A stretch of DNA of 58,537 bases. Origin: Gemmatimonadota bacterium. GTDB lineage: Bacteria; Gemmatimonadota; Gemmatimonadetes; Gemmatimonadales; GWC2-71-9. The notes beneath the pieces were generated by a model that was given only the letters and a program-made list of their open reading frames with translations, had not been told where the DNA came from and made no database searches. The translations under genes and the position numbers were made by a program. Positions within the stretch are counted from its first letter, which is position 1, and every line of letters starts with the position of its first letter. Positions 1-58,537 of this stretch are shown here, in pieces. The DNA is taken from the NCBI GenBank assembly GCA_024641735.1, contig JAHECN010000002.1, forward strand, positions 1 to 58,537, in the 5' to 3' direction.

Positions 1-1212
1 CCAACCGGGTGGGTTGAGAACCATCCCGGGATGACGTTTCTCGCGGACAGCAACCGCTTCATCTGGGATTCCGAGCGCAGCGGTTTCGGTAACTACTATC
101 TGTACGATCTGAGCGGGAAGCTGATCAACACCATCACGCAGCACCCGTTCGAGGTGGCCAACATCGTGAAGGTCGATGAGAAGTCCGGACAGCTCTGGTA
201 CATGGCGCGCGACGGTGACAACTACCTCAAGCTCCAGTTGCACCGGGTCGGATTGAACGGGAAGGGTGATGTGCGCCTGACCGACCCGACGCTCAATCAT
301 GCCGTCACGCTTTCTCCTGATGGGAAGTTCTTTGTGGATGTGGCGCAGGCGCACGATGTGCCGCCGACCACGCGCATCTTCGATGCCTCAGGCAAGCTCG
401 TGAAAGAGTTGGCCACCAGCGATCTGACCAAGTTCAACGAACTCGGCCTCAAGAAGGTCGAGATGTTCCGCTTCACGGCGGCCGACGGCAAGACGCCCCT
501 GCTCGGCATGATCCACTATCCATCCAACTTCGATCCGGCCAAGAAGTATCCCGTGCTGATGCCGGTCTATGGTGGACCGGCCTCAGCGAGCAGCACGGCG
601 AACGAGCGGTGGAGCACGCCGTCCGCGATGACCGAATACGGGTTCATCGTCGTGAACTTCGACACCCGTGCTGCACCGGGGCAGGGAAAGCGCACCCTGG
701 ACGCGCTGTACGAGAAGTTGGGTCAGACGGAAATGAATGACATGGCCGAAGGGCTCAAGGCGTTGGCCAAACGTCCCTATATCGACAGCAAGCGGGTGGG
801 CGTCTACGGGACCTCGTACGGCGGTTACTCCTCCGCGATGATGTTGCTGCGGTTCCCGGATCTGGTGGCTGCTGCGGCCGCCTCGTCGGCGGTGACAGCA
901 TGGAACCATTACGACACGATCTACACCGAGCGCTTCATGTGGATTCCGCAGGAAAACGTTGACGGTTACGCCAAGGGGTCGGCGATGACCTACGCCAAGG
1001 ACCTCAAGGGGAGCCTGCTGATCTACTACGGCACCGCGGACAACAACGTGCATCCCAACAACGCGATGCAGTTGATCAAGGCGCTGCAGCAAGCCGGAAA
1101 GAGCTTCGAGGTCCAGGTTGGTCCCGATGCTGGGCATACCGGTGTGAACTCGCAGCGGATGATGGAGTTTTTCATCGAGAATCTGGTGATGAAGGCCCCT
1201 CCGATTTCCTGA
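1..1212 (+). CDS. S9 family serine peptidase (prolyl oligopeptidase / DPP-IV-like), 5'-truncated by the window edge
   Basis: The frame is open from nt 1, with no stop before the ATG at 31. The alpha/beta-hydrolase catalytic domain has the nucleophile elbow GTSYGGY, then YYGTADNNV (Asp) and DAGH (His) in S9 order. Confidence 0.8.
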   Translation, partial: PTGWVENHPGMTFLADSNRFIWDSERSGFGNYYLYDLSGKLINTITQHPFEVANIVKVDEKSGQLWYMARDGDNYLKLQLHRVGLNGKGDVRLTDPTLNHAVTLSPDGKFFVDVAQAHDVPPTTRIFDASGKLVKELATSDLTKFNELGLKKVEMFRFTAADGKTPLLGMIHYPSNFDPAKKYPVLMPVYGGPASASSTANERWSTPSAMTEYGFIVVNFDTRAAPGQGKRTLDALYEKLGQTEMNDMAEGLKALAKRPYIDSKRVGVYGTSYGGYSSAMMLLRFPDLVAAAAASSAVTAWNHYDTIYTERFMWIPQENVDGYAKGSAMTYAKDLKGSLLIYYGTADNNVHPNNAMQLIKALQQAGKSFEVQVGPDAGHTGVNSQRMMEFFIENLVMKAPPIS

Positions 1213-1230
1213 GCGAGTGTGGCGGCGCCG

Positions 1231-1266
1231 CAACAAGGGGCCCTCGTCGTCGAGGGCCCCTTGTTG
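1231..1266 (+). terminator. Hairpin terminator candidate after the S9 peptidase gene
   Basis: Perfect 16-bp stem CAACAAGGGGCCCTCG / CGAGGGCCCCTTGTTG with a 4-nt loop, 19 nt after the stop codon. There is no clear T-run. Confidence 0.6.
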
Positions 1267-1344
1267 CTTCCGGTACATCTGCCGATCATAGAGAGGTAGG
1301 TGGCCGACCGGCCCCGAACCTTTCCGTCTACAGGAGTCCCTCCC

Positions 1345-2862
1345 ATGCGTTTTGCGCTTCGTTCCGGAGTGGCCGCGTTGCTCGTCCTCTTCGGTGCTGC
1401 CTGTGCCGATCAGGCGACCCCCGTCTCGGCCTTGGATGCCCCGGCGTTCGCCAAGGGTGACAGTCCCGTCGCTGCCGACTACATCGTGGTCTTCCGTCCC
1501 GGGACGCGCGGTGCCGATCAGCTGACCGACGAGCTCTCCCGCGGCGGGAGCGTGCACTTCCGCTACCAGACCGCCCTGCAGGGTTTCGCCGCCACGCTGC
1601 CGGCGGCGGCGCTCGAAGGAATTCGTCGGAATCCCAATGTGCTGCTCGTCGAAGCAGATGCGGAGGTCCAGGCGAGCGAGACTCAGACCGGGGCGACCTG
1701 GGGATTGGACCGCATCGACCAGGCGGCGCTCCCGCTAAATGGCACATACAACTACACCGCCACTGGCACCGGCGTGCGCGCCTACATCCTCGACACCGGG
1801 ATCCGTTCCGATCATGGCGAGTTCGGTGGGCGCGTCGTCGGCGGGTTCACGGCGATTTCCGACGGACGCGGAACCGAAGATTGCAACGGCCACGGGACGC
1901 ACGTTTCCGGGACGGTGGGTGGGTCGACCTACGGCGTGGCCAAGGGCGTGACGTTGGTGCCGGTCCGGGTGCTCGACTGCCGAGGATCCGGGTCGACCTC
2001 GGGGGTCATCGCGGGGATCGACTGGGTTGCGACGAATGCCAGCAAGCCCGCTGTGGCCAATATGTCGCTTGGTGGCGGGGCGAGCACCGCACTGGACGCG
2101 GCAGTGACCAACGCAGTTAACAGCGGCGTCACCTTCGTCGTCGCCGCCGGCAATAGCAACGCCGATGCCTGTACCGCGTCGCCAGCACGGGCACCGGCCG
2201 CGATCACCGTCGGGGCGACGACCTCGAGCGATGCGCGGGCGAGCTACTCCAACTATGGCAACTGCCTCGACATCTTCGCACCCGGGAGCGGCATCACGTC
2301 GTCGTGGTACACCAGTAGCACGGCAACCAATACGATCAGCGGCACCTCGATGGCCTCACCGCACGTGGCAGGGGCGGCGGCGCTTCTGCTCCAGGGGTCG
2401 CCGAGCGCGACACCCGCCGCGATCACCGCGGGACTGACCGGCAGCGCGACTGCAGGCGTCGTTAGTGGGGCAGGGAGCGGTTCCCCGAATCTGCTCCTCT
2501 TCACCGGGGGTGGAGCAGCGCCACCGCCACCGCCACCGCCACCGCCGCCACCCACGACCGTCGACGTCCACGTCGCAGGACTCACCGGCAGTTCCGTGAG
2601 TCGTGGTCGGAATTGGGCCGCAACCGTGGACATTAGCGTGGCCGACGTCGCTGGTGCACCTGTCAGCGGCGCGACGGTGACTGGAAACTTCACCGGCGAA
2701 GGCTCGATCAGCTGTACCACCGATGGGTCCGGCGGCTGCTCCGTCAGTTCTCCGAACTATAAGAACAGGACGAACACGACCTGGACAGTCACCGGAATTT
2801 CGGGTGTTGGAATGACGTGGGATTCCAGTGCAACTTGGCTGCGGTCCATCGTGGTTCAGTAG
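1345..2862 (+). CDS. Secreted subtilisin-like serine protease (S8, proteinase-K-like) with I9 propeptide, poly-Pro linker and C-terminal beta-rich domain
   Basis: Taken from ORF 1300..2862, with the start placed at ATG 1345 (MRFALRSGVAALLVLFGAAC signal/lipobox-like). Propeptide YIVVFRPG...FRYQTALQGFAA. Triad motifs AYILDTGI (Asp), HGTHVSGT (His) and GTSMASPHVAG (Ser). An 11-Pro linker is followed by a roughly 90-aa C-terminal domain. Confidence 0.9.
   Translation: MRFALRSGVAALLVLFGAACADQATPVSALDAPAFAKGDSPVAADYIVVFRPGTRGADQLTDELSRGGSVHFRYQTALQGFAATLPAAALEGIRRNPNVLLVEADAEVQASETQTGATWGLDRIDQAALPLNGTYNYTATGTGVRAYILDTGIRSDHGEFGGRVVGGFTAISDGRGTEDCNGHGTHVSGTVGGSTYGVAKGVTLVPVRVLDCRGSGSTSGVIAGIDWVATNASKPAVANMSLGGGASTALDAAVTNAVNSGVTFVVAAGNSNADACTASPARAPAAITVGATTSSDARASYSNYGNCLDIFAPGSGITSSWYTSSTATNTISGTSMASPHVAGAAALLLQGSPSATPAAITAGLTGSATAGVVSGAGSGSPNLLLFTGGGAAPPPPPPPPPPPTTVDVHVAGLTGSSVSRGRNWAATVDISVADVAGAPVSGATVTGNFTGEGSISCTTDGSGGCSVSSPNYKNRTNTTWTVTGISGVGMTWDSSATWLRSIVVQ
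2521..2553 (+). repeat. CCACCG-type microsatellite encoding 11 consecutive prolines
   Basis: CCA CCG CCA CCG CCA CCG CCA CCG CCG CCA CCC, in frame within the first S8 gene. Confidence 0.9.
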
Positions 2863-2888
2863 TTCAGAGCACCTTCCAACCGGAACGG

Positions 2889-2925
2889 GAACGCCCTCCC
2901 GCACCTCGTGTGTGGGAGGGCGTTC
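2889..2925 (+). terminator. Hairpin terminator candidate between the two S8 genes
   Basis: GAACGCCCTCCC ... GGGAGGGCGTTC (12 bp, extendable by GCAC/GTGT pairs), followed by TCATT. It lies 27 nt after the stop at 2862. Confidence 0.6.
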
Positions 2926-3113
2926 TCATTCGGACCGCCCGGGCTCCATGCTTGGCCGAGGCCTCCCTGCGGTGCGGATGCACCGGATCGAGATCCGGTG
3001 TCGTGCTGATTCCGTCGCACTTTCGCCACACTAGCGCGGACTTGTACTGGAGTGGACCTTCATCCCCCGCTGGTCACCAGCACGACACCACACGCACACC
3101 GAAGGGGACACCG

Positions 3114-4634
3114 TTGATTCGACTTTCCGACTGCCGCACCGCGGCAGCCCTGATGCTTTGTGTCGTCGCATGCTCGGATTCCACGCCTCTTCCCACTGGT
3201 GCATCGACCGCCCCGCTGTACAGCGCACAAGGGGATGGCGGGCTCCGCGATCGCTATATCGTGGTCTTCCGGCCCGGCACCCCCAACCAAGACCAATTGA
3301 CCGACCAGTTGGCGCAAGGCGGCACGGTGCACTTCCGCTATGACGTGGCGCTCGAGGGATTTGCCGCCACCCTCCCCGCGGCAGCGCTGGAAGGGGTGCG
3401 TCGGAATCCGAACGTCGCCTACGTCGAGGCGGACGCCGAGGTGCGTGGCAGTGAGACGGTGCAGTCGGGGGCCACCTGGGGGATCGATCGGGTCGATCAA
3501 CGGGCGCTTCCGCTCTCCGGGAGCTATGCCTACGGCATGACGGGAGCCGGCGTCTCGGCGTACATCCTGGACACCGGACTCCGTGCGGACCATGTGGAGT
3601 TCACGGGCCGGGTCCGTGCAGGATACACCACGATCACGGACGGGCTCGGCACAGCGGATTGTAATGGCCACGGTACGCACGTCGCCGGGACCCTCGGGGG
3701 GACGACGTTCGGTGTCGCGAAGGGGGTGACCCTGGTTCCGGTCCGTGTGTTGGATTGTAGTGCCGCGGGCTATGTCTCAGGCTTCGTGGCCGGGATCAAT
3801 TGGGTGATCACCAACAAGCAGATGCCGGCAGTGATCAACATGTCCATCGCGTCGGCCGTGAGCTCGACCATGGACAACGCCGTGGCCAACGCGACGGCTG
3901 CCGGCATCACGGTCGTGGTGGCCGCGGCAAATTACAGCACCGATGCCTGCAACTACTCGCCCGCTCGCGCACCGAGTGCGATCACGGTCGCCGCCACCGG
4001 GAGCGATGACGCGCAGGCGAGCTATTCGAACTTCGGCAGTTGTGTCGACCTGTATGCTCCGGGAACGAGCATCACGTCCGCCTCGCATACGGACCCCACG
4101 GGCACCGCCGTGAAGAGCGGCACCTCTATGGCGTCCCCCCACGTCGCGGGGGCCGTCGCACTGCTCTTGCAGGCGACTCCGACTGCGACGCCGGCCGCCA
4201 TCACGACCACGCTGCTTGGTAACGCGACCGGCAACGTCGTGGCGAGCCTCGGCGTCGGCTCCCCGAATCGGTTGCTCTTTGTCGGGGGTGCGCTGGCCCC
4301 GCCGCCGCCGCCGTCCTCTACGACGAGTGTCGCGATTGGCAGCTTGAGCGGGAGCGGGGTGGTCAAGGGGAAGAACTGGACTGCTACGGTCTCCATCACC
4401 GTCCTCTCGTCTGCCAAAGTGGTGATTGGCGGGGCAACGGTCTCCGGTAGATGGGACGGGGGGAGCGTGGTCTCCTGCGTCACCAATAGTGCAGGAGTCT
4501 GTTCGCTGGCATCGGCGGCATTGAAGCTGCGAAAGTTGAACACGGTGTGGCAGGTCAGCACGGTGGCAGGGCCGAGTTTGGCCTACGACGCGACCAATAA
4601 CGCTGCCTCCGCCATCACGATTTCCAAGCCGTAG
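3114..4634 (+). CDS. Second secreted subtilisin-like serine protease (S8), tandem paralog of 1345..2862
   Basis: Taken from ORF 2817..4634. The start is placed at TTG 3114, preceded by GAAGGGGA (RBS-like), which gives (M)IRLSDCRTAAALMLCVVAC (lipobox-like). ATG 3153 is an alternative start. Domain order matches the first copy: YIVVFRPG propeptide, AYILDTGL, HGTHVAGT, GTSMASPHVAG, a 5-Pro linker and a similar C-terminal domain. Confidence 0.85.
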   Translation: MIRLSDCRTAAALMLCVVACSDSTPLPTGASTAPLYSAQGDGGLRDRYIVVFRPGTPNQDQLTDQLAQGGTVHFRYDVALEGFAATLPAAALEGVRRNPNVAYVEADAEVRGSETVQSGATWGIDRVDQRALPLSGSYAYGMTGAGVSAYILDTGLRADHVEFTGRVRAGYTTITDGLGTADCNGHGTHVAGTLGGTTFGVAKGVTLVPVRVLDCSAAGYVSGFVAGINWVITNKQMPAVINMSIASAVSSTMDNAVANATAAGITVVVAAANYSTDACNYSPARAPSAITVAATGSDDAQASYSNFGSCVDLYAPGTSITSASHTDPTGTAVKSGTSMASPHVAGAVALLLQATPTATPAAITTTLLGNATGNVVASLGVGSPNRLLFVGGALAPPPPPSSTTSVAIGSLSGSGVVKGKNWTATVSITVLSSAKVVIGGATVSGRWDGGSVVSCVTNSAGVCSLASAALKLRKLNTVWQVSTVAGPSLAYDATNNAASAITISKP

Positions 4635-4651
4635 ACCCCGCCTCTGGTACA

Positions 4652-4690
4652 CAGCAGCCCTCCCCCAGCATTGCTGGAGGAGGGCTGCTG
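4652..4690. terminator. Bidirectional hairpin between convergent genes
   Basis: CAGCAGCCCTCC ... GGAGGGCTGCTG (12 bp) plus an inner CCAGC/GCTGG stem. It sits between the stop at 4634 (+) and the stop at 4707 (-). Confidence 0.6.
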
Positions 4691-4706
4691 CGATACGCGC
4701 GATGCC

Positions 4707-5129
4707 CTACTTCGCGAATACCATCGCGGGTTCCTTGAACGCCTTGAACTCCAGCGCGTTCCCCGACGGGTCCAGAAAGAACATGGTGGCCTGCTCGCCC
4801 ACTTGCCCCGCGAACCGGATCCCAGGCTCGATGATGAACGCCGTGCCGGCCGCCCGAAGACGACCAGCCATCGCATGCCATTCCTCCCAGTCGAGAATCA
4901 CGCCGAAGTGCCGCACCGGGACGGCGTGACCGTCCACCTGATTGGCAGCCGTCCGACCGAGCTCTTCGGGTGCCAGATGCGCCACGATCTGGTGACCATA
5001 GAAATTGAAATCCACCCACTGCTCGGATGACCGACCCTCGGGACACCCAAGGCGGCCCCCATAGAACGCCCGTGCGGCATCGAGGTCGTTGACCGGGAAG
5101 GCGAGGTGGAAGGGAGGGATGGGGGGCAT
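4707..5129 (-). CDS. VOC (glyoxalase / bleomycin-resistance / dioxygenase) family protein
   Basis: 140 aa. Starts [22 protein letters not shown] and ends ...[15 protein letters not shown], typical of the paired beta-alpha-beta-beta-beta VOC fold. GGAGG lies 6 nt upstream of the ATG. Confidence 0.7.
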
Positions 5130-5340
5130 CGGGACCTCCGGGAACGAGAGAAGAGGAAAGAGAGAGGAGAGAAGCTGTTGGGAGAAGCTTGGCCGTAAGG
5201 CACCGCTTGCTCAAGTCCCTCCCCTCACTCCTCTTGACGCATCCCCCCATCGCCGATACTCTTCCGCCACAATCGATCGGCCCCGTGGTCATTTGCCGCT
5301 GCTTGCAGCCACGTTAAACAAATGCTAAAGTGCTCACTAC

Positions 5341-5371
5341 GCCTGGCGGCGCATTCCGCCCAGGCGTTTTT
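5341..5371 (+). terminator. Intrinsic-terminator-like hairpin 1 in the metX leader
   Basis: GCCTGGCGG / CCGC(C)CAGGC stem (9 bp, one bulge) with a 6-nt loop, followed by G then TTTTT. Confidence 0.55.
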
Positions 5372-5410
5372 CGCGTCTTGGGACTTTGGTGAACCGAGGA
5401 ACTGCACACG

Positions 5411-5506
5411 ATGACGCACCACGCTGCTCGAATTCTCATGCGAATGATTCGGATGACCGGCGCTCCCTTGGGAGAGACGGACGGGCAGCTGCGCATCTCC
5501 GCGTAG
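5411..5506 (+). CDS. Candidate leader peptide MTHHAARILMRMIRMTGAPLGETDGQLRISA (hypothetical)
   Basis: ATG 5411 is preceded by GAGGA, 10 nt upstream. There are 31 codons, with Met at positions 1, 10, 12 and 15 (ATG CGA ATG ATT CGG ATG). The stop codon is 30 nt upstream of terminator hairpin 2. The frame differs from metX. Confidence 0.3.
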   Translation: MTHHAARILMRMIRMTGAPLGETDGQLRISA

Positions 5507-5535
5507 CCTCAACCAGCCGACACACTGTCGGCGCG

Positions 5536-5578
5536 GCGCCCCGGCCTCTCTTCGGAGAGGGCCGGGGCGCTTTGCATT
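5536..5578 (+). terminator. Intrinsic-terminator-like hairpin 2 in the metX leader
   Basis: GCGCCCCGGCCTCTC-TTCG-GAGAGGGCCGGGGCGC (15 bp, one bulged G, UUCG loop), followed by TTTGCATT. It lies 27 nt upstream of the metX ATG. Confidence 0.6.
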
Positions 5579-5604
5579 GCCACCCTGACGCACAAGAGGA
5601 CCTG

Positions 5605-6594
5605 ATGTCATTGCCCACGTTGTTCCGGCGGACTGCCGCCGATCGAAGTGCACGCGCGCCTGTGCCCGTCGTGCCATCCCACCATGGCGGGATCCTGGAT
5701 CTCACCACTGTTCGAGTCGAGGACCACGGCAACCCTCATGGTCCTGTGATTGTGGTCTTGGGCGGGATTTCCGCCAGCGGTCATGTCGCGGCGCACGCGG
5801 GGGATCCCAGCCCAGGATGGTGGGACGAGGTGGTGACCGTGGGTGGAGCGATCGACCCTGCCCGGTATCGCGTGCTGAGCATCGATTGGGTGACGGTGTC
5901 TGGGCATCCGGTGGACTCGCGGGACCAAGCGCGCGCCCTCGCCCACGCGCTCGACACGTTGGGAATTACTGCGGTCGACGCCATTGTCGGTGCCTCCTAC
6001 GGTGGCATGGTCGCGCTCGTGTTCGCTGCCCTCTTCCCCGCACGAGTGGGCCAGCTCATCGTGCTGTGCGCCGCACACGAAAGTCATCCGATGGCCACGG
6101 CGTGGCGCACCATTCAACGCGGCGTCGTGCGGCTCGGTATCAAGAGTGGTAGGGCACATGAGGCGGTGGCGCTCGCCCGCGCCCTGGGCATTGCGACCTA
6201 TCGCACGGCCGAGGAATTCGCCGAGCGCTTCTCACCGGCACCCGCGCGGACGCCAGATGGCTACCGGTTTCCCGTGGAGGACTATCTCGAACACGGGGGC
6301 ACGCGCTTCGCGGTGCGGTGTGAGGCGGAGCGTTATCTCGCGTTGTCCGAGTCGATCGATCTGCATCGGGTCAACCCCGCCGAGATCACGACGCCGATCA
6401 CGCTCTTCGGTGTGGAAGGGGATCAACTCGTCCCGCTCTGGCAAGTACACGAGCTCTTTGGCCAGCTCGCTGGTCCCGGGCGCGTGGTGGAAATCGCGTC
6501 ACGATTCGGACACGATGCCTTTCTCAAGGAAGTCAGCGCTGTTTCCGATTTGATCTCCTCTGCATTGGACCGGGGGGCGCATCATGCCGCGTGA
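5605..6594 (+). CDS. metX: Homoserine O-acyltransferase (MetX family, alpha/beta hydrolase)
   Basis: Start placed at ATG 5605, after the RBS AAGAGGA. The in-frame upstream extension to 5386 contains the terminator hairpin. Nucleophile elbow GASYGGMVAL. Overlaps the next trans-sulfuration gene by 11 nt. Confidence 0.7.
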   Translation: MSLPTLFRRTAADRSARAPVPVVPSHHGGILDLTTVRVEDHGNPHGPVIVVLGGISASGHVAAHAGDPSPGWWDEVVTVGGAIDPARYRVLSIDWVTVSGHPVDSRDQARALAHALDTLGITAVDAIVGASYGGMVALVFAALFPARVGQLIVLCAAHESHPMATAWRTIQRGVVRLGIKSGRAHEAVALARALGIATYRTAEEFAERFSPAPARTPDGYRFPVEDYLEHGGTRFAVRCEAERYLALSESIDLHRVNPAEITTPITLFGVEGDQLVPLWQVHELFGQLAGPGRVVEIASRFGHDAFLKEVSAVSDLISSALDRGAHHAA

Positions 6595-7786
6595 GAGGCA
6601 GTCCTCCGCCACACGTGCGGTCCGTGCCGGAATTGCGACCGACCGCCAGTGCGGTGCAGTCGTCCCACCGATCTACCTGACGTCGACGTTCGCGTTCCCT
6701 GCCTTCGGCGTGAAGGGACGGTACGACTACTCCCGATCCGGCAACCCGACGCGAGATCAACTCGCCGAGGCTATTGCCGAACTGGAAGGTGGTGCGGCCG
6801 CTGTGATCACCGCGTCCGGCATGGCGGCGGTCACGCTCGTGCTGCAATTGGTCCAGCCGGGTCAACTGGTCGTTGCGACGCACGACTGCTATGGCGGGAC
6901 GCATCGACTCCTGACACACCTCGCCCGGCGCGGGCATTTCGAGGTGGCGTTTGTTGATTTCGCAGATCCCCTCGCGTGGCACGCCGCGTTGGTACGCCGT
7001 CCTCGGCTCGTGTGGGTCGAGACGCCGAGTAACCCGTTGCTTCGGATTACCGATGTGCGCGCCGCCGCGGCGTCGGCGCATGCCGTTGGTGCCCTCTGCG
7101 TGGTCGACAACACCTTTCTCTCGCCGGCGCTCCAGCAGCCGATCGCGCTCGGCGCAGACATCGTGGTCCATTCCACGACGAAGTACCTCAACGGCCATAG
7201 TGACGTGGTCGGTGGCGCGGTGGTCGCAGCCGAACAGGCCCTCGCAGAGGAGTTGGGGTGGTGGGGGAATTGCCTGGGCCTGACTGGGGCGCCGTTCGAT
7301 GCATTCCTGACGCTCCGGGGGATCCGGACATTGCACGCCAGGATGCGCCTGCATGAGGAGAATGCTCACGAGGTCGCGACTGCGCTGTCGGCGCATCCGT
7401 TGGTAGCCGAGGTCCACTATCCTGGGCTCCCATCCCATCCGGGACACGGGCTGGCACGCCGGCAGCAACAGGGATTCGGGGCGATGGTCTCGTTCGAAGT
7501 ACGGGGCGGGATGCGGGCGGTGGAGGATGTCGCCACTGGCCTCGAGCTGTTCACGCTCGCGGAATCGCTCGGGGGCGTTGAGAGCCTGATCGCGCATCCC
7601 GCCACGATGACCCATGCCGCGATGGACCCTGAGGCGAGGCGCGTGGCTGGCATTCGCGACTCGCTCCTGCGACTGTCTGTCGGGATCGAAGCGGCAGACG
7701 ACCTCGTCCGGGATCTCCTCCGGGCCCTCGATGGCGTGGCGGGACGATGCGGCCTCGCGGAGGTCTCGGCGGCCCATGCGGGCTAG
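6584..7786 (+). CDS. Cys/Met-metabolism PLP enzyme (cystathionine gamma-synthase / O-acylhomoserine sulfhydrylase family)
   Basis: 400 aa. Starts TRAVRAGIATD. The PLP-lysine motif is HSTTKYLNGHSDVVGG, with SLGGVESLI near the C-terminus. Translationally overlapped with metX. Confidence 0.85.
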   Translation: MPRERQSSATRAVRAGIATDRQCGAVVPPIYLTSTFAFPAFGVKGRYDYSRSGNPTRDQLAEAIAELEGGAAAVITASGMAAVTLVLQLVQPGQLVVATHDCYGGTHRLLTHLARRGHFEVAFVDFADPLAWHAALVRRPRLVWVETPSNPLLRITDVRAAAASAHAVGALCVVDNTFLSPALQQPIALGADIVVHSTTKYLNGHSDVVGGAVVAAEQALAEELGWWGNCLGLTGAPFDAFLTLRGIRTLHARMRLHEENAHEVATALSAHPLVAEVHYPGLPSHPGHGLARRQQQGFGAMVSFEVRGGMRAVEDVATGLELFTLAESLGGVESLIAHPATMTHAAMDPEARRVAGIRDSLLRLSVGIEAADDLVRDLLRALDGVAGRCGLAEVSAAHAG

Positions 7787-7813
7787 TATTCGGAACCTCA
7801 ACGGAGCCTTCCC

Positions 7814-9109
7814 ATGCGACTGACCTATTCCTCACTGCTGGCGCTGCTGGCGGTTTCCGCCTGTGCGCCGGGCGCGGCCACACCCGATCCCGCCCTCCTC
7901 GATGGCATCGCCCGGCGGTACGTCGTGCTCGCCCTCCAGCTCGGTCACCATGACCCGAGTTATGTCGATGCGTGGTATGGGCCAGATTCGTTGAAGGTGC
8001 TCGCGGATCGGGATACGCTCCCGGTGATGACGATCGCTGCCTCAGCAGACTCGCTCGTCGGCATCCTCGGGACGGCGACGCCGGCCTACGCCGACAGCCT
8101 CGTCGTGATGCGGCACCGCTATCTCCGAACCCAGTTGCAATCGCTCTCCGCACGGGCGGCGATGGTGAATGGCCAGAAGTTCAACTTCGATGAAGAGGCC
8201 CAACGCCTCTATGGCGCGACGCCACCGACCTTCTCTGATGCCCATTTCGATTCGTTGGTGGCCCGGTTGGATCTCTTGCTGCCCGGGAACGGTCCGCTCA
8301 TCGAACGGTACACACGCTTCCGGGCAGGTGTCATGATTCCGGCGGAGTTGGTGGACACCGTCTTCAAGGTGGCAATCGCCGCATGCCGCACACGCACGCT
8401 GGCCTATGCCTCGCTCCCCGCGGGTGAGGGGTTTGCGCTGGAGTATGTGAAGGGCACCCCTTGGAGCGGCTATAACTGGTACAAGGGGAAGGCACAGTCG
8501 TTGATTCAGGTCAATCTCGATTTTCCGATCGCTGTGGAACGCGCGGTCGACTTGGCGTGCCACGAGGGGTACCCGGGACACCATGTGTACAACAGCCGGC
8601 TCGAGGAAGCACTCGTCAACGGGCGCGGTTGGGTCGAGTTTTCCGTCTATCCCCTCTTCTCACCCCAGTCGCTGATTGCGGAAGGGAGCGCCAACTTCGG
8701 CATCGACATGGCATTCCCCGGCGAAGAACGCACCGCATTCGAGCGCGACTCGCTCTTTCCGCTGGCGGGGCTCGACCCAGCGTTGGCGGAACAGAACTCC
8801 GCCGTGCGCGTCGTGATGGAAGAATTGAACTACGGCCGCAACGAGGTCGCTCGCCGGTATCTGGACGGAGTGATTGATTCAACGGCGGCAATCGGCCTGA
8901 TCGAACGGTGGTGGCTGCAGACTCCCGCGGCCGCGGCGAAGACGCTCCGGTTCATCCAGGTCAATCGCAGCTATGTGATCAACTACAACCTGGGACGAGA
9001 TCTTGTCGCCGCGTGGGTCGAGCGGGAGGGTGGGGCGGACCGCGCGGCGCGGTGGCGCGCGTTCAATGCGTTGCTCTCCTCACCACGACTCCCCGCCGAC
9101 CTGCAGTGA
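7814..9109 (+). CDS. Lipoprotein, DUF885-like putative metallopeptidase
   Basis: Signal peptide plus lipobox (LLALLAVSAC). CHEGYPGHH and the downstream AEGSANFG resemble the HExxPGHH / EGWA signature of DUF885 proteins. It is shorter than typical family members. Confidence 0.5.
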   Translation: MRLTYSSLLALLAVSACAPGAATPDPALLDGIARRYVVLALQLGHHDPSYVDAWYGPDSLKVLADRDTLPVMTIAASADSLVGILGTATPAYADSLVVMRHRYLRTQLQSLSARAAMVNGQKFNFDEEAQRLYGATPPTFSDAHFDSLVARLDLLLPGNGPLIERYTRFRAGVMIPAELVDTVFKVAIAACRTRTLAYASLPAGEGFALEYVKGTPWSGYNWYKGKAQSLIQVNLDFPIAVERAVDLACHEGYPGHHVYNSRLEEALVNGRGWVEFSVYPLFSPQSLIAEGSANFGIDMAFPGEERTAFERDSLFPLAGLDPALAEQNSAVRVVMEELNYGRNEVARRYLDGVIDSTAAIGLIERWWLQTPAAAAKTLRFIQVNRSYVINYNLGRDLVAAWVEREGGADRAARWRAFNALLSSPRLPADLQ

Positions 9110-9130
9110 CGTCACCGGCCGGCGCGCAAA

Positions 9131-10069
9131 CTAGTGCGCGTCGGCCGCCGTCAGAAAACGACGCAGCGCGGCGATGTAGGCATCCGGCTTGTCCTGCATC
9201 GCCATGTGTCCCGCGCCCGGGATCACGACGACCTCGGCGCGCGGCAACTCGCCGGCAATGGCCTGAGCCTCGGGCGGCGGGACTTCGTCATGCTCGCCGA
9301 CGATGACGAGGGTGCGGAGCACAATCTCATGCAATCGATCGAAGCGATTGAACGCGGTAAGCGTGCCGGTCGCCCGGAACTCGCTCTTGCCCCAGAGGTA
9401 CTGGTAGACCTGCCAGTTCGTGTCGCCGCCCACCGCACAGCGCTGTTGCACCACAAAGGGCGTCTCCTCTCGCTGGACAAACGTCCGGTGAAAGCGACTG
9501 ACGATCTGCTGATATCCCGCGGCGTCCGTGGCGTCGCGATCCTCGAAGCGCCGAGCGACCTCTCGGGCCTCCCCAGGCATGGTGCCGAGGAGTGAGTCCG
9601 TCACATGCAACCAACGCGGTGTGCTGACGAGTGGTCCCGCGAGGGTGAGGGAGGCAATCCCTTCGCTTCCGTGTGTCAGCAGGTATTCGATCGCAAGCGC
9701 GGCGCCCCACGAGTGACCATACAGGTGGACCTGCGGCAGGCCCAGCGCGCGCCGCAGCGAGTCCAAGTCGCTCACGAAGTTCGGCAGGTTCCACGACGCG
9801 GTGTCGGTGGCGATGGAGGACCGGCCACTGCCGCGTTGATCGTAAAAGATGACTGGCCGATCACGGCCGATCGCTTCGAGGGTGGCGAGCTCACAGCTGC
9901 GACCGCCGGGGCCGCCGTGGATCACCAAGAGTGGCGTGCCGCTCCCCGTCCCAACAACGCGATAGTGCAATTGGGCGGTCGGCACGACGACCAATCCCTC
10001 GCGGACGGTCGCTGTCGAGTCACTGCAACCCAGCGCGAGGAACGCGAGCACCAGCGGATGCCACTTCAT
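9131..10069 (-). CDS. Alpha/beta hydrolase lipoprotein (proline iminopeptidase-like)
   Basis: Start placed at ATG 10069 (MKWHPLVLAFLALGC lipobox, GGAGG RBS). HGGPGG oxyanion motif and GHSWGA nucleophile elbow. ATGA overlap with the uup stop codon. Confidence 0.7.
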   Translation of the reverse strand: MKWHPLVLAFLALGCSDSTATVREGLVVVPTAQLHYRVVGTGSGTPLLVIHGGPGGRSCELATLEAIGRDRPVIFYDQRGSGRSSIATDTASWNLPNFVSDLDSLRRALGLPQVHLYGHSWGAALAIEYLLTHGSEGIASLTLAGPLVSTPRWLHVTDSLLGTMPGEAREVARRFEDRDATDAAGYQQIVSRFHRTFVQREETPFVVQQRCAVGGDTNWQVYQYLWGKSEFRATGTLTAFNRFDRLHEIVLRTLVIVGEHDEVPPPEAQAIAGELPRAEVVVIPGAGHMAMQDKPDAYIAALRRFLTAADAH

Positions 10070-11964
10070 TCTGCCTCCGCGGCGAGCAATTCCAGCGCTT
10101 CCCAACGGGTCGTCAAGGTGGCGATCTCCTGGTCGACGGCCGCGAGATCTGCCTTGGCCTTCGCCGCCGCCGCTCCATCGCGGAGCAGGGCCGGATCACT
10201 CAATGCCTCGAAGAGTGCAACGCGCCGTCGTTCCGCGCGGTCGATTCGATCTGGCAACCCGGTCAGCTCCGTCGCTTCCTTGTGGCTGAGGCGCTTCTTG
10301 GGCTTCGGCTTGGGAGCCGTTGGCCCCTTGGACTTCGTGGGCGCGGGGGCACGTTGCGCGAGAATCGCGGCCGCGCGGTGCCGCGCCCAATCCGAATAGC
10401 CCCCAACGTACTCCCCGATGCGTCCGCCACCTTCCATCACCAGGGTGCTGGTCACGACATTGTCGAGGAAGGTCCGGTCGTGGCTCACCACCAACAGCGT
10501 CGCCTTGAGGTCGAGGAGCAGTTCTTCCAACAGGTCGAGCGTTTCGATGTCGAGATCGTTCGTCGGTTCGTCCAGTACCAGCACGTTGAAGCGGCGCGTG
10601 AAGAGTCGCGCCAACAGCAGGCGATTCCGTTCACCGCCCGAGAGCACCTTGATCGGGGTGCGTGCCCGGTCTGGCGAAAAGAGGAAGTCCTGCAGATAGC
10701 CGAGGACGTGTTTGCGCATCCCGTTGATCTCGATGAACTCCGTCCCATCACCGATGCTCTGGACCACCGTCTGTTCGGGGTCGAGCTGTTCGCGCAATTG
10801 GTCGAAGTAGGCGACTTCCAGGTTGGTGCCGTGTCGCACCGTCCCGGTATCCGGCTCGAGTGTCCCGAGCAACAGCCGCAGCAGCGTCGTCTTGCCGGAG
10901 CCATTGGGGCCGATCAAGCCGATGCGGTCGCCGCGCGCGATGGTCGTCGTCAGGTCGCGCACGATCGGACGATCGCCATACGCGAAGCTGACGTCCTTTG
11001 CCTCGAGCACCAGCTTGCCGGAGCGTTCGGCTTCCTGCGCCTGCAGGCGCACGGTCCCAACCCGTTCGCGACGGGCGCTGCGCTCCAGCCGGAGTGCCTC
11101 CAAGGCGCGCACCCGACCTTCGTTGCGCGTCCGTCGTGCTTGAATACCCGTGCGGATCCATACTTCCTCACGCGCGAGCTTCTTGTCGAACTCGGCCCAC
11201 TCTTTCTGCTGCGAGGCGAGCGCGGCTTCCTTCCGTTCGAGATACGTATCGTATCCCGTGCCCCAGTCGATCAACTGCCCGCGGTCGAGGTCCACGATCC
11301 GCGTGGCAACCCGCCGCAGGAAAGTCCGGTCGTGGGTCACAAAGACCAGCGTCGTGCCTCGGGCGATCAGAAACTCTTCGAGCCACTCGACCGCTTCGAC
11401 ATCGAGGTGGTTGGTCGGCTCGTCGAGCAACAGCACGTCCGGCTCGCGCACCAGTGCACGGGCAAGCAGCGCTTGCCGCTTCCGCCCACCGGATGCCTCG
11501 GCAAACGGCGCTTCGGGGTCCAGCGCGAGATGCTCCAGCACTGTCTCCACGCGACTCTTGATCTGCCATGCGTTGGCGGCGTCGAGCGCGTGATGCAGGC
11601 GGTCCAGTTCGGCGAGGGCGGCGTCGCTGTGGTCGGTCACGACGCGATGACTCGCGTGGTGATAGTCGGCGAGGAGTTGCCCCTCGCGGCCGAGACCTTC
11701 CGCCACGATGTCGTACATGGTCCCCGCCACGTCGCCGGGCACCTCTTGTTCGAGCCGTGTGACGGTCACGCCGGTCTGGCGCACGAGCTCGCCGCTGTCT
11801 GGCTGCAGGGAACCATCCAGCAACTTCATGACGGTGCTCTTGCCCGCGCCGTTGCGGCCGAGGAGACAGACACGCTCCCCCCGCTCGATGACGAGGTTGG
11901 CGTCATCGAGAAGGCGGGGGCCGCCGAAAGTGAGCGATACGTCCTGCAGGGCCAGCAATGCCAT
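10066..11964 (-). CDS. uup: ABC-F family ATPase Uup
   Basis: Two ABC cassettes (GRNGAGKST / GPNGSGKTT Walker A; LSGG signatures). The linker EVWIRTGIQARRTRNEGRVRAL is near-identical in pattern to E. coli Uup. Has a C-terminal coiled-coil tail. 632 aa. Confidence 0.85.
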   Translation of the reverse strand: MALLALQDVSLTFGGPRLLDDANLVIERGERVCLLGRNGAGKSTVMKLLDGSLQPDSGELVRQTGVTVTRLEQEVPGDVAGTMYDIVAEGLGREGQLLADYHHASHRVVTDHSDAALAELDRLHHALDAANAWQIKSRVETVLEHLALDPEAPFAEASGGRKRQALLARALVREPDVLLLDEPTNHLDVEAVEWLEEFLIARGTTLVFVTHDRTFLRRVATRIVDLDRGQLIDWGTGYDTYLERKEAALASQQKEWAEFDKKLAREEVWIRTGIQARRTRNEGRVRALEALRLERSARRERVGTVRLQAQEAERSGKLVLEAKDVSFAYGDRPIVRDLTTTIARGDRIGLIGPNGSGKTTLLRLLLGTLEPDTGTVRHGTNLEVAYFDQLREQLDPEQTVVQSIGDGTEFIEINGMRKHVLGYLQDFLFSPDRARTPIKVLSGGERNRLLLARLFTRRFNVLVLDEPTNDLDIETLDLLEELLLDLKATLLVVSHDRTFLDNVVTSTLVMEGGGRIGEYVGGYSDWARHRAAAILAQRAPAPTKSKGPTAPKPKPKKRLSHKEATELTGLPDRIDRAERRRVALFEALSDPALLRDGAAAAKAKADLAAVDQEIATLTTRWEALELLAAEAE

Positions 11965-12066
11965 CAGCGACCAACACCTGGGCTCAGCGTGAGCGCGTGC
12001 GCCATCGCGGCGCGTTGCGGAGCAGGAAGGTAGCGGAGTGGCCCCCCAAGGGCGGTGGTCGGGCGG

Positions 12067-12858
12067 CTACTGGGGAAGCGAGCTGGTTGCCCTAGGTTCT
12101 CCATTCAGCCAGACGCCAAGCGAGAGCGTGCGCTCCCGGGCGGTGTTCTTCCCGGACACGCCACCGTAGTAGCCCGCCTGCAACCCGACGCCCTTCGATA
12201 CCCGGAAGACCGCTGAGCCTCCCAGTTTGGTAGCGCTGTACGCCAAGCCGCCATCCTGAAACGCGGCGACATTGAACGCCTGCGCCATGATGAGGAGACG
12301 TGGCGCGGCGTCGAGGCCCACCGTGAGATCGTAGCGAATCTCTCTCGCGCCGGTGCGCCAGACCGATCCTCCCGCGGCGGCGGACAGGAAGCCGCGACGC
12401 CCGAGAGCTCCAAAGCCGGTGCCATAGAGCAGTCGGAGGTCGGTGTCGCTGCTGACCGGGCCCAGAACCGGACGGGCCTTCGTGTCATAGAGCAGGGGTA
12501 GGTCCACGCGTCCCTGAATGGAGACGATGCCACCGCGTCCTTGGGCGATCCGCTTCATCACGAAGAGGCCCGTGGCGCCAAAGCCCGTGGTCACCTGTGA
12601 GGTCCCGTTGCGCTTGTCTTCAAGGCGCGCAAATCCCTGTCCCATCCCGATGCTCAGGCCGTCGGCCAAGCCGTAGATCGCGTACATCCCCCAATCCAAC
12701 TTCTCGAGTGCATTCTCCGTCGCGCCCGGCCCGCTCGAGAAGCGATCCGGGAAGCGCCCCGAGTTGAACCCATGCGACATGAACCAGCCGCCGGGCTGCA
12801 CGGTCCATTGCGCCGCGAGCGACGCAGGAAGCAGCAGGAGGAGAAGAAACGTCTTCAT
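12067..12858 (-). CDS. Signal-peptide protein, outer-membrane beta-barrel candidate (last gene of the EPS-like locus)
   Basis: MKTFLLLLLLPASLAAQ signal peptide. Alternating hydrophobic/polar G/Y/S-rich segments run throughout. 4-nt overlap with the upstream gene. Confidence 0.45.
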   Translation of the reverse strand: MKTFLLLLLLPASLAAQWTVQPGGWFMSHGFNSGRFPDRFSSGPGATENALEKLDWGMYAIYGLADGLSIGMGQGFARLEDKRNGTSQVTTGFGATGLFVMKRIAQGRGGIVSIQGRVDLPLLYDTKARPVLGPVSSDTDLRLLYGTGFGALGRRGFLSAAAGGSVWRTGAREIRYDLTVGLDAAPRLLIMAQAFNVAAFQDGGLAYSATKLGGSAVFRVSKGVGLQAGYYGGVSGKNTARERTLSLGVWLNGEPRATSSLPQ

Positions 12859-14249
12859 CGCAGCAGTCCTCGAGCAGGAGGGGCAATCGCGGCACTGAAC
12901 CGGACGGGGAGTCGTGGGGCGTTCGGAAGGCGATAGAGCGTGTATCCGCTCCAGCTCCAGTCTTCCACGAACCCGGCCGGTGGGTGTCGCGCCGCATCGA
13001 GGCTCAACCCGTCCGCATCTTCCGTGACCAACACGTACTGGACTGCCTCGCGCGGCATGCCGACCGCGAGATCAAAGCCGATGTCCCGCGTCGTGAGATA
13101 CGCATCGAGCGAAGGGACCCATTTCAGCAGCCCGTCGGCACGCCGATCGTCGACCAGGATGCTCCGCGGTGGCGCAACCGCCAGCGCCTGCGCGACGGCA
13201 CGGTCTCGACGGTCGGCATCACTCGGTGTCGGCAGTGGGATGAACCACCAGGAGGCCACTGCCTGTCCAGCGGCGAGGACGACGAGGGACCAACGCTGGA
13301 GCCGCGATACATCGCGTGGGAGTGCCACGATCGCGACCAGCATCAGCAGCGTCGCCGCGAACGCGAGCGAGAAATGCCATCCGGTTTGTGTTGCGGCGGC
13401 GAGGAGCAGGAACGGCAAGAGCATTCCCGCCGTCGTCGCCTTCGGACGGACGAGCGCCGCCGCGGAGACCACCAAGTACGGAATGGTCCAGCGAAGAAGT
13501 TCGAGGATCGCCGGTGAGTCGCGTTCCCACGGCGTGAAGGGGAATGCCACGCGGCCTGTGAACACCCACGAGAGATAGGCCCACGTGACGGTCGCGGCGA
13601 ATCCCGGGAACACCAGCAATACCATCTGCGAGGCAAACGGCGGGATCTGCAAGCGCGGAAAAAGTACGGGCAGGATCGCGCCGGCAATCAGCGCCAAGCC
13701 GAGACCGAGCGGAGAGCTGTAGAAGGCGAGTCCGAGCCAGAGGCCGGTGTACAGTCCGTGAATCGTGCGCCGCGTGGACCACCAACGGCGGTAATGCCGC
13801 CAGCCGACAAAGAGTGCCGCCAGTCCGAGCGCCTCGTTGAAATTGCCGGCCGTGAAGTGGAGGCCGAGGGGCGTCCAGAGGATGGCGAGCAACAGGAGAT
13901 ATGGCAGAATGGTACGTCGCGAGGTGCACTCGTCGACGACGTACCACGCCAGTCCCATGAGACCGAATGCACCGAGCGCGACGGCCCAGTAGTCGGTTGG
14001 CGAGGGCAACAGGAGCAGGAAGGGGAGCGGCGGGTACTCGAATCCCAACAACTCCAACCGACCACGATCCGCGGCGAATAGCACGCGTTGGATGAAGGCG
14101 CCGTGCGGATCACTGCGCCATCCCTCCCCGATCAGCAACCACGCGGCGACCGCCGGCGGCAGTGCCGCCAGCAGAGCCAGGGTCGCCCGCACCCACCGCG
14201 GCGCGCGCGGCTCAGTGGGTAGCGGCGGCGGGGTGGCGGGTGAGACCAT
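12855..14249 (-). CDS. Polytopic inner-membrane protein with C-terminal soluble domain (GT-C/ArnT-PMT-like suspected), paralog of 18136..19680
   Basis: More than 10 hydrophobic helices are followed by a roughly 110-aa hydrophilic tail. ATG at 14249. 38-nt overlap with the GT2 gene. The tail resembles that of the 514-aa protein by eye. Confidence 0.5.
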   Translation of the reverse strand: MVSPATPPPLPTEPRAPRWVRATLALLAALPPAVAAWLLIGEGWRSDPHGAFIQRVLFAADRGRLELLGFEYPPLPFLLLLPSPTDYWAVALGAFGLMGLAWYVVDECTSRRTILPYLLLLAILWTPLGLHFTAGNFNEALGLAALFVGWRHYRRWWSTRRTIHGLYTGLWLGLAFYSSPLGLGLALIAGAILPVLFPRLQIPPFASQMVLLVFPGFAATVTWAYLSWVFTGRVAFPFTPWERDSPAILELLRWTIPYLVVSAAALVRPKATTAGMLLPFLLLAAATQTGWHFSLAFAATLLMLVAIVALPRDVSRLQRWSLVVLAAGQAVASWWFIPLPTPSDADRRDRAVAQALAVAPPRSILVDDRRADGLLKWVPSLDAYLTTRDIGFDLAVGMPREAVQYVLVTEDADGLSLDAARHPPAGFVEDWSWSGYTLYRLPNAPRLPVRFSAAIAPPARGLLR

Positions 14250-16059
14250 GCGTGGTCTTCTCCCAGTAGTAGGGGCGAGTGAAGAGCTGTCCGAGCGCCT
14301 TGTAGGCCGCGATCGAGTGCAGGACCCAGTAGAACGGATTCAGCAAGGAAAAGAGCACCAGTCCGTGCAATCCCCGCCGGAAGACCGCGAACATGTTGAT
14401 GTAGATCGCCAGGGCATTGCCCAACAGGAGATTGAACAACGAGAGGTACAGAATGATCGGCGGAAAGAGCGGGTCGAGTGCTGTGGTCCGCGTGATGACC
14501 CAGCCAATCGTCAGCAGGACGGAGATGGGTTGGAGCAGGAAGATCAACGGCGTGCCGGCGATCAGCAGGGTGAAGCCGAGTGTTTGGCGGAGCCCAGCGC
14601 GTCGCACCAATCCCATGGGATCGCGCGAGAAGACCAACGCCGTCTGCATATACCCTTTGATCCAGCGCGAACGCTGCCGAATCCAGTTGCCGACGTTCTT
14701 GTTCGCCTCCTCAAAGGTCGTCGAGTTCACGATCCCGACACGGTAGCCGTGCATCGCGGCCCGAATGCCGAGGTCGGCATCTTCGGTGACATTGAATGGG
14801 TCCCAGCCCCCGAGATCGCGCAGCACTTTCGTCTTGAAATGATTGCTGGTGCCCCCGAGCGGAATCGGCATGCGCAACTTGTCGAGCCCAGGGAGCAGGT
14901 AGTCAAACCAGAACGAATACTCGAGGGTAAACATCCGAGTGAGGAAGTTCTCGCTCGCGTTGTAATAGTTCAGCGCGGCCTGCAGGCAGACCAGTTCGGC
15001 TGGCCCACGACGGAAGGCCAACACCGCCTTCTTCAATTGGTCCGACTCGGGTTGATCCTCGGCGTCATAGATCACCAGATACTCACCCAGTGCGAACAGC
15101 AGTCCGACGTTGCAGGCCTTCGGCTTGGTCTGGGGTTGCCCTGCCGGCACCACGAGAATGCGGACGTTGGCCCCTGGCGCGGCGGCTTTCGCGGCGGCGA
15201 GCGTCGAGGGGTCATCTTCTTCCAGCAAGAGCAGGATGTCGAGCTTGTCTGCTGGATAATCCAGCGCCTTGAGGGAGCGGAGCAGCTGGGGCAATACCGC
15301 AGCTTCCCGGTAGGCGGGGACGAGGATGCTGTAGATCGGCAGATCGCGCTCGTCGAGTGCTCGGAGCTCGTCGGCGGTGACCGAGACCGTCGTTTCGGAG
15401 GCCGCGCCGCTGATGCCAACCACCGTCCGGAAGATGATGACGGTGAGAAAGAAGATGGTGATCGGGACATTGATCGCCAGAAGGGTCGCGTACGGCGCGG
15501 ACCAGAGCCCAGCCAGAACCAGGATGATCAACGCGCCGAAGAGCACGTACTGCGGCAATGTGAACACCGTGAAGGCGGATTCGGACTGGTCCCGGAAGTA
15601 GAGGCCGTAGATCGAGGCGTCGACGACCTTCCGCCGATTCGCGAGTCCAATCGCCTGGTCGATGTCCCATTCCGTGGTGACGCGAATGTCCAGCGTCCGG
15701 CCGGGATACACCACGGCCAAGGTCTCACGTAATTCGGCAGTGGGAGCGTCGGCCACGGCAACGGTGAGCGTCGTGCCGTCGTCGCGCAGTGGCACGGCGC
15801 GGAAGCGCATCGTGGCATCGAGCGGGAAGCGTTGCGCCACCGCAGGGACCAGCGCCGTGTCGGTGATCGTGATGAACGGCAGGTTCCAGAGATCCGCCAA
15901 GGCCCGACCGAGGTCGAGTCGACGAATGAATCCCAGAATCAACAGCAATCGACCAAGCCGCTCGCCGGTCCGCTCCTGTTGCTGGAGCGCGACGGCGAGC
16001 TGTTGCTCAGTGATCAGACCTCGCTGGACGAGGTATTCACCCAGCCGGATCGAGCTCAC
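14212..16059 (-). CDS. Processive family-2 glycosyltransferase (synthase) with N-terminal MshEN / T2SSE_N c-di-GMP-binding domain
   Basis: GTG start at 16059. Residues 5-57 form a tandem 24-aa MshEN motif: RLGEYLVQRGLITEQQLAVALQQQ - ERTGE - RLGRLLLILGFIRRLDLGRALADL. GT2 motifs are YDAEDQ, TEDADLG and QRSRW. There are 2 TM helices before the catalytic domain and about 4 after it. Confidence 0.85.
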   Translation of the reverse strand: MSSIRLGEYLVQRGLITEQQLAVALQQQERTGERLGRLLLILGFIRRLDLGRALADLWNLPFITITDTALVPAVAQRFPLDATMRFRAVPLRDDGTTLTVAVADAPTAELRETLAVVYPGRTLDIRVTTEWDIDQAIGLANRRKVVDASIYGLYFRDQSESAFTVFTLPQYVLFGALIILVLAGLWSAPYATLLAINVPITIFFLTVIIFRTVVGISGAASETTVSVTADELRALDERDLPIYSILVPAYREAAVLPQLLRSLKALDYPADKLDILLLLEEDDPSTLAAAKAAAPGANVRILVVPAGQPQTKPKACNVGLLFALGEYLVIYDAEDQPESDQLKKAVLAFRRGPAELVCLQAALNYYNASENFLTRMFTLEYSFWFDYLLPGLDKLRMPIPLGGTSNHFKTKVLRDLGGWDPFNVTEDADLGIRAAMHGYRVGIVNSTTFEEANKNVGNWIRQRSRWIKGYMQTALVFSRDPMGLVRRAGLRQTLGFTLLIAGTPLIFLLQPISVLLTIGWVITRTTALDPLFPPIILYLSLFNLLLGNALAIYINMFAVFRRGLHGLVLFSLLNPFYWVLHSIAAYKALGQLFTRPYYWEKTTHGLTRHPAAATH

Positions 16060-18106
16060 GCCGCACCACCCTCGGGTAGAACCACACGAGAAGGCCGACG
16101 ATCAGCAGCCCCGCCAAAATGAAGAGAACCGTGCGATAGCGCGCCCACCAACTGGCAGCGTTTTCGGGGAGTTGCTCCAGCCGCCATCCCGCGTTCGCCA
16201 ACGTCAGCGATCGTGCTGGGCCATCGACGCCGCGGATCACCAGGTCGCCGCGTGTGCCGAACCAGCCGTAGGGTGCGAGGGTTTCGTCGAGCAACTGGAG
16301 CAGCGGGGCACCCTCTGCGCCGGTGTGGTGGAGCAGGAGAATGTCGCGGCCACCGGCAGACCATCCCTGCATCGTCGCATAGGTTGTGCTGGGCGAGAAT
16401 TCGTCCCAGACCTTGCCGTCACGATCCCGCAGACGGAAGCCATCGGAATGAATTGGCGCCTCAAGGACATCCGCGAGATGACTGGTCCCAATTGCCAGGA
16501 GTGGACCGACGGCCTCTCCCGCGTCCCGTGCCACCGCGGGTGCGAGCGGAGTGCGCGTGGTCTGCTGCATCGCGCCGATCGTCTGGGCCGCCAATTCCAC
16601 GCGGAAGCGATCCATTGGATCGAGTAGCACCGAGAACGCGGGGATGTACGCGGACGGGAAGCGACCGAAGCCCGGAGGGAGGGCATTGGCGCGATCCGTC
16701 ACAAACGAGGACGAGGGGTCGATCGTCGCAGTGAACACCGCACCACCCAACACGCAGGCACCCTCGCCGAGAACCACCTGGAATCGCACTTCGAGCACAT
16801 TGTCGCGCAGCAGCAGGTGCGACGGGAGGGGAACCACGACGTCGAGGGACGAGCGTTCAAGGGTTCGGGAGTAGACGAGCGCGCCGTTGAGATGCACACG
16901 CAACGATCCGTTGCCAGCCGGCGGCAAGACGGAGTGCTGTACCACGAGCCGGAGCGCCGAGGGGATCGTCGTCCCTCCGAGGTCGGCGAGGGCGAACGGG
17001 TATGCGGCACTCATCAGTGTCGCCCCTTCGACGGTGCGACTCGGGAAGCCAAGCGTCTCGAACGTCACCGTCCCGGCACCACCGACCGGAGCATTGTGGT
17101 CGAGCGAAGCGGTCGTCCCGCTGAACCCGGGAGCGGCCACGACGGCATCGCCATCGGCGAGCGTGAAGAGCTGCCTGGCATCACGCCGTGCGGCGATCGC
17201 GAGCATGGTGCCCGCGGAACTATCCGAGCGCAGGAGTTCCGTGGTCCCGGTCGGCGACCAGACCAGGGCGCGCGCAAAGGGCCCCGGCTCCGTCATCGGT
17301 GTGCCAGCCGGCGGAAGAGGGCGAATGAGGAACTTGGTGCTCATGCCGCGATAGCGGCGCCCCATGAACGCGGACGCATCCAGCGCGGCTTGTGCGGCGT
17401 CGCGGCTTGGCAGGTCGGCGACGTAGAACGTGACCGATTCGAGCCAGGGCTCGAAGAATCCATTGACCGTCGTGGGCGGCCGCGGTGCACCGCTATAGGT
17501 GATCGCGCTCGACGGATCGATGACCGTGCGATAGTACCGCTGCGCCTCGCACACATCCCGGCCCGGCACCATCAGTCCGAGCGTGAGCGTCGCACGCCCA
17601 TCATCCGCGCGAATCTGCTGCAGCGGAAGCGAGAGCGACGAGGTGGTGTCCGTCAGCGCGCGCTGCGCCAGAATCCGGTCGCGCTGCATCAGCACGAGGG
17701 TCGCAGCGGGCATCCCTGGAGTCGGAATGAGGCGCAATTCCAAAGCGGTCGGTGTCAGCCCGCTGTTGACGGGAAGCGTGATTGTGGCCTGGTCAGAAGA
17801 GCCATTGAGCGTGAATCCGGATGCGTAGCCGATGTCTTGGAGCGAGAGGGTCAAGGCCGTTGACTCGGTGGTGAGCCAGTCACTGGCAAGCCCACGGGGG
17901 CTCGGGCGGTACTCGCCGCTCCCGTTTCCGCCGCTGTCAACGCGTGCTGGCGCCGCTGCGGCAAGCGAATCAACGACTGCTGGGGTCGGAGCCGCCGGTA
18001 CGTCGACTTGCTCCGTGTCGGGCCCTTGGCCGCACGCTGCGAGGATGGTGAGCCCTGTCATCAGGGTCGCCAAGGGAATCCGCATTGGGTTCATTCGCGT
18101 CTGCAT
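16037..18106 (-). CDS. Periplasmic lipoprotein with single C-terminal TM anchor, BcsB-like synthase partner (putative)
   Basis: Start placed at ATG 18106, after the strong RBS GGAGGAAGG. MQTRMNPMRIPLATLMTGLTILAAC signal with lipobox. About 640 aa periplasmic, with two similar ...L..L.V.LNG... modules. C-terminal TM VLFILAGLLIVGLLVWF. 23-nt overlap with the synthase gene. Confidence 0.55.
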   Translation of the reverse strand: MQTRMNPMRIPLATLMTGLTILAACGQGPDTEQVDVPAAPTPAVVDSLAAAAPARVDSGGNGSGEYRPSPRGLASDWLTTESTALTLSLQDIGYASGFTLNGSSDQATITLPVNSGLTPTALELRLIPTPGMPAATLVLMQRDRILAQRALTDTTSSLSLPLQQIRADDGRATLTLGLMVPGRDVCEAQRYYRTVIDPSSAITYSGAPRPPTTVNGFFEPWLESVTFYVADLPSRDAAQAALDASAFMGRRYRGMSTKFLIRPLPPAGTPMTEPGPFARALVWSPTGTTELLRSDSSAGTMLAIAARRDARQLFTLADGDAVVAAPGFSGTTASLDHNAPVGGAGTVTFETLGFPSRTVEGATLMSAAYPFALADLGGTTIPSALRLVVQHSVLPPAGNGSLRVHLNGALVYSRTLERSSLDVVVPLPSHLLLRDNVLEVRFQVVLGEGACVLGGAVFTATIDPSSSFVTDRANALPPGFGRFPSAYIPAFSVLLDPMDRFRVELAAQTIGAMQQTTRTPLAPAVARDAGEAVGPLLAIGTSHLADVLEAPIHSDGFRLRDRDGKVWDEFSPSTTYATMQGWSAGGRDILLLHHTGAEGAPLLQLLDETLAPYGWFGTRGDLVIRGVDGPARSLTLANAGWRLEQLPENAASWWARYRTVLFILAGLLIVGLLVWFYPRVVRRELDPAG

Positions 18107-18135
18107 CGGTCCTTCCTCCGTTCCGTCATGCGGCC

Positions 18136-19680
18136 TCAACGACGCCGCCAGATCTCCAGTCCACCCTCAGCAAATCGTCGTTCAAATCGTTCCTGAAAAG
18201 CGACCCGGTCCACGATCGCCTCGGTCACCACGTTCGGTTGGGCTCGAGTATCTACGACCACCCAATCCACGACCTCTTCCGGTGTCGCCAAAGCTGCTGG
18301 CCCAAGCTCCCACGACCAGCTGTAGATCCGATCGCGCAGCGCGATCCGGCTTCGCGGCGAGATGTTGACCATCTGGTCGACCAGAACCCGCCCCCCGTCG
18401 TACTCTGCCGCCAGCCAATCCGACGCGTGTTGCTGGCGCGGATCACCGTCGCGGATTGCCAATCCCTCGCGCAGGGCGCCAATGTGGGCGGTCCCCGCAT
18501 AGCTCCAGAGGCCGAATTGGGCCACGATCACTGCTCCAAGAGCGAGGAGCGTGCCCCGTTGCCAGATTCCGCCACGCCGGAGGCCTCGGGATGCCACCAG
18601 GGCGATCGCGACGGCCACGGCGGGCAGGAGCATCACCCCGTAGCGCAGGTTGGCGACTCCCGGTGGGACGCTCCAGGGAAGGGAGATCGCGCTCTGGCCG
18701 CCCCAGAGGGCAAGGATGTTGAACGGCAGGGCGGCGAAGAGGAGAAGTGCCCCAGCAAAGCGCCGGGAGTGTCGCAGGAGTACGAGGATGGCCAGGAGCC
18801 CAACAACGGTCAGGAGCATCCCCACCGTCAGCCCGGTCGCGCCGAGGTAGGTGGTCGTGGCCAGCAGGGGATGGCCCTTGGTGGGCAGGAGGCCCTGCGC
18901 GGCCAAAGCCGTTTGCTGGCTCTGGGCGGACCACGCACCGCGCTGAAATTCGAGTGCGTCCCCGAAGTAATAGGCGTTGTACCCCAGCCACGCGGCGACC
19001 ATCGCGGCGCTCGGCCACGCAAACCGCCAGGAAGCCCGGAACCACCCCGTCCTGCGGGCGTGGGCCACCCAGGCCACGACCGGGACCGCGATCACCACGT
19101 AGAACCAGCCATCATATCGAGAGCCGACCGCCATCGCTGCCAGCACCCCCGACCACCGGAGGGCACGCGCACTGCCGTCCTCGGCCCAGCGATCAAGCGC
19201 CGCGACAGAGGTTGTCATGAACGCCAGGAGCAGCGGCTCCGTCATCCCGGTGGACTGGAGGTAGAGCAGACTGGGGTTCGCGACGACCAGCAGGGTGCCG
19301 ACCCAGGCAAGCTTGGGATGACCCGTCCGTCGAACCAGGAGATCGTGCACGGCGGCTGCGGTCGCCATGAAGGCGCAAATTCCGAGGATGCCACCGGCGA
19401 CGCCGTTCCACCACCAGGCGTCAACCATCGTGAACGGAATCATCAGGAGGTGCGGAACGGGGAGCCAGACGGTCCCGAGCATCTGGATGCCGGGGGTCAA
19501 GGAGTCGGTGACCCGCCGGGCGATATCAAGGTGCGCCTGCGCGTCCCAAAAGGCGAAGACCACACCCGCTTGATGCGCCCAGATCTGGGCCACGAGGCCG
19601 AGCACAAACGCAACGAGGCCGGCCATCATGGCCGGCCTCAATGAGCCGTGTGCCTCCACGGAGTTGGTCGGTTCAGACAT
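18136..19680 (-). CDS. Polytopic inner-membrane protein with C-terminal soluble domain (GT-C/ArnT-PMT-like suspected)
   Basis: ATG at 19680. About 12 hydrophobic helices. The first loop contains FWDAQAHLD. The hydrophilic C-terminal roughly 110 aa resemble the tail of 12855..14249. 8-nt overlap with the PEP-CTERM gene. Confidence 0.5.
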   Translation of the reverse strand: MSEPTNSVEAHGSLRPAMMAGLVAFVLGLVAQIWAHQAGVVFAFWDAQAHLDIARRVTDSLTPGIQMLGTVWLPVPHLLMIPFTMVDAWWWNGVAGGILGICAFMATAAAVHDLLVRRTGHPKLAWVGTLLVVANPSLLYLQSTGMTEPLLLAFMTTSVAALDRWAEDGSARALRWSGVLAAMAVGSRYDGWFYVVIAVPVVAWVAHARRTGWFRASWRFAWPSAAMVAAWLGYNAYYFGDALEFQRGAWSAQSQQTALAAQGLLPTKGHPLLATTTYLGATGLTVGMLLTVVGLLAILVLLRHSRRFAGALLLFAALPFNILALWGGQSAISLPWSVPPGVANLRYGVMLLPAVAVAIALVASRGLRRGGIWQRGTLLALGAVIVAQFGLWSYAGTAHIGALREGLAIRDGDPRQQHASDWLAAEYDGGRVLVDQMVNISPRSRIALRDRIYSWSWELGPAALATPEEVVDWVVVDTRAQPNVVTEAIVDRVAFQERFERRFAEGGLEIWRRR

Positions 19681-20422
19681 CCCGTGCTGCTGCGAGGCGA
19701 CGCTTCTTCCGCGCGGCCGCGAGTCCGATCAGGCCACTCCCCAGCAGGGTCATCGTGGCGGGCTCGGGAACGACTTCGGTCGGCGGCGAGATGTCGTCGG
19801 GGCGAAGAGTAAAGATCGCGTTGTCAAAGTCCCAGTCGCTGTGCTCGTAGCCGACGTCCTCGAATCCGAACGCAAGCAATCCCTGGGTTCCGGGAATGAT
19901 GCCAACCCCTTGGTTTCCGGCGACACCAGCTGTCCCGAAATATGCCACGTGGGCGAGTTGGTCGTAGTTGCGCGTCGGATCACCGGAGAAGAACCAGAGC
20001 CAGTTGTTGTTCATGTTGACCTGCAACCCGAAAATCACTTCCGTGCCGGGCGTCCACGCGAGCGTGTAGGTCTGCGGTGCCGTCGGGGTCGGGAGGTCGA
20101 GATAGGGGTTGGTGTACGCGCCATAATTCTTCGTGAACATCGCCGTCCCGCCGGAGCAACTGCCGCCAGCCCACGCAAAGCAGGTTCCGCCCGATGCATT
20201 GGCCGAGAATTCAGCCGCCGTGAAGGCCCATACCGTGTGCCCATAGACGGTCGTGTTCTCCCACCCGAAGTAGGAGACGAAGAGGGAGCTCCCAGCGGCG
20301 AGAATCGGACTGCTCATTCCGAAGGTTGGTCCGAACAGTTTGGGATGGTCAGCGCGCAACGGGCCAGCCAGCGTCAGCAGCGCCACGAAGGCGAGCGAGA
20401 TTCGGGTTGTCATGGTACGCAT
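19673..20422 (-). CDS. PEP-CTERM sorting-signal protein with DUF4114-like domain
   Basis: Start placed at ATG 20422 (GAGG 6 nt upstream; MRTMTTRISLAFVALLTLAGPLRA signal). The C-terminus VPEPATMTLLGSGLIGLAAARKKRR is a PEP motif plus TM plus Arg/Lys cluster. The preceding FGFEDVGYEHSDWDFDNAIF resembles DUF4114. Confidence 0.8.
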   Translation of the reverse strand: MRTMTTRISLAFVALLTLAGPLRADHPKLFGPTFGMSSPILAAGSSLFVSYFGWENTTVYGHTVWAFTAAEFSANASGGTCFAWAGGSCSGGTAMFTKNYGAYTNPYLDLPTPTAPQTYTLAWTPGTEVIFGLQVNMNNNWLWFFSGDPTRNYDQLAHVAYFGTAGVAGNQGVGIIPGTQGLLAFGFEDVGYEHSDWDFDNAIFTLRPDDISPPTEVVPEPATMTLLGSGLIGLAAARKKRRLAAARDV

Positions 20423-20538
20423 AAGAGCCTCGGTCATCGGCACCGGAATGGCACCGCCCCCGTCCAAGGAGCAAGGGGGAGGCCAAGCCCGCGGAGACCG
20501 TGGCAAAGTGTTGATATTGCACGTCTTGCGCAACAGGT

Positions 20539-20554
20539 GTTGCCTCAAGGCAAC
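20539..20554. promoter_or_regulatory. Perfect 16-bp palindrome upstream of the EPS-like locus (possible operator)
   Basis: GTTGCC-TCAA-GGCAAC, about 120 nt upstream of the PEP-CTERM gene start, in the 208-nt thrC / locus spacer. Confidence 0.2.
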
Positions 20555-20630
20555 CGCTCAAATACGCAAAGTGCGGTAGGGGGTCATCAGTTTTCGGTTG
20601 TTTTGTGGCGTAGCTGCAACAAGCGCGACG

Positions 20631-21917
20631 CTATTTCCCATCAGCCGAGGCGTCCAGAACACGGCGGACTGCATCGATGTCTGGCGTGATGCGGATCGGG
20701 CGATTCGCCCACGCTGGTGGGGGCTCCATCTCCTGGTGCATCAGCTTCAGGACCCCGGAGTCCTTCAGTACGTGCCCCGTCAGGACCCCAACCACCTGAT
20801 CTCCTGGGCGAATGACCCCCTGCTCCCTGAGCTTCCTGACGCCAGCGACGGTGGCGGCACTGGCCGGTTCACATCCGACGCCTGCCCGGTCGATCACCGC
20901 CTTTGCCTCCAGGATTTCGGCATCGGTCACGGAGCAGACCACCCCATCGGTCGCCCGGATGGCCCGGACACCGCGTTCGTAGCTGGCCGGTGCGCCGATC
21001 TTGATGGCGGTCGCCACCGTCTCGGCGGCCATCGGCTCCAGATGATCAAAGCCACGAGCGAAGGCCCGGGCGAAAGGCGACGCCCCCTCCGCCTGAATCG
21101 CCGCGAGGCGTGGGAGTCGTGAGATCAATCCCCACGCGTGTGCTTCCGCGAGCGCTTTCCCGAAGGCCGAGGTGTTTCCGAGATTCCCGGCCGGAAAGAC
21201 AACCCAGTCCGGGACGGTCCAGTCTAGTTGCATCAGCATCTCGAGGACGATCGTCTTTTGTCCCTCGAGTCGGAACGGATTGATCGAATTGAGCAGGTAG
21301 ATCCCCAGCGCGTCGCTCGCCTCCTCGACCAAGCGCAGGCAGGCGTCGAAGTCACCCGGCACCAGCAAGGTTCGCGCGCCGTAGGCGAGTGACTGGGTCA
21401 GCTTGCCGATCGCGATCTGTCCTTCCGGAACAAAGACCAGCGCGGGGAGCCCGGCCTGTGCAGCGTAGGACGCAAGTGAGGCGGACGTGTTTCCGGTCGA
21501 GGCACACGCCACCGCGCGCGCGCCAATGCGCGCAGCTTGGGTCACGCCGACCGTCATGCCGCGGTCCTTGAAGGAGCCGGTCGGGTTGTGCCCCTCGTGC
21601 TTGAGCAGCAGGGAATCGATATCTGCCCACGCACTGATCGCGGGACGAGAGAGCAGGGGGGTATTGCCTTCTGGGTGTGTGACGGCGGTCGCCGTGGCGG
21701 TCGGCAGCACGATCTCCCCGAAGCGCCACACCCCGGAGGAGTGCCTATTGTCGGCGGTCCCGAATCGCGCGCGCAGTTCGGTGGGTGTCCCAACGGGTGG
21801 CGTATGGACGATCGCCAGCAAGCCGCCGCATTCCCGACAACGCGGCGACGCGTCGCGTTCATCGAACTCTGCGCCACAGGCGTCACAGCGCTGCCAACTC
21901 TTGCGTTCCGTGGTCAC
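20631..21917 (-). CDS. thrC: Threonine synthase
   Basis: N-terminal Cys4 ribbon (CDACG...CRECGG). PLP-lysine motif NPTGSFKDRG. 4-nt overlap with thrB. Confidence 0.9.
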   Translation of the reverse strand: MTTERKSWQRCDACGAEFDERDASPRCRECGGLLAIVHTPPVGTPTELRARFGTADNRHSSGVWRFGEIVLPTATATAVTHPEGNTPLLSRPAISAWADIDSLLLKHEGHNPTGSFKDRGMTVGVTQAARIGARAVACASTGNTSASLASYAAQAGLPALVFVPEGQIAIGKLTQSLAYGARTLLVPGDFDACLRLVEEASDALGIYLLNSINPFRLEGQKTIVLEMLMQLDWTVPDWVVFPAGNLGNTSAFGKALAEAHAWGLISRLPRLAAIQAEGASPFARAFARGFDHLEPMAAETVATAIKIGAPASYERGVRAIRATDGVVCSVTDAEILEAKAVIDRAGVGCEPASAATVAGVRKLREQGVIRPGDQVVGVLTGHVLKDSGVLKLMHQEMEPPPAWANRPIRITPDIDAVRRVLDASADGK

Positions 21918-22837
21918 ACTTCCCTCGCCCCGTGATGGTCGACTCGCGCGATGCGTCCCTGACTCGGCATTCCCGCCTCGGTATAGGCCGCGGTCATGGC
22001 AGCGAGGACCCGCGCCCCAATCGCATCGTCCTCCACCAGTGCAAACGCCGTCGGTCCGGCGCCACTGATGGAGCCACCTAGGGCGCCTGCGGCCAGTGCC
22101 GCGTCCTGGGCCTCTGCAAAGCCCGGGAGCAGCGGTGCCCGCGCCGGTTCCGCGATGCGATCAGAAATGCCACGCCCCAGCAGTGCCAGATCGCCGAGAC
22201 ACGCGCCGGCCACCATGGCCGCAACATGCGCCGCCTGATGGAGTGCGATCTCTCGGGAGACGACGTCAGGGAGCACCGCGCGCGCATCGCGTGTCTTCAT
22301 CTGTTGCGCTGGGTGGACCAATACGACGCGAAGGTGATCCGGGATCGGCAACCGAATGACGTCCATCGGTTCCACGCTTCGAACCAAAACCAAGCCACCA
22401 AGCAGTGACGGTGCGAGGTTGTCCGCGTGTCGTCCCGCCACGGTGGCCTCGGCCTCCATCGCGCACTCGAGCAACGCCGCGGTGTCGAGCGCGGCCTTGG
22501 CGAGGAGGTTGGCGGCCACGGCGCCGGCGACGGCAGAGGCAGCGCTCCCGCCCTGTCCCCCGGACAGCGGCAGTCCCTTCTCGATCCGGAGTGCAATCCC
22601 GCGCGCGATCCCTGCGCGGCGCAGGACGGCCGCCGCGGCGATCGCGGCCGTGTTGCGACTCGGGTCGGTCGGGAGCTCCGGATGTCCGGCGTCGAGAACC
22701 ACGAGCGCGCCACCAGTATGCCACTCGGCGTGCACCGTATCCCCGCGCCCTGCGATGGCGAGGCCAAGGATGTCGAGCCCTGGTCCGACATTCCCGACAG
22801 ATCCGGGTGCGAAGACCGAGACATGGTTGGCGCTCAT
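21914..22837 (-). CDS. thrB: Homoserine kinase (GHMP kinase)
   Basis: VFAPGSVGNVGPGLDILG N-terminus. GHMP motif GLPLSGGQGGSAASAVA. 4-nt overlaps with thrA and thrC. Confidence 0.85.
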   Translation of the reverse strand: MSANHVSVFAPGSVGNVGPGLDILGLAIAGRGDTVHAEWHTGGALVVLDAGHPELPTDPSRNTAAIAAAAVLRRAGIARGIALRIEKGLPLSGGQGGSAASAVAGAVAANLLAKAALDTAALLECAMEAEATVAGRHADNLAPSLLGGLVLVRSVEPMDVIRLPIPDHLRVVLVHPAQQMKTRDARAVLPDVVSREIALHQAAHVAAMVAGACLGDLALLGRGISDRIAEPARAPLLPGFAEAQDAALAAGALGGSISGAGPTAFALVEDDAIGARVLAAMTAAYTEAGMPSQGRIARVDHHGAREV

Positions 22838-25338
22838 CCGGCGAGGGCTCGCAAGTCCGCCAGGACCCCGGTGGCCGTGACGGCCGGTCCGGCACCCGGG
22901 CCTGTGATGATGAGTGGCGAGTCATGGTACCGATCGGAGGTGATGACCATCTGATTGGCCGCTCCCTGCAATTGTCCGAGCGAGGAGGCACGCGGGACCG
23001 CGCGCAACCCGACTTCAATCGTACGCGGCGTGACCGTGGCGACATAGCGCAGCACGCAGTCATCGCGGCGCGCGGTCGCGACGCGCGCGGCCCACCAGTC
23101 GTCGTCGCGATCGAGTCCGGCAAGCCACTTCTCGACGCTCAGTGATGTCCCACGCCGCACCAGCGATTCAGGCGCGAGGGTGTCGAATTCTCGCGTCTGT
23201 CCAAGGAGCCGCGCCAGAATCAGTGCCTTCCGCGCGACGTCCATCCCACTCAAGTCGTCACGAGGGTCCGGTTCGGTGTAGCCGCGGGCCAGCGCGTCGC
23301 GCACTGCTGCGGAGAACGGCGTGCCCCCTTCGAGTGCACTCATCACGACACCCAGTGTGCCGGAAAGGCACCCTTCAATGCGCCGGACCGTGTCATCGGT
23401 GCCGGTCAATTGCTCGATCGCGGCGATCGTCGGCAAGCCAGCTCCGACGGTCGCCTCGAATCGCAGGGCACCGCCGCGCGCCGCGATCGCGTCCTTGAGC
23501 GCGGCGACGTCACGCATCGGCGCGGCGAGGGGCTTCTTGTTGGCCAGTACCACATCGAACCCGGCGTCGGCGGCGACGCGGAGCAGGGCCGTCGTGTCAT
23601 CCGCGGTGACGTCGGCGATAATGGGCCGAACGAGCGCACGCTGCGTCAGGTCGTTCAGAATTTCGCGTGGCGTTCCGGTGCGCGCCCCAGGAAGCTCATG
23701 GATCGGCGTGCCGGCACGCTTCGCCGCGGCGATGGCGATCAGCTCATCACGGGTCAGTCCTTCCGGCGCGATGCGGGCCCCGCGGCGATCGACCACGGCG
23801 ACTATGCGCAATCGTGCGAAACGATCGGCGTGCTGGGCGAGCAGGTCCAGGACGGCACAGCCGATCGTTCCGGCGCCAAGGAGGACGACGTCGCGGCCGG
23901 CACTTCGGCGTGGGCGACCTCCCCCCTGTTTGCCAAGCTGGAAGGTGTCGTGGATGGCACGCAACGCCCTCGAGATGGATCGTTCGTCGATGGCGATCGA
24001 GATGTTGCGCTCGCTCGAGCCCTGAGCGATCGCGATGACGTTGACGGCACTGTCCGCAAGCGCGTCGAAGACACGTGCCGCGATGCCGGGGTGACCCGCC
24101 ATCTGATCACCGACCACCGCGATGATGGCGATGCGGCCTCGGACTTCCACGCCGTTGATCTCGCCATGCCGAATCTCATGCTTGAAGGCGCGGCGCAGTG
24201 CCTGCACGGCGTCGGACGACGTCGAGGCTGGCACCGTGATGTCGATGGTGTATTCGGATGAGGCCTGCGCGATCATCGAGATCGAGATATTGGCATCTTG
24301 CAGCGCCTCGAACATCCGTGCCGCGATCCCCGGGACGCCGAGCATGCCGGAGCCGGAGATGGTGAGGAGCGCCTGATCCTGCACCGCTGACAGGGCGCGG
24401 ACCGGGGAGCGGTCGGCGTCACGCCGTGGAGAGATCTCGGTGCCGGCGGCCTCCGGGTCCGCGAACGGGCGCACGAAGAGTGGAATCCGCCGACCGATCA
24501 GCGGGAGCAGCGCGCGCGGGTGCAACACCTTGGCACCGTAGTAGGCGAGTTCCGCAGCTTCCTCGAGATGCACGTGCGGCAACAGTCTCGCGTCGGGCAC
24601 GACGCGCGGATCCGCGGTCAGCAGACCAGGGACATCCTTCCAGAGTGTGATAGCCTGTGCCTCAAGCACGCGGCCAAGCAAGGTCGCCGTGAGATCCGAA
24701 CCGCCGCGACCGAGTGTGGTGGTCCCATCATCGAATGCGCGGCCGAGGAATCCAGGTACGACCGGCGTGACGCCTCGGGCGAGCAGCGGCGTGAGCGCGC
24801 GTCGCGCGGCGCGGCGCGTCCCATCCATGTTGGGCACGGCGCTGCCATACGGGCCGTCGGTGAGAATCACATCGTTCGGGTCAATGCAGCGCGCGTCGTG
24901 GTCCGCGGCGATCAACGCGGCCGTCATCATGAGTGCCGAAAGTCGTTCGCCTCGCGCCAGGATGTGATCACGGACGCGCGGTGAGGCTTCGCGCAGCACG
25001 GCGAGCGAACGCGCCAACGCCACGAGCTCATCAGAGGCTGTCGCGATGGCTTCCGCCGTTGGCCCGCGATCCTTTCGGGGCAGTAGCGCGTCGAGCACGC
25101 TCGCGTGTCGTGCGCGGAAGGTCTCCGCAAGGGCGGTTGCCGCTTCGGCGTCGCCCCGTGTGGCACTTTCGACAATTCCGAGCAAAAGGTCGGTAATTCC
25201 GGCCAGCGCAGACACGACAACGACCCGCGGCGCGGGTTGGCTTGCGATAATCGTGACCGCACGGCGGATCGCCGCTGCATCGGCGACCGAAGCGCCGCCG
25301 AATTTGTGGATGCTGGGGCGGGGGTGGCGAGTGGGCAT
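22834..25338 (-). CDS. thrA: Bifunctional aspartokinase / homoserine dehydrogenase
   Basis: 834 aa. Kinase motif KFGGASV, ACT repeats, then a homoserine dehydrogenase domain (VVLLGAGTIG..., ...LSGTLG...). Confidence 0.9.
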   Translation of the reverse strand: MPTRHPRPSIHKFGGASVADAAAIRRAVTIIASQPAPRVVVVSALAGITDLLLGIVESATRGDAEAATALAETFRARHASVLDALLPRKDRGPTAEAIATASDELVALARSLAVLREASPRVRDHILARGERLSALMMTAALIAADHDARCIDPNDVILTDGPYGSAVPNMDGTRRAARRALTPLLARGVTPVVPGFLGRAFDDGTTTLGRGGSDLTATLLGRVLEAQAITLWKDVPGLLTADPRVVPDARLLPHVHLEEAAELAYYGAKVLHPRALLPLIGRRIPLFVRPFADPEAAGTEISPRRDADRSPVRALSAVQDQALLTISGSGMLGVPGIAARMFEALQDANISISMIAQASSEYTIDITVPASTSSDAVQALRRAFKHEIRHGEINGVEVRGRIAIIAVVGDQMAGHPGIAARVFDALADSAVNVIAIAQGSSERNISIAIDERSISRALRAIHDTFQLGKQGGGRPRRSAGRDVVLLGAGTIGCAVLDLLAQHADRFARLRIVAVVDRRGARIAPEGLTRDELIAIAAAKRAGTPIHELPGARTGTPREILNDLTQRALVRPIIADVTADDTTALLRVAADAGFDVVLANKKPLAAPMRDVAALKDAIAARGGALRFEATVGAGLPTIAAIEQLTGTDDTVRRIEGCLSGTLGVVMSALEGGTPFSAAVRDALARGYTEPDPRDDLSGMDVARKALILARLLGQTREFDTLAPESLVRRGTSLSVEKWLAGLDRDDDWWAARVATARRDDCVLRYVATVTPRTIEVGLRAVPRASSLGQLQGAANQMVITSDRYHDSPLIITGPGAGPAVTATGVLADLRALAG

Positions 25339-25472
25339 GAGCCAATCCTGTCAGCCCCTGCGTTGAAAGTCCACCGAACTGCGGATAGCTTGGCTGAGCG
25401 TGAGATCCTGAATTCGGTGCAGATCGGTCGTTGTGATGCTCACGCCGTCCCCCGCAGAGGATCGTGCCTACG

Positions 25473-26582
25473 ATGCGCATTGGAGTCCTGAAGGAGCTGG
25501 CCCCCCGCGAGTCCCGCGTCGCCCTCACGCCAGACGCCGTGACCAAGTTGGTGAAGGCCGGAGCCACAATTGTGGTCGAGCAGGGCGCGGGTCTCCGCGC
25601 CCATTTCGACGATGCCGACTATCGCGCCGCTGGCGCGGAGATCGGCGATACCACGGCCGCGAAAGCGGTCGACCTGATCTGTGCCGTGCAGTGCCCAGAT
25701 CCCACCTCCCTTGCCACCTGCCCAGATGGCGCGACGCTGGTCGCCCTCACCGGCAGTGGCGGTGAGCCCGCGCTCGCTGCCTGTGCGACCCATCGCATCA
25801 ACCTCTTGGCCCTCGAGCGCGTCCCGCGCATCTCGCGGGCGCAGTCGATGGACATTCTCTCCTCCCAGGCCACCGTGGCCGGGTACAAGGCGGTGCTCGT
25901 CGGCGCGTCCGAGTCGGCGCGCTTTCTTCCGATGCTCACGACAGCCGCGGGTTCGTTGACGCCGGCCAAGACGTTGGTGCTCGGTGCAGGCGTCGCCGGC
26001 CTGATGGCCATTGCGACGGCACGTCGACTCGGCGCCATCGTGACCGGCTTCGACATCCGTGCGGCCGCGGCAGAACAGGTCCTCTCGCTTGGCGCCAAGT
26101 TCCTTGCGCCCGAGGCCGTCGCCGGGGATTCCGAGACGGCTGGCGGGTATGCCAAGGAACTTGCCGAGGAGCAGCAGAAGAAGGTGCTCGAGGCCGTCGG
26201 TGGTGCCGTCGCGCAGTCCGACCTCGTGATCTCCACCGCCGCGATTCCCGGCCGTCCCGCCCCTCGCCTGATCACACGGGAAATGGTCGAGAGCATGAAG
26301 CCGGGGTCGGTGATCGTCGACGTGTCCGCCGAAACCGGTGGAAACTGCGAGCTCACGGTGCCCGGCGAGACCGTTGTCCATCAGGGCGTCACGATCATCG
26401 GCCCGCTGAATTTGGCGAGTACGTTGCCGTTGCACGCGTCACAGATGTTCTCGCGCAATGTGCAGACGCTGATCGAGCACCTTCGGAAAGACGGAGAACT
26501 GGTGCTCGACATGGAGGATGAGATCACCGGGGCCATGTGTCTGGTCTACCAAGGCGCACGGCGCCATCAGGGGGGAGCATGA
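25473..26582 (+). CDS. pntAA: NAD(P) transhydrogenase subunit alpha part 1
   Basis: MRIGVLKELAPRESRVALTP N-terminus, as in PntA. GAGVAGL Rossmann motif. The start is placed at ATG 25473 (AGAGGA upstream) rather than at GTG 25464. Confidence 0.9.
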   Translation: MRIGVLKELAPRESRVALTPDAVTKLVKAGATIVVEQGAGLRAHFDDADYRAAGAEIGDTTAAKAVDLICAVQCPDPTSLATCPDGATLVALTGSGGEPALAACATHRINLLALERVPRISRAQSMDILSSQATVAGYKAVLVGASESARFLPMLTTAAGSLTPAKTLVLGAGVAGLMAIATARRLGAIVTGFDIRAAAAEQVLSLGAKFLAPEAVAGDSETAGGYAKELAEEQQKKVLEAVGGAVAQSDLVISTAAIPGRPAPRLITREMVESMKPGSVIVDVSAETGGNCELTVPGETVVHQGVTIIGPLNLASTLPLHASQMFSRNVQTLIEHLRKDGELVLDMEDEITGAMCLVYQGARRHQGGA

Positions 26583-26872
26583 GCGAAGGCATCATGATCG
26601 GAATCGTGGTCTTCACCTTGGCCACTTTCCTCGGTATCGAACTCATTCAACGCGTACCACCCACGCTCCACACGCCCTTGATGTCTGGATCGAACGCGAT
26701 CTCGGGGATCACCGTCGTCGGCGCACTGGTCGTCGCGGGCGGCGGATACGGCTGGATCTCCACGGTCTTCGGGGTCGGTGCTGTGGCACTCGCCATGATG
26801 AACGTCGTCGGCGGCTACGCCGTGACCAATCGCATGCTGCAGATGTTCAAAAAGGATGAGGTGGCCAAGTGA
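26579..26872 (+). CDS. pntAB: NAD(P) transhydrogenase subunit alpha part 2 (membrane)
   Basis: 97-aa, 3-TM protein (TPLMSGSNAISGI motif). ATGA overlap with pntAA and a 4-nt overlap with pntB. Confidence 0.85.
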   Translation: MSEGIMIGIVVFTLATFLGIELIQRVPPTLHTPLMSGSNAISGITVVGALVVAGGGYGWISTVFGVGAVALAMMNVVGGYAVTNRMLQMFKKDEVAK

Positions 26873-28272
26873 TCGCCCTGCCACACAGTGTCGCCGAAAT
26901 CGGCTATCTGGTTGCCTCCGGCTGCTTCATCGTCGGATTGAAGCGCCTCGGTTCTCCGGCGACCGCCGTCTCAGGCAATCAACTCTCTGCCTGGGGGATG
27001 GCAATTGCAATCGTGGTCACCCTCCTGGCCGGCAACATCCTCGAATGGTGGCAGATCGGGCTCGGCCTCGTCCTCGGTGGCGGAATCGGACTCTGGATGG
27101 CGAAGACAGTCCAGATGACCGGGATGCCCCAGATGGTCGCGATCCTGAACGGCTTTGGTGGCGCTTCTTCCCTGCTGGTTGGTGGCGCAGAATTCCTCAA
27201 GGCAGAGCTGGCCAATCAGGTCATCCCGACTGAGACCGGCATCGTCATCCAACTCTCGCTCCTCATTGGCGCAGTGACGCTTACGGGTTCCGTGATCGCC
27301 TGGGCCAAGCTGCAAGAGGTGATGTCGGGACAGGCCATCACGTATCCCCTCCAGAAGGCCATCAACGCGCTGCTCTTCGTCGCCATCACGGGGCTGGCCA
27401 CCTATCAGATCACCACACCGGACGCGCATCTGGCGCCGTTCTACGCCGTGATTGGCCTGTCGTTGGTGCTCGGCGTGCTGTTGGTGATCCCCATCGGTGG
27501 CGCCGACATGCCCGTGGTCATCGCCTTGCTGAATTCCTACTCCGGTGTTGCCGCGGCGATGACGGGATTTGTCATCAACAACCACGTCCTGATCATCGCG
27601 GGCGCATTGGTCGGCTCGTCGGGAATCATCCTGACGCGGATCATGTGCAAGGCAATGAATCGCTCGTTGGCGAATGTGCTCTTCGGCGCCTTCGGAGCGA
27701 ACGCGGGCGCCCTGCCCGGCGGAAAGAGCGCTGCCGGACTGACGGTGCGGACGGTGTCGCCCGAGGACGCCGCGATTCAGCTGGCCTACGCCCAGAGCGT
27801 GATCGTGGTCCCCGGGTATGGTCTGGCGGTCGCTCAGGCACAGCACGTGGTGCGTGAGCTCGCCGAGCTGATCGAGAAGAACGGGGGCGAGGTGAAGTAC
27901 GCCATTCACCCGGTGGCGGGTCGGATGCCCGGGCACATGAACGTGCTGCTCGCCGAATCGAACGTGCCGTACGACCGACTCTACGACATGGACGAGATCA
28001 ACCCGCAGTTCGATACCTGTGACGTGGCGCTAGTCATCGGGGCCAATGACGTGGTCAACCCGGCGGCCCGGAGCGATCCGGCCTCTCCGATCTACGGGAT
28101 GCCGATTCTCGACGTCGACCGGGCGCGCAGCATCATTGTCATGAAGCGCGGGATGAGCGCGGGCTTCGCGGGGATCGAGAACGAGCTCTTCTACCACCCG
28201 AAGACCACGATGCTCTTCGGGGATGCCAAGGCCTCCCTGACCAAGCTCGTCTCGGAGATCAAAGCACTGTAG
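26869..28272 (+). CDS. pntB: NAD(P) transhydrogenase subunit beta
   Basis: 467 aa. The N-terminal half is multi-TM. C-terminal dIII domain motifs: VPGYGLAVAQAQH, HPVAGRMPGHMNVLLAE and IGANDVVNP. Confidence 0.9.
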   Translation: MIALPHSVAEIGYLVASGCFIVGLKRLGSPATAVSGNQLSAWGMAIAIVVTLLAGNILEWWQIGLGLVLGGGIGLWMAKTVQMTGMPQMVAILNGFGGASSLLVGGAEFLKAELANQVIPTETGIVIQLSLLIGAVTLTGSVIAWAKLQEVMSGQAITYPLQKAINALLFVAITGLATYQITTPDAHLAPFYAVIGLSLVLGVLLVIPIGGADMPVVIALLNSYSGVAAAMTGFVINNHVLIIAGALVGSSGIILTRIMCKAMNRSLANVLFGAFGANAGALPGGKSAAGLTVRTVSPEDAAIQLAYAQSVIVVPGYGLAVAQAQHVVRELAELIEKNGGEVKYAIHPVAGRMPGHMNVLLAESNVPYDRLYDMDEINPQFDTCDVALVIGANDVVNPAARSDPASPIYGMPILDVDRARSIIVMKRGMSAGFAGIENELFYHPKTTMLFGDAKASLTKLVSEIKAL

Positions 28273-28430
28273 GACCTTCCGAAGGGGGGGGTGTAACGAT
28301 TTTGGCGCTCCGGGCGTCTCCTAGGCATGGAGATGTCCGGAGCGTCGGGCGTCTGGGGGGGTGTCGTGGTCGCCCCGAAAGTGGTTGGCCCCGTCTGATG
28401 GGGTTTCACGGAGACCGACGTCCGTCAACC

Positions 28431-28573
28431 GCATGTTTCACATGATGTTATGCCACGAATTGCGGAAAATGGCACTGCGCGTTATTTTTCCGTGTTTGCT
28501 GATTGTTTTGTCTGGTCGGGCGGCACTACGATAGTGTGCTGGCGCGCCGGACTGTTTGCAATAGGAGTCTGAT
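28431..28573 (+). promoter_or_regulatory. AT-richer promoter region upstream of the sigma-factor gene
   Basis: Within the 301-nt spacer, T-rich tracts (TTATTTTTCCGTGTTTGCTGATTGTTTTGTC) stand out from the GC-rich background. TTGTTT-N18-TACGAT are possible hexamers. AGGAG RBS lies before the GTG at 28574. Confidence 0.3.
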
Positions 28574-29467
28574 GTGACGATTCGTGCCCGCGGGAAGCGG
28601 CGCTCCCTCCGCCCCGCGCAGATTGCTCGGGCGGTGGATGAAGGACGTGAGAGCCTCGATCTGTACCTCGACGAGATCTCACGGGTGCCACTGCTGAACC
28701 GTGAGGAAGAGATGGCGTTGGCTCGCATGGCGTTTCAGGGCGATGTGCTCGCCCAGGAGCGGCTCGCGCGGCACAACGTGCGGTTCGTGGTGTCCGTTGC
28801 CAAGAAGTTCCAGAATCGTGGCGTGCCGCTGGTCGACCTGATCGGCGAGGGCAACCTCGGCCTGATGACGGCGGCTCGCAAGTTCGATCCGGATCGCGGC
28901 GTGAAGTTCATTTCCTACGCCGTCTGGTGGATCCGTCAGGCCGTTCAGGCTGCCATTGCGCGCCACGGACGTCCGGTGCGTGTTCCCCTGAACCGGACGG
29001 CGGACCTGTCCCGCCTCGGCAAGACGACCACGCTCCTCAAGGAGAAGCTGGGTCGGATGCCGACAACGGAAGAGCTCGCGCGTGCGACTGGCCTGACCGA
29101 GGAAGCGGTGCGTTCGCTCTCCTCGTTGAACACCGAAGCCGTGCGTCTCGACCACCCGACCCGGGATGGTGACGGCAACGAGCGGATGGAGCGCTTTGCC
29201 CTCGCCGAACAGGAAGGCACCGATGCCCACACGATGGCGAGCTCGCAGAGCGCCGACATCGAAACGGCGCTCGACTCCCTCCCGCCGCGCGACGCCAAGG
29301 TGCTGCGACTGTACTTCGGTCTCGACGACGGCCAGCCGCGGACGCTTGAAGAGATCGGCCGCATGATGGGCGTCACCCGCGAGCGCATCCGTCAGCTCCG
29401 CGACCGGGCGTTGATCCGGTTGCGCGAAGGGGAGACGGGGGATCGGTTGCGGGATTTGGTGGCGTAG
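28574..29467 (+). CDS. RNA polymerase sigma factor, sigma-70 family (RpoD/RpoS-like, regions 1.2-4)
   Basis: GTG start. Region 2: DLIGEGNLGLMTAARKFDPDRGVKFISYAVWWIRQA. Region 4: TLEEIGRMMGVTRERIRQLRDRALIRLR. 297 aa. Confidence 0.85.
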   Translation: MTIRARGKRRSLRPAQIARAVDEGRESLDLYLDEISRVPLLNREEEMALARMAFQGDVLAQERLARHNVRFVVSVAKKFQNRGVPLVDLIGEGNLGLMTAARKFDPDRGVKFISYAVWWIRQAVQAAIARHGRPVRVPLNRTADLSRLGKTTTLLKEKLGRMPTTEELARATGLTEEAVRSLSSLNTEAVRLDHPTRDGDGNERMERFALAEQEGTDAHTMASSQSADIETALDSLPPRDAKVLRLYFGLDDGQPRTLEEIGRMMGVTRERIRQLRDRALIRLREGETGDRLRDLVA

Positions 29468-29475
29468 CGCTTCGC

Positions 29476-29579
29476 GAGTCGTGAGTCAGTAGTCGCGAGT
29501 CGATAGAGAAAGGCCCCGGGCCGCGAGATGTGCTTCGCAGTCCGGGGCTTTTTCTTTCTCACGACTCACAACTCGCGAC

Positions 29580-29588
<9 letters not shown>
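29476..29588. repeat. 28-nt inverted arms, each built from four GAGTCGY-like heptamers, flanking a terminator
   Basis: Left arm 29476-29503: GAGTCGT GAGTCAG TAGTCGC GAGTCGA. The reverse complement of the right arm (29561-29588) is GAGTCGT GAGTCGC GAGTTGT GAGTCGT. 22 of 28 positions are complementary. Confidence 0.7.
29509..29553. terminator. Bidirectional intrinsic terminator between the sigma-factor gene and acnA
   Basis: AAAG-GCCCCGG ... CCGGGGC-TTTTT hairpin with an inner GCGA/TCGC stem. It has an A-tract on the 5' side and a T-tract on the 3' side. Confidence 0.7.
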
Positions 29589-32363
<2,775 letters not shown>

Positions 32364-32392
32364 ATTGGTCGGCTTCCCGGGTAGAATTCAGG

Positions 32393-32746
32393 ATGAACTC
32401 CAAAAATAACCATGGTGCCGCTGGTGGGGCGCCTATCGTCCCCCATGCCGTGCGCCGCCGAGGCTCCTATCTGGTCATCGAGTGGGATGGCGCGGAACAC
32501 GTCGGCCTCTTCGAGACGCGGGCCCTCCGGCTGGCCTGCCCCTGCGCCGGATGTGTGGATGAGATGTCCGGACGGCCCATTTTGGATCCGGCCACGGTTC
32601 CGGCTGAGGTCCTGGCGGAGGGCCTAGAATTGGTGGGTAGTTACGGCCTCAAGATCCGCTGGAGTGACGGCCACAGCACCGGGATCTACACGTTCCGCTT
32701 CTTGCTGGATCGCTGCCCCTGTTCGGCCTGCGTGGAGGCCAAATAG
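32393..32746 (+). CDS. DUF971 domain protein
   Basis: LVIEWDGAEH...LRLACPCAGCVDE...GSYGLKIRWSDGHSTGIYTFRFL matches the DUF971 (gamma-butyrobetaine hydroxylase N-terminal-like) pattern. Confidence 0.7.
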   Translation: MNSKNNHGAAGGAPIVPHAVRRRGSYLVIEWDGAEHVGLFETRALRLACPCAGCVDEMSGRPILDPATVPAEVLAEGLELVGSYGLKIRWSDGHSTGIYTFRFLLDRCPCSACVEAK

Positions 32747-32828
32747 GTCGTACCCCTTGGCCTCGTCCTGCGTGACCGCTACCGTTTGACAACTTCCCCA
32801 CGATTTTCGTCCCTCGCCTGGACCTTTC

Positions 32829-33128
32829 ATGATTGGCAAGCGCTACTGGATTTGGATCTGGTATGCCATCCTGACGATTGGTATCGTCGGATTGCTGGCC
32901 GCCATTCATTGGGGCCGCCAGACCAAGTGGCGCAACGCCGACGAAATCCTCCGAGGCGTCGGGACAATCACGGTTTCGATCGGCATGCTGCTCTTGCTCT
33001 ATGGGACAGGCGGTGGGGCAGGGCAGACGCTCCTTCTGGCGTCGCTGATCGCCTTCGTGCTCGCGTTTGCCGTGGGCCGAGGTCAGGAACCCCCGCAATC
33101 CCCGCCGCGCCCAGACTCCGGGTCGTGA
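32829..33128 (+). CDS. Small 3-TM membrane protein (hypothetical)
   Basis: 99 aa with three clear hydrophobic helices and G/C-rich third codon positions. Its TGA stop overlaps the ATG of the next gene (TGATG). Confidence 0.55.
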   Translation: MIGKRYWIWIWYAILTIGIVGLLAAIHWGRQTKWRNADEILRGVGTITVSIGMLLLLYGTGGGAGQTLLLASLIAFVLAFAVGRGQEPPQSPPRPDSGS

Positions 33129-35542
33129 TGGCCCGCGTTCGTGCTTGCCTGGTTCTCTCCTCACTGATTCTGCTTGCCACCGTCGCACCGGTCACCGCGC
33201 AAGGAGTCGGGGCCGGGACTGGTGGGGCCATCCGACGCGCCCAGGAAGCGCGGCTTGCTGGCACGGCGCGGCGGGTCTTGTTGATCGGGGCGCACCCGGA
33301 TGATGAGGACACCGAGCTCCTGACCATCCTGACGCGCGGTCAGGGCGTTGAGACAGCATACCTCTCCCTGACGCGTGGTGATGGTGGACAGAACCTGATT
33401 GGCACCGAACTCGGCCAGGCACTCGGCGTATTGCGGACCGAGGAGCTGCTGGCCGCCAGGGCCCTCGACGGGGGGCGGCAGTACTTCTCGCGTGCCTACG
33501 ACTTCGGCTTCTCCAAGAGTCCAGCGGAGGCGTTCCGCTTCTGGCCGCGGGATTCCTTGGTGAAGGACGCGGTCCGGATCATCCGTCGCTTTCGCCCGCA
33601 GGTTGTGATCTCCATGTGGGCCGGCACAGCAATCGACGGGCATGGACATCATCAAGCCGCGGGGATGGTCGCACGGGAAGCCTTTGATGCGGCGGGCGAC
33701 GCGTCGCGCTTTCCTGAGTTGCAGCGGGAAGAAGGACTCTCTGCGTGGCAGCCGAGCAAGTTCTATCGCAGTGGACGGCAGGAGCGCGAGACGCCGGCGC
33801 TCGTTCTCGACGGCGGTGTGCTCGATCCCGCGGAGGGACAATCCCTCCATCAGATTGCGATGCGCAGTCGGTCGCTGCATCGCTCACAGGACCAGGGTCG
33901 ACTGGAAGATCCGGGTCCCTCGAGTGCGCGAGTGATTCTCGTCGCGACGGCCGCTGGCGTGCGGGCGAGTGTGTCAGATTCTCTCTTCGCGGGCGTCGTT
34001 GTCGCCCCATCCACCGGTGAAGATTCACACTCGGCGGGAGTCCGACTCGCCGATGCCGGGATCATCCTCGATCTCGTGGCGGACGACGATGAGGTGGTGC
34101 GGGGGCAGGAGGTCACCGTTACCGCGACCGTGTGGAATGGCGGTCCCACACCGATTCAGGCGACCATCCTGCCGCTGCAGCGGCGGGGTTGGACGATGCC
34201 GAGTGGGACCTGCACCACGACGCTCGGCGTGATTGCTCCGGGTGCGATGGTGCAGTGTCGATATACGGCCGCGGTGTCGGATGACGCCGAGCCGACCACG
34301 CCGTATTTTCTCCGGGTCGGGATGAATGGGGCCTCGTATCGCTGGGACATGACCGACCCCACGCTGATCGGAGAACCCTTCGAGTCGGCACCGGTCGCGG
34401 CGGCGTTCACCCTGCGGTTGGCGAGTGGCGACTCCATCCGCACGATCCGCGAGGCCACTGCCCGTACGCTTGATCAGGCTGTCGGCGAAGTGCGCCACCC
34501 CGTGCAGGTCGTGCCGCGCATTGCCGTCGATCTTTCGCCGGACAAGTTGCTCTGGCCGATTGGGGTCCGGGCGCGCCCGTTCCGTGTCACGCTCGAACAT
34601 CTCGCGAAGGACTCGAGCGCGGCCGAGGTGTCATTGCTCCTGCCACCGGGATGGTCGACGAGTGCGCCGAAGCGGGTGGTTCTGCGTCACGAGGGCGAGC
34701 GCGCGGAAGCGGTCTTCACGGTTACCGCTCCGGCACGCGCACTCTCCGGCGAGTACGCGATTGCGGCGCGCGTCGTGACGCGAGGTGACACGTCGGATGT
34801 CGGCCTCACGCGAGTCCGCTACCCGCACATCCGGTCGCGCAATATCGTGACGCATGCCCGCGCGGTTCTGGTGCTTGACGCGGTGACCTTCCCGCGGACC
34901 CGGGCGATTGCCTATGTGCGCGGCGCCGCAGATCAGGTCCCCGAGGCGTTGCGCAACACGGGGCTGCCAGTCCGCGTGATCACGGGCGATGCGATCGAGG
35001 GGAGCGTGCTTGACTCCTTCCGGGTCGTGGTGATTGGTCCGCGCGCCTATGAGGTGGACCCTGCACTCCAGCGCGCGCATCCCAAACTGATGCGATGGTT
35101 GGAACGTGGCGGCACGCTGATCATGCAATACCAGCAGTACCCGTTCCTGCGTGGCGGCTTTGCGCCATTGCCATTCACGATCAGTTCGCCACATGATCGG
35201 GTCGCCGAAGAGGATGCGCCGGTGACCGTGCTGGTGCCAATGTCGCCGGTGTTCCGGACGCCAAATCGCATCCGTGCAGCGGATTTCGATGGCTGGACGC
35301 AGGAGCGCGGACTCTACTTCGCCCGGAGCTGGGATTCGGCGTGGACGCCACTCCTCGAGATGCATGACAGCGACGATGCGCGGCGCGAGGGCTCCCTCCT
35401 GATTGGACGCCGGGGCCGCGGAACGGTGGTGTACACGGGGCTCGCGTTCTTCCGTCAACTTCCTGCCGCCGTGCCTGGCGCGTGGCGCCTCTTCATGAAT
35501 CTCCTCGCCCTCGGCGATCCATTGCCGGCCCGGCGGCCGTGA
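33128..35542 (+). CDS. Large secreted PIG-L (LmbE) family deacetylase-domain protein
   Basis: Start placed at ATG 33128 (MARVRACLVLSSLILLATVAPVTAQ signal). PIG-L motif LLIGAHPDDEDTELL, plus HGHHQA. A long C-terminal extension includes a GATase1/ThuA-like stretch (VVVIGPRAYE...GGTLIMQYQQ). Confidence 0.7.
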   Translation: MARVRACLVLSSLILLATVAPVTAQGVGAGTGGAIRRAQEARLAGTARRVLLIGAHPDDEDTELLTILTRGQGVETAYLSLTRGDGGQNLIGTELGQALGVLRTEELLAARALDGGRQYFSRAYDFGFSKSPAEAFRFWPRDSLVKDAVRIIRRFRPQVVISMWAGTAIDGHGHHQAAGMVAREAFDAAGDASRFPELQREEGLSAWQPSKFYRSGRQERETPALVLDGGVLDPAEGQSLHQIAMRSRSLHRSQDQGRLEDPGPSSARVILVATAAGVRASVSDSLFAGVVVAPSTGEDSHSAGVRLADAGIILDLVADDDEVVRGQEVTVTATVWNGGPTPIQATILPLQRRGWTMPSGTCTTTLGVIAPGAMVQCRYTAAVSDDAEPTTPYFLRVGMNGASYRWDMTDPTLIGEPFESAPVAAAFTLRLASGDSIRTIREATARTLDQAVGEVRHPVQVVPRIAVDLSPDKLLWPIGVRARPFRVTLEHLAKDSSAAEVSLLLPPGWSTSAPKRVVLRHEGERAEAVFTVTAPARALSGEYAIAARVVTRGDTSDVGLTRVRYPHIRSRNIVTHARAVLVLDAVTFPRTRAIAYVRGAADQVPEALRNTGLPVRVITGDAIEGSVLDSFRVVVIGPRAYEVDPALQRAHPKLMRWLERGGTLIMQYQQYPFLRGGFAPLPFTISSPHDRVAEEDAPVTVLVPMSPVFRTPNRIRAADFDGWTQERGLYFARSWDSAWTPLLEMHDSDDARREGSLLIGRRGRGTVVYTGLAFFRQLPAAVPGAWRLFMNLLALGDPLPARRP

Positions 35543-36753
35543 CCGCTCGCACCTCCGCCGCAACCAAACGCGAACAACTGCGACAGCTCTGGGTGCTGAT
35601 CGCCGTGAATTTTGTCGACATGCTCGGCTTCGCGATCATTCTGCCGTTGCTGCCATTCTACGCGCTCCGCCTCCAAGCCACGCCAGAAATGATCGGCTGG
35701 ATGATCGCCTCCTTCTCGATCGCCCAGCTGGTGGCGTCTCCCGTCTGGGGGCGTGTCTCCGATCGCTACGGCCGCCGACCCGCACTGCTGATCGGGTTGA
35801 CCGCCTCGGCGATTGCCTTTCTCGTCTTTGGCCTGGCAGACACGCTCTGGCTCCTCTTCCTCTCGCGGATCGTGCAAGGCGCCGGCGGCGGGACGACCGG
35901 AGTGGCCCAAGCCTACGTGTCCGATACGGTGGCGCCGGGGGATCGCGCGCGGGCACTGGGCTGGCTCTCCGCGGCGACTGCGGCGGGTGTGATGGTCGGC
36001 CCGGCAATCGGATCGGTCGCGACGCATTGGGGACACGCCGCCCCGGGGTTTCTGGCCGCGGGGCTCTGCTTCCTGAACGCGCTGGCGGCGTGGAAGTGGT
36101 TGCCGGAGTCGCGGAGTCCGGAGGATCGTGCGACTCCGAAGCAACGGAAGCCGATCTGGCACGCGGCGTGGATGGTCGTTCGCCACCCTGCCGGGCGGGC
36201 GGCGCGTCTCATCTGGGTGTATGGCACCGGGATGCTGGCGTTCTCGTTGCTGACCAGCGTGCTCGCGCTCTGGCTCGATGCGCGGTTCGGCGTGACGGAA
36301 AAGACCATTGGTTGGTTCTTCGTCTACAACGGCATGCTCTCGCTGTTGCTACGCTCCCTGATGCTTGGGCCGGTGGTGGATCGGATCGGGGAAACTCGCG
36401 CCATGCGGCTGGGCGCCGCGATTCTGGCCGTGGGGCTGGTGCTGTACACGACGGCGCCGACTGTCTGGGTCCTTGCTGCGATCATTCCGCTGGTGCCGAT
36501 TGGGACCGCGCTCCTCTTCCCGGCGGCGACGTCGCTCCTTTCGCACGCCACCGATCCGGACGAGTTGGGAACGACCATGGGCGTGGCGCAGACCTTCGCG
36601 GGAGTCGCCCGCATCATTGCGCCGATCGCCGGGACGATCGCGTTCCAGCGGATCGGAATCGACGCGCCGTTCCAGCTTGCGGGCGTGACGATGCTGATCG
36701 TGGCACTGATCTCCTGGCGCTTCATTCGTCCCCCTTCCACTGCGGCGGTCTAA
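35539..36753 (+). CDS. MFS transporter
   Basis: 12 predicted TM helices. MFS signature GRVSDRYGRRP between TM2 and TM3. GTG 35539 overlaps the upstream stop (GTGA); the ORF-track start at 35482 is also possible. Confidence 0.75.
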   Translation: MTARTSAATKREQLRQLWVLIAVNFVDMLGFAIILPLLPFYALRLQATPEMIGWMIASFSIAQLVASPVWGRVSDRYGRRPALLIGLTASAIAFLVFGLADTLWLLFLSRIVQGAGGGTTGVAQAYVSDTVAPGDRARALGWLSAATAAGVMVGPAIGSVATHWGHAAPGFLAAGLCFLNALAAWKWLPESRSPEDRATPKQRKPIWHAAWMVVRHPAGRAARLIWVYGTGMLAFSLLTSVLALWLDARFGVTEKTIGWFFVYNGMLSLLLRSLMLGPVVDRIGETRAMRLGAAILAVGLVLYTTAPTVWVLAAIIPLVPIGTALLFPAATSLLSHATDPDELGTTMGVAQTFAGVARIIAPIAGTIAFQRIGIDAPFQLAGVTMLIVALISWRFIRPPSTAAV

Positions 36754-36781
36754 GGATGTTCGGCGCGATTATCATCCCTGC

Positions 36782-38494
36782 ATGACACTCCCCTCCCTGC
36801 CTGAAACCGCAGCCGGTTTCGCCGACGCCAGCTGGGACACGATCGCCGGGCACTATCGTGCGCTCGCGGCTGTCGCGGTCGACGTGGCATCGCTCGAGGA
36901 GTGGCTTGCGCGGTGGTCCCGGCTCGATGAGCTGGTCACCGAGGCGGCCTCACTGGCGATGATTGCCTACACCTGTGACACTGCCGACCCCGCCAAGGAA
37001 GCGGCACACCTCCGCTTCTCCACCGAGATTCTCCCGAAGCTCGAGGAGGAGGAAGTTGCGCTCGCCAAGCGGTTCGTCGCGATTGGCACGGACCGCCCGG
37101 ACCTGCAGACGGTGCTCCGCAGATTTCGGACGGCGATCGAGATCTTCCGCGAGGAGAATGTGCCGCTGGTGGCCGAGGCGGAGGGATTGGCCGCGAGGTA
37201 CCAGCAGATCACCGGTTCGATGACCGCCGCGTGGGACGGAGATCAGGTGCCCTTGCCGCGTCTTTCCCCCTTCTTGAAGAGCCCGGATCGCGGGATTCGG
37301 GAGGGCGCGTGGCGCGCCGCCACGGCGCCCTACGTCGCGGCACGGGACGAACTGGCAACGCTCTTTGATCGGCTCGTGGCGCTCCGGGGGACGATGGCCA
37401 GCAATGCGGGCTTCTCCGATTATCGAGCATACGTGTTTGCGGCCAAGTGCCGCTTTGACTATACGCCGGCTGACTGTGAACGCCTTCACGACGCCATCGC
37501 GGAGAGCGTTGGCCCCGCACTCGAGCGAGCCATGGTGGCTCGGCGGGAACGGCTTGGTCTCCGCGTGCTCCGCCCGTGGGACATGGCCGTCGACCCATGG
37601 CGGACCGACCCGCCGGTCCCATACCGAACGGTCGATGAGTTCCAGGAAGGGGCGGCCCGGATCTTTAGTGCGGTGGATCCTGCCCTTGGCGGCGAGTTCC
37701 GGACGATGATGGCGGAGGGGCTCCTCGACTTGGAGTCGCGCACCGGGAAGGCCCCTGGCGGGTACTGCGACACCCTGCACGCGCGTGGCCGGCCATTCGT
37801 CTTCATGAACGCCGCCGGTGTGCCCGAAGACGTCACGACCCTGCTCCATGAAGCCGGGCATTGTTTCCATGCGTTCTCCTCGCATGCGCTGCCATTCATC
37901 TGGCAGCGGCACCCAGGCGCCGAGTCCGCGGAACTCGCGTCGATGTCGATGGAGCTGCTGGCTGCGCCGCATCTCGAAGCCCCGACGGGGTATTACAGCA
38001 AGGCAGACGCGGTCTCGACCCGATTGGAGCATCTCGAAGATCTGCTCATCTCGCTGGCCCACATCGCCTCGGTCGACGCCTTCCAGAGTTGGATTTATAC
38101 CGACCCGGCCGGGGGAGACGCCGGGGCGCGGGATCAGGCGTGGTTGCGCTTGCGGGAGCGGTTTGAGCCCGGGCTCGACTGGAGCGGACTCGCGGAAGAG
38201 CGCGTGTCCCGGTGGTATCGACAGCTCCATATCTTCCTCTATCCGTTCTACTACATCGAGTATGGTCTCGCGCAGATCGGAGCCTTGCAGGTCTGGCGGA
38301 ATGCGCGCCGAGACCCGGCCGGCGCGGTACGGGCGTATCGGGAGTTCCTGGCTCTCGGGGCGACTCGCCCGCTCCCGGAGCTCTACCGAGCGGCCGGGGT
38401 CGAGCTCTCCTTCGAGAAGGGGATGCTGAGCGAGCTGGTGGAGCTGGTGGAGGAGGAAATGGAGCGCCTCAGGGCGATTCTGCGCACCCACTAG
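36782..38494 (+). CDS. M3 family oligoendopeptidase (PepF-like)
   Basis: 570 aa with the zinc motif [10 protein letters not shown] and a downstream E. Length and layout are typical of M3B. Confidence 0.75.
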
Positions 38495-38601
38495 CCGGGT
38501 CGCGGTGGGGCCGCCGCCATTGCGCCCGCCAAGAGGGGAGGGCATTTTCAGCCGCTGGGTCCCGTCGGCCCAGGGTAGTCTTCTCAGTACTCGGAGCGTG
38601 G

Positions 38602-38820
38602 ATGGCGAAGGAAGAAGGCATTGAAATGGAAGGCGTGGTCCAGGAAGTCCTCCCGGATCGCAACTATCGTGTGCTCCTGGAAAACGGCCACACCATTCTG
38701 GCGTATGCTGCCGGGAAGATGTCGAAGTTCAAGATCCGCGTGCTGGAAGGCGATCGGGTGTCCGTGGTCTTGTCACCGTACGATCTGACCCGCGGCCGAG
38801 TGGTCTACCGGCACAAGTAG
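38602..38820 (+). CDS. infA: Translation initiation factor IF-1
   Basis: [72 protein letters not shown] aligns along its full length with E. coli IF1. Confidence 0.95.
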
Positions 38821-38830
38821 TTCCGTCGCG

Positions 38831-40576
38831 TCAGTTCCCCAGGATTCTCGCCGCCAGGCGCGTCAGCTCATTCCCGCGCCGCCGCGCCCCCTTCAGCACC
38901 GCCTCTTCCAACGCACTCCGAAATTCGCCTGCGGAACCGTATCGGGCATCGGCGTCGTTCCGCATGGCGCGCGTCAGCACGTGGGCAATCGCTTCGTGGA
39001 CGTCGGGACGTTCTTCGACAAGATCCGGAAGCGCGTCCGTCGTCTGCTTGGCCAGGATCTGTTCCAGTGTCCCGCCGAGGAATGGCGGTCGCCCGAGCAG
39101 CGCGAAGAGCGCCACGGCTGCGAGCGAATAGAGGTCGGTGCGCTGGTCGACGCGTTCGCCGAGCAACTGTTCTGGCGAGGCGAATTGTGGCGTCCCGCTC
39201 CGGGAGGTGGCTCCGCCGAACCGCCCCTGACCGCGCAGGGCCAGCGCCAACCCAAAGTCCGTGATCCGGAGCGATCCATCGCGCTCGAGTAGCAGGTTCT
39301 CGGGTTTGATGTCGCGGTGCACGAGCCCGAGTGCGTGCGCGCTGCCCAGCGCGGAAAGCGCTTCGCGCAGGATGCGCAGCACCCGTTCCACGGGCAACGG
39401 TCCCTCGCGCTCGACCAGTTGCGCGATGTTCGGGCCGTCGACGATCTCCATCGTGTACCAGAGCAACCCGGACCGACCGGCGATGTCGTAGATGTTGACG
39501 ATGTTGGCATGGTTGAGCCGCGCCGCGAGTTGGGCCTCACGGCGGAAGCGTTCGACCGTGGCGAGATCCTGCGTCAGGTGCGGGTGCAGGACCTTCAATG
39601 CCACCTCGCGCTCGAGGTGCAGGTCGCGCACGCGATACACCCGCCCGAAGCCACCCTGACCCAACTCGCCGAGGAGTTCATAGTCATCTCCGAGGGCGCG
39701 CCGCATCCTGGCTTCCCAGTGCGGCCCATCTGCCAACTCGACCGGCAGCGTCGGCAACGCCACTGCGACCGCGTCGAACGTTCCGGCTTCGCTGGCAAAG
39801 TCCTCAAGCATTTCGGCGGCGGTGAGATAGCGGCGGTTCGGTTCGGGATGCAGCGCGCGGACGATCACGCGTTCGAGGGCGCCGGGAATGACATTGCGAA
39901 TGGCGCGTGGGGCAACGAGTTCGACCGGGTCGAGCGGCGGCGTCGTGGCCGTAATGGCGTAGTAGAGCACGGCACCAGCCGTGTAGACGTCGCCGGTGGG
40001 GTCACCGGCCAGGCCGTCCCGGATTTCGGGTGCCAGGAAGGGCAGGCCGGTGGGGATCTCGTCGGCCGGAATGTCCGGAAGCGTCAGATTGCAGTAGCGG
40101 AGGTCGGTGACGGTACCGCGTCCGGTGGTCGTCAGGAGCAGCGACGCGGGCACGATGCGGCGCACGATGATCCCGTGCGCGTGGGCATGCTCGAGGGCCC
40201 CCAGGAGGTCGCGGGCCAACACGTGGACGCTGGGGATCGGCCGAGGACCCCGATGCACGGCTTCCGCGAGGCTCTCGCCTTCAATCCAGTTCCCCACGCG
40301 GTATGCCAGATCATCGACAATCGCCGCCTCATAGACATGGCGAATCGCGGGATGGTCGAGCCGGGCCAGCGCCTCGGCTTCCTTCAGGAACCAATTTCGG
40401 AACGCGTCACCAGTGTCGAGATTGACGCGCAGCGACACGAGGCGATTGAGACGGAGGTCGCGCGCACGGAAGAGGAGCCGCTCACTCGAGGCAGCAATTG
40501 AGCCCTCGAGCCGAAAGCGGTGACCAAGCGCCGTGGTGACGCGCTGGAGCAGGGGTTCTGGAATGACGACCGACAT
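38831..40576 (-). CDS. Tandem Hanks-type protein: N-terminal pseudokinase domain plus C-terminal active Ser/Thr kinase domain
   Basis: Domain 2 is canonical: GQGGFGRVY, VALKVL, HRDIKPENLLL, DFGLA, SPE. Domain 1 has the same spacing but degenerate catalytic positions: EGSIAASS, VSLRV, VRRIVPASLLL, DLR. No TM segment is visible. Confidence 0.8.
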   Translation of the reverse strand: MSVVIPEPLLQRVTTALGHRFRLEGSIAASSERLLFRARDLRLNRLVSLRVNLDTGDAFRNWFLKEAEALARLDHPAIRHVYEAAIVDDLAYRVGNWIEGESLAEAVHRGPRPIPSVHVLARDLLGALEHAHAHGIIVRRIVPASLLLTTTGRGTVTDLRYCNLTLPDIPADEIPTGLPFLAPEIRDGLAGDPTGDVYTAGAVLYYAITATTPPLDPVELVAPRAIRNVIPGALERVIVRALHPEPNRRYLTAAEMLEDFASEAGTFDAVAVALPTLPVELADGPHWEARMRRALGDDYELLGELGQGGFGRVYRVRDLHLEREVALKVLHPHLTQDLATVERFRREAQLAARLNHANIVNIYDIAGRSGLLWYTMEIVDGPNIAQLVEREGPLPVERVLRILREALSALGSAHALGLVHRDIKPENLLLERDGSLRITDFGLALALRGQGRFGGATSRSGTPQFASPEQLLGERVDQRTDLYSLAAVALFALLGRPPFLGGTLEQILAKQTTDALPDLVEERPDVHEAIAHVLTRAMRNDADARYGSAGEFRSALEEAVLKGARRRGNELTRLAARILGN

Positions 40577-40596
40577 GCCGGAAAGATACCCGCCTG

Positions 40597-41217
40597 CTAG
40601 CCGTCGCGATGTACCGCGTTGGTAAAGCGCGCGCGCAAGGAGTTCAGTTCCTGACGAAGTGCCCGACCCGGCCAGTCCTCCCGGCGGGCGAGCGCGTCAG
40701 CGAGATCCCCATACCACGCCGTCATGAGTGGTGCTGGTGCCAGCCCCTGCGCGGGGAGGTACTCGATGCCCAGACGCTCCACGAGGGTGATGGCGGTGCC
40801 GCACTGGTGGATCTCGTCGGCGCAGCAGATGTCGAGGGCGCGAGGCTCCATCGTGGCCAGGGCGGTGAGCAAGAGTCGCTTCCGGTGGGACCAGGGGACC
40901 AGGGCACCGTGGGCATCCACGAGTTGCTCCACCGCGTCGCGCGCGACGCTCAGGACCACCGGACCGAATTTCTCATTGATCTTCGCCGTCAGCGCGGATC
41001 GGTCACTGCCCGGACAGACTTCGATCACATGGTGCAGGATCCCTGCGACCAAGGTCGTCTCGTCCGCGCCGTGCCGTGCGAGGATGATGGCCACGTTGGC
41101 GGGGTGTGCCACGTAGTGCATCGCGCCGTCTTCCGGTGCGTACGGCGCATGGTACTTCGCGGCGAATGCCAGTGCGTGATTGATGCGGTCGCTGTAACCC
41201 TGCACGGGCACACTCAC
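40597..41217 (-). CDS. SpoT/Mesh1-like HD-domain protein with HD to HH substitution
   Basis: GTG 41217 overlaps the queE stop (GTGA). ALAFAAKYH..., YVAHPANVAIIL, LVAGILHHVIE and CCADEIHQ align with the RelA/SpoT hydrolase motifs (H, HP, LHDvvED, ADRLHN). Confidence 0.6.
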   Translation of the reverse strand: MSVPVQGYSDRINHALAFAAKYHAPYAPEDGAMHYVAHPANVAIILARHGADETTLVAGILHHVIEVCPGSDRSALTAKINEKFGPVVLSVARDAVEQLVDAHGALVPWSHRKRLLLTALATMEPRALDICCADEIHQCGTAITLVERLGIEYLPAQGLAPAPLMTAWYGDLADALARREDWPGRALRQELNSLRARFTNAVHRDG

Positions 41218-41852
41218 GGGATGGCGAGGAACTTGTGGGTCTGGAGGGAGAGCCCCCAGCGCGGGTGGGCCAAACAATATGCCACGGCGGATGCTGTGTT
41301 CGCTTCGCGGTCGGGTCCATCCATTGGCTGCAGCAGGTGGTACCGGAAGTCCAAGTGCGCGAACTGCTCGGGCATGGCCGCCGGCTGCGGGAAGACCAGC
41401 TTCAACTCATGGCCGTGCGTCTGCACGAGCGTCGTGCCGGACTTGGGCGACACACAGATCCAGTCGACGCCGGGAACGACGGCGTGGGTTCCGTTGGTCT
41501 CGATCGCGACCTCGAAACCGAGAGCATGCAACGCGTCGACGGCCGCCACATCCAACTGGAGTGTCGGTTCCCCACCGGTGCACACGACATACCGTCGATC
41601 GCTCGTGTCGTCCGCCGGCCACGCCGCGGCGACGGCGGCCGCCAGCGCCTCAGCCGTCGCGAACTTGCCACCTCCGGGCCCATCCGTGCCGACGAAGTCG
41701 GTATCACAGAACTGGCAGATGGCCTTGGCGCGATCGGCCTCGCGACCCGTCCAGAGGTTGCATCCCGCAAAGCGACAGAACACCGCGGGACGGCCGGCGT
41801 GCTGACCCTCGCCTTGCAGGGTGTAGTAGATCTCCTTGACGGCGTAGCTCAC
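41214..41852 (-). CDS. queE: 7-carboxy-7-deazaguanine synthase (radical SAM)
   Basis: [30 protein letters not shown]... is a typical QueE N-terminus with the CxxxCxxW-type cluster region. 4-nt overlap with queC. Confidence 0.85.
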
Positions 41853-42535
41853 CGGACTCCCTCCTGATACGGGGCGGGATCCATCACGCCGATCTCACGA
41901 AAGCCCTTGAGGCGGAGGACGCAGGCGTCGCACCGGCCGCACGCGGCGCCCACGTCATTCGGATCGTAACAGGTGCGCGTCATGCCGAAGTCGACGCCGA
42001 GCCCGATGCCTCGCGCCGCGATGCCGGCCTTGGTCAGCTCGGCGAGCGGGGTGTGAATCGTGAGCCCCGTGATGCGCGTTCCGAGCCGTGCGGTCTGCTG
42101 AAACGCGGCGATGAACTCCGGCCGACAGTCCGGGTAGCCGGAGTAGTCCAGCGCGTTGACGCCGATGAACAAGTCCTCGGCGCCAACGACTTCGGCCCAG
42201 GCAAGCGCATACGAGAGGAAGATGGTGTTGCGGGCCGGCACATAGGTCACGGGAATGCCGGTGCCGATCGCGGCTTCGCCCCGGTCCTTGGGGACCGCGA
42301 GGTCGGCCGTCAACGCCGAGCCACCGAACGCTCCGAGATCGATGTCGACGACGCGGTGTTCAACGGCGCCGAGCGTCTCTGCAATCCGCGCCGCGGCATC
42401 GAGTTCGATGGCGTGGCGCTGGCCATAGCGGAAGGAAAGCGCGTAACACGCAAATCCTTCTGCCTTGGCAATGGCGAGACAGGTGGCGGAGTCCATCCCA
42501 CCGGAGAGGAGGACGACGGCGATACGGGGCGACAT
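41849..42535 (-). CDS. queC: 7-cyano-7-deazaguanine synthase
   Basis: Start placed at ATG 42535 ([21 protein letters not shown]-loop). C-terminal zinc cysteines [20 protein letters not shown]. The remainder of ORF 41849..44134 is an antisense artefact. Confidence 0.9.
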
Positions 42536-42658
42536 GGCCGGAAAATAGTCGTGTGCTGCCGTGCCCGGCGCGGGCGGGCACCGGAGCGCCCCCCCCGGAT
42601 CGTGGTGTACATTGGTTGGAGGCTGGTTCGCCCTCCGCCCGCCACCCCGAGGAATGCC

Positions 42659-44899
42659 ATGGATGTCCGTCTGAGTCGCGAGATGCGACTCATCGATGTG
42701 ACCATGATCGGCGTCGGTGCCATGATCGGTGCCGGCATCTTCGTGCTTACAGGAATTGCGGCAGGGGTCGCTGGACCGGCGCTGATCCTGGTCTTCCTCC
42801 TCAACGGTGTGGTCGCGCTCCTCACCGCGATGGCGTATGCCGAACTCGGCGGCGCGGTGCACGGCGCCGGCGGCGGCTATCTCTACATCAAGGCCTCCCT
42901 CCCAGACCCGAGTGGGTTTCTGGCGGGATTGATGTCGTGGTTTGCCCATGCCGTGGCGTGCTCGCTCTACGGCCTCGGCTTTGGCGCCTACTTCCGGGAG
43001 GTGCTGAGCATCGCCGGAGTCCGGGACATTGTCACGCCGATCTTCCCGTTCGAAATCTGGATCGCCGTCGTCGCTTGTGCTCTCTTCGCGTACATCAATT
43101 TTCGAGGGGCATCCGAGACCGGCAAGGCGGGCAACGTCATCACGATCAGCAAGGTCGCGATCATCGGGGTGTTCATCGCGACGGGCCTGTGGGCGATGGT
43201 GCACCGCCCCGGGTGGCAGGGCTCCTTCACGCCGTTCATGACGCACGGCTGGGGCGGCGTGCTCGGGGCGATGGGCCTGACCTTCATCGCCTTCGAAGGG
43301 TACGAGATCATCGCGCAGACCAGTGAAGAAGTCATCGACCCCAAGCGCAATGTCCCGCGCGCGGTGTTCCTGGCAATCTTCATCGTGATCCCGATCTACC
43401 TCCTGGTGGCCCTCGTCTCGATCGGCGCCGTCGTGCCGCCTGCGGGGATGGCCATCACGGACTACCTCGCGCAAGGGAAGGAGATCGCCCTCGTCAATGC
43501 GGCGGACCAGTTCATGGTCGGCGGAGGCATTCTGATCATCGTCGGCGGCTTGCTGTCGACGGTCTCCGCGCTCAATGCCACGATCTACTCCTCCTCCCGC
43601 GTGGCGTTTGCCATGGCACGCGACGGCTCCCTCCCGGAAGTGATGGCGCGGGTTCACCCGGTGCGTGGCACGCCACACTGGTCCGTCATGGTCTCGGCGG
43701 TGCTGATCATCCTGATGGCCGTCGCACTGCCGATCGAGGAAGTGGCTGCGGCCGCGGGCATGACGTTCCTGTTCCTGTTCGGTGGCGTCAACATCGCGCT
43801 GATCCGGCTGCGGACGCTGCGTCCCGACCTCGATCGTGGCTTTCGGGTGCCGTGGGTTCCCTTCACACCGATCGTGGCGATCATCGCCATGCTCGTCATC
43901 GCGGTCGCGATGCTCCGCGACTATCCCAGTGCGTGGCTGGCCTCCGGGGGATGGATCCTGGCAGGCGGCATCTACTACTACGCGCACGGGCGGAAACGCG
44001 AAGCGCGCTTCCTCGAGCGCGTGCGCTGGATGGAGCGCCTCGAGCGCCGTGAGTACCGCGTGCTGGTGGCGATCTCCAACCTCGCAACCGCGCGTCATTT
44101 GATTGAGGTCGCCGCACCGATCGCACGTCAGCATGGCGGATCACTCGTCTTGGTGACCGTTCTGGAATTGCCGGAAGGAGAGGCCCTGGCCGCTGGACGA
44201 TCCCAAACCGGCGCCGCGGAGGCGTTGCTGGAGACGGCGGTCCGTTACGCGACGGAGCGCGGGGTGGCGTCGACGCCGGTGCTCCGGATTGCACACCGCA
44301 TCAGTCAGGGCATCACCGAAACCGCGCGTGAGGAGGGGTGCAACCTGCTGATCATGGGTCAGCCGGTCGGGCACTCTTTCCTCGAGCGGTTGGTGGCCTC
44401 GATTGTGGACCGCGTCCTGTCACGCGCACCGTGTCACGTCGCCGTGTTGTATGGTGCTGTCGATCCGAAGGCAATTTTGCGTGTGGTGGTTCCGATCACC
44501 GCCGGCCCCAATTCGCGCTTCGCCGCGGAACTGGCCACCGCGTTTCGGGACGGACTGGACGTTCCGATTCATCCGGTCACGGTGGTGGAGCGTGGCACGC
44601 AGCGGCCCGTCGCCGAGGCGATGGTGCAGGCGGCACGGGAGACCGCCAAGGAGGCGGGACTCCAGCTCGAGGTGCAGGTGTTGCACCGGCGCGAGACGGC
44701 CAGCGGTCTGGCCAATGCGGTTGGTGTGCAGTCCCTCGTGGTGATGGGCGGCCCGAGTGAAGGCCCGACGTTGCCATTGTTCGGGGACACGGTGCCCACG
44801 ACGATCGCCAAGCGTGGGACCAGTCCGGTGTTGGTGGTTCGCGCCGTCACGCCCCATCGCGCGGGACGATTCGAGCGCGCATTCTTCGGACAACGGTAG
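42659..44899 (+). CDS. APC-superfamily amino-acid permease fused to two C-terminal universal stress protein (USP) domains
   Basis: Start placed at ATG 42659 ([32 protein letters not shown]). About 12 TM helices are followed by two USP-like alpha/beta modules (RVLVAISN...LLIMG...CHVAVL and RVVVPITA...LVVMGG...PVLVVRA). Confidence 0.75.
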
Positions 44900-44909
44900 G
44901 AGGCAGCGG

Positions 44910-45599
44910 ATGCAGGGTCTTCAGGGTCCTTCGGCAGAACTGAGTGCGCAATTCACCAATTACCTCCCGACCTTCACGGCAGGGTTGGTCGTCGTGGGGG
45001 TCGGTGTGGTGGTCGGCTGGCTCGCCAAACGCGCGGCCATCGCGGCCCTGAAGTGGGTTCGCCTGGACCGGCTCGGGGGGCCCACGTCGTGGCGCGCGGC
45101 GCTCGCCAAGGGGGACGTGCGAGAAGCGCTGTACAATGTCGTCGGCACGATTGCGTTCAGCGTCGTGTTGCTGGTCTTCATGGACAACGCGCTCCAGATC
45201 TGGGGCCTCACGGTCCTCGCTGGCGAAGTCGACCGCGTCATTGCCTATCTGCCAAATCTCGCCATTGCAGGGCTGATCATCGGGGTCGGGACGCTGATCG
45301 CGAGTTCCGTGGGAGAGCGCGTCGAAGGTGCATTTGCCGAGGCGCATCTCGCCAGCCCGCAGTTGCTCGGGGGGATGGCCAAAGCGGCGGTGCTCGCGAT
45401 CGTGGCGGCGCTGGCCGTGTGGGAGCTCGACTTCGCGCGGCAGATCGTCATGGGGGCGTTTCTGATCGGGTTCGGTTCGATCGGCGTCGCCTTTGCAATC
45501 GCTGCCGGAATCGGGTCGCAGCAGGCGGTGCGTGATGCGTGGGGACAGGTCTTCGCGAAGCGCGACGGGGAGAAGGACGAACGGCCGCGCGACCGGTAG
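44910..45599 (+). CDS. Membrane protein with conserved-TM-helix repeats (MscS-N-terminal-like, PF05552-like)
   Basis: ATG 44910, after the RBS GGTAGGAGG. Repeated G/A/V/I-rich helices and a charged C-terminal tail. Confidence 0.45.
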   Translation: MQGLQGPSAELSAQFTNYLPTFTAGLVVVGVGVVVGWLAKRAAIAALKWVRLDRLGGPTSWRAALAKGDVREALYNVVGTIAFSVVLLVFMDNALQIWGLTVLAGEVDRVIAYLPNLAIAGLIIGVGTLIASSVGERVEGAFAEAHLASPQLLGGMAKAAVLAIVAALAVWELDFARQIVMGAFLIGFGSIGVAFAIAAGIGSQQAVRDAWGQVFAKRDGEKDERPRDR

Positions 45600-45680
45600 G
45601 CCCAACCCACGCATCCGTTGCCCCGAGGGGACCTTTTCGCGTATGCTATCGGGATCACTCCACCATCCCGAGGCTCGTCG

Positions 45681-47603
45681 ATGCGACTCCCCCTGATCCT
45701 TGTCGCGCTCAGTAGCGCTGCCACGCTGGCCTTCGCCAGCCCGCTCGCTGCGCAGTCCTCCGGTGTCGCCGTCGCCGACAGCTCGCCCTTCCGTCCACTG
45801 CAACTCGCGACGCCCAACGCGCAACGTACCGCCAGCGGACGGCCCGGTCACGGCTATTGGCAGCAACGGGTCGACTACCGCCTCGCGGCAACGCTCGACC
45901 CCGCGACGAATACGCTCCGCGGCTCGGGGACGATCCACTACGTCAACAACTCCCCCGACATTCTGACCTACCTCTGGTTTCATGTCGAGCAGAACATCTG
46001 CGAACCGACCAGTGTGACCAATGTCCTGAATCAGCCGCCACTGGTCTTCCTCGGCAGCGCGTTCGATTTTTCCTGTCAGGGGTTCGCGGGCGGCGGCACG
46101 CTGGAATCGCTCACAGCCGGCGGGCGCGAGCTGCAGCGCACACGTTACGGCACCACGATGCGGGTCGAGTTGAGCACCCCGCTCGCCCCGGGTGGTGCCG
46201 TGGACCTCGCGTTGGCGTGGCACTTCAACGTGCCGAACTCCGGCGCGGCCCGCATGGGGCGCGATGGGCCACTCTATCAGATCGCCCAGTGGTATCCGCG
46301 CCTTGCAGTCTACGATGATATCCGCGGCTGGAACCAAGAGCCGTATATCGGGGCAGGGGAGTTCTATCTCGAGTACGGCGCGTTCGACGTGTCGATCACG
46401 GTGCCGGCCAGCTACCTAGTGGCGGCGACCGGCTCGTTGCGGAACCCCGACGCGGTGTTGACCGCGAGTCAACGGACGCGCCTGGCCCGAGCCCTCGGTT
46501 CCGAGACCCCGATCGCGATCGTGACCAAGGACGAAGCCACCAATATCCCCGCGACGCGACCCGCCACCACTGGCACGCTCACTTGGCATTTCACCGCCGA
46601 CAGCGTGCGTGATTTTGCCTTCGCCGCGGGTCCGGGGATGCGATGGGATGCCAGCGGCTACAACGGGATCTTGATCGAGACATTGTACCGGCCGTCGGCT
46701 GTCGCCTTCGAAGAGACCAATCGGATGGCCCGCGAGGCGATCAAGCACTTCAGTGAGCAGTGGTTCCCGTATCCGTATTCCCATGCGACGAGCGTCGAAG
46801 GGCCGGTCGAGGGGATGGAGTATCCGATGATCACCTTCGTGCCGAATAGCCCGACCCGGGAGGATCTCCAGTGGGTGATCGCCCACGAGTTGGGCCACCA
46901 GTGGTTTCCGATGGTGGTTGGTTCCAACGAACGCCTCTACCCCTGGATGGATGAAGGGTTCAATACGTTCATCGATCTCGAGAACGTGGCGAACTACTTC
47001 CGGGGCACGGCCTACGGCGATTCCATCGAGGTGCATCCGTTCAACCTGTATGCTGCGCACGCCACGCCGGGGCAGGAACAACCGATGATCTCGAAGCCGG
47101 TCGAGGTGCGCGACCTTTTTTGGATCGGCTACCAGAAGCCGGCGCTGATGATGCGACAGCTGCGCGAGGAAGTGCTTGGGCGGGAGCGGTTCGATCGTGC
47201 CTTCCGTGAGTACATCCGTGCCTGGGCGTACAAGCATCCGACGCCGACAGACTTCTTCCGGGTCATGCGGGACGCCTCGGGGATGGAGCTTGACTGGTTC
47301 TGGCGTGGCTGGGTCTTCACGACCGCCAGGCTGGACCAGGCGGTGGTCGGCATCACCAACGTGGCAGGGAAGCCCGCGGAGGTGGCGCTCGCCAATCTCG
47401 GCACGATGGTCATGCCGGCAGAGTTGGCACTGACCTTTGCCGACGGGAGCACCACGACGATCCGGTTACCGGTCGAGATGTGGAATCTTGGTCAGCGTTT
47501 TACGTACCGCGTGCCAGGTGGGAAGTCCGTTCGGCGGGCTGTGCTCGATCCGCGCGCCGCCCTGACGGATATCGATCGTTCCAATAACGTCTGGCCGAGG
47601 TAA
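45681..47603 (+). CDS. M1 family metallopeptidase (aminopeptidase N-like), secreted
   Basis: Start placed at ATG 45681 (MRLPLILVALSSAATLAFASPLAAQ signal). HELGHQWF followed by WMDEGF gives the HExxH-18-E gluzincin signature. Confidence 0.85.
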   Translation: MRLPLILVALSSAATLAFASPLAAQSSGVAVADSSPFRPLQLATPNAQRTASGRPGHGYWQQRVDYRLAATLDPATNTLRGSGTIHYVNNSPDILTYLWFHVEQNICEPTSVTNVLNQPPLVFLGSAFDFSCQGFAGGGTLESLTAGGRELQRTRYGTTMRVELSTPLAPGGAVDLALAWHFNVPNSGAARMGRDGPLYQIAQWYPRLAVYDDIRGWNQEPYIGAGEFYLEYGAFDVSITVPASYLVAATGSLRNPDAVLTASQRTRLARALGSETPIAIVTKDEATNIPATRPATTGTLTWHFTADSVRDFAFAAGPGMRWDASGYNGILIETLYRPSAVAFEETNRMAREAIKHFSEQWFPYPYSHATSVEGPVEGMEYPMITFVPNSPTREDLQWVIAHELGHQWFPMVVGSNERLYPWMDEGFNTFIDLENVANYFRGTAYGDSIEVHPFNLYAAHATPGQEQPMISKPVEVRDLFWIGYQKPALMMRQLREEVLGRERFDRAFREYIRAWAYKHPTPTDFFRVMRDASGMELDWFWRGWVFTTARLDQAVVGITNVAGKPAEVALANLGTMVMPAELALTFADGSTTTIRLPVEMWNLGQRFTYRVPGGKSVRRAVLDPRAALTDIDRSNNVWPR

Positions 47604-47610
47604 CCTCCGC

Positions 47611-48183
47611 GTGACCAAGAATCGACTCGAGGCGTTCAGCGACGGCGTGATGGCGATCATCATCACCATCATGGTGCTGGAGATGAAGGTGCCGCATGGC
47701 TCCGACTGGTCGGCCCTCACGCCGCTCTGGCCCGTCTTCGTGAGCTACGTCCTGAGCTTCACGTATCTCGGCATCTACTGGAACAACCACCACCACTTGT
47801 TCCAGGCGGTGCACAAGATCAGCGGTCCCGTCCTGTGGGCCAATATGCACCTGCTGTTCTGGTTGTCCTTGGTGCCGTTCGTGACGGGGTGGATGGGAGA
47901 GAACCACTTCCACGATCTTCCGGCCGCGCTGTATGGGTTCGTGCTCCTGATGGCCGCCGTCGCCTTCTCGATCCTCGTGCGGGTGTTGTTGCGGCAGCAT
48001 CCCGAGGACTCCGTCTTGGCTCGGGCGATTGGTGGCGACCGGAAGGGCAACGTCTCGCTCGCCGCTTACGTGGTGGCGATTCCCCTCGCCTTCGTGCACG
48101 AGTGGGCCTCCCTGGTCATCTTCGCGGGTGTTGCGGCGCTCTGGTTCGTGCCGGATCGTCGGATCGAGGCGGTGATCGAATGA
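47611..48183 (+). CDS. TMEM175-family (DUF1211) potassium channel
   Basis: N-terminal signature RLEAFSDGVMAIIITIMVLE. 190 aa with 6 TM helices. Confidence 0.75.
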   Translation: MTKNRLEAFSDGVMAIIITIMVLEMKVPHGSDWSALTPLWPVFVSYVLSFTYLGIYWNNHHHLFQAVHKISGPVLWANMHLLFWLSLVPFVTGWMGENHFHDLPAALYGFVLLMAAVAFSILVRVLLRQHPEDSVLARAIGGDRKGNVSLAAYVVAIPLAFVHEWASLVIFAGVAALWFVPDRRIEAVIE

Positions 48184-49754
48184 GGCATGCTGCGCGCATC
48201 GTGGTGGCAGCCTCGCAGCGTCCCCGCTTTTTCATGCCCGCCATGCGATCGAAGGGCATGCGCAGCCTGCTTGTTGGGTTAGTGCTCCTCTCCCCCCTCG
48301 ATGCCCAGCAGTTGACCCGGACGAGCCTCCTCGACGCGTCCTCGCTTCAGGCGGACCTGCAGGTTCTGCGGGAGGCCTACGGTGCGCTGCATCCGGGTCT
48401 CTACCGGTATCAGACTCCAGCGGAAGTGGGTGCCGGCTTTGATGCGGTCGCCGAGTACTTCCGTCGTGACCGCACGGTCGGGGAGGCTTTTCTGGCGCTG
48501 ACACGACTGACTGCGAGCATTCGGTGCGGCCATAGCTATCCCAACTTCGTGAATCAGCCGGAGCGCATTGCGTTGGCCCTCTTTCATGGCACCGACAAGC
48601 TGCCGTTCGAGTTTCGCTGGCTCGGGCGACGGATGATCGTGACCGCGGATCACTCGGAGCGTGGGACTCTGCCGAGGGGATCGGAGGTGCTCACGATCAA
48701 CGGGGTTCCCGCGGGGTCCATCCTCGACTCTCTCCTGCCGTTGGCCCGGGCCGATGGGGGCAACGATTCGAAGCGCGTCGCCTATCTCGAGGTGCAGGGA
48801 CGTGAGCGCTACCACGCCTTCGACGTGCTCTTTCCACTCATCCTCCCCGTGGACACGCCCAGCTTCCTGCTCACCGTTCGGCAGCCCGGGGATTCGCGCC
48901 TTCGCCGTGTTCGGGTCGCGGCCCTGACGCTGCAGGAGCGGCAACAGCAGGGGAACGGGCCAATGGCGTCGGAAGCCCCGGATGCGCCGCTCTGGAGCTA
49001 TCGGGTCGAGGGTGCGCTCGGAGTCCTCCTGATGCCGACATGGGCGTTGTTCAACTCGACCTGGGATGCCGTCGGCTGGACCGATTCAGTGCTGCAGGAC
49101 CTTGAGCGGCGCAAGATTCCCGATCTCGTCATCGATCTGCGCGGGAATGAAGGGGGCACTGAAGTGGGGAATGCGTTGCTGGCCCGTCTGATCGATGCCC
49201 CATTGCGTGTGCCACTGTATCGACGCCACGTCCGCTACCGCCGTGTGCCGGACACGCTCGCGCCCTATCTCGACACGTGGGATCCCTCCTTCCGGGATTG
49301 GGGTGAGTCCGCACAGCCGACCACGGACTCGCTCTTCTACCGCCTGACGCGTTGGGACGATGACGCGGATGGCTCCGACATTATCGTGCCTGCGCTTCCG
49401 CGCTATCGTGGCCGAGTGTGGGTCATTGTGGACGCGACCAACAGTTCGGCAACGTTCCAGTTTGCCCTCGCCGTCAAGCAGTCGGGGGTGGCCACATTGG
49501 TTGGACAACCGACCGGCGGCAACCGGCGTGGCATCAATGGTGGGGCGTTCTTCTTCCTGCGGTTGCCGCGAACGGGCATCGAGGTGGACTTGCCACTGAT
49601 CGCGGGATTCCCAGATACGCCACAGCCGGACGCCGGCGTGGTGCCAGACATCCTCGTCCAACCGAGTGTTGCGGACATCGCCCGGGGAGCAGACCCGGCG
49701 ATGCGCGCCATCCGTCAGCGCATCACGGCAGGTCGGGGGCCGCGGCGGAGGTAG
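48180..49754 (+). CDS. S41 family peptidase (tail-specific protease-like), secreted
   Basis: DLRGNEGG and IVDATNSSATFQFA motifs. ATG 48180 overlaps the upstream stop (ATGA), but the signal peptide (MRSLLVGLVLLSPLDAQQ) suggests the true start may be 48243 or 48258. Confidence 0.6.
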   Translation: MRHAARIVVAASQRPRFFMPAMRSKGMRSLLVGLVLLSPLDAQQLTRTSLLDASSLQADLQVLREAYGALHPGLYRYQTPAEVGAGFDAVAEYFRRDRTVGEAFLALTRLTASIRCGHSYPNFVNQPERIALALFHGTDKLPFEFRWLGRRMIVTADHSERGTLPRGSEVLTINGVPAGSILDSLLPLARADGGNDSKRVAYLEVQGRERYHAFDVLFPLILPVDTPSFLLTVRQPGDSRLRRVRVAALTLQERQQQGNGPMASEAPDAPLWSYRVEGALGVLLMPTWALFNSTWDAVGWTDSVLQDLERRKIPDLVIDLRGNEGGTEVGNALLARLIDAPLRVPLYRRHVRYRRVPDTLAPYLDTWDPSFRDWGESAQPTTDSLFYRLTRWDDDADGSDIIVPALPRYRGRVWVIVDATNSSATFQFALAVKQSGVATLVGQPTGGNRRGINGGAFFFLRLPRTGIEVDLPLIAGFPDTPQPDAGVVPDILVQPSVADIARGADPAMRAIRQRITAGRGPRRR

Positions 49755-49986
49755 CCCCGCCGACGGGGCACTCGACACAGGTACGCACTTCGGGATGCCC
49801 ACAGACCGGGCAGACATAGAGGTCGGCCACCGTCAGCGCGGTGTGCCGCAAGGCGTCCGCCAACTCAGCGGCGCGGCGTCGCGTCAACTGGGGGTGGGCA
49901 CACTCGGCGGCGATCTCGACCAGTGACGCCCGGACGCGATTGATGCGCCATTCGCGGAAGGTGGGGGCTTCAACCATGGTGGTCAT
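49723..49986 (-). CDS. Small zinc-ribbon protein (hypothetical)
   Basis: 87 aa. ATG 49986 is preceded by GGAGG. CPVCGHPEVRTCVECP is a CxxC-x7-CxxC ribbon. Third codon positions are G/C-rich. The 3' end overlaps the convergent S41 gene by 32 nt. Confidence 0.4.
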   Translation of the reverse strand: MTTMVEAPTFREWRINRVRASLVEIAAECAHPQLTRRRAAELADALRHTALTVADLYVCPVCGHPEVRTCVECPVGGATSAAAPDLP

Positions 49987-50194
49987 GGGGCCTCCGGATG
50001 CAGGACTCGGCGGGGGGGCCGATCCTTGGATGATAGCGCCGGTCCGAGGGCGCGCAAGTTGACCGTCAGGACGCAAGCAATGGGATGCCGGTGCCCCCCT
50101 TTGCGGAACGCACGGCTGAGTTGGAGCCACCGTCGTCCTGGATATACTTCCCTCGAGATCGCCACGTCCGGCCCCCCAATTCTCGGATCTTCTC

Positions 50195-50770
50195 TTGCCA
50201 GCTCGCCCGACCTCCCGCCTCTGGGGAATCCCCAAAGCCCTGCTCGGCCCGACCTGCATGGCACTCATCTTCCTTCTTGATCTGGTCACCCCGTTAGGCA
50301 CGAACGTCCCGCTGTTGTACTTGGTGCCCGTGCTCCTGCTGCATGACGAACGTCAGGTGGGGGTCTGGCTGGCGCACTTCGTCGTTGCGGTATCGCTGAC
50401 GGTGACCGTGCTCTTCGTCTCCCCGTTGCCCCCAAACGCCGTGGCGATTCCGCACGACGTCTTGTTCAATCGTGTTTCGTCCATGCTCGTGCTGGCCCTC
50501 TTTCTCTTCCGCCGGTACAAGGAGTTGAGCGCGCGGTCCCTGCTCTCTGAAATGCAGCGGGAACGTGAGGCGGCGCTGGTCCGTGCACTGGAACGGGAGC
50601 ACGTCCCCATCTGCGCTTGGTGCAAGAAGATCCGGCAAGCCGATGACAGCTGGCTCCCGCTGGAGTCCCACTATCATGCGACGACTGGGGAGAAGTTCAC
50701 CCACGCCATCTGCCCAAGCTGCAGTGACACCATGCTGCCCGACACGCCAAGCGCCACGTCCTCGGCCTGA
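50195..50770 (+). CDS. Membrane protein with C-terminal CxxC...HxxCPxC module (hypothetical sensor-like)
   Basis: N-terminal TM region with LDLVTPLGTNVPLLYLVPVLL. A coiled-coil segment (SEMQREREAALVRALERE). Then ICAWCKKIRQADDSWLPLESHYHATTGEKFTHAICPSCSD. The start codon is uncertain (TTG 50195 or ATG 50258). Confidence 0.55.
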   Translation: MPARPTSRLWGIPKALLGPTCMALIFLLDLVTPLGTNVPLLYLVPVLLLHDERQVGVWLAHFVVAVSLTVTVLFVSPLPPNAVAIPHDVLFNRVSSMLVLALFLFRRYKELSARSLLSEMQREREAALVRALEREHVPICAWCKKIRQADDSWLPLESHYHATTGEKFTHAICPSCSDTMLPDTPSATSSA

Positions 50771-50782
50771 GGACGTGGCGCT
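50750..50782 (+). terminator. Hairpin spanning the stop codon of the 50195..50770 gene
   Basis: Perfect 14-bp stem AGCGCCACGTCCTC / GAGGACGTGGCGCT with a 5-nt loop. The TGA stop (50768-50770) spans the loop / 3'-arm junction. Confidence 0.5.
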
Positions 50783-50830
50783 CGTGCGGCGGGGGATGGT
50801 CTCCGCCGGTTCTACGCTACTGTTTGCCCA

Positions 50831-51283
50831 TCACTCTGGCGCGCGCGTCCCATGGAACGAGCCCTTCACGACCTCCTCGCCTTTCGGTGTCCGGTACGTG
50901 GCGATCATGTTGCCCATCAGCATGCCATCCTGCACCACGCTGGCGGTACGCGTCCGAACCATCACGCCCTTGCGGAGAATGCTCTCGTATTCCGCGCTCT
51001 CAGCGATCATGCTGTCGCCATGGACGGCGACCTCAAGCGGAATGGGGTCGCGTCCGGCAAGCGTCATGGTCCAGGATGTCATGTCCGCGGTCCCAGTGAA
51101 GGTGCTGGCGACGGGGTCCGTGACGCCTTCCAGCGTGACCGTGTTGTTCCATGTCCCGGCGAAGTCCGCCAAGGTGGTGGCCGCCACGGCAACTGCCGTT
51201 GTCGTGTCAGGCGCCGGCTCGGCGTCCTTGGCCGAGCACGCGGCCAGCATGGTGACGAGCAGGAGTATGGGTACAGTGCGCAT
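50831..51283 (-). CDS. Lipoprotein (hypothetical)
   Basis: MRTVPILLLVTMLAAC signal with lipobox. 150 aa, beta-rich. Confidence 0.6.
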   Translation of the reverse strand: MRTVPILLLVTMLAACSAKDAEPAPDTTTAVAVAATTLADFAGTWNNTVTLEGVTDPVASTFTGTADMTSWTMTLAGRDPIPLEVAVHGDSMIAESAEYESILRKGVMVRTRTASVVQDGMLMGNMIATYRTPKGEEVVKGSFHGTRAPE

Positions 51284-51345
51284 GTGTCGCTCCAGAGTAG
51301 AAGTGGCATTGTAATAGGGTAACCTTGTAGCCTACCGCGATCTGG

Positions 51346-52419
51346 ATGATCGCGCAATTATTCTGCAATGGTAGGCGGCCGCTGTCCTGGAGGACCACAA
51401 TTCCCACGATCCTGATTGCGAGTTTCCTGGAACCGGTGCATGTGCAGCGGATTGCCGAGGCGTTCCCCGACCTGCGCATTCATTGTCGTCCTGAGCTGTT
51501 GCGCCAGCCACGCTACGCCGCTGATCACGATGGTGCTCCCAGCGTGCGCACCCCGGCGCAGGAGGCAGAGTGGCGGGCACTCCTGGCGGACGCCGAGATC
51601 ATGTTCGACTTCGATCAGACGCATCGCGAGGACCTGCCCGAACTCGCGCCACGCGTGCGCTGGATTCAGGCCACCAGTTCAGGGATTGGACCGTTTGTGG
51701 AACAGATGCGGTATCGGGAACGGATGCCCGCAACGGTTTTTACTCGGGCAAGTGGTGTGCACGCGCAACCGCTCGGTGAGTTTTGTCTGATGGCAATGAT
51801 GATGCACGCGCGCGGGTACGCACAGATGGCCGGGCAGCAGAGTGAACGGCGGTGGCAGCGTTTCGCCGGGACCGACCTGCGTGATCGCACGGTCGTGATC
51901 GTCGGCCTCGGGGCGATCGGTTCGGAGGTGGCGCGGATGGCACACGCGATCGGCATGCGCGTCGTCGGCGTCGGGCGGACTGCAGACCCGCCACGTGAGC
52001 TCGTCGTCCCGCTCGATGCCTATCATTCGGTGAGCGTGCTTGATGCGGTGCTTCCCGAGGCGGAGTATCTGGTGCTCGTGGTTCCGCACACGCCCGACAC
52101 CGTGGATTTGATGGGCCCGCGGCAACTCGCGCTCCTCCCCGCGGGTGCGGTGGTGATCAACATCGGGCGTGGCGCGCTGGTGGACGAGGCCGCGCTGATC
52201 GAGGCCCTGCAGGCGGGGCATCTTGGAGGGGCGGCCCTCGACGTCTTTCGGGAGGAGCCGCTCGCACCGGAATCGCCGCTCTGGACGTTGCCCAATGTCC
52301 TGATCAGCCCGCATTCGGCGAGTACCAGCGATCGGGAGAATGCGCGGCTGACCGATCTCTTCATCGAGAATCTCGGTCGCTATCTCGCCGGGACTCCCCT
52401 CAAGAACGTCCTGCGCTGA
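51346..52419 (+). CDS. D-isomer-specific 2-hydroxyacid dehydrogenase family protein
   Basis: NAD-binding motif VVIVGLGAIGSEVA. INIGRGALVDEAAL and ISPHSAS catalytic-region motifs. The exact start is uncertain. Confidence 0.8.
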   Translation: MIAQLFCNGRRPLSWRTTIPTILIASFLEPVHVQRIAEAFPDLRIHCRPELLRQPRYAADHDGAPSVRTPAQEAEWRALLADAEIMFDFDQTHREDLPELAPRVRWIQATSSGIGPFVEQMRYRERMPATVFTRASGVHAQPLGEFCLMAMMMHARGYAQMAGQQSERRWQRFAGTDLRDRTVVIVGLGAIGSEVARMAHAIGMRVVGVGRTADPPRELVVPLDAYHSVSVLDAVLPEAEYLVLVVPHTPDTVDLMGPRQLALLPAGAVVINIGRGALVDEAALIEALQAGHLGGAALDVFREEPLAPESPLWTLPNVLISPHSASTSDRENARLTDLFIENLGRYLAGTPLKNVLR

Positions 52420-52569
52420 TCACCGACTCCTGTAAAGAAATTCCGACCGTTGTACTCCCCTTAGCGGCCCACGGCGGCTGACGTTTGACCCACTTCGCTC
52501 GGCGATGTACCCTCCCAACGTCCGTGTGTACGTCGGTACCCTTGCCCGTTACTTCAGGAGTGCATTCTC

Positions 52570-54738
52570 ATGCATCGCCTTTCATTCGCCCCTCGCTTTC
52601 GGTTCCCGCTCCTCGCCCTCCTCGTCGGGGCAGTGAGCCCTCTCACCTCCCAGGTCACTGCGACCCCACGCGCGGCGCCGACGGCGGCTCCGACAGAACT
52701 CCAGGCCGGGCCCGGTGGGTGGGTCAAGGAGTTCGGCACCATGTGGACGTTCGAGGCGCCACCGCTCGAGTACTGGAAGGGACGATATGGGTTCGAGCCC
52801 AGCACCGCGTGGCTCGATCACGTGCGGCTCTCGAGTGTCAGGATCCCGGGTTGCTCCGCGTCGTTCGTGTCGGATCGCGGGTTGGTCATGACCAACCATC
52901 ACTGCGCCCGTGCCTGCATCTCGGCAGTCTCGCCTGCGGACACGAGCTATCAGGAGGCGGGATTCGTCGCGTTGCGGGAATCTGATGAGCGTCGCTGTGA
53001 GGGATCGTACGCTGACCAGCTCATCGCGACGGAGGATGTCACCGGGAAGGTGCGCGCGGCGATGACCGCTGCCGAGACGGCGAAGCAGGTGGAGCAACGC
53101 GACAAGGCGATTGGTGATATCCAGTCCGTGTGTCAGACGTCTCCAGAAATCGTCTGTCAGGTCGTCACGTTCTATCAGGGCGGCAAGTACTCGCTCTACC
53201 GCTATCGGCGCTATACCGATGTGCGGTTGGTCATGGCACCGGAAGAGGGCATTTCGTTCTTTGGCGGTGACCCGGACAACTTCACCTACCCGCGCTACGA
53301 TCTGGATCTGACCCTGCTGCGTGTGTATGACAACGGCCAACCGATGCAGACCGAGCACTATCTCCGGTGGAACTCGGAGGGGGCGAAGGAAGGGGATCTG
53401 ACGTTTGTGGTCGGCAACCCGGGCAGCACGGGGCGGTTGCTCACGATGGCGCAGATGGAATACCTGCGCGATGTCCAGTACCCCGCTGCCCTGGCGAACT
53501 ACGCGGCGCAGATCGCGCTCTACAAGGAACTCGCCGAGGAGAGCGTTGCCAATCGACGGAAGTACGAGAACACGATCTTCGGGTTGGAGAACTCCCAGAA
53601 GGCGACGCGTGGCTACCAAACCGGCTTGCTCGATCCCGCGATCATGGCGCGAAAGGCCGCCTTCGAGAAGGACTTCCGCTCCCGGATCATGGCCAAGCCC
53701 GAGCTCGCGGCCAAGTACGGCACGGCGTGGGACAACATTGCGCGTGCGCAGCGCGAACTCGGCAGCTTCGCGGTACAGATGCAATTCCACGGGTTCGGCG
53801 GCGGCTCATCGTTGCTGAATCTGGCGGCGTTGCTGGTGCGGATCCCCGAGCAGGAAGCGCTTCCCGATTCGCTCCGTTTGGCGGCGTATCGCGGAGCAGG
53901 GATGGCACGGATGCGGGCGCAAGTGCTGCAGGACCTCACGATCGATGTGGCACTCGAGCGTCAGCTCCTCGCCACGCAACTTGGCCTCGCGTCGCGCGCA
54001 CTCCCTGCCGGAGATCCTTTCCTCGCCGCGGCCTTGGGAGGCCGCAGCCCCGAGGTGGCCGCCGAGGTGTTGGTGAACGGGAGTACCCTCGGTTCGGTCG
54101 CAGCGCGCCGTGCGCTCCTCGACGGCGGGGCCGCTGCCGTCCGCGCCAGTACGGATCCGATGGTGATCCTCGCGCGACAGGTGAATCCGCTGGCGATGCG
54201 GCATGCCGAACGCGCTCAGGGATTGACCACGACCATCAGCGCGAATGTGGCATTGGTTGGACAGGCGATCTATGCGGCGTATGGCGAGAGCCTGCCCCCG
54301 GATGCGACGTTCACCCTGCGGATCAGTGACGGCGTGGTACGCGGCTTCCCCTACAACGGGACGGTCGCACCGTATCGCACCACGCTGTATGGATTGTTCG
54401 GCCGGAGCGCCGAGTTTGACAACACCCCCCCGTTCAGGCTCCCGGCGCGCTGGCAGGCAGCGCGCAACACGCTTGACCTGGCGACCCCGATCAACTTCGT
54501 GCTGACCAGCGACATCATCGGAGGTAACTCCGGCAGTCCGGTCATCAATCGCAACGGAGAGGTCGTGGGGCTGATTTTCGATGGCAACATCGAGATGCTT
54601 CCGAATCGTTTCATTTACACGGACGAGGTGTCGCGATCGGTGGCCGTCCACACCAAGGGGATCGTAGAGGCGCTCCGCAAGGTGTACTCCGCCGGTCGCC
54701 TTGCCGATGAAGTCGAACGCGCGGCCGTCAAGCGGTGA
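52570..54738 (+). CDS. S46 family dipeptidyl-peptidase (DPP7/DPP11-like), secreted
   Basis: Signal peptide. [24 protein letters not shown] (His) and [25 protein letters not shown] (Ser) are hallmark S46 motifs. Confidence 0.85.
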
Positions 54739-55832
54739 CGCGACTCACGCAGGCGGAGCGCCTCCGCGGCCTTCGTATCCTGGTCGGGAACACGCCGCTG
54801 CTGGCCATTGAGTTCCGTGTGAATGGTGGCGCGCCCCGGACGCTCCACGTGAAAGCGGAGAGCTTGAACCTGACGGGCAGCATCAAGGATCGGATGGCGC
54901 TGTACATCATCCGGCGTGCCACCGAGCGCGGCGAGTTGGCACCCGGTGGCATGATCGTCGAGGCGACCAGTGGCAACACCGGCATCTCCTTCTGTGCCAT
55001 TGGCCGAGCGCTGGGGCATCCGGTCACGATCTTCATGCCGGACTGGATGAGTGCGGAACGGATCGCGCTGATTCGATCCTTTGGTGCCACAATCCGGTTG
55101 GTCTCGAAGGAGGACGGCGGGTTCCTCGGCTCGATCGCGCAGGCGGAGGAACTGGCGCGCACCACGCCCGGCGCGTTCTTGCCGCGTCAATTCGCCAACG
55201 AAGAGAACTGCGAGGCGCACTTCCGTTCCACGGGTCCGGAACTCCTGGCCCAGATGGGGAGTCTGGGCTTGGTCCCCGATGCCTTTGTGGCCGGAGTTGG
55301 CACCGGGGGAACCATCATGGGTGTCGGGAGGTATCTGCGGAGTCAGCATCCCGCTGTCCGCCTGCACCCCGTGGAGCCAGCCAATTCCCCGACACTCTCC
55401 ACCGGGCACAAGGTCGGGAAGCACCGCATTCAGGGCATCAGCGATGAGTTCATTCCGGCCATCGTGCATCTCGACGAACTGGACGAGGTCCTGGCCGTGG
55501 ACGATGGTGATGCGATCCTGATGGCGAAGAAGCTCGCCGCCGATCTCGGCCTCGCGGTCGGGATTTCCAGTGGCGCCAATTTTCTCGCGGCGGTGCAAGC
55601 ACAGGACACGCTGGGGGAACAGTCTGTGGTGACCACCGTGTTCTGTGATTCCAACAAGAAATATCTGTCGACTGACTTGCTCCGAGACGAGCCGACCCTT
55701 CCTGGACATCGCACCCCCACGATCGAACTCCTCGGATTTCGCGCCGTCAACCGGGTCTGCGACGTCTGTTTCGATCCCGAGGACCCCGTCAGCGCCCCGG
55801 TGAACTTCGTGGCGATCACCCCCCGGCGCTGA
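54735..55832 (+). CDS. Cysteine synthase family PLP enzyme (CysK/CysM/CBS-like) with C-terminal extension
   Basis: PLP-lysine motif [11 protein letters not shown], plus TSGNTGIS and [12 protein letters not shown]. 4-nt overlap with the S46 gene. About 50 extra C-terminal residues. Confidence 0.75.
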
Positions 55833-55909
55833 GTTGGCCGGGCGGGCGATCCGTCCGCCCCGGGGGGTCTCGATTGCGGAACCGCCCGGAGAGGGCGACA
55901 CTACGATGC

Positions 55910-57583
55910 ATGCCACGGCTCTCCCGCACCTATCGCAACGTCCTGCTTCTGATCGGCTCGCTGCCGGTCGCGTTGCTCGTGTTCGCGCTCCTCTATCAGT
56001 TCGGGATGGCGCACCTCGAGGGGCAGGAGCGTTCGCTGACTGCCTCGTTGGAGTGGGCGGCGGAGACCCTGACCACCACCGGCTACGGGCGCGATACCGG
56101 GTGGACGCATCCGCTGATGCAGGCGTATGTGATCGGGGTACAGTTCCTCGGCCTCTTCCTCGTCTTCCTGCTCTTTCCGATCTTCATGATTCCGTTCTTC
56201 GAGGAACGCTTCGAAGCGCGGTTGTCCACCCGGTTGCCCGAGTTGAAGGGCCAAGTGCTGGTCTACCGGTACGGGCCGGCGGTAACCTCCTTCATTCGGG
56301 AACTTGAACAGGCCAAGGTGCCGGTCACCATCCTGGAGGAAGATGAGGCGCTCGCCCGCCGCCTCGTGGGTCGCGGTCTCCGCGTCGTCCTCGGCAACCT
56401 CGATGAAGAAGACCCAGACCTTTCGAAGTTGACCGGCGCGCGTGGCGTGGTCCTCAACGGCGACGACAACCACAACGCTGCGATGGTGCTGGCCGCCCGC
56501 TATCAGGGGTATGCGGGACCAATCCTGGCGCTGATGGATGAGCCGTTCCATCGGCCGCCAATGATCCGCGCGGGTGCGACCGCTGCCTTCACCCCGGAGC
56601 ATGTGCTTGCCGCCGCCCTGTCCGCGCGGGCCAGCGCACGGATCAGTCCTCGCGTTTCCGGCGTGCGGAATCTCGGGCAGCATCTTGAAGTGGCCGAGTT
56701 CCGGTTGCATGCCGGGAGCCCGATGGCAGGGAAGACCATCGCGGAAGCCCGGATGCGGGCCGAGACGGGCGCAACGATTGTCGGGCTCTGGATCGGTGGA
56801 GAATTGGTGCGTCAGCCGGCGATCAGCACGCGATTGGATCCGGGGATCATCCTGGTCGCGGTCGGCAGTCATGACGCGATCGCCCGCCTCGGAAAGATGG
56901 TGACCTCACCGCCGCGCCGCGGTCCACTCCTGGTGGTTGGCGACGGGTCGCTGGGGCGGAAAGTCGCCGAGCTGTTGCGCGATGCGGAAGAACAGATCCG
57001 GGTGCTGGATCTGACGGCCTCCGAGTCGGTCGACATCGTCGGTGATCCCCTCAACACGCGCGTGCTCGAAAGCGCGGGCGCGCGCGAGGCCTCCGCCATT
57101 GTGCTGGCACTGGAATCGGACGCCGCAGCCATCTTCACAGTGGCTGTGATCCGGAGCTTCTCGCCCGATGCAGTGATCATCGCCGGGGCGCGGCTGGTCG
57201 AGAATGTCTCAAGAATTCACCGTGCAGGGGCGGATTTCGCTCTCTCGGTGAGTCAAGTTGCCGGGCAGTTGCTCACCCATCACATTTTGGGGCAGCAGTC
57301 GATGTCGCTGGAGGCGTCGGTCAAGCTGGTCGCCACCTCGGGCGAGAGTCTGGTGGGTCGTGCGCTGGAGGATTTCCGGATTCGCGAGCGCACCGGGTGT
57401 TCCGTGGTGGCGGTCGAACGGAGCGGAGACGTCATCGTCGAGTTCGAGGACGGCTTCGAAATTCAGGCGGATGACACCGTCTATGTCAGCGGCACCGACG
57501 AGGATGTGGCCACCTACTTCAAGGGCTTCCCGAACACCCGTGCCTGGCCTGCCGTGAAGCCCGATCCGTCCGCGCTCGGCTGA
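55910..57583 (+). CDS. 2-TM potassium channel with two RCK (TrkA-N/TrkA-C) modules
   Basis: Start placed at ATG 55910. Selectivity filter TLTTTGYG lies between two TM helices. Two Rossmann-like TrkA-N segments (VLVYRYGP..., LLVVGDGSLG...) are each followed by a TrkA-C-like segment. Confidence 0.8.
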   Translation: MPRLSRTYRNVLLLIGSLPVALLVFALLYQFGMAHLEGQERSLTASLEWAAETLTTTGYGRDTGWTHPLMQAYVIGVQFLGLFLVFLLFPIFMIPFFEERFEARLSTRLPELKGQVLVYRYGPAVTSFIRELEQAKVPVTILEEDEALARRLVGRGLRVVLGNLDEEDPDLSKLTGARGVVLNGDDNHNAAMVLAARYQGYAGPILALMDEPFHRPPMIRAGATAAFTPEHVLAAALSARASARISPRVSGVRNLGQHLEVAEFRLHAGSPMAGKTIAEARMRAETGATIVGLWIGGELVRQPAISTRLDPGIILVAVGSHDAIARLGKMVTSPPRRGPLLVVGDGSLGRKVAELLRDAEEQIRVLDLTASESVDIVGDPLNTRVLESAGAREASAIVLALESDAAAIFTVAVIRSFSPDAVIIAGARLVENVSRIHRAGADFALSVSQVAGQLLTHHILGQQSMSLEASVKLVATSGESLVGRALEDFRIRERTGCSVVAVERSGDVIVEFEDGFEIQADDTVYVSGTDEDVATYFKGFPNTRAWPAVKPDPSALG

Positions 57584-57616
57584 GCCCACCCTCTCCCCGA
57601 ACCTTGCGAGGTCACG

Positions 57617-58066
57617 ATGGCCGCACCGAATGTACCGGACTCGACCAAGGCGCCTCGCCACCTGTGGGTCGTCGGGGTGGTTGGGCTTCTGTTCGCCGCC
57701 GTTGGGGCGCTGGATTACTACATGACGGAAACCCGGAACGTGGAGTACATGGCTGGATTCACTCCCGAGCAACTCGAGTTCTTTTACGGCCTTCCGGCGT
57801 GGGTCGTCTCCTCGTGGGCCGTGGCCGTCTGGGGAAGCGTGGTCGGATGCCTGCTCTTGCTCGCGCGACGGCAGTTTGCGGTGACGGTTCTGGGCATGTC
57901 GCTCGTCGCCACCCTGGTGACGACCGTCCACAATTTCGGCATGTCCAATGGGTTGGAGATCATGGGAAGCGCGCAGTCGCTCTTCTTCGCCGGCCTGATC
58001 CTCCTCTTCGCGCTCGGCTTGTGGCTCTACGCCCGCGCGATGCGCACGGCAGGGGTTCTCCGGTAG
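57617..58066 (+). CDS. 4-TM membrane protein (hypothetical)
   Basis: 149 aa with four hydrophobic helices and G/C-rich third codon positions. Confidence 0.45.
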   Translation: MAAPNVPDSTKAPRHLWVVGVVGLLFAAVGALDYYMTETRNVEYMAGFTPEQLEFFYGLPAWVVSSWAVAVWGSVVGCLLLLARRQFAVTVLGMSLVATLVTTVHNFGMSNGLEIMGSAQSLFFAGLILLFALGLWLYARAMRTAGVLR

Positions 58067-58133
58067 CACACGACACACTGTATGACACTCACATTGCCCC
58101 GGCATCAGGTGGGGCATCCTTGAAAGGAGTAGC

Positions 58134-58537
58134 ATGATGATTCGGAACGCAGACGCAGAGTGGAAAGGCGACTTGAAGGGTGGATCGGGAACGGTGACGC
58201 TCGGCAGCGGATCCTATTCCGGCCCCTATTCGTTCTTGAGCCGATTTGATGACGGCAGCGGCACCAACCCGGAAGAATTGCTCGGGGCAGCGCACGCCGG
58301 ATGTTTCTCGATGGCTCTGGCCAACACGTTGGCCATGGCGGGGCATGTGCCGACCAGTATCCACACGACCGCAAAAGTGCATGCCGGCAAAGATGAGTCC
58401 GGGTTCAAGATCAGCCGGATTGATTTGGTGACGCGCGGCGTCGTTCCTGGGCTCTCGGCGGAGGAGTTCGTCCGAGTGGCCGAGGAGATGAAGACGGGCT
58501 GCATTGTGTCGCGAGCGTTGTCTGCGGTGCCAATGAC
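58134..58537 (+). CDS. osmC: OsmC family peroxiredoxin, 3'-truncated by the window edge
   Basis: Not in the ORF track because there is no stop inside the window. ATG 58134 follows the RBS AAAGGAG. My translation, MMIRNADAEWKGDLKGGSGTVTLGS...GTNPEELLGAAHAGCFSMALAN...TGCIVSRAL, aligns with E. coli OsmC, including both catalytic Cys contexts. Confidence 0.85.
   Translation, partial: MMIRNADAEWKGDLKGGSGTVTLGSGSYSGPYSFLSRFDDGSGTNPEELLGAAHAGCFSMALANTLAMAGHVPTSIHTTAKVHAGKDESGFKISRIDLVTRGVVPGLSAEEFVRVAEEMKTGCIVSRALSAVPM

Follow-up and report, generated by a model that had tools for sequence, protein, structure and literature searches.

A predicted Xag/Sfz-type synthase-dependent exopolysaccharide locus of Gemmatimonadales

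Organization of the gene block

Six open reading frames, all on the minus strand, lie at positions 12067-20422 of the window, the whole 58,537-nt stretch of DNA that was analysed; thrABC and an ABC-F ATPase gene are neighbours of the block in this window. The six-gene block, its coordinates and its overlaps, as described in the first-pass annotation, were borne out by a check of the open reading frames. In order of transcription, the genes and shorter features are as follows.

G1, 19673-20422 (-): secreted protein with a PEP-CTERM signal and a DUF4114-type domain; first in the order of transcription
PEP-CTERM sorting signal of G1, 19697-19771 (-): aa 218-242, VVPEPATMTLLGSGLIGLAAARKKRR
G2, 18136-19680 (-): 514-aa polytopic membrane protein; divergent paralog of G5/XagC
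Shine-Dalgarno sequence GGAGGAAGG, 18111-18119 (-): 5 bases before the G3 ATG at 18106
G3, 16037-18106 (-): predicted BcsB-like periplasmic partner of the synthase; corresponds to Sfz1
G4, 14212-16059 (-): XagB/Sfz2-type synthase
Tandem 24-residue c-di-GMP-binding motifs of MshEN (predicted), 15889-16047 (-): G4 aa 5-57; NF053729
G5, 12855-14249 (-): polytopic membrane protein of the XagC/Sfz3 type, with GT-C fold
G6, 12067-12858 (-): candidate for a small beta-barrel of the outer membrane, with signal peptide; corresponds to XagA/Sfz5

G1 and G2 overlap by 8 nt (ATGTCTGA), G3 and G4 by 23 nt, and G5 and G6 by 4 nt, while the 38-nt overlap between the end of G4 and the start of G5 places an XagC/Sfz3-type gene directly downstream of the synthase. 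The sole intergenic gap of the block, 29 nt between G2 and G3, carries GGAGGAAGG. No promoter- or terminator-like sites above shuffle expectation were found inside the block, which fits, but is not proof of, a single transcript. An alternative start of G1 is possible at an ATG at 20437, the reading frame being open as far as 20548.

The synthase and its BcsB-like partner

G4 consists of an N-terminal MshEN domain, two transmembrane (TM) helices, a GT2 catalytic domain and C-terminal TM helices, and ends about 10 residues past the last of these. It contains the motifs YDAEDQ (YDAED), TEDADLG (TEDAD) and QRSRW; DxD, TED and QxxRW motifs are marks of an XagB-type synthase. Pfam matches and a score of 57.9 bits with NCBIfam NF053729 (cut-off 38) uphold its earlier assignment as an MshEN-GT2 synthase. 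Full-length alignments with XagB/Sfz2 orthologs of Xanthomonas, Ferriphaselus and Mariprofundus gave 44-47% identity. The G4 family profile matched BcsA (E 2.5e-17), profile positions 193-542 aligning with BcsA 227-578, including the TM region. An AlphaFold model of G4 (pLDDT 87.3, pTM 0.86) had BcsA (E 3e-14) and hyaluronan synthases as its nearest folds in the PDB.

The N-terminal domain of G4 carries the features of an MshEN receptor, namely two 24-residue motifs, a 5-residue linker and the R, G, Leu-triad and Q residues. Of ten residues singled out as important in Vibrio cholerae MshE, nine are kept in register in G4; only the equivalent of Q61 at the end of motif 2 differs, being Leu57. 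Because this terminal Leu falls outside the published relaxed motif, binding of c-di-GMP by the domain is regarded as likely rather than proven. No Pfam match to PilZ was found in the six proteins, G4 being scanned at E up to 0.1. The earlier statement that characterised systems sense c-di-GMP only through PilZ or I-site receptors is outdated, since control of an exopolysaccharide synthase through MshEN has been demonstrated experimentally for the GT2 enzyme NfrB of Escherichia coli, which is activated by c-di-GMP (PMC8669469). In the NfrB-NfrA-YbcH system, which makes the phage N4 receptor glycan, the domain order is the reverse of that in G4, with GT2 at the N-terminus of NfrB and MshEN at the C-terminus. 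Further, G4 scored 45 bits against the NfrB model (cut-off 1170), with the best-scoring stretch aligning MshEN alone. The partners also differ, being the TPR-barrel protein NfrA and YbcH in the Nfr system and a BcsB-like protein, a GT-C protein and a small barrel in the window.

G3 had been described as a BcsB-like lipoprotein with a C-terminal TM anchor, and each part of that description was substantiated. The Pfam BcsB model matched G3 with 30.3 bits (cut-off 21) and matched 25 of the 26 members of its family; the family profile aligned with E. coli BcsB (6yg8) over about 380 positions (E 7.6e-16). G3 has a lipoprotein signal, LAAC, the lipobox being kept in its orthologs, and a C-terminal hydrophobic segment at aa 655-682 as TM anchor.

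The GT-C-type membrane proteins G5 and G2

The AlphaFold model of G5 (pLDDT 84.5, pTM 0.86) includes a small C-terminal periplasmic domain. The top 19 Foldseek matches of this model in the PDB were all GT-C proteins (STT3, AftA, PglB, ArnT, DPY19, Emb), with TM-scores of about 0.5, probabilities of 0.91-1.0 and modest E-values of 3e-4 to 0.35. The family comprises about 1043 clusters at 50% identity among 1.84 billion representatives, and its profile places a G5-type gene downstream of XagB in most phyla, making it a constant neighbour of the synthase. In GT-C enzymes, the catalytic Asp or Glu usually lies in the first extracytoplasmic loop. In the first periplasmic loop of the XagC/G5 family, however, no acidic position reaches 75% conservation, the only conserved acidic residue being D367 in the C-terminal domain; G5 may thus be non-catalytic.

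G2 aligned with the XagC family in hhalign over 416 columns (probability 99.1%, E 9e-19). Together with the Foldseek matches of G5, this alignment supports the earlier view of G2 and G5 as GT-C-like paralogs, and by these comparisons G2 is a distant, divergent paralog of G5. Its own family has an invariant WDAQAHLD...D motif after TM1, where the acidic residues D46, D52 and D59 are also invariant. Matches of G2 to PMT and PMT_2 were weak (E about 3e-4; 20.7-21 bits), under the Pfam cut-offs of 22.7 and 26.1. No Pfam PMT or PMT_2 match was obtained for G5; PMT_2 matches occurred in 3 of 29 family members.

The barrel candidate G6 and the PEP-CTERM protein G1

The proposal that G6 is a small barrel was strengthened by matches to outer-membrane barrels. 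The G6 family profile matched PDB 4rl8 (E 3e-5), and Pfam Phenol_MetA_deg was found in 3 of 21 family members (best 2e-12), indicating a distant relationship to COG4313/Phenol_MetA_deg barrels. The profile also matched the proteins at the xagA position of Xanthomonas (4e-45) and at the sfz5 position of Mariprofundus (about 1e-14), XagA/Sfz5-type proteins being about 260-340 aa long. The gene was found in the sampled loci from diderm phyla and in none of those from Actinomycetota and Chloroflexota, as expected for an outer-membrane component.

G1 matched the PEP-CTERM models of Pfam (30 bits, cut-off 20.7) and TIGR02595 (20.9 bits, cut-off 16), and contains the motif FGFEDVxYxxSDWDFDN. DUF4114 was detected in 8 of 11 members of its family, with no detected match in the window copy itself; the PEP-CTERM/DUF4114-like label given earlier therefore stands on G1 for its first half and on the family for its second. 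In Gemmatimonadales loci, ten G1 orthologs precede G2. A scan of the 20 large ORFs of the window revealed no exosortase gene.

Conservation and distribution

Conservation of the six-gene order in related genomes had been proposed as a check on the annotation, and about 11 further Gemmatimonadales genomes share that order. All six genes occur in the same order in seven loci (L002-L007 and L014), and in four others that are contig-truncated or fragmented (L001 and L008-L010) the order is kept as far as the loci reach. A cassette of G3-G4-G5, with G6, was found in 14 named phyla. Since the six-gene order recurs within Gemmatimonadales and the G3-G4-G5 core across many phyla, a chance pattern of open reading frames is excluded. 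In the loci sampled, both the G1-G2 pair and the presence of two GT-C copies per locus were confined to Gemmatimonadota.

The thrB-thrC flank upstream of the block is conserved in the same place within Gemmatimonadales; being equally syntenic, it makes conservation of order inside this group weak evidence by itself. For G1 and G2, coupling and synteny inside this single order, where thrBC is equally syntenic, are the only ties to the system. That the six genes are mere neighbours kept together by inherited synteny, as the flanking thrB-thrC might suggest, is nonetheless very improbable in view of the four start/stop overlaps and the 29-nt gap with its strong ribosome-binding site, the joint occurrence of G3-G4-G5 and G6 across 14 named phyla, where the surrounding genes are otherwise unrelated, and the co-regulation of xagABCD in Xanthomonas (PMC3609779).

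Relationship to the Xag and Sfz systems

By sequence comparison and structure modelling, the locus is predicted with good confidence to be the Gemmatimonadales version of an Xag/Sfz-type synthase-dependent exopolysaccharide system. The first-pass annotation had held that the locus has no characterised equivalent. This was overstated, as G3-G4-G5 and G6 make up the cassette called xagABCD in Xanthomonas and sfz/sfb in iron oxidisers. Close homologs in a characterised polysaccharide system, which that annotation had named as grounds for refutation, thus exist for part of the set; only the G1-G2 module is lineage-specific. Because the four-gene core matches the xag and sfz clusters, only these two extra genes are particular to the lineage.

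In Xanthomonas, G6, G4 and G5 correspond to XagA, XagB and XagC, respectively. XagB, an ortholog of G4 over its full length (about 44% identity), shares its MshEN-GT2 architecture, and XagC matches the G5 profile weakly (about 1e-12). Unlike the window locus, Xanthomonas loci have no BcsB-like gene beside xagB, carry the barrel gene first rather than last, include a GH113 hydrolase (XagD) and have neither a second GT-C paralog nor a PEP-CTERM gene. A tblastn search of the whole window with two XagD proteins, as a search for XagD/Sfz4 GH113, gave nothing better than E 0.16. GH113 was confined to Pseudomonadota loci in the sample; among 80 proteobacterial loci, 43 have an XagD that belongs to GH113. 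The xag cluster of Xanthomonas (X. campestris and X. oryzae pv. oryzicola) is required for biofilm formation, its expression rises with c-di-GMP, and its product has been termed an uncharacterised polysaccharide; biofilm genetics for Xag/Sfz-type systems come from Xanthomonas only (PMC3528676, PMC3609779).

In stalk-forming iron oxidisers (loci L087, L093 and L095-L111), Sfz1, Sfz2, Sfz3 and Sfz5 are the counterparts of G3, G4, G5 and G6. The xag-like sfz/sfb cluster of Mariprofundus and Ferriphaselus (L087 and L093), with these genes in the same order, comes closest to the G3-G4-G5-G6 core (PMC4643136, PMC8250860). The BcsB-like gene upstream of the synthase is shared by the sfz form and the window locus, and is missing from the Xanthomonas form. 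The sfz/sfb cluster, in turn, has a GH113-type Sfz4 and an SH3-CotH protein, Sfz6, and lacks G1 and G2. Its function has been assigned only by correlation, through comparison of stalk-forming with stalk-less genomes; the authors read the N-terminal domain of the synthase as EpsE/T2SS-like and gave no assignment to Sfz3 and Sfz5 (PMC4643136, PMC8250860).

Comparison with cellulose synthase and glycosylation systems

BcsA and BcsB are the nearest solved structures to G4 and G3, respectively, a result that agrees with the earlier classification of the locus as synthase-dependent. BcsA is a c-di-GMP-activated processive GT2 enzyme that has a channel of its own and works with a periplasmic partner held by a C-terminal TM anchor. 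The locus could accordingly be read as a divergent cellulose operon, making beta-1,4-glucan through equivalents of BcsA and BcsB with other accessory proteins. G4 does match the NCBIfam CelA model TIGR03030 (E 3.5e-14), although weakly, at 51.8 bits (cut-off 699); against PRK11498 it scored 37.6 (cut-off 992). The receptor of BcsA is a C-terminal PilZ domain, in contrast to the N-terminal MshEN of G4, and none of the six proteins gave a PilZ match. The BcsC TPR-porin, BcsZ and BcsG are missing from the locus, no Pfam match to TPR or GH8 being found in the six proteins, and the locus has an obligatory GT-C-fold neighbour, unlike Bcs. The hydrolase associated with the family is GH113, not GH8. 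Moreover, XagB proteins are 44-86% identical across phyla, compared with about 17% identity to BcsA in structural alignment, and Ferriphaselus possesses a separate bcsABZ cluster and bcsC beside its xag-like cluster (PMC4643136). A cellulose operon is thus improbable.

A GT2 protein beside a GT-C protein is also the hallmark of three-component glycosylation, in which G4 would charge polyprenyl phosphate with one sugar, and G5 and G2 would transfer it in the periplasm to a protein such as G1 or to a glycan, as in GtrB/GtrC, ArnC/ArnT and CsbB/YfhO. The polyprenyl-phosphate-type mannosyltransferase PcManGT was among the hits of G4, and the weakly PMT/PMT_2-like G2 adjoins G1. However, BcsA and the hyaluronan synthases rank above PcManGT in the fold search, G4 aligns to BcsA through the TM region, and it has the QRSRW and TED motifs, with two TM helices before the GT domain and several after. 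A BcsB partner and an outer-membrane barrel suit a secreted polymer rather than transfer of a lipid-linked monosaccharide, and no flippase-like gene lies in the block. For the locus as a whole, such glycosylation is less probable still than a cellulose operon; for the G1-G2 add-on alone, it could apply.

Proposed mechanism and polymer

As an Xag/Sfz-type system, the locus would work as follows. Judging by homology and fold, G4 in the inner membrane would polymerise a nucleotide-sugar at the cytoplasmic face and pass the chain across the membrane by a TM channel of its own, in the manner of BcsA and hyaluronan synthase. Motif conservation and the NfrB precedent suggest that binding of c-di-GMP to MshEN would switch the enzyme on, in place of the PilZ domain of BcsA. 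The lipoprotein G3 would partner the synthase and guide the chain through the periplasm. G5 might handle or modify the nascent chain at the periplasmic face, which is the weakest step of the mechanism, and the small barrel G6 would serve as the outer-membrane exit. G1 and G2 would form a Gemmatimonadota-specific add-on, most likely supplying a protein of the matrix or cell surface that carries glycans or binds the polymer.

No report of the polymer structure was found in the literature searched. Circumstantial hints point to a beta-1,4-mannan-like chain. [quoted passage not shown] Membership of XagD in GH113 in proteobacterial loci is a further hint of mannan. GH113 and sugar-nucleotide genes are absent from the window copy, and the mannan inference is hence borrowed from distant relatives. 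A bolder reading, which we consider rather unlikely, is that Xag-type machinery forms a separate, unrecognised class of synthase-dependent secretion with a beta-1,4-mannan-type product. Such a class would be defined by an MshEN-gated BcsA-like synthase, an obligatory GT-C partner (XagC) and a COG4313-like barrel as opposed to a TPR-porin; in Gemmatimonadota, G2 would link or glycosylate G1, whereby the polymer would be attached to a protein sorted by exosortase.

Significance

As the core occurs in 14 named phyla and XagB is so well conserved among them, the product of the cassette is probably the same across phyla and ecologically common. Candidate roles include soil and sediment biofilms, aggregation of Xanthomonas and possibly the stalks of iron-oxidisers. 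To the xag and sfz literature, the present analysis adds that the N-terminal domain of the synthase is, by sequence, a canonical MshEN c-di-GMP module; this answers a prediction made in 2015, according to which a receptor should be encoded within the xag operon itself. It also adds the GT-C fold of XagC/Sfz3 and the small outer-membrane barrel family of XagA/Sfz5, neither of which was found in that literature. With its extra GT-C protein and PEP-CTERM protein and no hydrolase, the Gemmatimonadales form is a natural experiment. If the hint of beta-mannan is true, XagB would be a bacterial counterpart of the plant CslA mannan synthases.

Gene block and its junctions

Six open reading frames, G1 to G6 in transcription order, lie on the minus strand of the window (G+C content about 65%). 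They are listed below with the rows for the threonine genes and with the names of their counterparts in the Xanthomonas xag and iron-oxidizer sfz clusters.

Features of the gene block and its upstream flank (window coordinates)
20631-25338, minus strand: thrA-thrB-thrC, directly upstream
19673-20422, minus strand: G1, ORF, PEP-CTERM/DUF4114 protein
18136-19680, minus strand: G2, ORF, GT-C-like protein
16037-18106, minus strand: G3, ORF, BcsB-like protein (Sfz1)
14212-16059, minus strand: G4, ORF, synthase (XagB/Sfz2)
12855-14249, minus strand: G5, ORF, XagC-type protein (XagC/Sfz3)
12067-12858, minus strand: G6, ORF, small barrel candidate (XagA/Sfz5)

At the first junction ATGTCTGA is common to G1 and G2. 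The 29-nt gap between G2 and G3 holds GGAGGAAGG five bases 5' of the ATG, and the remaining genes overlap by 23 nt (G3/G4), 38 nt (G4/G5) and 4 nt (G5/G6). The six consecutive reading frames and these junctions, as read in the first-pass annotation, were confirmed at their exact coordinates. The block is flanked by thrC, about 200 nt upstream, and by a gene for an ABC-F ATPase downstream. Inside G1-G6, a consensus scan for sigma-70 promoters and terminators gave no signal above shuffle expectation.

Some 40 nt into the coding sequence of G2, at 19614-19640 on the minus strand, lies a GC-rich hairpin with a perfect 12-bp stem, TGAGGCCGGCCATGATGGCCGGCCTCG, which spans the Met18 and Met19 codons and has a T-rich stretch after it. 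Because alignment of G2 orthologs begins only near residue 15, the hairpin could mark the true start of G2; it could also control translation, or act by attenuation, between the two genes G1 and G2.

Distribution among bacteria

Homologs of G4 are abundant, with more than 550 among the matches listed in species-representative genomes, several of them carrying the JGI label 'glycosyltransferase XagB'. Iterated profiles of the five other proteins were mapped on to 160 loci fetched around such homologs. About 11 Gemmatimonadales genomes carry the whole set G1-G6 with its order unchanged. The G3-G4-G5 core recurs in Gemmatimonadota, Chloroflexota, Rhodothermota, Aquificota, Desulfobacterota, Thermotogota, Synergistota, Negativicutes, Cyanobacteriota, Bacteroidota and Pseudomonadota, accompanied by G6 in most diderm groups, while Ignavibacteriota and Acidobacteriota are represented by one locus each with a partial cassette only. 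XagB itself is unusually conserved (44-86% identity across phyla). The breadth and strong conservation of this cassette deserve attention, as do the folds assigned below to XagC and XagA/Sfz5 and the module formed by G1 and the second GT-C copy, G2, which was found only in Gemmatimonadota among the 160 loci.

In the same sample the G6 profile had no match in Actinomycetota or Chloroflexota loci, as predicted for an outer-membrane component. Actinomycetota showed G4-G5 only: a BcsB-like or barrel gene occurred in none of 27 actinobacterial loci (e.g. L043, L058 and L031), and an XagC-like gene lay directly downstream of XagB in 17 of the 25 with enough flank. Since these loci do without the BcsB-like and barrel genes and usually keep XagC, the minimal unit appears to be the synthase plus the GT-C-fold protein.

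Overlapping genes and an arrangement conserved across phyla speak against the possibility that the six genes are merely syntenic and do not form one unit. Within Gemmatimonadales, however, thrBC is equally syntenic: its upstream position is kept in every Gemmatimonadales locus with enough flank (L002-L010 and L014), the downstream ABC-F gene being kept in only some. Membership of G1 and G2 in the unit therefore rests mainly on coupling and paralogy.

Assignment of the individual proteins

The first-pass protein-by-protein reading of G1-G6 was essentially upheld by Pfam and NCBI models, family profiles, hhalign and Foldseek. G4 combines MshEN and GT2 domains (Pfam) and scores 57.9 bits against NF053729, the NCBI curated c-di-GMP-motif model (cut-off 38). 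Ten residues have been named as important in Vibrio cholerae MshE (PMC5013675); by register G4 keeps nine of them, the terminal Gln of motif 2 being replaced by Leu. The GT2 structures that best matched a family profile built from 32 sequences were BcsA of E. coli and of Rhodobacter (E 2.5e-17), with an alignment running through the membrane region. Similarly, the AlphaFold model of G4 (pLDDT 87.3, pTM 0.86) is nearest in the PDB to BcsA and hyaluronan synthases (E about 1e-14 to 1e-12), and the non-processive PcManGT ranks behind them. In Bacteroidota XagB proteins from Mucilaginibacter and Pedobacter (L054:10001-11818 and L073:10001-11791), the MshEN motifs are degenerate and the R-L-G residues are gone from both repeats, whereas conservation of the GT2 part is high; this phylum may have lost control by c-di-GMP.

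On profile evidence G3 is a BcsB homolog: it exceeds the Pfam BcsB threshold, 25 of 26 relatives match BcsB, and its family profile matches E. coli BcsB at 7.6e-16. Its lipobox is conserved, and a TM segment lies at the C-terminus. The G6 family is similar to a solved barrel, 4rl8 (E 3e-5), and to Pfam Phenol_MetA_deg. G1 carries a PEP-CTERM signal, and DUF4114 is present in 8 of 11 family members; a search of its family profile against the PDB returned nothing. In one Gemmatimonadales MAG a second PEP-CTERM protein is encoded downstream of the cluster, at a distance of about 6 kb (L014:19820-20368); it is much more divergent, with 28% identity to G1, and does not have the FGFEDV...SDWDFDN motif.

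G5 has no Pfam match, and the XagC family profile found no meaningful match among PDB sequences; its fold was therefore taken from a model and Foldseek. The top 19 matches of the model (pLDDT 84.5) are all GT-C enzymes, including STT3, AftA, PglB, ArnT, DPY19 and Emb. The underlying alignment is shallow (43 sequences), because a further search, with an XagC alignment that spanned phyla, brought in mainly Gemmatimonadales. The family is of modest size, with about 1043 clusters (50% identity, E <= 1e-3) among 1.84 billion representatives. G2 and G5 are related at the profile level (hhalign 99.1%, E 9e-19) and at that level only, as pairwise BLASTP found nothing (E 2.6).

A lipid-linked glycosylation system of the Gtr/Arn type could describe the G1-G2 add-on alone. 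For the core it is unlikely, given the QRSRW motif of G4, its TM region like that of BcsA, and the BcsB partner and barrel encoded in the same block.

Relationship to the xag and sfz clusters

A second scan brought in loci from Xanthomonas, Ferriphaselus R-1 and Mariprofundus PV-1. The Xanthomonas cluster begins with a G6-like xagA, followed by xagB (MshEN plus GT2), a weakly G5-like xagC, and xagD (GH113 by Pfam). In the iron oxidizers a BcsB-like gene is followed by XagB, XagC and GH113 genes, and then in Mariprofundus by a G6-like gene; this is the published bcsB-xagBCD or sfz1-5 cluster (PMC4643136; PMC8250860). The xag genes direct 'an uncharacterised polysaccharide' needed for biofilm formation in Xcc, and c-di-GMP, acting through Clp, relieves repression of their transcription (PMC3528676). 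Deletions of xagA and xagB reduced biofilm in Xoc (PMC3609779). A c-di-GMP receptor encoded within the xagABC operon itself was predicted by Roelofs et al. (PMC4624772), and the MshEN module recognized in the XagB sequence fits this prediction. No biochemical characterization of the Xag polymer was found in the literature searched. The first-pass annotation knew of no characterized equivalent, a view that does not stand. The locus is a variant, specific to its lineage, of the known xag/sfz-type system, for which the evidence is genetic rather than biochemical.

Gating of an exopolysaccharide synthase by MshEN has been proven for E. coli NfrB (PMC8669469), whose domain order is opposite to that of G4. 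The Nfr system and the Bcs operon were each rejected as the identity of the locus, which lacks features that define them. A plain cellulose operon is unlikely, as G4 scores far below the CelA cut-off, the locus has no PilZ, BcsC or BcsZ match, and Ferriphaselus has separate bcs genes as well.

Proposed mechanism and product

The best-supported mechanism, which builds on observed homology, folds and co-occurrence, has five parts. G4 would be a c-di-GMP-gated, BcsA-like synthase and translocase, presumably activated by c-di-GMP and processive, with G3 as its BcsB-like periplasmic partner. G5, with its GT-C fold, would accompany the synthase and act on the periplasmic side, and G6 would be a small channel, probably in the outer membrane. 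In this lineage, G1 and G2 would add a PEP-CTERM/DUF4114 surface protein and an extra GT-C. The weakest step is the one assigned to G5, because the first periplasmic loop of the XagC/G5 family contains no acidic residue that is conserved; only D367, which lies in the C-terminal domain, is kept. G2, in contrast, has an invariant WDAQAHLD...D motif after TM1.

In the CAZy listing, GH113 enzymes are beta-mannanases. By Pfam, XagD/Sfz4 is a GH113-family glycoside hydrolase (E 8e-32 for L096:10130-11098; E 1e-43 for L081:10349-11365), although it was called GH10 in the sfz paper; of the 80 Pseudomonadota loci in the sample 43 carry it, and no locus from another phylum does. The presence of GH113 in proteobacterial clusters, the implication of the beta-1,4-mannanase ManA in Xcc biofilm dispersal (PMC3528676) and a phosphomannose isomerase gene adjoining sfz (PMC8250860) together hint, by analogy, at a beta-mannan product. 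None of these three genes is in the window, and the window genes scanned were housekeeping and peptidase genes only, with no diguanylate cyclase, exosortase or sugar-nucleotide gene among them. Between the XagD and barrel genes of one gammaproteobacterial locus lies an alkaline-phosphatase-superfamily gene (Phosphodiest/Sulfatase/Metalloenzyme; L081:11369-12316, minus strand), which may encode a polymer-modifying enzyme analogous to BcsG.

Other genes in the window

A 918-aa protein encoded at 32786-35542 has PIG-L (GlcNAc-PI de-N-acetylase family) and NPCBM-associated NEW3 domains and may be a secreted carbohydrate deacetylase without a link to the G1-G6 locus. The reading frames at 7814-9109 (431 aa) and 40609-41805 (398 aa) had no Pfam match at E <= 1e-5; the former is conserved near the locus in three of the homologous loci (L002, L005 and L010), with 67-73% identity.

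Follow-up and report, generated by a model that had tools for sequence, protein, structure and literature searches.

Does the amino-terminal domain of a membrane glycosyltransferase from a soil-type Gemmatimonadota bacterium (Gemmatimonadales) place exopolysaccharide synthesis under direct control of c-di-GMP? The question is raised by a 58,537-nt stretch of contig JAHECN010000002.1 (the window), in which an XagB/Sfz2-like gene on the reverse strand (positions 14212 to 16059) starts with GTG and encodes a 615-amino acid protein whose N-terminus reads MSSIRLGEYLVQRGLITEQQLAVALQQQERTGERLGRLLLILGFIRRLDLGRALADL. An earlier note on this sequence had recognised a tandem MshEN motif fused to a membrane GT2 synthase and had predicted high-affinity c-di-GMP control of polymerisation. 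Our analysis favours a processive membrane GT2 for exopolysaccharide with a built-in, predicted MshEN c-di-GMP receptor, a reading to which we assign a probability of roughly 0.7.

The tandem motif lies exactly where the earlier note had placed it, between 15889 and 16047, with residue 5 starting at 16047 and residue 57 ending at 15889 (this and all other features described here are on the reverse strand). Motif 1 (RLGEYLVQRGLITEQQLAVALQQQ, residues 5 to 28, positions 15976 to 16047) agrees with the 24-residue consensus at 11/11 fixed positions, a full match as had been claimed. The spacer that follows, ERTGE (residues 29 to 33, 15961 to 15975), has precisely the five residues reported initially, a length shared by 72 of 80 family members. 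Motif 2 (RLGRLLLILGFIRRLDLGRALADL, residues 34 to 57, 15889 to 15960) scores 9/11 against the strict consensus, with misses at F44 and L57. Of these two deviations, both listed in the note, only the replacement of MshE Gln61 by L57 is real. In the alignment, motif 2 of Vibrio cholerae MshE (RLGDTLISLGFLSETQLLNFLAQQ) also has Phe at position 11, which Wang et al. give as (I/F) for that protein; once Phe is allowed, the score becomes 10/11, with L57 as the sole miss. Over both motifs, 21 of the 22 fixed positions are kept. With the window translated in all six frames, a score of 9 or above is reached nowhere else. Profile searches gave 46.8 bits with Pfam MshEN PF05157 (cutoff 23.1) and, over residues 5 to 55, 57.9 bits (cutoff 38) with the 53-position NCBIfam model NF053729, named 'c-di-GMP_motif'. 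Sequence matches to MshE, PilB and PilF have E values from 1e-12 to 1e-24, and the alignment with the MshE of structure 5HTL runs gap-free from residue 5 to 119 (E 2e-12).

The motifs are followed by an alpha/beta subdomain, MshEN_C (residues 58 to 140, 15640 to 15888), which includes D104, paired with MshE Asp108 in the alignment, and the family-conserved residues T128, W131 and D132. An AlphaFold model of residues 1 to 150, a segment predicted to be soluble, has pLDDT 91.6 and comprises helices 6-12, 18-31, 35-41 and 47-58 and then the alpha/beta part. Its best Foldseek match is 5HTL, MshE in complex with c-di-GMP (TM 0.66-0.70, 30% identity); c-di-GMP complexes of the PilF GSPII-B domain are also among the best PDB matches, and MshEN/GSPII domains account for all 20 matches with E below 1e-3. 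The predicted structure thus adopts the MshEN helical fold, as the earlier note had supposed. Judged by sequence and predicted fold, the domain is a genuine MshEN.

The rest of the protein is, by sequence and model, a processive membrane GT2 synthase with a fold resembling those of BcsA and hyaluronan synthase (HAS). Past a linker predicted with low confidence (residues 153 to 155 have pLDDT below 50 in the full-length model), two N-terminal transmembrane helices (about residues 165 to 210, 15430 to 15567) precede a cytoplasmic GT-A-type GT2 catalytic domain (about residues 240 to 470, 14650 to 15342) carrying D332-A-E-D, T425-E-D and Q462-R-S-R-W. A C-terminal bundle of long helices with hydrophobic, transmembrane segments (residues 481 to 594, 14278 to 14619) is followed by a conserved WxKTxH sequence (residues 599 to 604) that is also found in NfrB. 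DAED, TED and QRSRW are invariant in all 78 aligned family members, save for R465, kept in 77. Pfam GT2 families match the protein, and five hydrophobic transmembrane segments were identified. The full-length model (pLDDT 86.3, pTM 0.86) retrieves with Foldseek BcsA (4P00, E 2e-14), HAS (8SMM and 7SP7, E 1e-13) and Chs1 (E 1e-8). Processive-synthase motifs and the BcsA/HAS-like fold therefore uphold the claim that MshEN is fused N-terminally to a membrane synthase. The Pfam scan found no PilZ domain in the protein, in line with the proposal that an N-terminal receptor domain is present where BcsA has a C-terminal PilZ. Two names were considered for the protein and rejected: BcsA, since PilZ is lacking and the CelA/BcsA equivalog scores fall far below cutoff (TIGR03030, 51.8 against 699; NF008558, 37.6 against 992), and NfrB, since the domain order is reversed and the NfrB equivalog model NF008411 (cutoff 1170) yields 45.1 bits, with the MshEN part alone matching.

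How tightly could such a domain hold its ligand? All six Leu residues and both Gly residues of the ligand cluster are retained. By reference to the MshE and PilF structures and to NfrB, the four-helix bundle of residues 5 to 57 would bind one extended c-di-GMP, with likely contacts from Leu6, Leu21, Leu25, Leu35, Leu50 and Leu54, from the backbone amides of Gly7 and Gly36, and from Arg5, Arg34 and Gln28. In MshE, Gln61 makes two hydrogen bonds, both of which would be lost with L57. The position is the one altered in MshE Q61A, a change that weakens binding 11.8-fold, to 5.9 uM; in PilF, Q218E makes binding 77-fold weaker. From the MshE value, the missing Gln would be predicted to cost about 10-fold. 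Because Leu57 replaces the second Gln, the affinity is more likely to be low-micromolar than nanomolar, and the high affinity of the predicted site is, by this analogy, not assured.

The synthase gene belongs to a cluster whose first gene, as conserved in Gemmatimonadales, encodes a 291-aa PEP-CTERM protein (19673 to 20548). Next come a PMT_2-like membrane protein of 514 aa (18136 to 19680) and a BcsB-like partner of 700 aa (16037 to 18139), which has a lipoprotein-type signal (LAAC) and is anchored in the membrane by its C-terminus. The latter scores 30.2 bits with PF03170, and ten out of ten of its homologs exceed the BcsB cutoff. Downstream of the synthase lie genes for a polytopic membrane protein of 464 aa (12855 to 14249), distantly PMT_2-like and matching no Pfam family, and for a secreted 263-aa protein (12067 to 12858) with a signal peptide and likewise no Pfam family. 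The secreted protein is a possible outer-membrane component, since one of its homologs gives a weak DUF5777 beta-barrel hint. Direct BLAST between the 464-aa and 514-aa proteins is weak (E 0.003), but hhalign on clean alignments is strong (98.2% probability, E 4.7e-14, 417 columns), and we thus accepted the two as full-length paralogs at the profile level. Hydrophobic drift, considered as a cause of the convergence of their profile searches on the same ORFs, was set aside on the same result. Searched against a large database, the 464-aa protein matched only 'hypothetical proteins' of Gemmatimonadales, none of whose names led to XagC or Sfz3. When co-occurrence of the fusion with its neighbours was surveyed, as the note had suggested, a BcsB-like gene was found upstream of the synthase in 43 of 70 related loci, and in at least 52 of 76 the synthase gene was directly followed by one for a 464-aa-type membrane protein. 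The small secreted protein, too, is part of the conserved cassette. The cassette of MshEN-GT2, BcsB-like and membrane protein recurs across more than 10 phyla.

Other elements of c-di-GMP signalling were sought in the window. No GGDEF, EAL or HD-GYP domain was detected by Pfam in 46 gene products, a set comprising all but a few small ORFs. At the level of sequence motifs, neither GGDEF nor HD-GYP turned up, and the loose matches to the EAL pattern, few in number, all fall in Pfam-scanned proteins that have no EAL domain. Rfam detected no c-di-GMP riboswitch in the window. These negative results count against the receptor reading. A scan of the cluster for promoters yielded no promoter-like site, and terminator-like sites were at or below the shuffle expectation.

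In the scheme we envisage, the inner-membrane GT2 would both polymerise and translocate an exopolysaccharide, and its cytoplasmic N-terminal MshEN would serve as c-di-GMP receptor. Binding of the ligand would turn the GT2 on, the task that PilZ performs in BcsA, and the synthase would probably cooperate with other products of the same operon, namely its periplasmic BcsB-like partner, one or two PMT_2-like membrane proteins and the small secreted protein. Activation by c-di-GMP appears likely by analogy: NfrB shows that a GT2 synthase can be made dependent on c-di-GMP by an MshEN domain. In the literature searched we found no report of c-di-GMP binding by any N-terminal MshEN-GT2. Since the linker between MshEN and the first transmembrane helix is predicted with low confidence, the coupling mechanism is not readable from the model.

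The fusion occurs in more than 10 phyla, including Chloroflexota, Aquificota, Bacteroidota, Cyanobacteria, Thermotogae and Synergistota besides Gemmatimonadales, and the motif is not uniformly maintained in the family. Taken literally, the relaxed regular expression of Wang et al. is passed by 5 of 80 family members, or by 21 once any final residue is accepted. As this expression fails at single variable positions (e.g. position 11 of motif 2), position scores were used in its place. At 30 of the 80 loci the motif is degenerate (15 or fewer of 22 positions) and the domain is still present, which implies that the domain must also have a role independent of c-di-GMP. One may thus ask whether MshEN is here mainly a structural or docking module, as in XpsE/GspE, with an intact motif inherited and of no regulatory use. 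XpsE has the same fold and has lost c-di-GMP binding, T128, W131 and D132 of the C-subdomain are more conserved family-wide than several ligand positions, and L57 is itself off consensus. However, 19 to 21 of 22 motif positions are kept in the window protein and in its relatives from Gemmatimonadales and Chloroflexi, including every hydrophobic ligand contact, a pattern unexpected without selection for binding, and the single Gln substitutions in MshE and PilF weaken binding but do not abolish it. We consider such a mainly structural role unlikely, if the most serious of the alternatives.

Only 8 of 78 aligned family members have Gln as the final residue of motif 2, and the residue that follows, Leu in MshE, is Trp in 45 of the 78; in the window protein, L57 is followed by the family-typical W58. 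One could imagine that L57 and W58 define a variant MshEN site, with altered affinity or an altered ligand such as 3'3'-cGAMP, and that the cassette is the principal cyclic-dinucleotide-controlled exopolysaccharide machine of PilZ-less lineages such as Gemmatimonadota, making an undescribed polymer. This extension is speculative, and we would give it slightly less credit than the structural role. Doubtful to a somewhat greater degree is that the domain binds a cyclic dinucleotide to another end, either preferring 3'3'-cGAMP or some other ligand, or inhibiting or relocalising the synthase. A section of Wang et al. is headed 'MshEN can also bind cGAMP', and the family preferences at and after the last position of motif 2 also speak for it. 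Against this, the MshEN-type receptors tested all bind c-di-GMP, no sequence feature indicates another ligand, and NfrB, the sole GT2 fusion tested, behaves as c-di-GMP-activated. Finally, that the match arose by chance from the composition of a GC-rich ORF, or that the N-terminus is mis-called and untranslated, as the GTG start and a 23-nt overlap with the end of the BcsB-like gene upstream might suggest, is so improbable that it can be dismissed: by chance, the whole window should contain the strict motif about 3e-5 times, codon-position GC of the ORF (0.62/0.43/0.81) is typical of real genes, and the N-terminus is kept residue for residue in homologs of 44 to 86% identity from more than 10 phyla, all of which begin 0 to 15 residues ahead of the MshEN motif.

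If the synthase is indeed a c-di-GMP receptor, the locus provides Gemmatimonadota with a candidate and readily testable effector. Wang et al. tabulate a single genome of this phylum; it has numerous genes for c-di-GMP turnover and no PilZ, its receptors being of the MshEN type only. The cassette is moreover of the 'xag-like' type, which has been linked to biofilm in Xanthomonas and put forward for stalk formation in iron oxidisers, and given its spread over more than 10 phyla, biochemistry on any member would inform a large family. No new principle is involved. A catalogue of MshEN-glycosyltransferase fusions dates from 2016 and the characterisation of one such fusion, NfrB, from 2021; the window protein adds a member to an architecture already on record.

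That architecture, 'MshEN - Glyco_trans_2_3', is listed in Supplementary Table 4 of Wang et al. (2016), with R. sphaeroides Rsph17029_0522 as the example and X. campestris XCC0678 as a further case; the row gives no experimental reference. The domain order, N-terminal MshEN and then a Glyco_trans_2_3 GT2, is identical to that of the window protein, and the taxonomic range differs: Actinobacteria, Firmicutes and Proteobacteria in the paper, Gemmatimonadales here. The printed 79-residue N-terminal fragment of XCC0678 is below significance in a direct BLAST against the window protein, and matches the N-terminus of another family member, L072, with 47% identity (E 1e-18); a full-length comparison of L072 with the window protein again gives 47% identity. 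With MshE, PilB and PilF the protein shares the tandem 53-residue motif, the four-helix bundle and the alpha/beta subdomain, whereas their output is a secretion ATPase and they have the second Gln where the glycosyltransferase has Leu.

A further known system is E. coli NfrB, of the NfrBA-YbcH system, which carries GT2 and MshEN on one polypeptide, binds c-di-GMP and needs this binding for function. Its MshEN is 29% identical to that of the window protein (E 6e-8). For the glycosyltransferase and transmembrane part, identity is 22% across 434 residues (E 3e-7), a stretch that takes in the terminal W(E/D)KTTH. The MshEN of NfrB is C-terminal, however, and its partners are NfrA, a TPR beta-barrel, and YbcH, in place of BcsB-like and PMT_2-like membrane proteins; no NfrA-like TPR barrel was found in the cluster. 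With BcsA-BcsB the window system has in common the fold of GT2 and transmembrane channel (4P00 being the top Foldseek match), the catalytic signatures D,DxD, TED and QxxRW, and a partner of the BcsB family that is anchored by a C-terminal transmembrane segment. In BcsA-BcsB the activator is c-di-GMP, as would be expected for the window synthase; the receptor is PilZ in one case and, as predicted, N-terminal MshEN in the other.

Xag-like systems, named after Xanthomonas xagABCD, offer another comparison. Close homologs (57 to 74% identical) bear the JGI label 'glycosyltransferase XagB', and xag genes are required for biofilm in rpfG mutants of Xanthomonas. On the strength of published descriptions and homolog names, the cluster can be likened to the sfz/sfb stalk cassette (Sfz2 being known from Mariprofundus), made up of Sfz1 (BcsB-like), Sfz2 (T2SSE_N and GT2) and Sfz3 (about 500 aa). 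Sfz2 has the T2SSE_N-GT2 architecture of the window protein, with TED, DxD and QxxRW, and its gene follows a BcsB-like gene and precedes one of about 1.5 kb. The same succession of BcsB-like protein, MshEN-GT2 and membrane protein of about 500 aa is found in the window, the last place being taken by the 464-aa protein; relative to the xag/sfz cassette, the Gemmatimonadales cluster adds a second PMT_2-like gene and the PEP-CTERM gene. The work on sfz and stalk formation took the N-terminal domain of Sfz2 as EpsE-like, a piece of a secretion ATPase and not a c-di-GMP receptor, and sought RxxD and RxxxR rather than the MshEN motif.

The ORF at 14212..16059 (minus strand) opens with a GTG codon and encodes a 615-aa protein with the N-terminus MSSIRLGEYLVQRGLITEQQLAVALQQQERTGERLGRLLLILGFIRRLDLGRALADL. 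Its residues 5-57, encoded by bases 16047-15889 (minus strand), carry the tandem MshEN motif described in an earlier note, whose coordinates proved exact. The first copy matches 11/11 fixed positions of RLGxx(L/V/I)(L/V/I)xxG(L/V/I)(L/V/I)xxxxLxxxLxxQ, the motif defined by Wang et al. (2016), and is followed by a spacer of five residues (ERTGE), just as the note had it. The second copy conforms to the strict consensus at 9/11 positions. Both departures had been taken as deviations. One of them, L57, is real (Gln61 in MshE); the other, F44, is identical to MshE and does not count, because the Vibrio cholerae protein itself has (I/F) at this position (Wang et al.). Motif 2 of V. cholerae MshE, RLGDTLISLGFLSETQLLNFLAQQ, aligns with the window protein without gaps. 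A chance match is excluded as the explanation of the motif: judging from the protein's own composition, the strict form is expected about 3e-5 times per window, and six-frame translation of the window yielded no second site scoring 9/11 or better.

Three independent profile or sequence methods identify the N-terminal segment as MshEN. Pfam PF05157 scores 46.8 bits (cutoff 23.1); NCBIfam NF053729, a 53-position model named "cyclic di-GMP-binding domain, MshE-related", scores 57.9 bits (cutoff 38) over residues 5-55; and sequence matches in the PDB include Thermus thermophilus PilF (E 1e-23), PilB (~2e-13) and MshE (5HTL, 2e-12). Residues 1-150 were modelled with AlphaFold2 from 19 family sequences (pLDDT 91.6); the model has helices at 6-12, 18-31, 35-41 and 47-58 and then an alpha/beta subdomain. 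When this model was compared to the PDB with Foldseek, the first match was 5HTL, MshE with c-di-GMP (TM 0.66/0.70, 30% identity, 140 columns), and the next were c-di-GMP complexes of PilF GSPII-B; all 20 matches with E <1e-3 are MshEN/GSPII domains. The predicted structure thus speaks against the possibility, raised in the note, that the segment lacks the MshEN fold. We regard both domain and fold as established.

Four elements of the MshE structure hold the ligand: two triangular Leu clusters (motif positions 2, 17 and 21), the backbone amides of the position 3 Gly, stacking by the position 1 Arg and hydrogen bonds from two terminal Gln residues; Asp108 contacts one guanine. The window protein keeps R5, L6, G7, L21, L25, Q28, R34, L35, G36, L50 and L54, and its D104 aligns to Asp108, leaving the second Gln as the only ligand-holding residue absent. 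The MshE Q61A variant has a KD of 5.9 uM, 11.8-fold weaker than wild type, and PilF Q218E, 77-fold weaker, still binds at 460 nM. Binding of c-di-GMP by the window protein is accordingly expected, whereas high affinity is not assured and seems improbable.

Downstream of this domain, Pfam places Glyco_trans_2_3, Glyco_tranf_2_3 and Glycos_transf_2 over residues 243-526. Signatures of processive synthases are found (D332-A-E-D, T425-E-D, Q462-R-S-R-W), and hydrophobic segments lie at 165-183, 192-210, 498-516, 535-553 and 567-585. A full-length model (pLDDT 86.3, pTM 0.86), in which the linker between MshEN and the first transmembrane segment is poorly predicted at residues 153-155, is closest to BcsA in Foldseek (4P00, E 2e-14), with further matches to vertebrate and Chlorella-virus hyaluronan synthases (E ~1e-13) and to yeast chitin synthase. 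These enzymes couple polymerisation and translocation in one step. Pfam finds no PilZ domain in the window protein. Altogether, the Pfam matches, the GT2 signatures and the BcsA-like model bear out the proposed fusion of MshEN to a membrane GT2 synthase without PilZ.

Six co-directional genes, overlapping or closely spaced and all on the minus strand, span 12067-20548; the synthase gene is the fourth. The first encodes a PEP-CTERM protein (19673-20548), conserved at this place in Gemmatimonadales loci; then come a 514-aa PMT_2-like membrane protein (18136-19680) and a BcsB-like protein of 700 aa that carries a lipobox and, at its C-terminus, a TM anchor (16037-18139); its gene and the start of the synthase gene overlap by 23 nt. 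The last two genes encode a 464-aa polytopic membrane protein of no Pfam or NCBIfam family (12855-14249) and a 263-aa secreted protein with a signal peptide and no Pfam or NCBIfam match (12067-12858). The BcsB score of the 700-aa protein is weak (30 bits); its homologs from other phyla are above the BcsB cutoff in 10/10 cases. At the profile level, the 464-aa and 514-aa proteins are paralogous over their full length (hhalign 98.2%, E 4.7e-14); they flank the BcsB-like/synthase pair, and their PMT_2 similarity is marginal only. One homolog of the 263-aa protein gives a weak hint of DUF5777, "membrane bound beta barrel". A strong hairpin at 19614-19640 (minus strand; 12-bp stem, 9 G-C pairs, then a T-rich tail) lies directly past the PEP-CTERM stop, where the 514-aa ORF is annotated to begin; homolog alignments of this ORF mostly start near residues 10-16. 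The PEP-CTERM gene may be transcribed separately, and translation of the 514-aa ORF may in fact start at Met18 or Met19.

Genes flanking the cluster are housekeeping: upstream, those for aspartokinase-homoserine dehydrogenase, homoserine kinase and threonine synthase (threonine pathway); downstream, that for an ABC-F ATPase. The window yielded neither a c-di-GMP riboswitch nor any gene of the GGDEF, EAL or HD-GYP type, and those of its genes that were scanned include no exosortase. A SAM-II riboswitch (5275-5349, plus strand; Rfam RF00521 "SAM_alpha", full-length, 42.5 bits, gathering score 36) directly precedes an alpha/beta-hydrolase ORF (5386-6594, plus strand), whose product could be a MetX-type homoserine acyltransferase, and an ORF for a Cys/Met PLP enzyme (6584-7786, plus strand; PF01053, E 7e-142). 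RF00521 is named for Alphaproteobacteria; the window appears to be Gemmatimonadales.

Relatives of the synthase number thousands in the protein database. The closest are from Gemmatimonadales MAGs (74-86% identity), followed by Truepera, Oceanithermus, Thermomicrobium and Anaerolineae (56-61%). Nearly all matches listed combine PF05157 with GT2 families, and several bear the JGI name "glycosyltransferase XagB". At least 552 stretches in species-representative genomes code for a relative; the family counts on loci refer to the best 80 of these, from Gemmatimonadota, Chloroflexota, Bacteroidota (including Rhodothermales), Aquificota, Desulfobacterota, Actinomycetota, Thermotogae, Synergistota, Cyanobacteria, Firmicutes (Sporomusaceae) and Proteobacteria. 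Since every one of the 80 alignments starts at query residues 1-16 (and reaches the C-terminus where the contig is intact), the family includes the N-terminal domain. All six cluster genes are conserved in Gemmatimonadales. The BcsB-like gene lies directly upstream of the synthase in 43/70 loci with enough flank, and is missing from actinobacterial loci; a homolog of the 464-aa protein lies directly downstream in at least 52/76 loci, in most phyla. Homologs of the 263-aa protein (24/59 loci with enough flank; Aquificota, Desulfobacterota, Cyanobacteria, Proteobacteria, Pedobacter and Synergistaceae among others) are often encoded between the BcsB-like gene and the synthase.

All 78 aligned members share the catalytic residues, except R465 (77/78). 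The motif varies more widely: of 22 fixed positions, at least 19 are kept in 31 of the best 80 loci, 16-18 in 19 and 15 or fewer in 30, notably in Mucilaginibacter, Pedobacter, several cyanobacteria and Microbacteriaceae. At 21/22, the window protein belongs with the best-conserved members. Motif 2 ends in Leu in 25/78 members and in Gln in 8/78 only, and the residue after it is Trp in 45/78. About a third of the family, the loci with 15 or fewer positions, has kept the domain with the c-di-GMP motif mostly lost and the catalytic motifs invariant. Scores of 12/22 or less occur in related loci L031, L036-L037, L040, L045, L052-L056, L059-L060, L063-L064, L066-L071, L073-L074 and L076-L080; the BcsB-like neighbour is retained in 18 of the 23 at this level. 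Because the domain is kept while the motif is degenerate, these sequences imply that it would have a second, c-di-GMP-independent role. A W-x-K-T-x-H sequence (residues 599-604; 14248-14265, minus strand) is present in 77/78 members and is common to Escherichia coli NfrB, where it directly precedes the MshEN domain. D132, which belongs to the sequence TTEWD where the MshEN_C subdomain ends, is found in 76/78 members; T128 and W131 are each the most frequent residue at their site (45/78 each). W-x-K-T-x-H and residues 128-132 may form a sensor-synthase interface.

Most likely, with a probability that we put at about 0.7, c-di-GMP would bind the N-terminal four-helix bundle and thereby allosterically activate the BcsA/HAS-like synthase, which would work with the BcsB-like partner. 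Here binding, affinity and direction of control are extrapolated from MshE, PilF and NfrB. The main rival, in which MshEN would chiefly be a docking or structural module, draws on the many members with degenerate motifs and on XpsE; we consider it unlikely. A different ligand, or regulation of a different sign, seems a slightly poorer prospect still. The observation in the earlier note stands, and its reading is supported with caveats: one deviation against the two claimed, and an affinity that is probably not high.

Several known systems resemble this one. The xagABCD operon contributes to Xanthomonas biofilm, and an "xag-like" cassette has been put forward as the stalk-EPS locus of iron oxidisers; it is made up of Sfz1 (BcsB-like), Sfz2 (T2SSE_N+GT2), whose MshEN motif went unrecognised by those who described the cassette, and Sfz3 (~1.5 kb). 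The EPS cassette is very widespread, the Gemmatimonadales example included, and c-di-GMP control of it is predicted. In the literature searched, we found no paper measuring c-di-GMP binding by an N-terminal MshEN-GT2 protein. NfrB binds c-di-GMP via MshEN, and requires both that binding and the GT active site. Both of its modules align with the window protein in swapped order (MshEN, 29% identity; GT plus TM, 22% over 434 residues), and the two proteins share a W(E/D)KTTH end. The alignment of Wang et al. (2016) includes Xanthomonas campestris XCC0678, with an N-terminal motif; its fragment is 47% identical to the N-terminus of the family member at locus L072. Supplementary Table 4 of the same paper has both "Glyco_trans_2_3 - MshEN" (E. 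coli NfrB) and "MshEN - Glyco_trans_2_3" (Rhodobacter sphaeroides Rsph17029_0522; Actinobacteria, Firmicutes, Proteobacteria). The architecture of the window protein is already catalogued, and the Gemmatimonadales protein adds one member to it.
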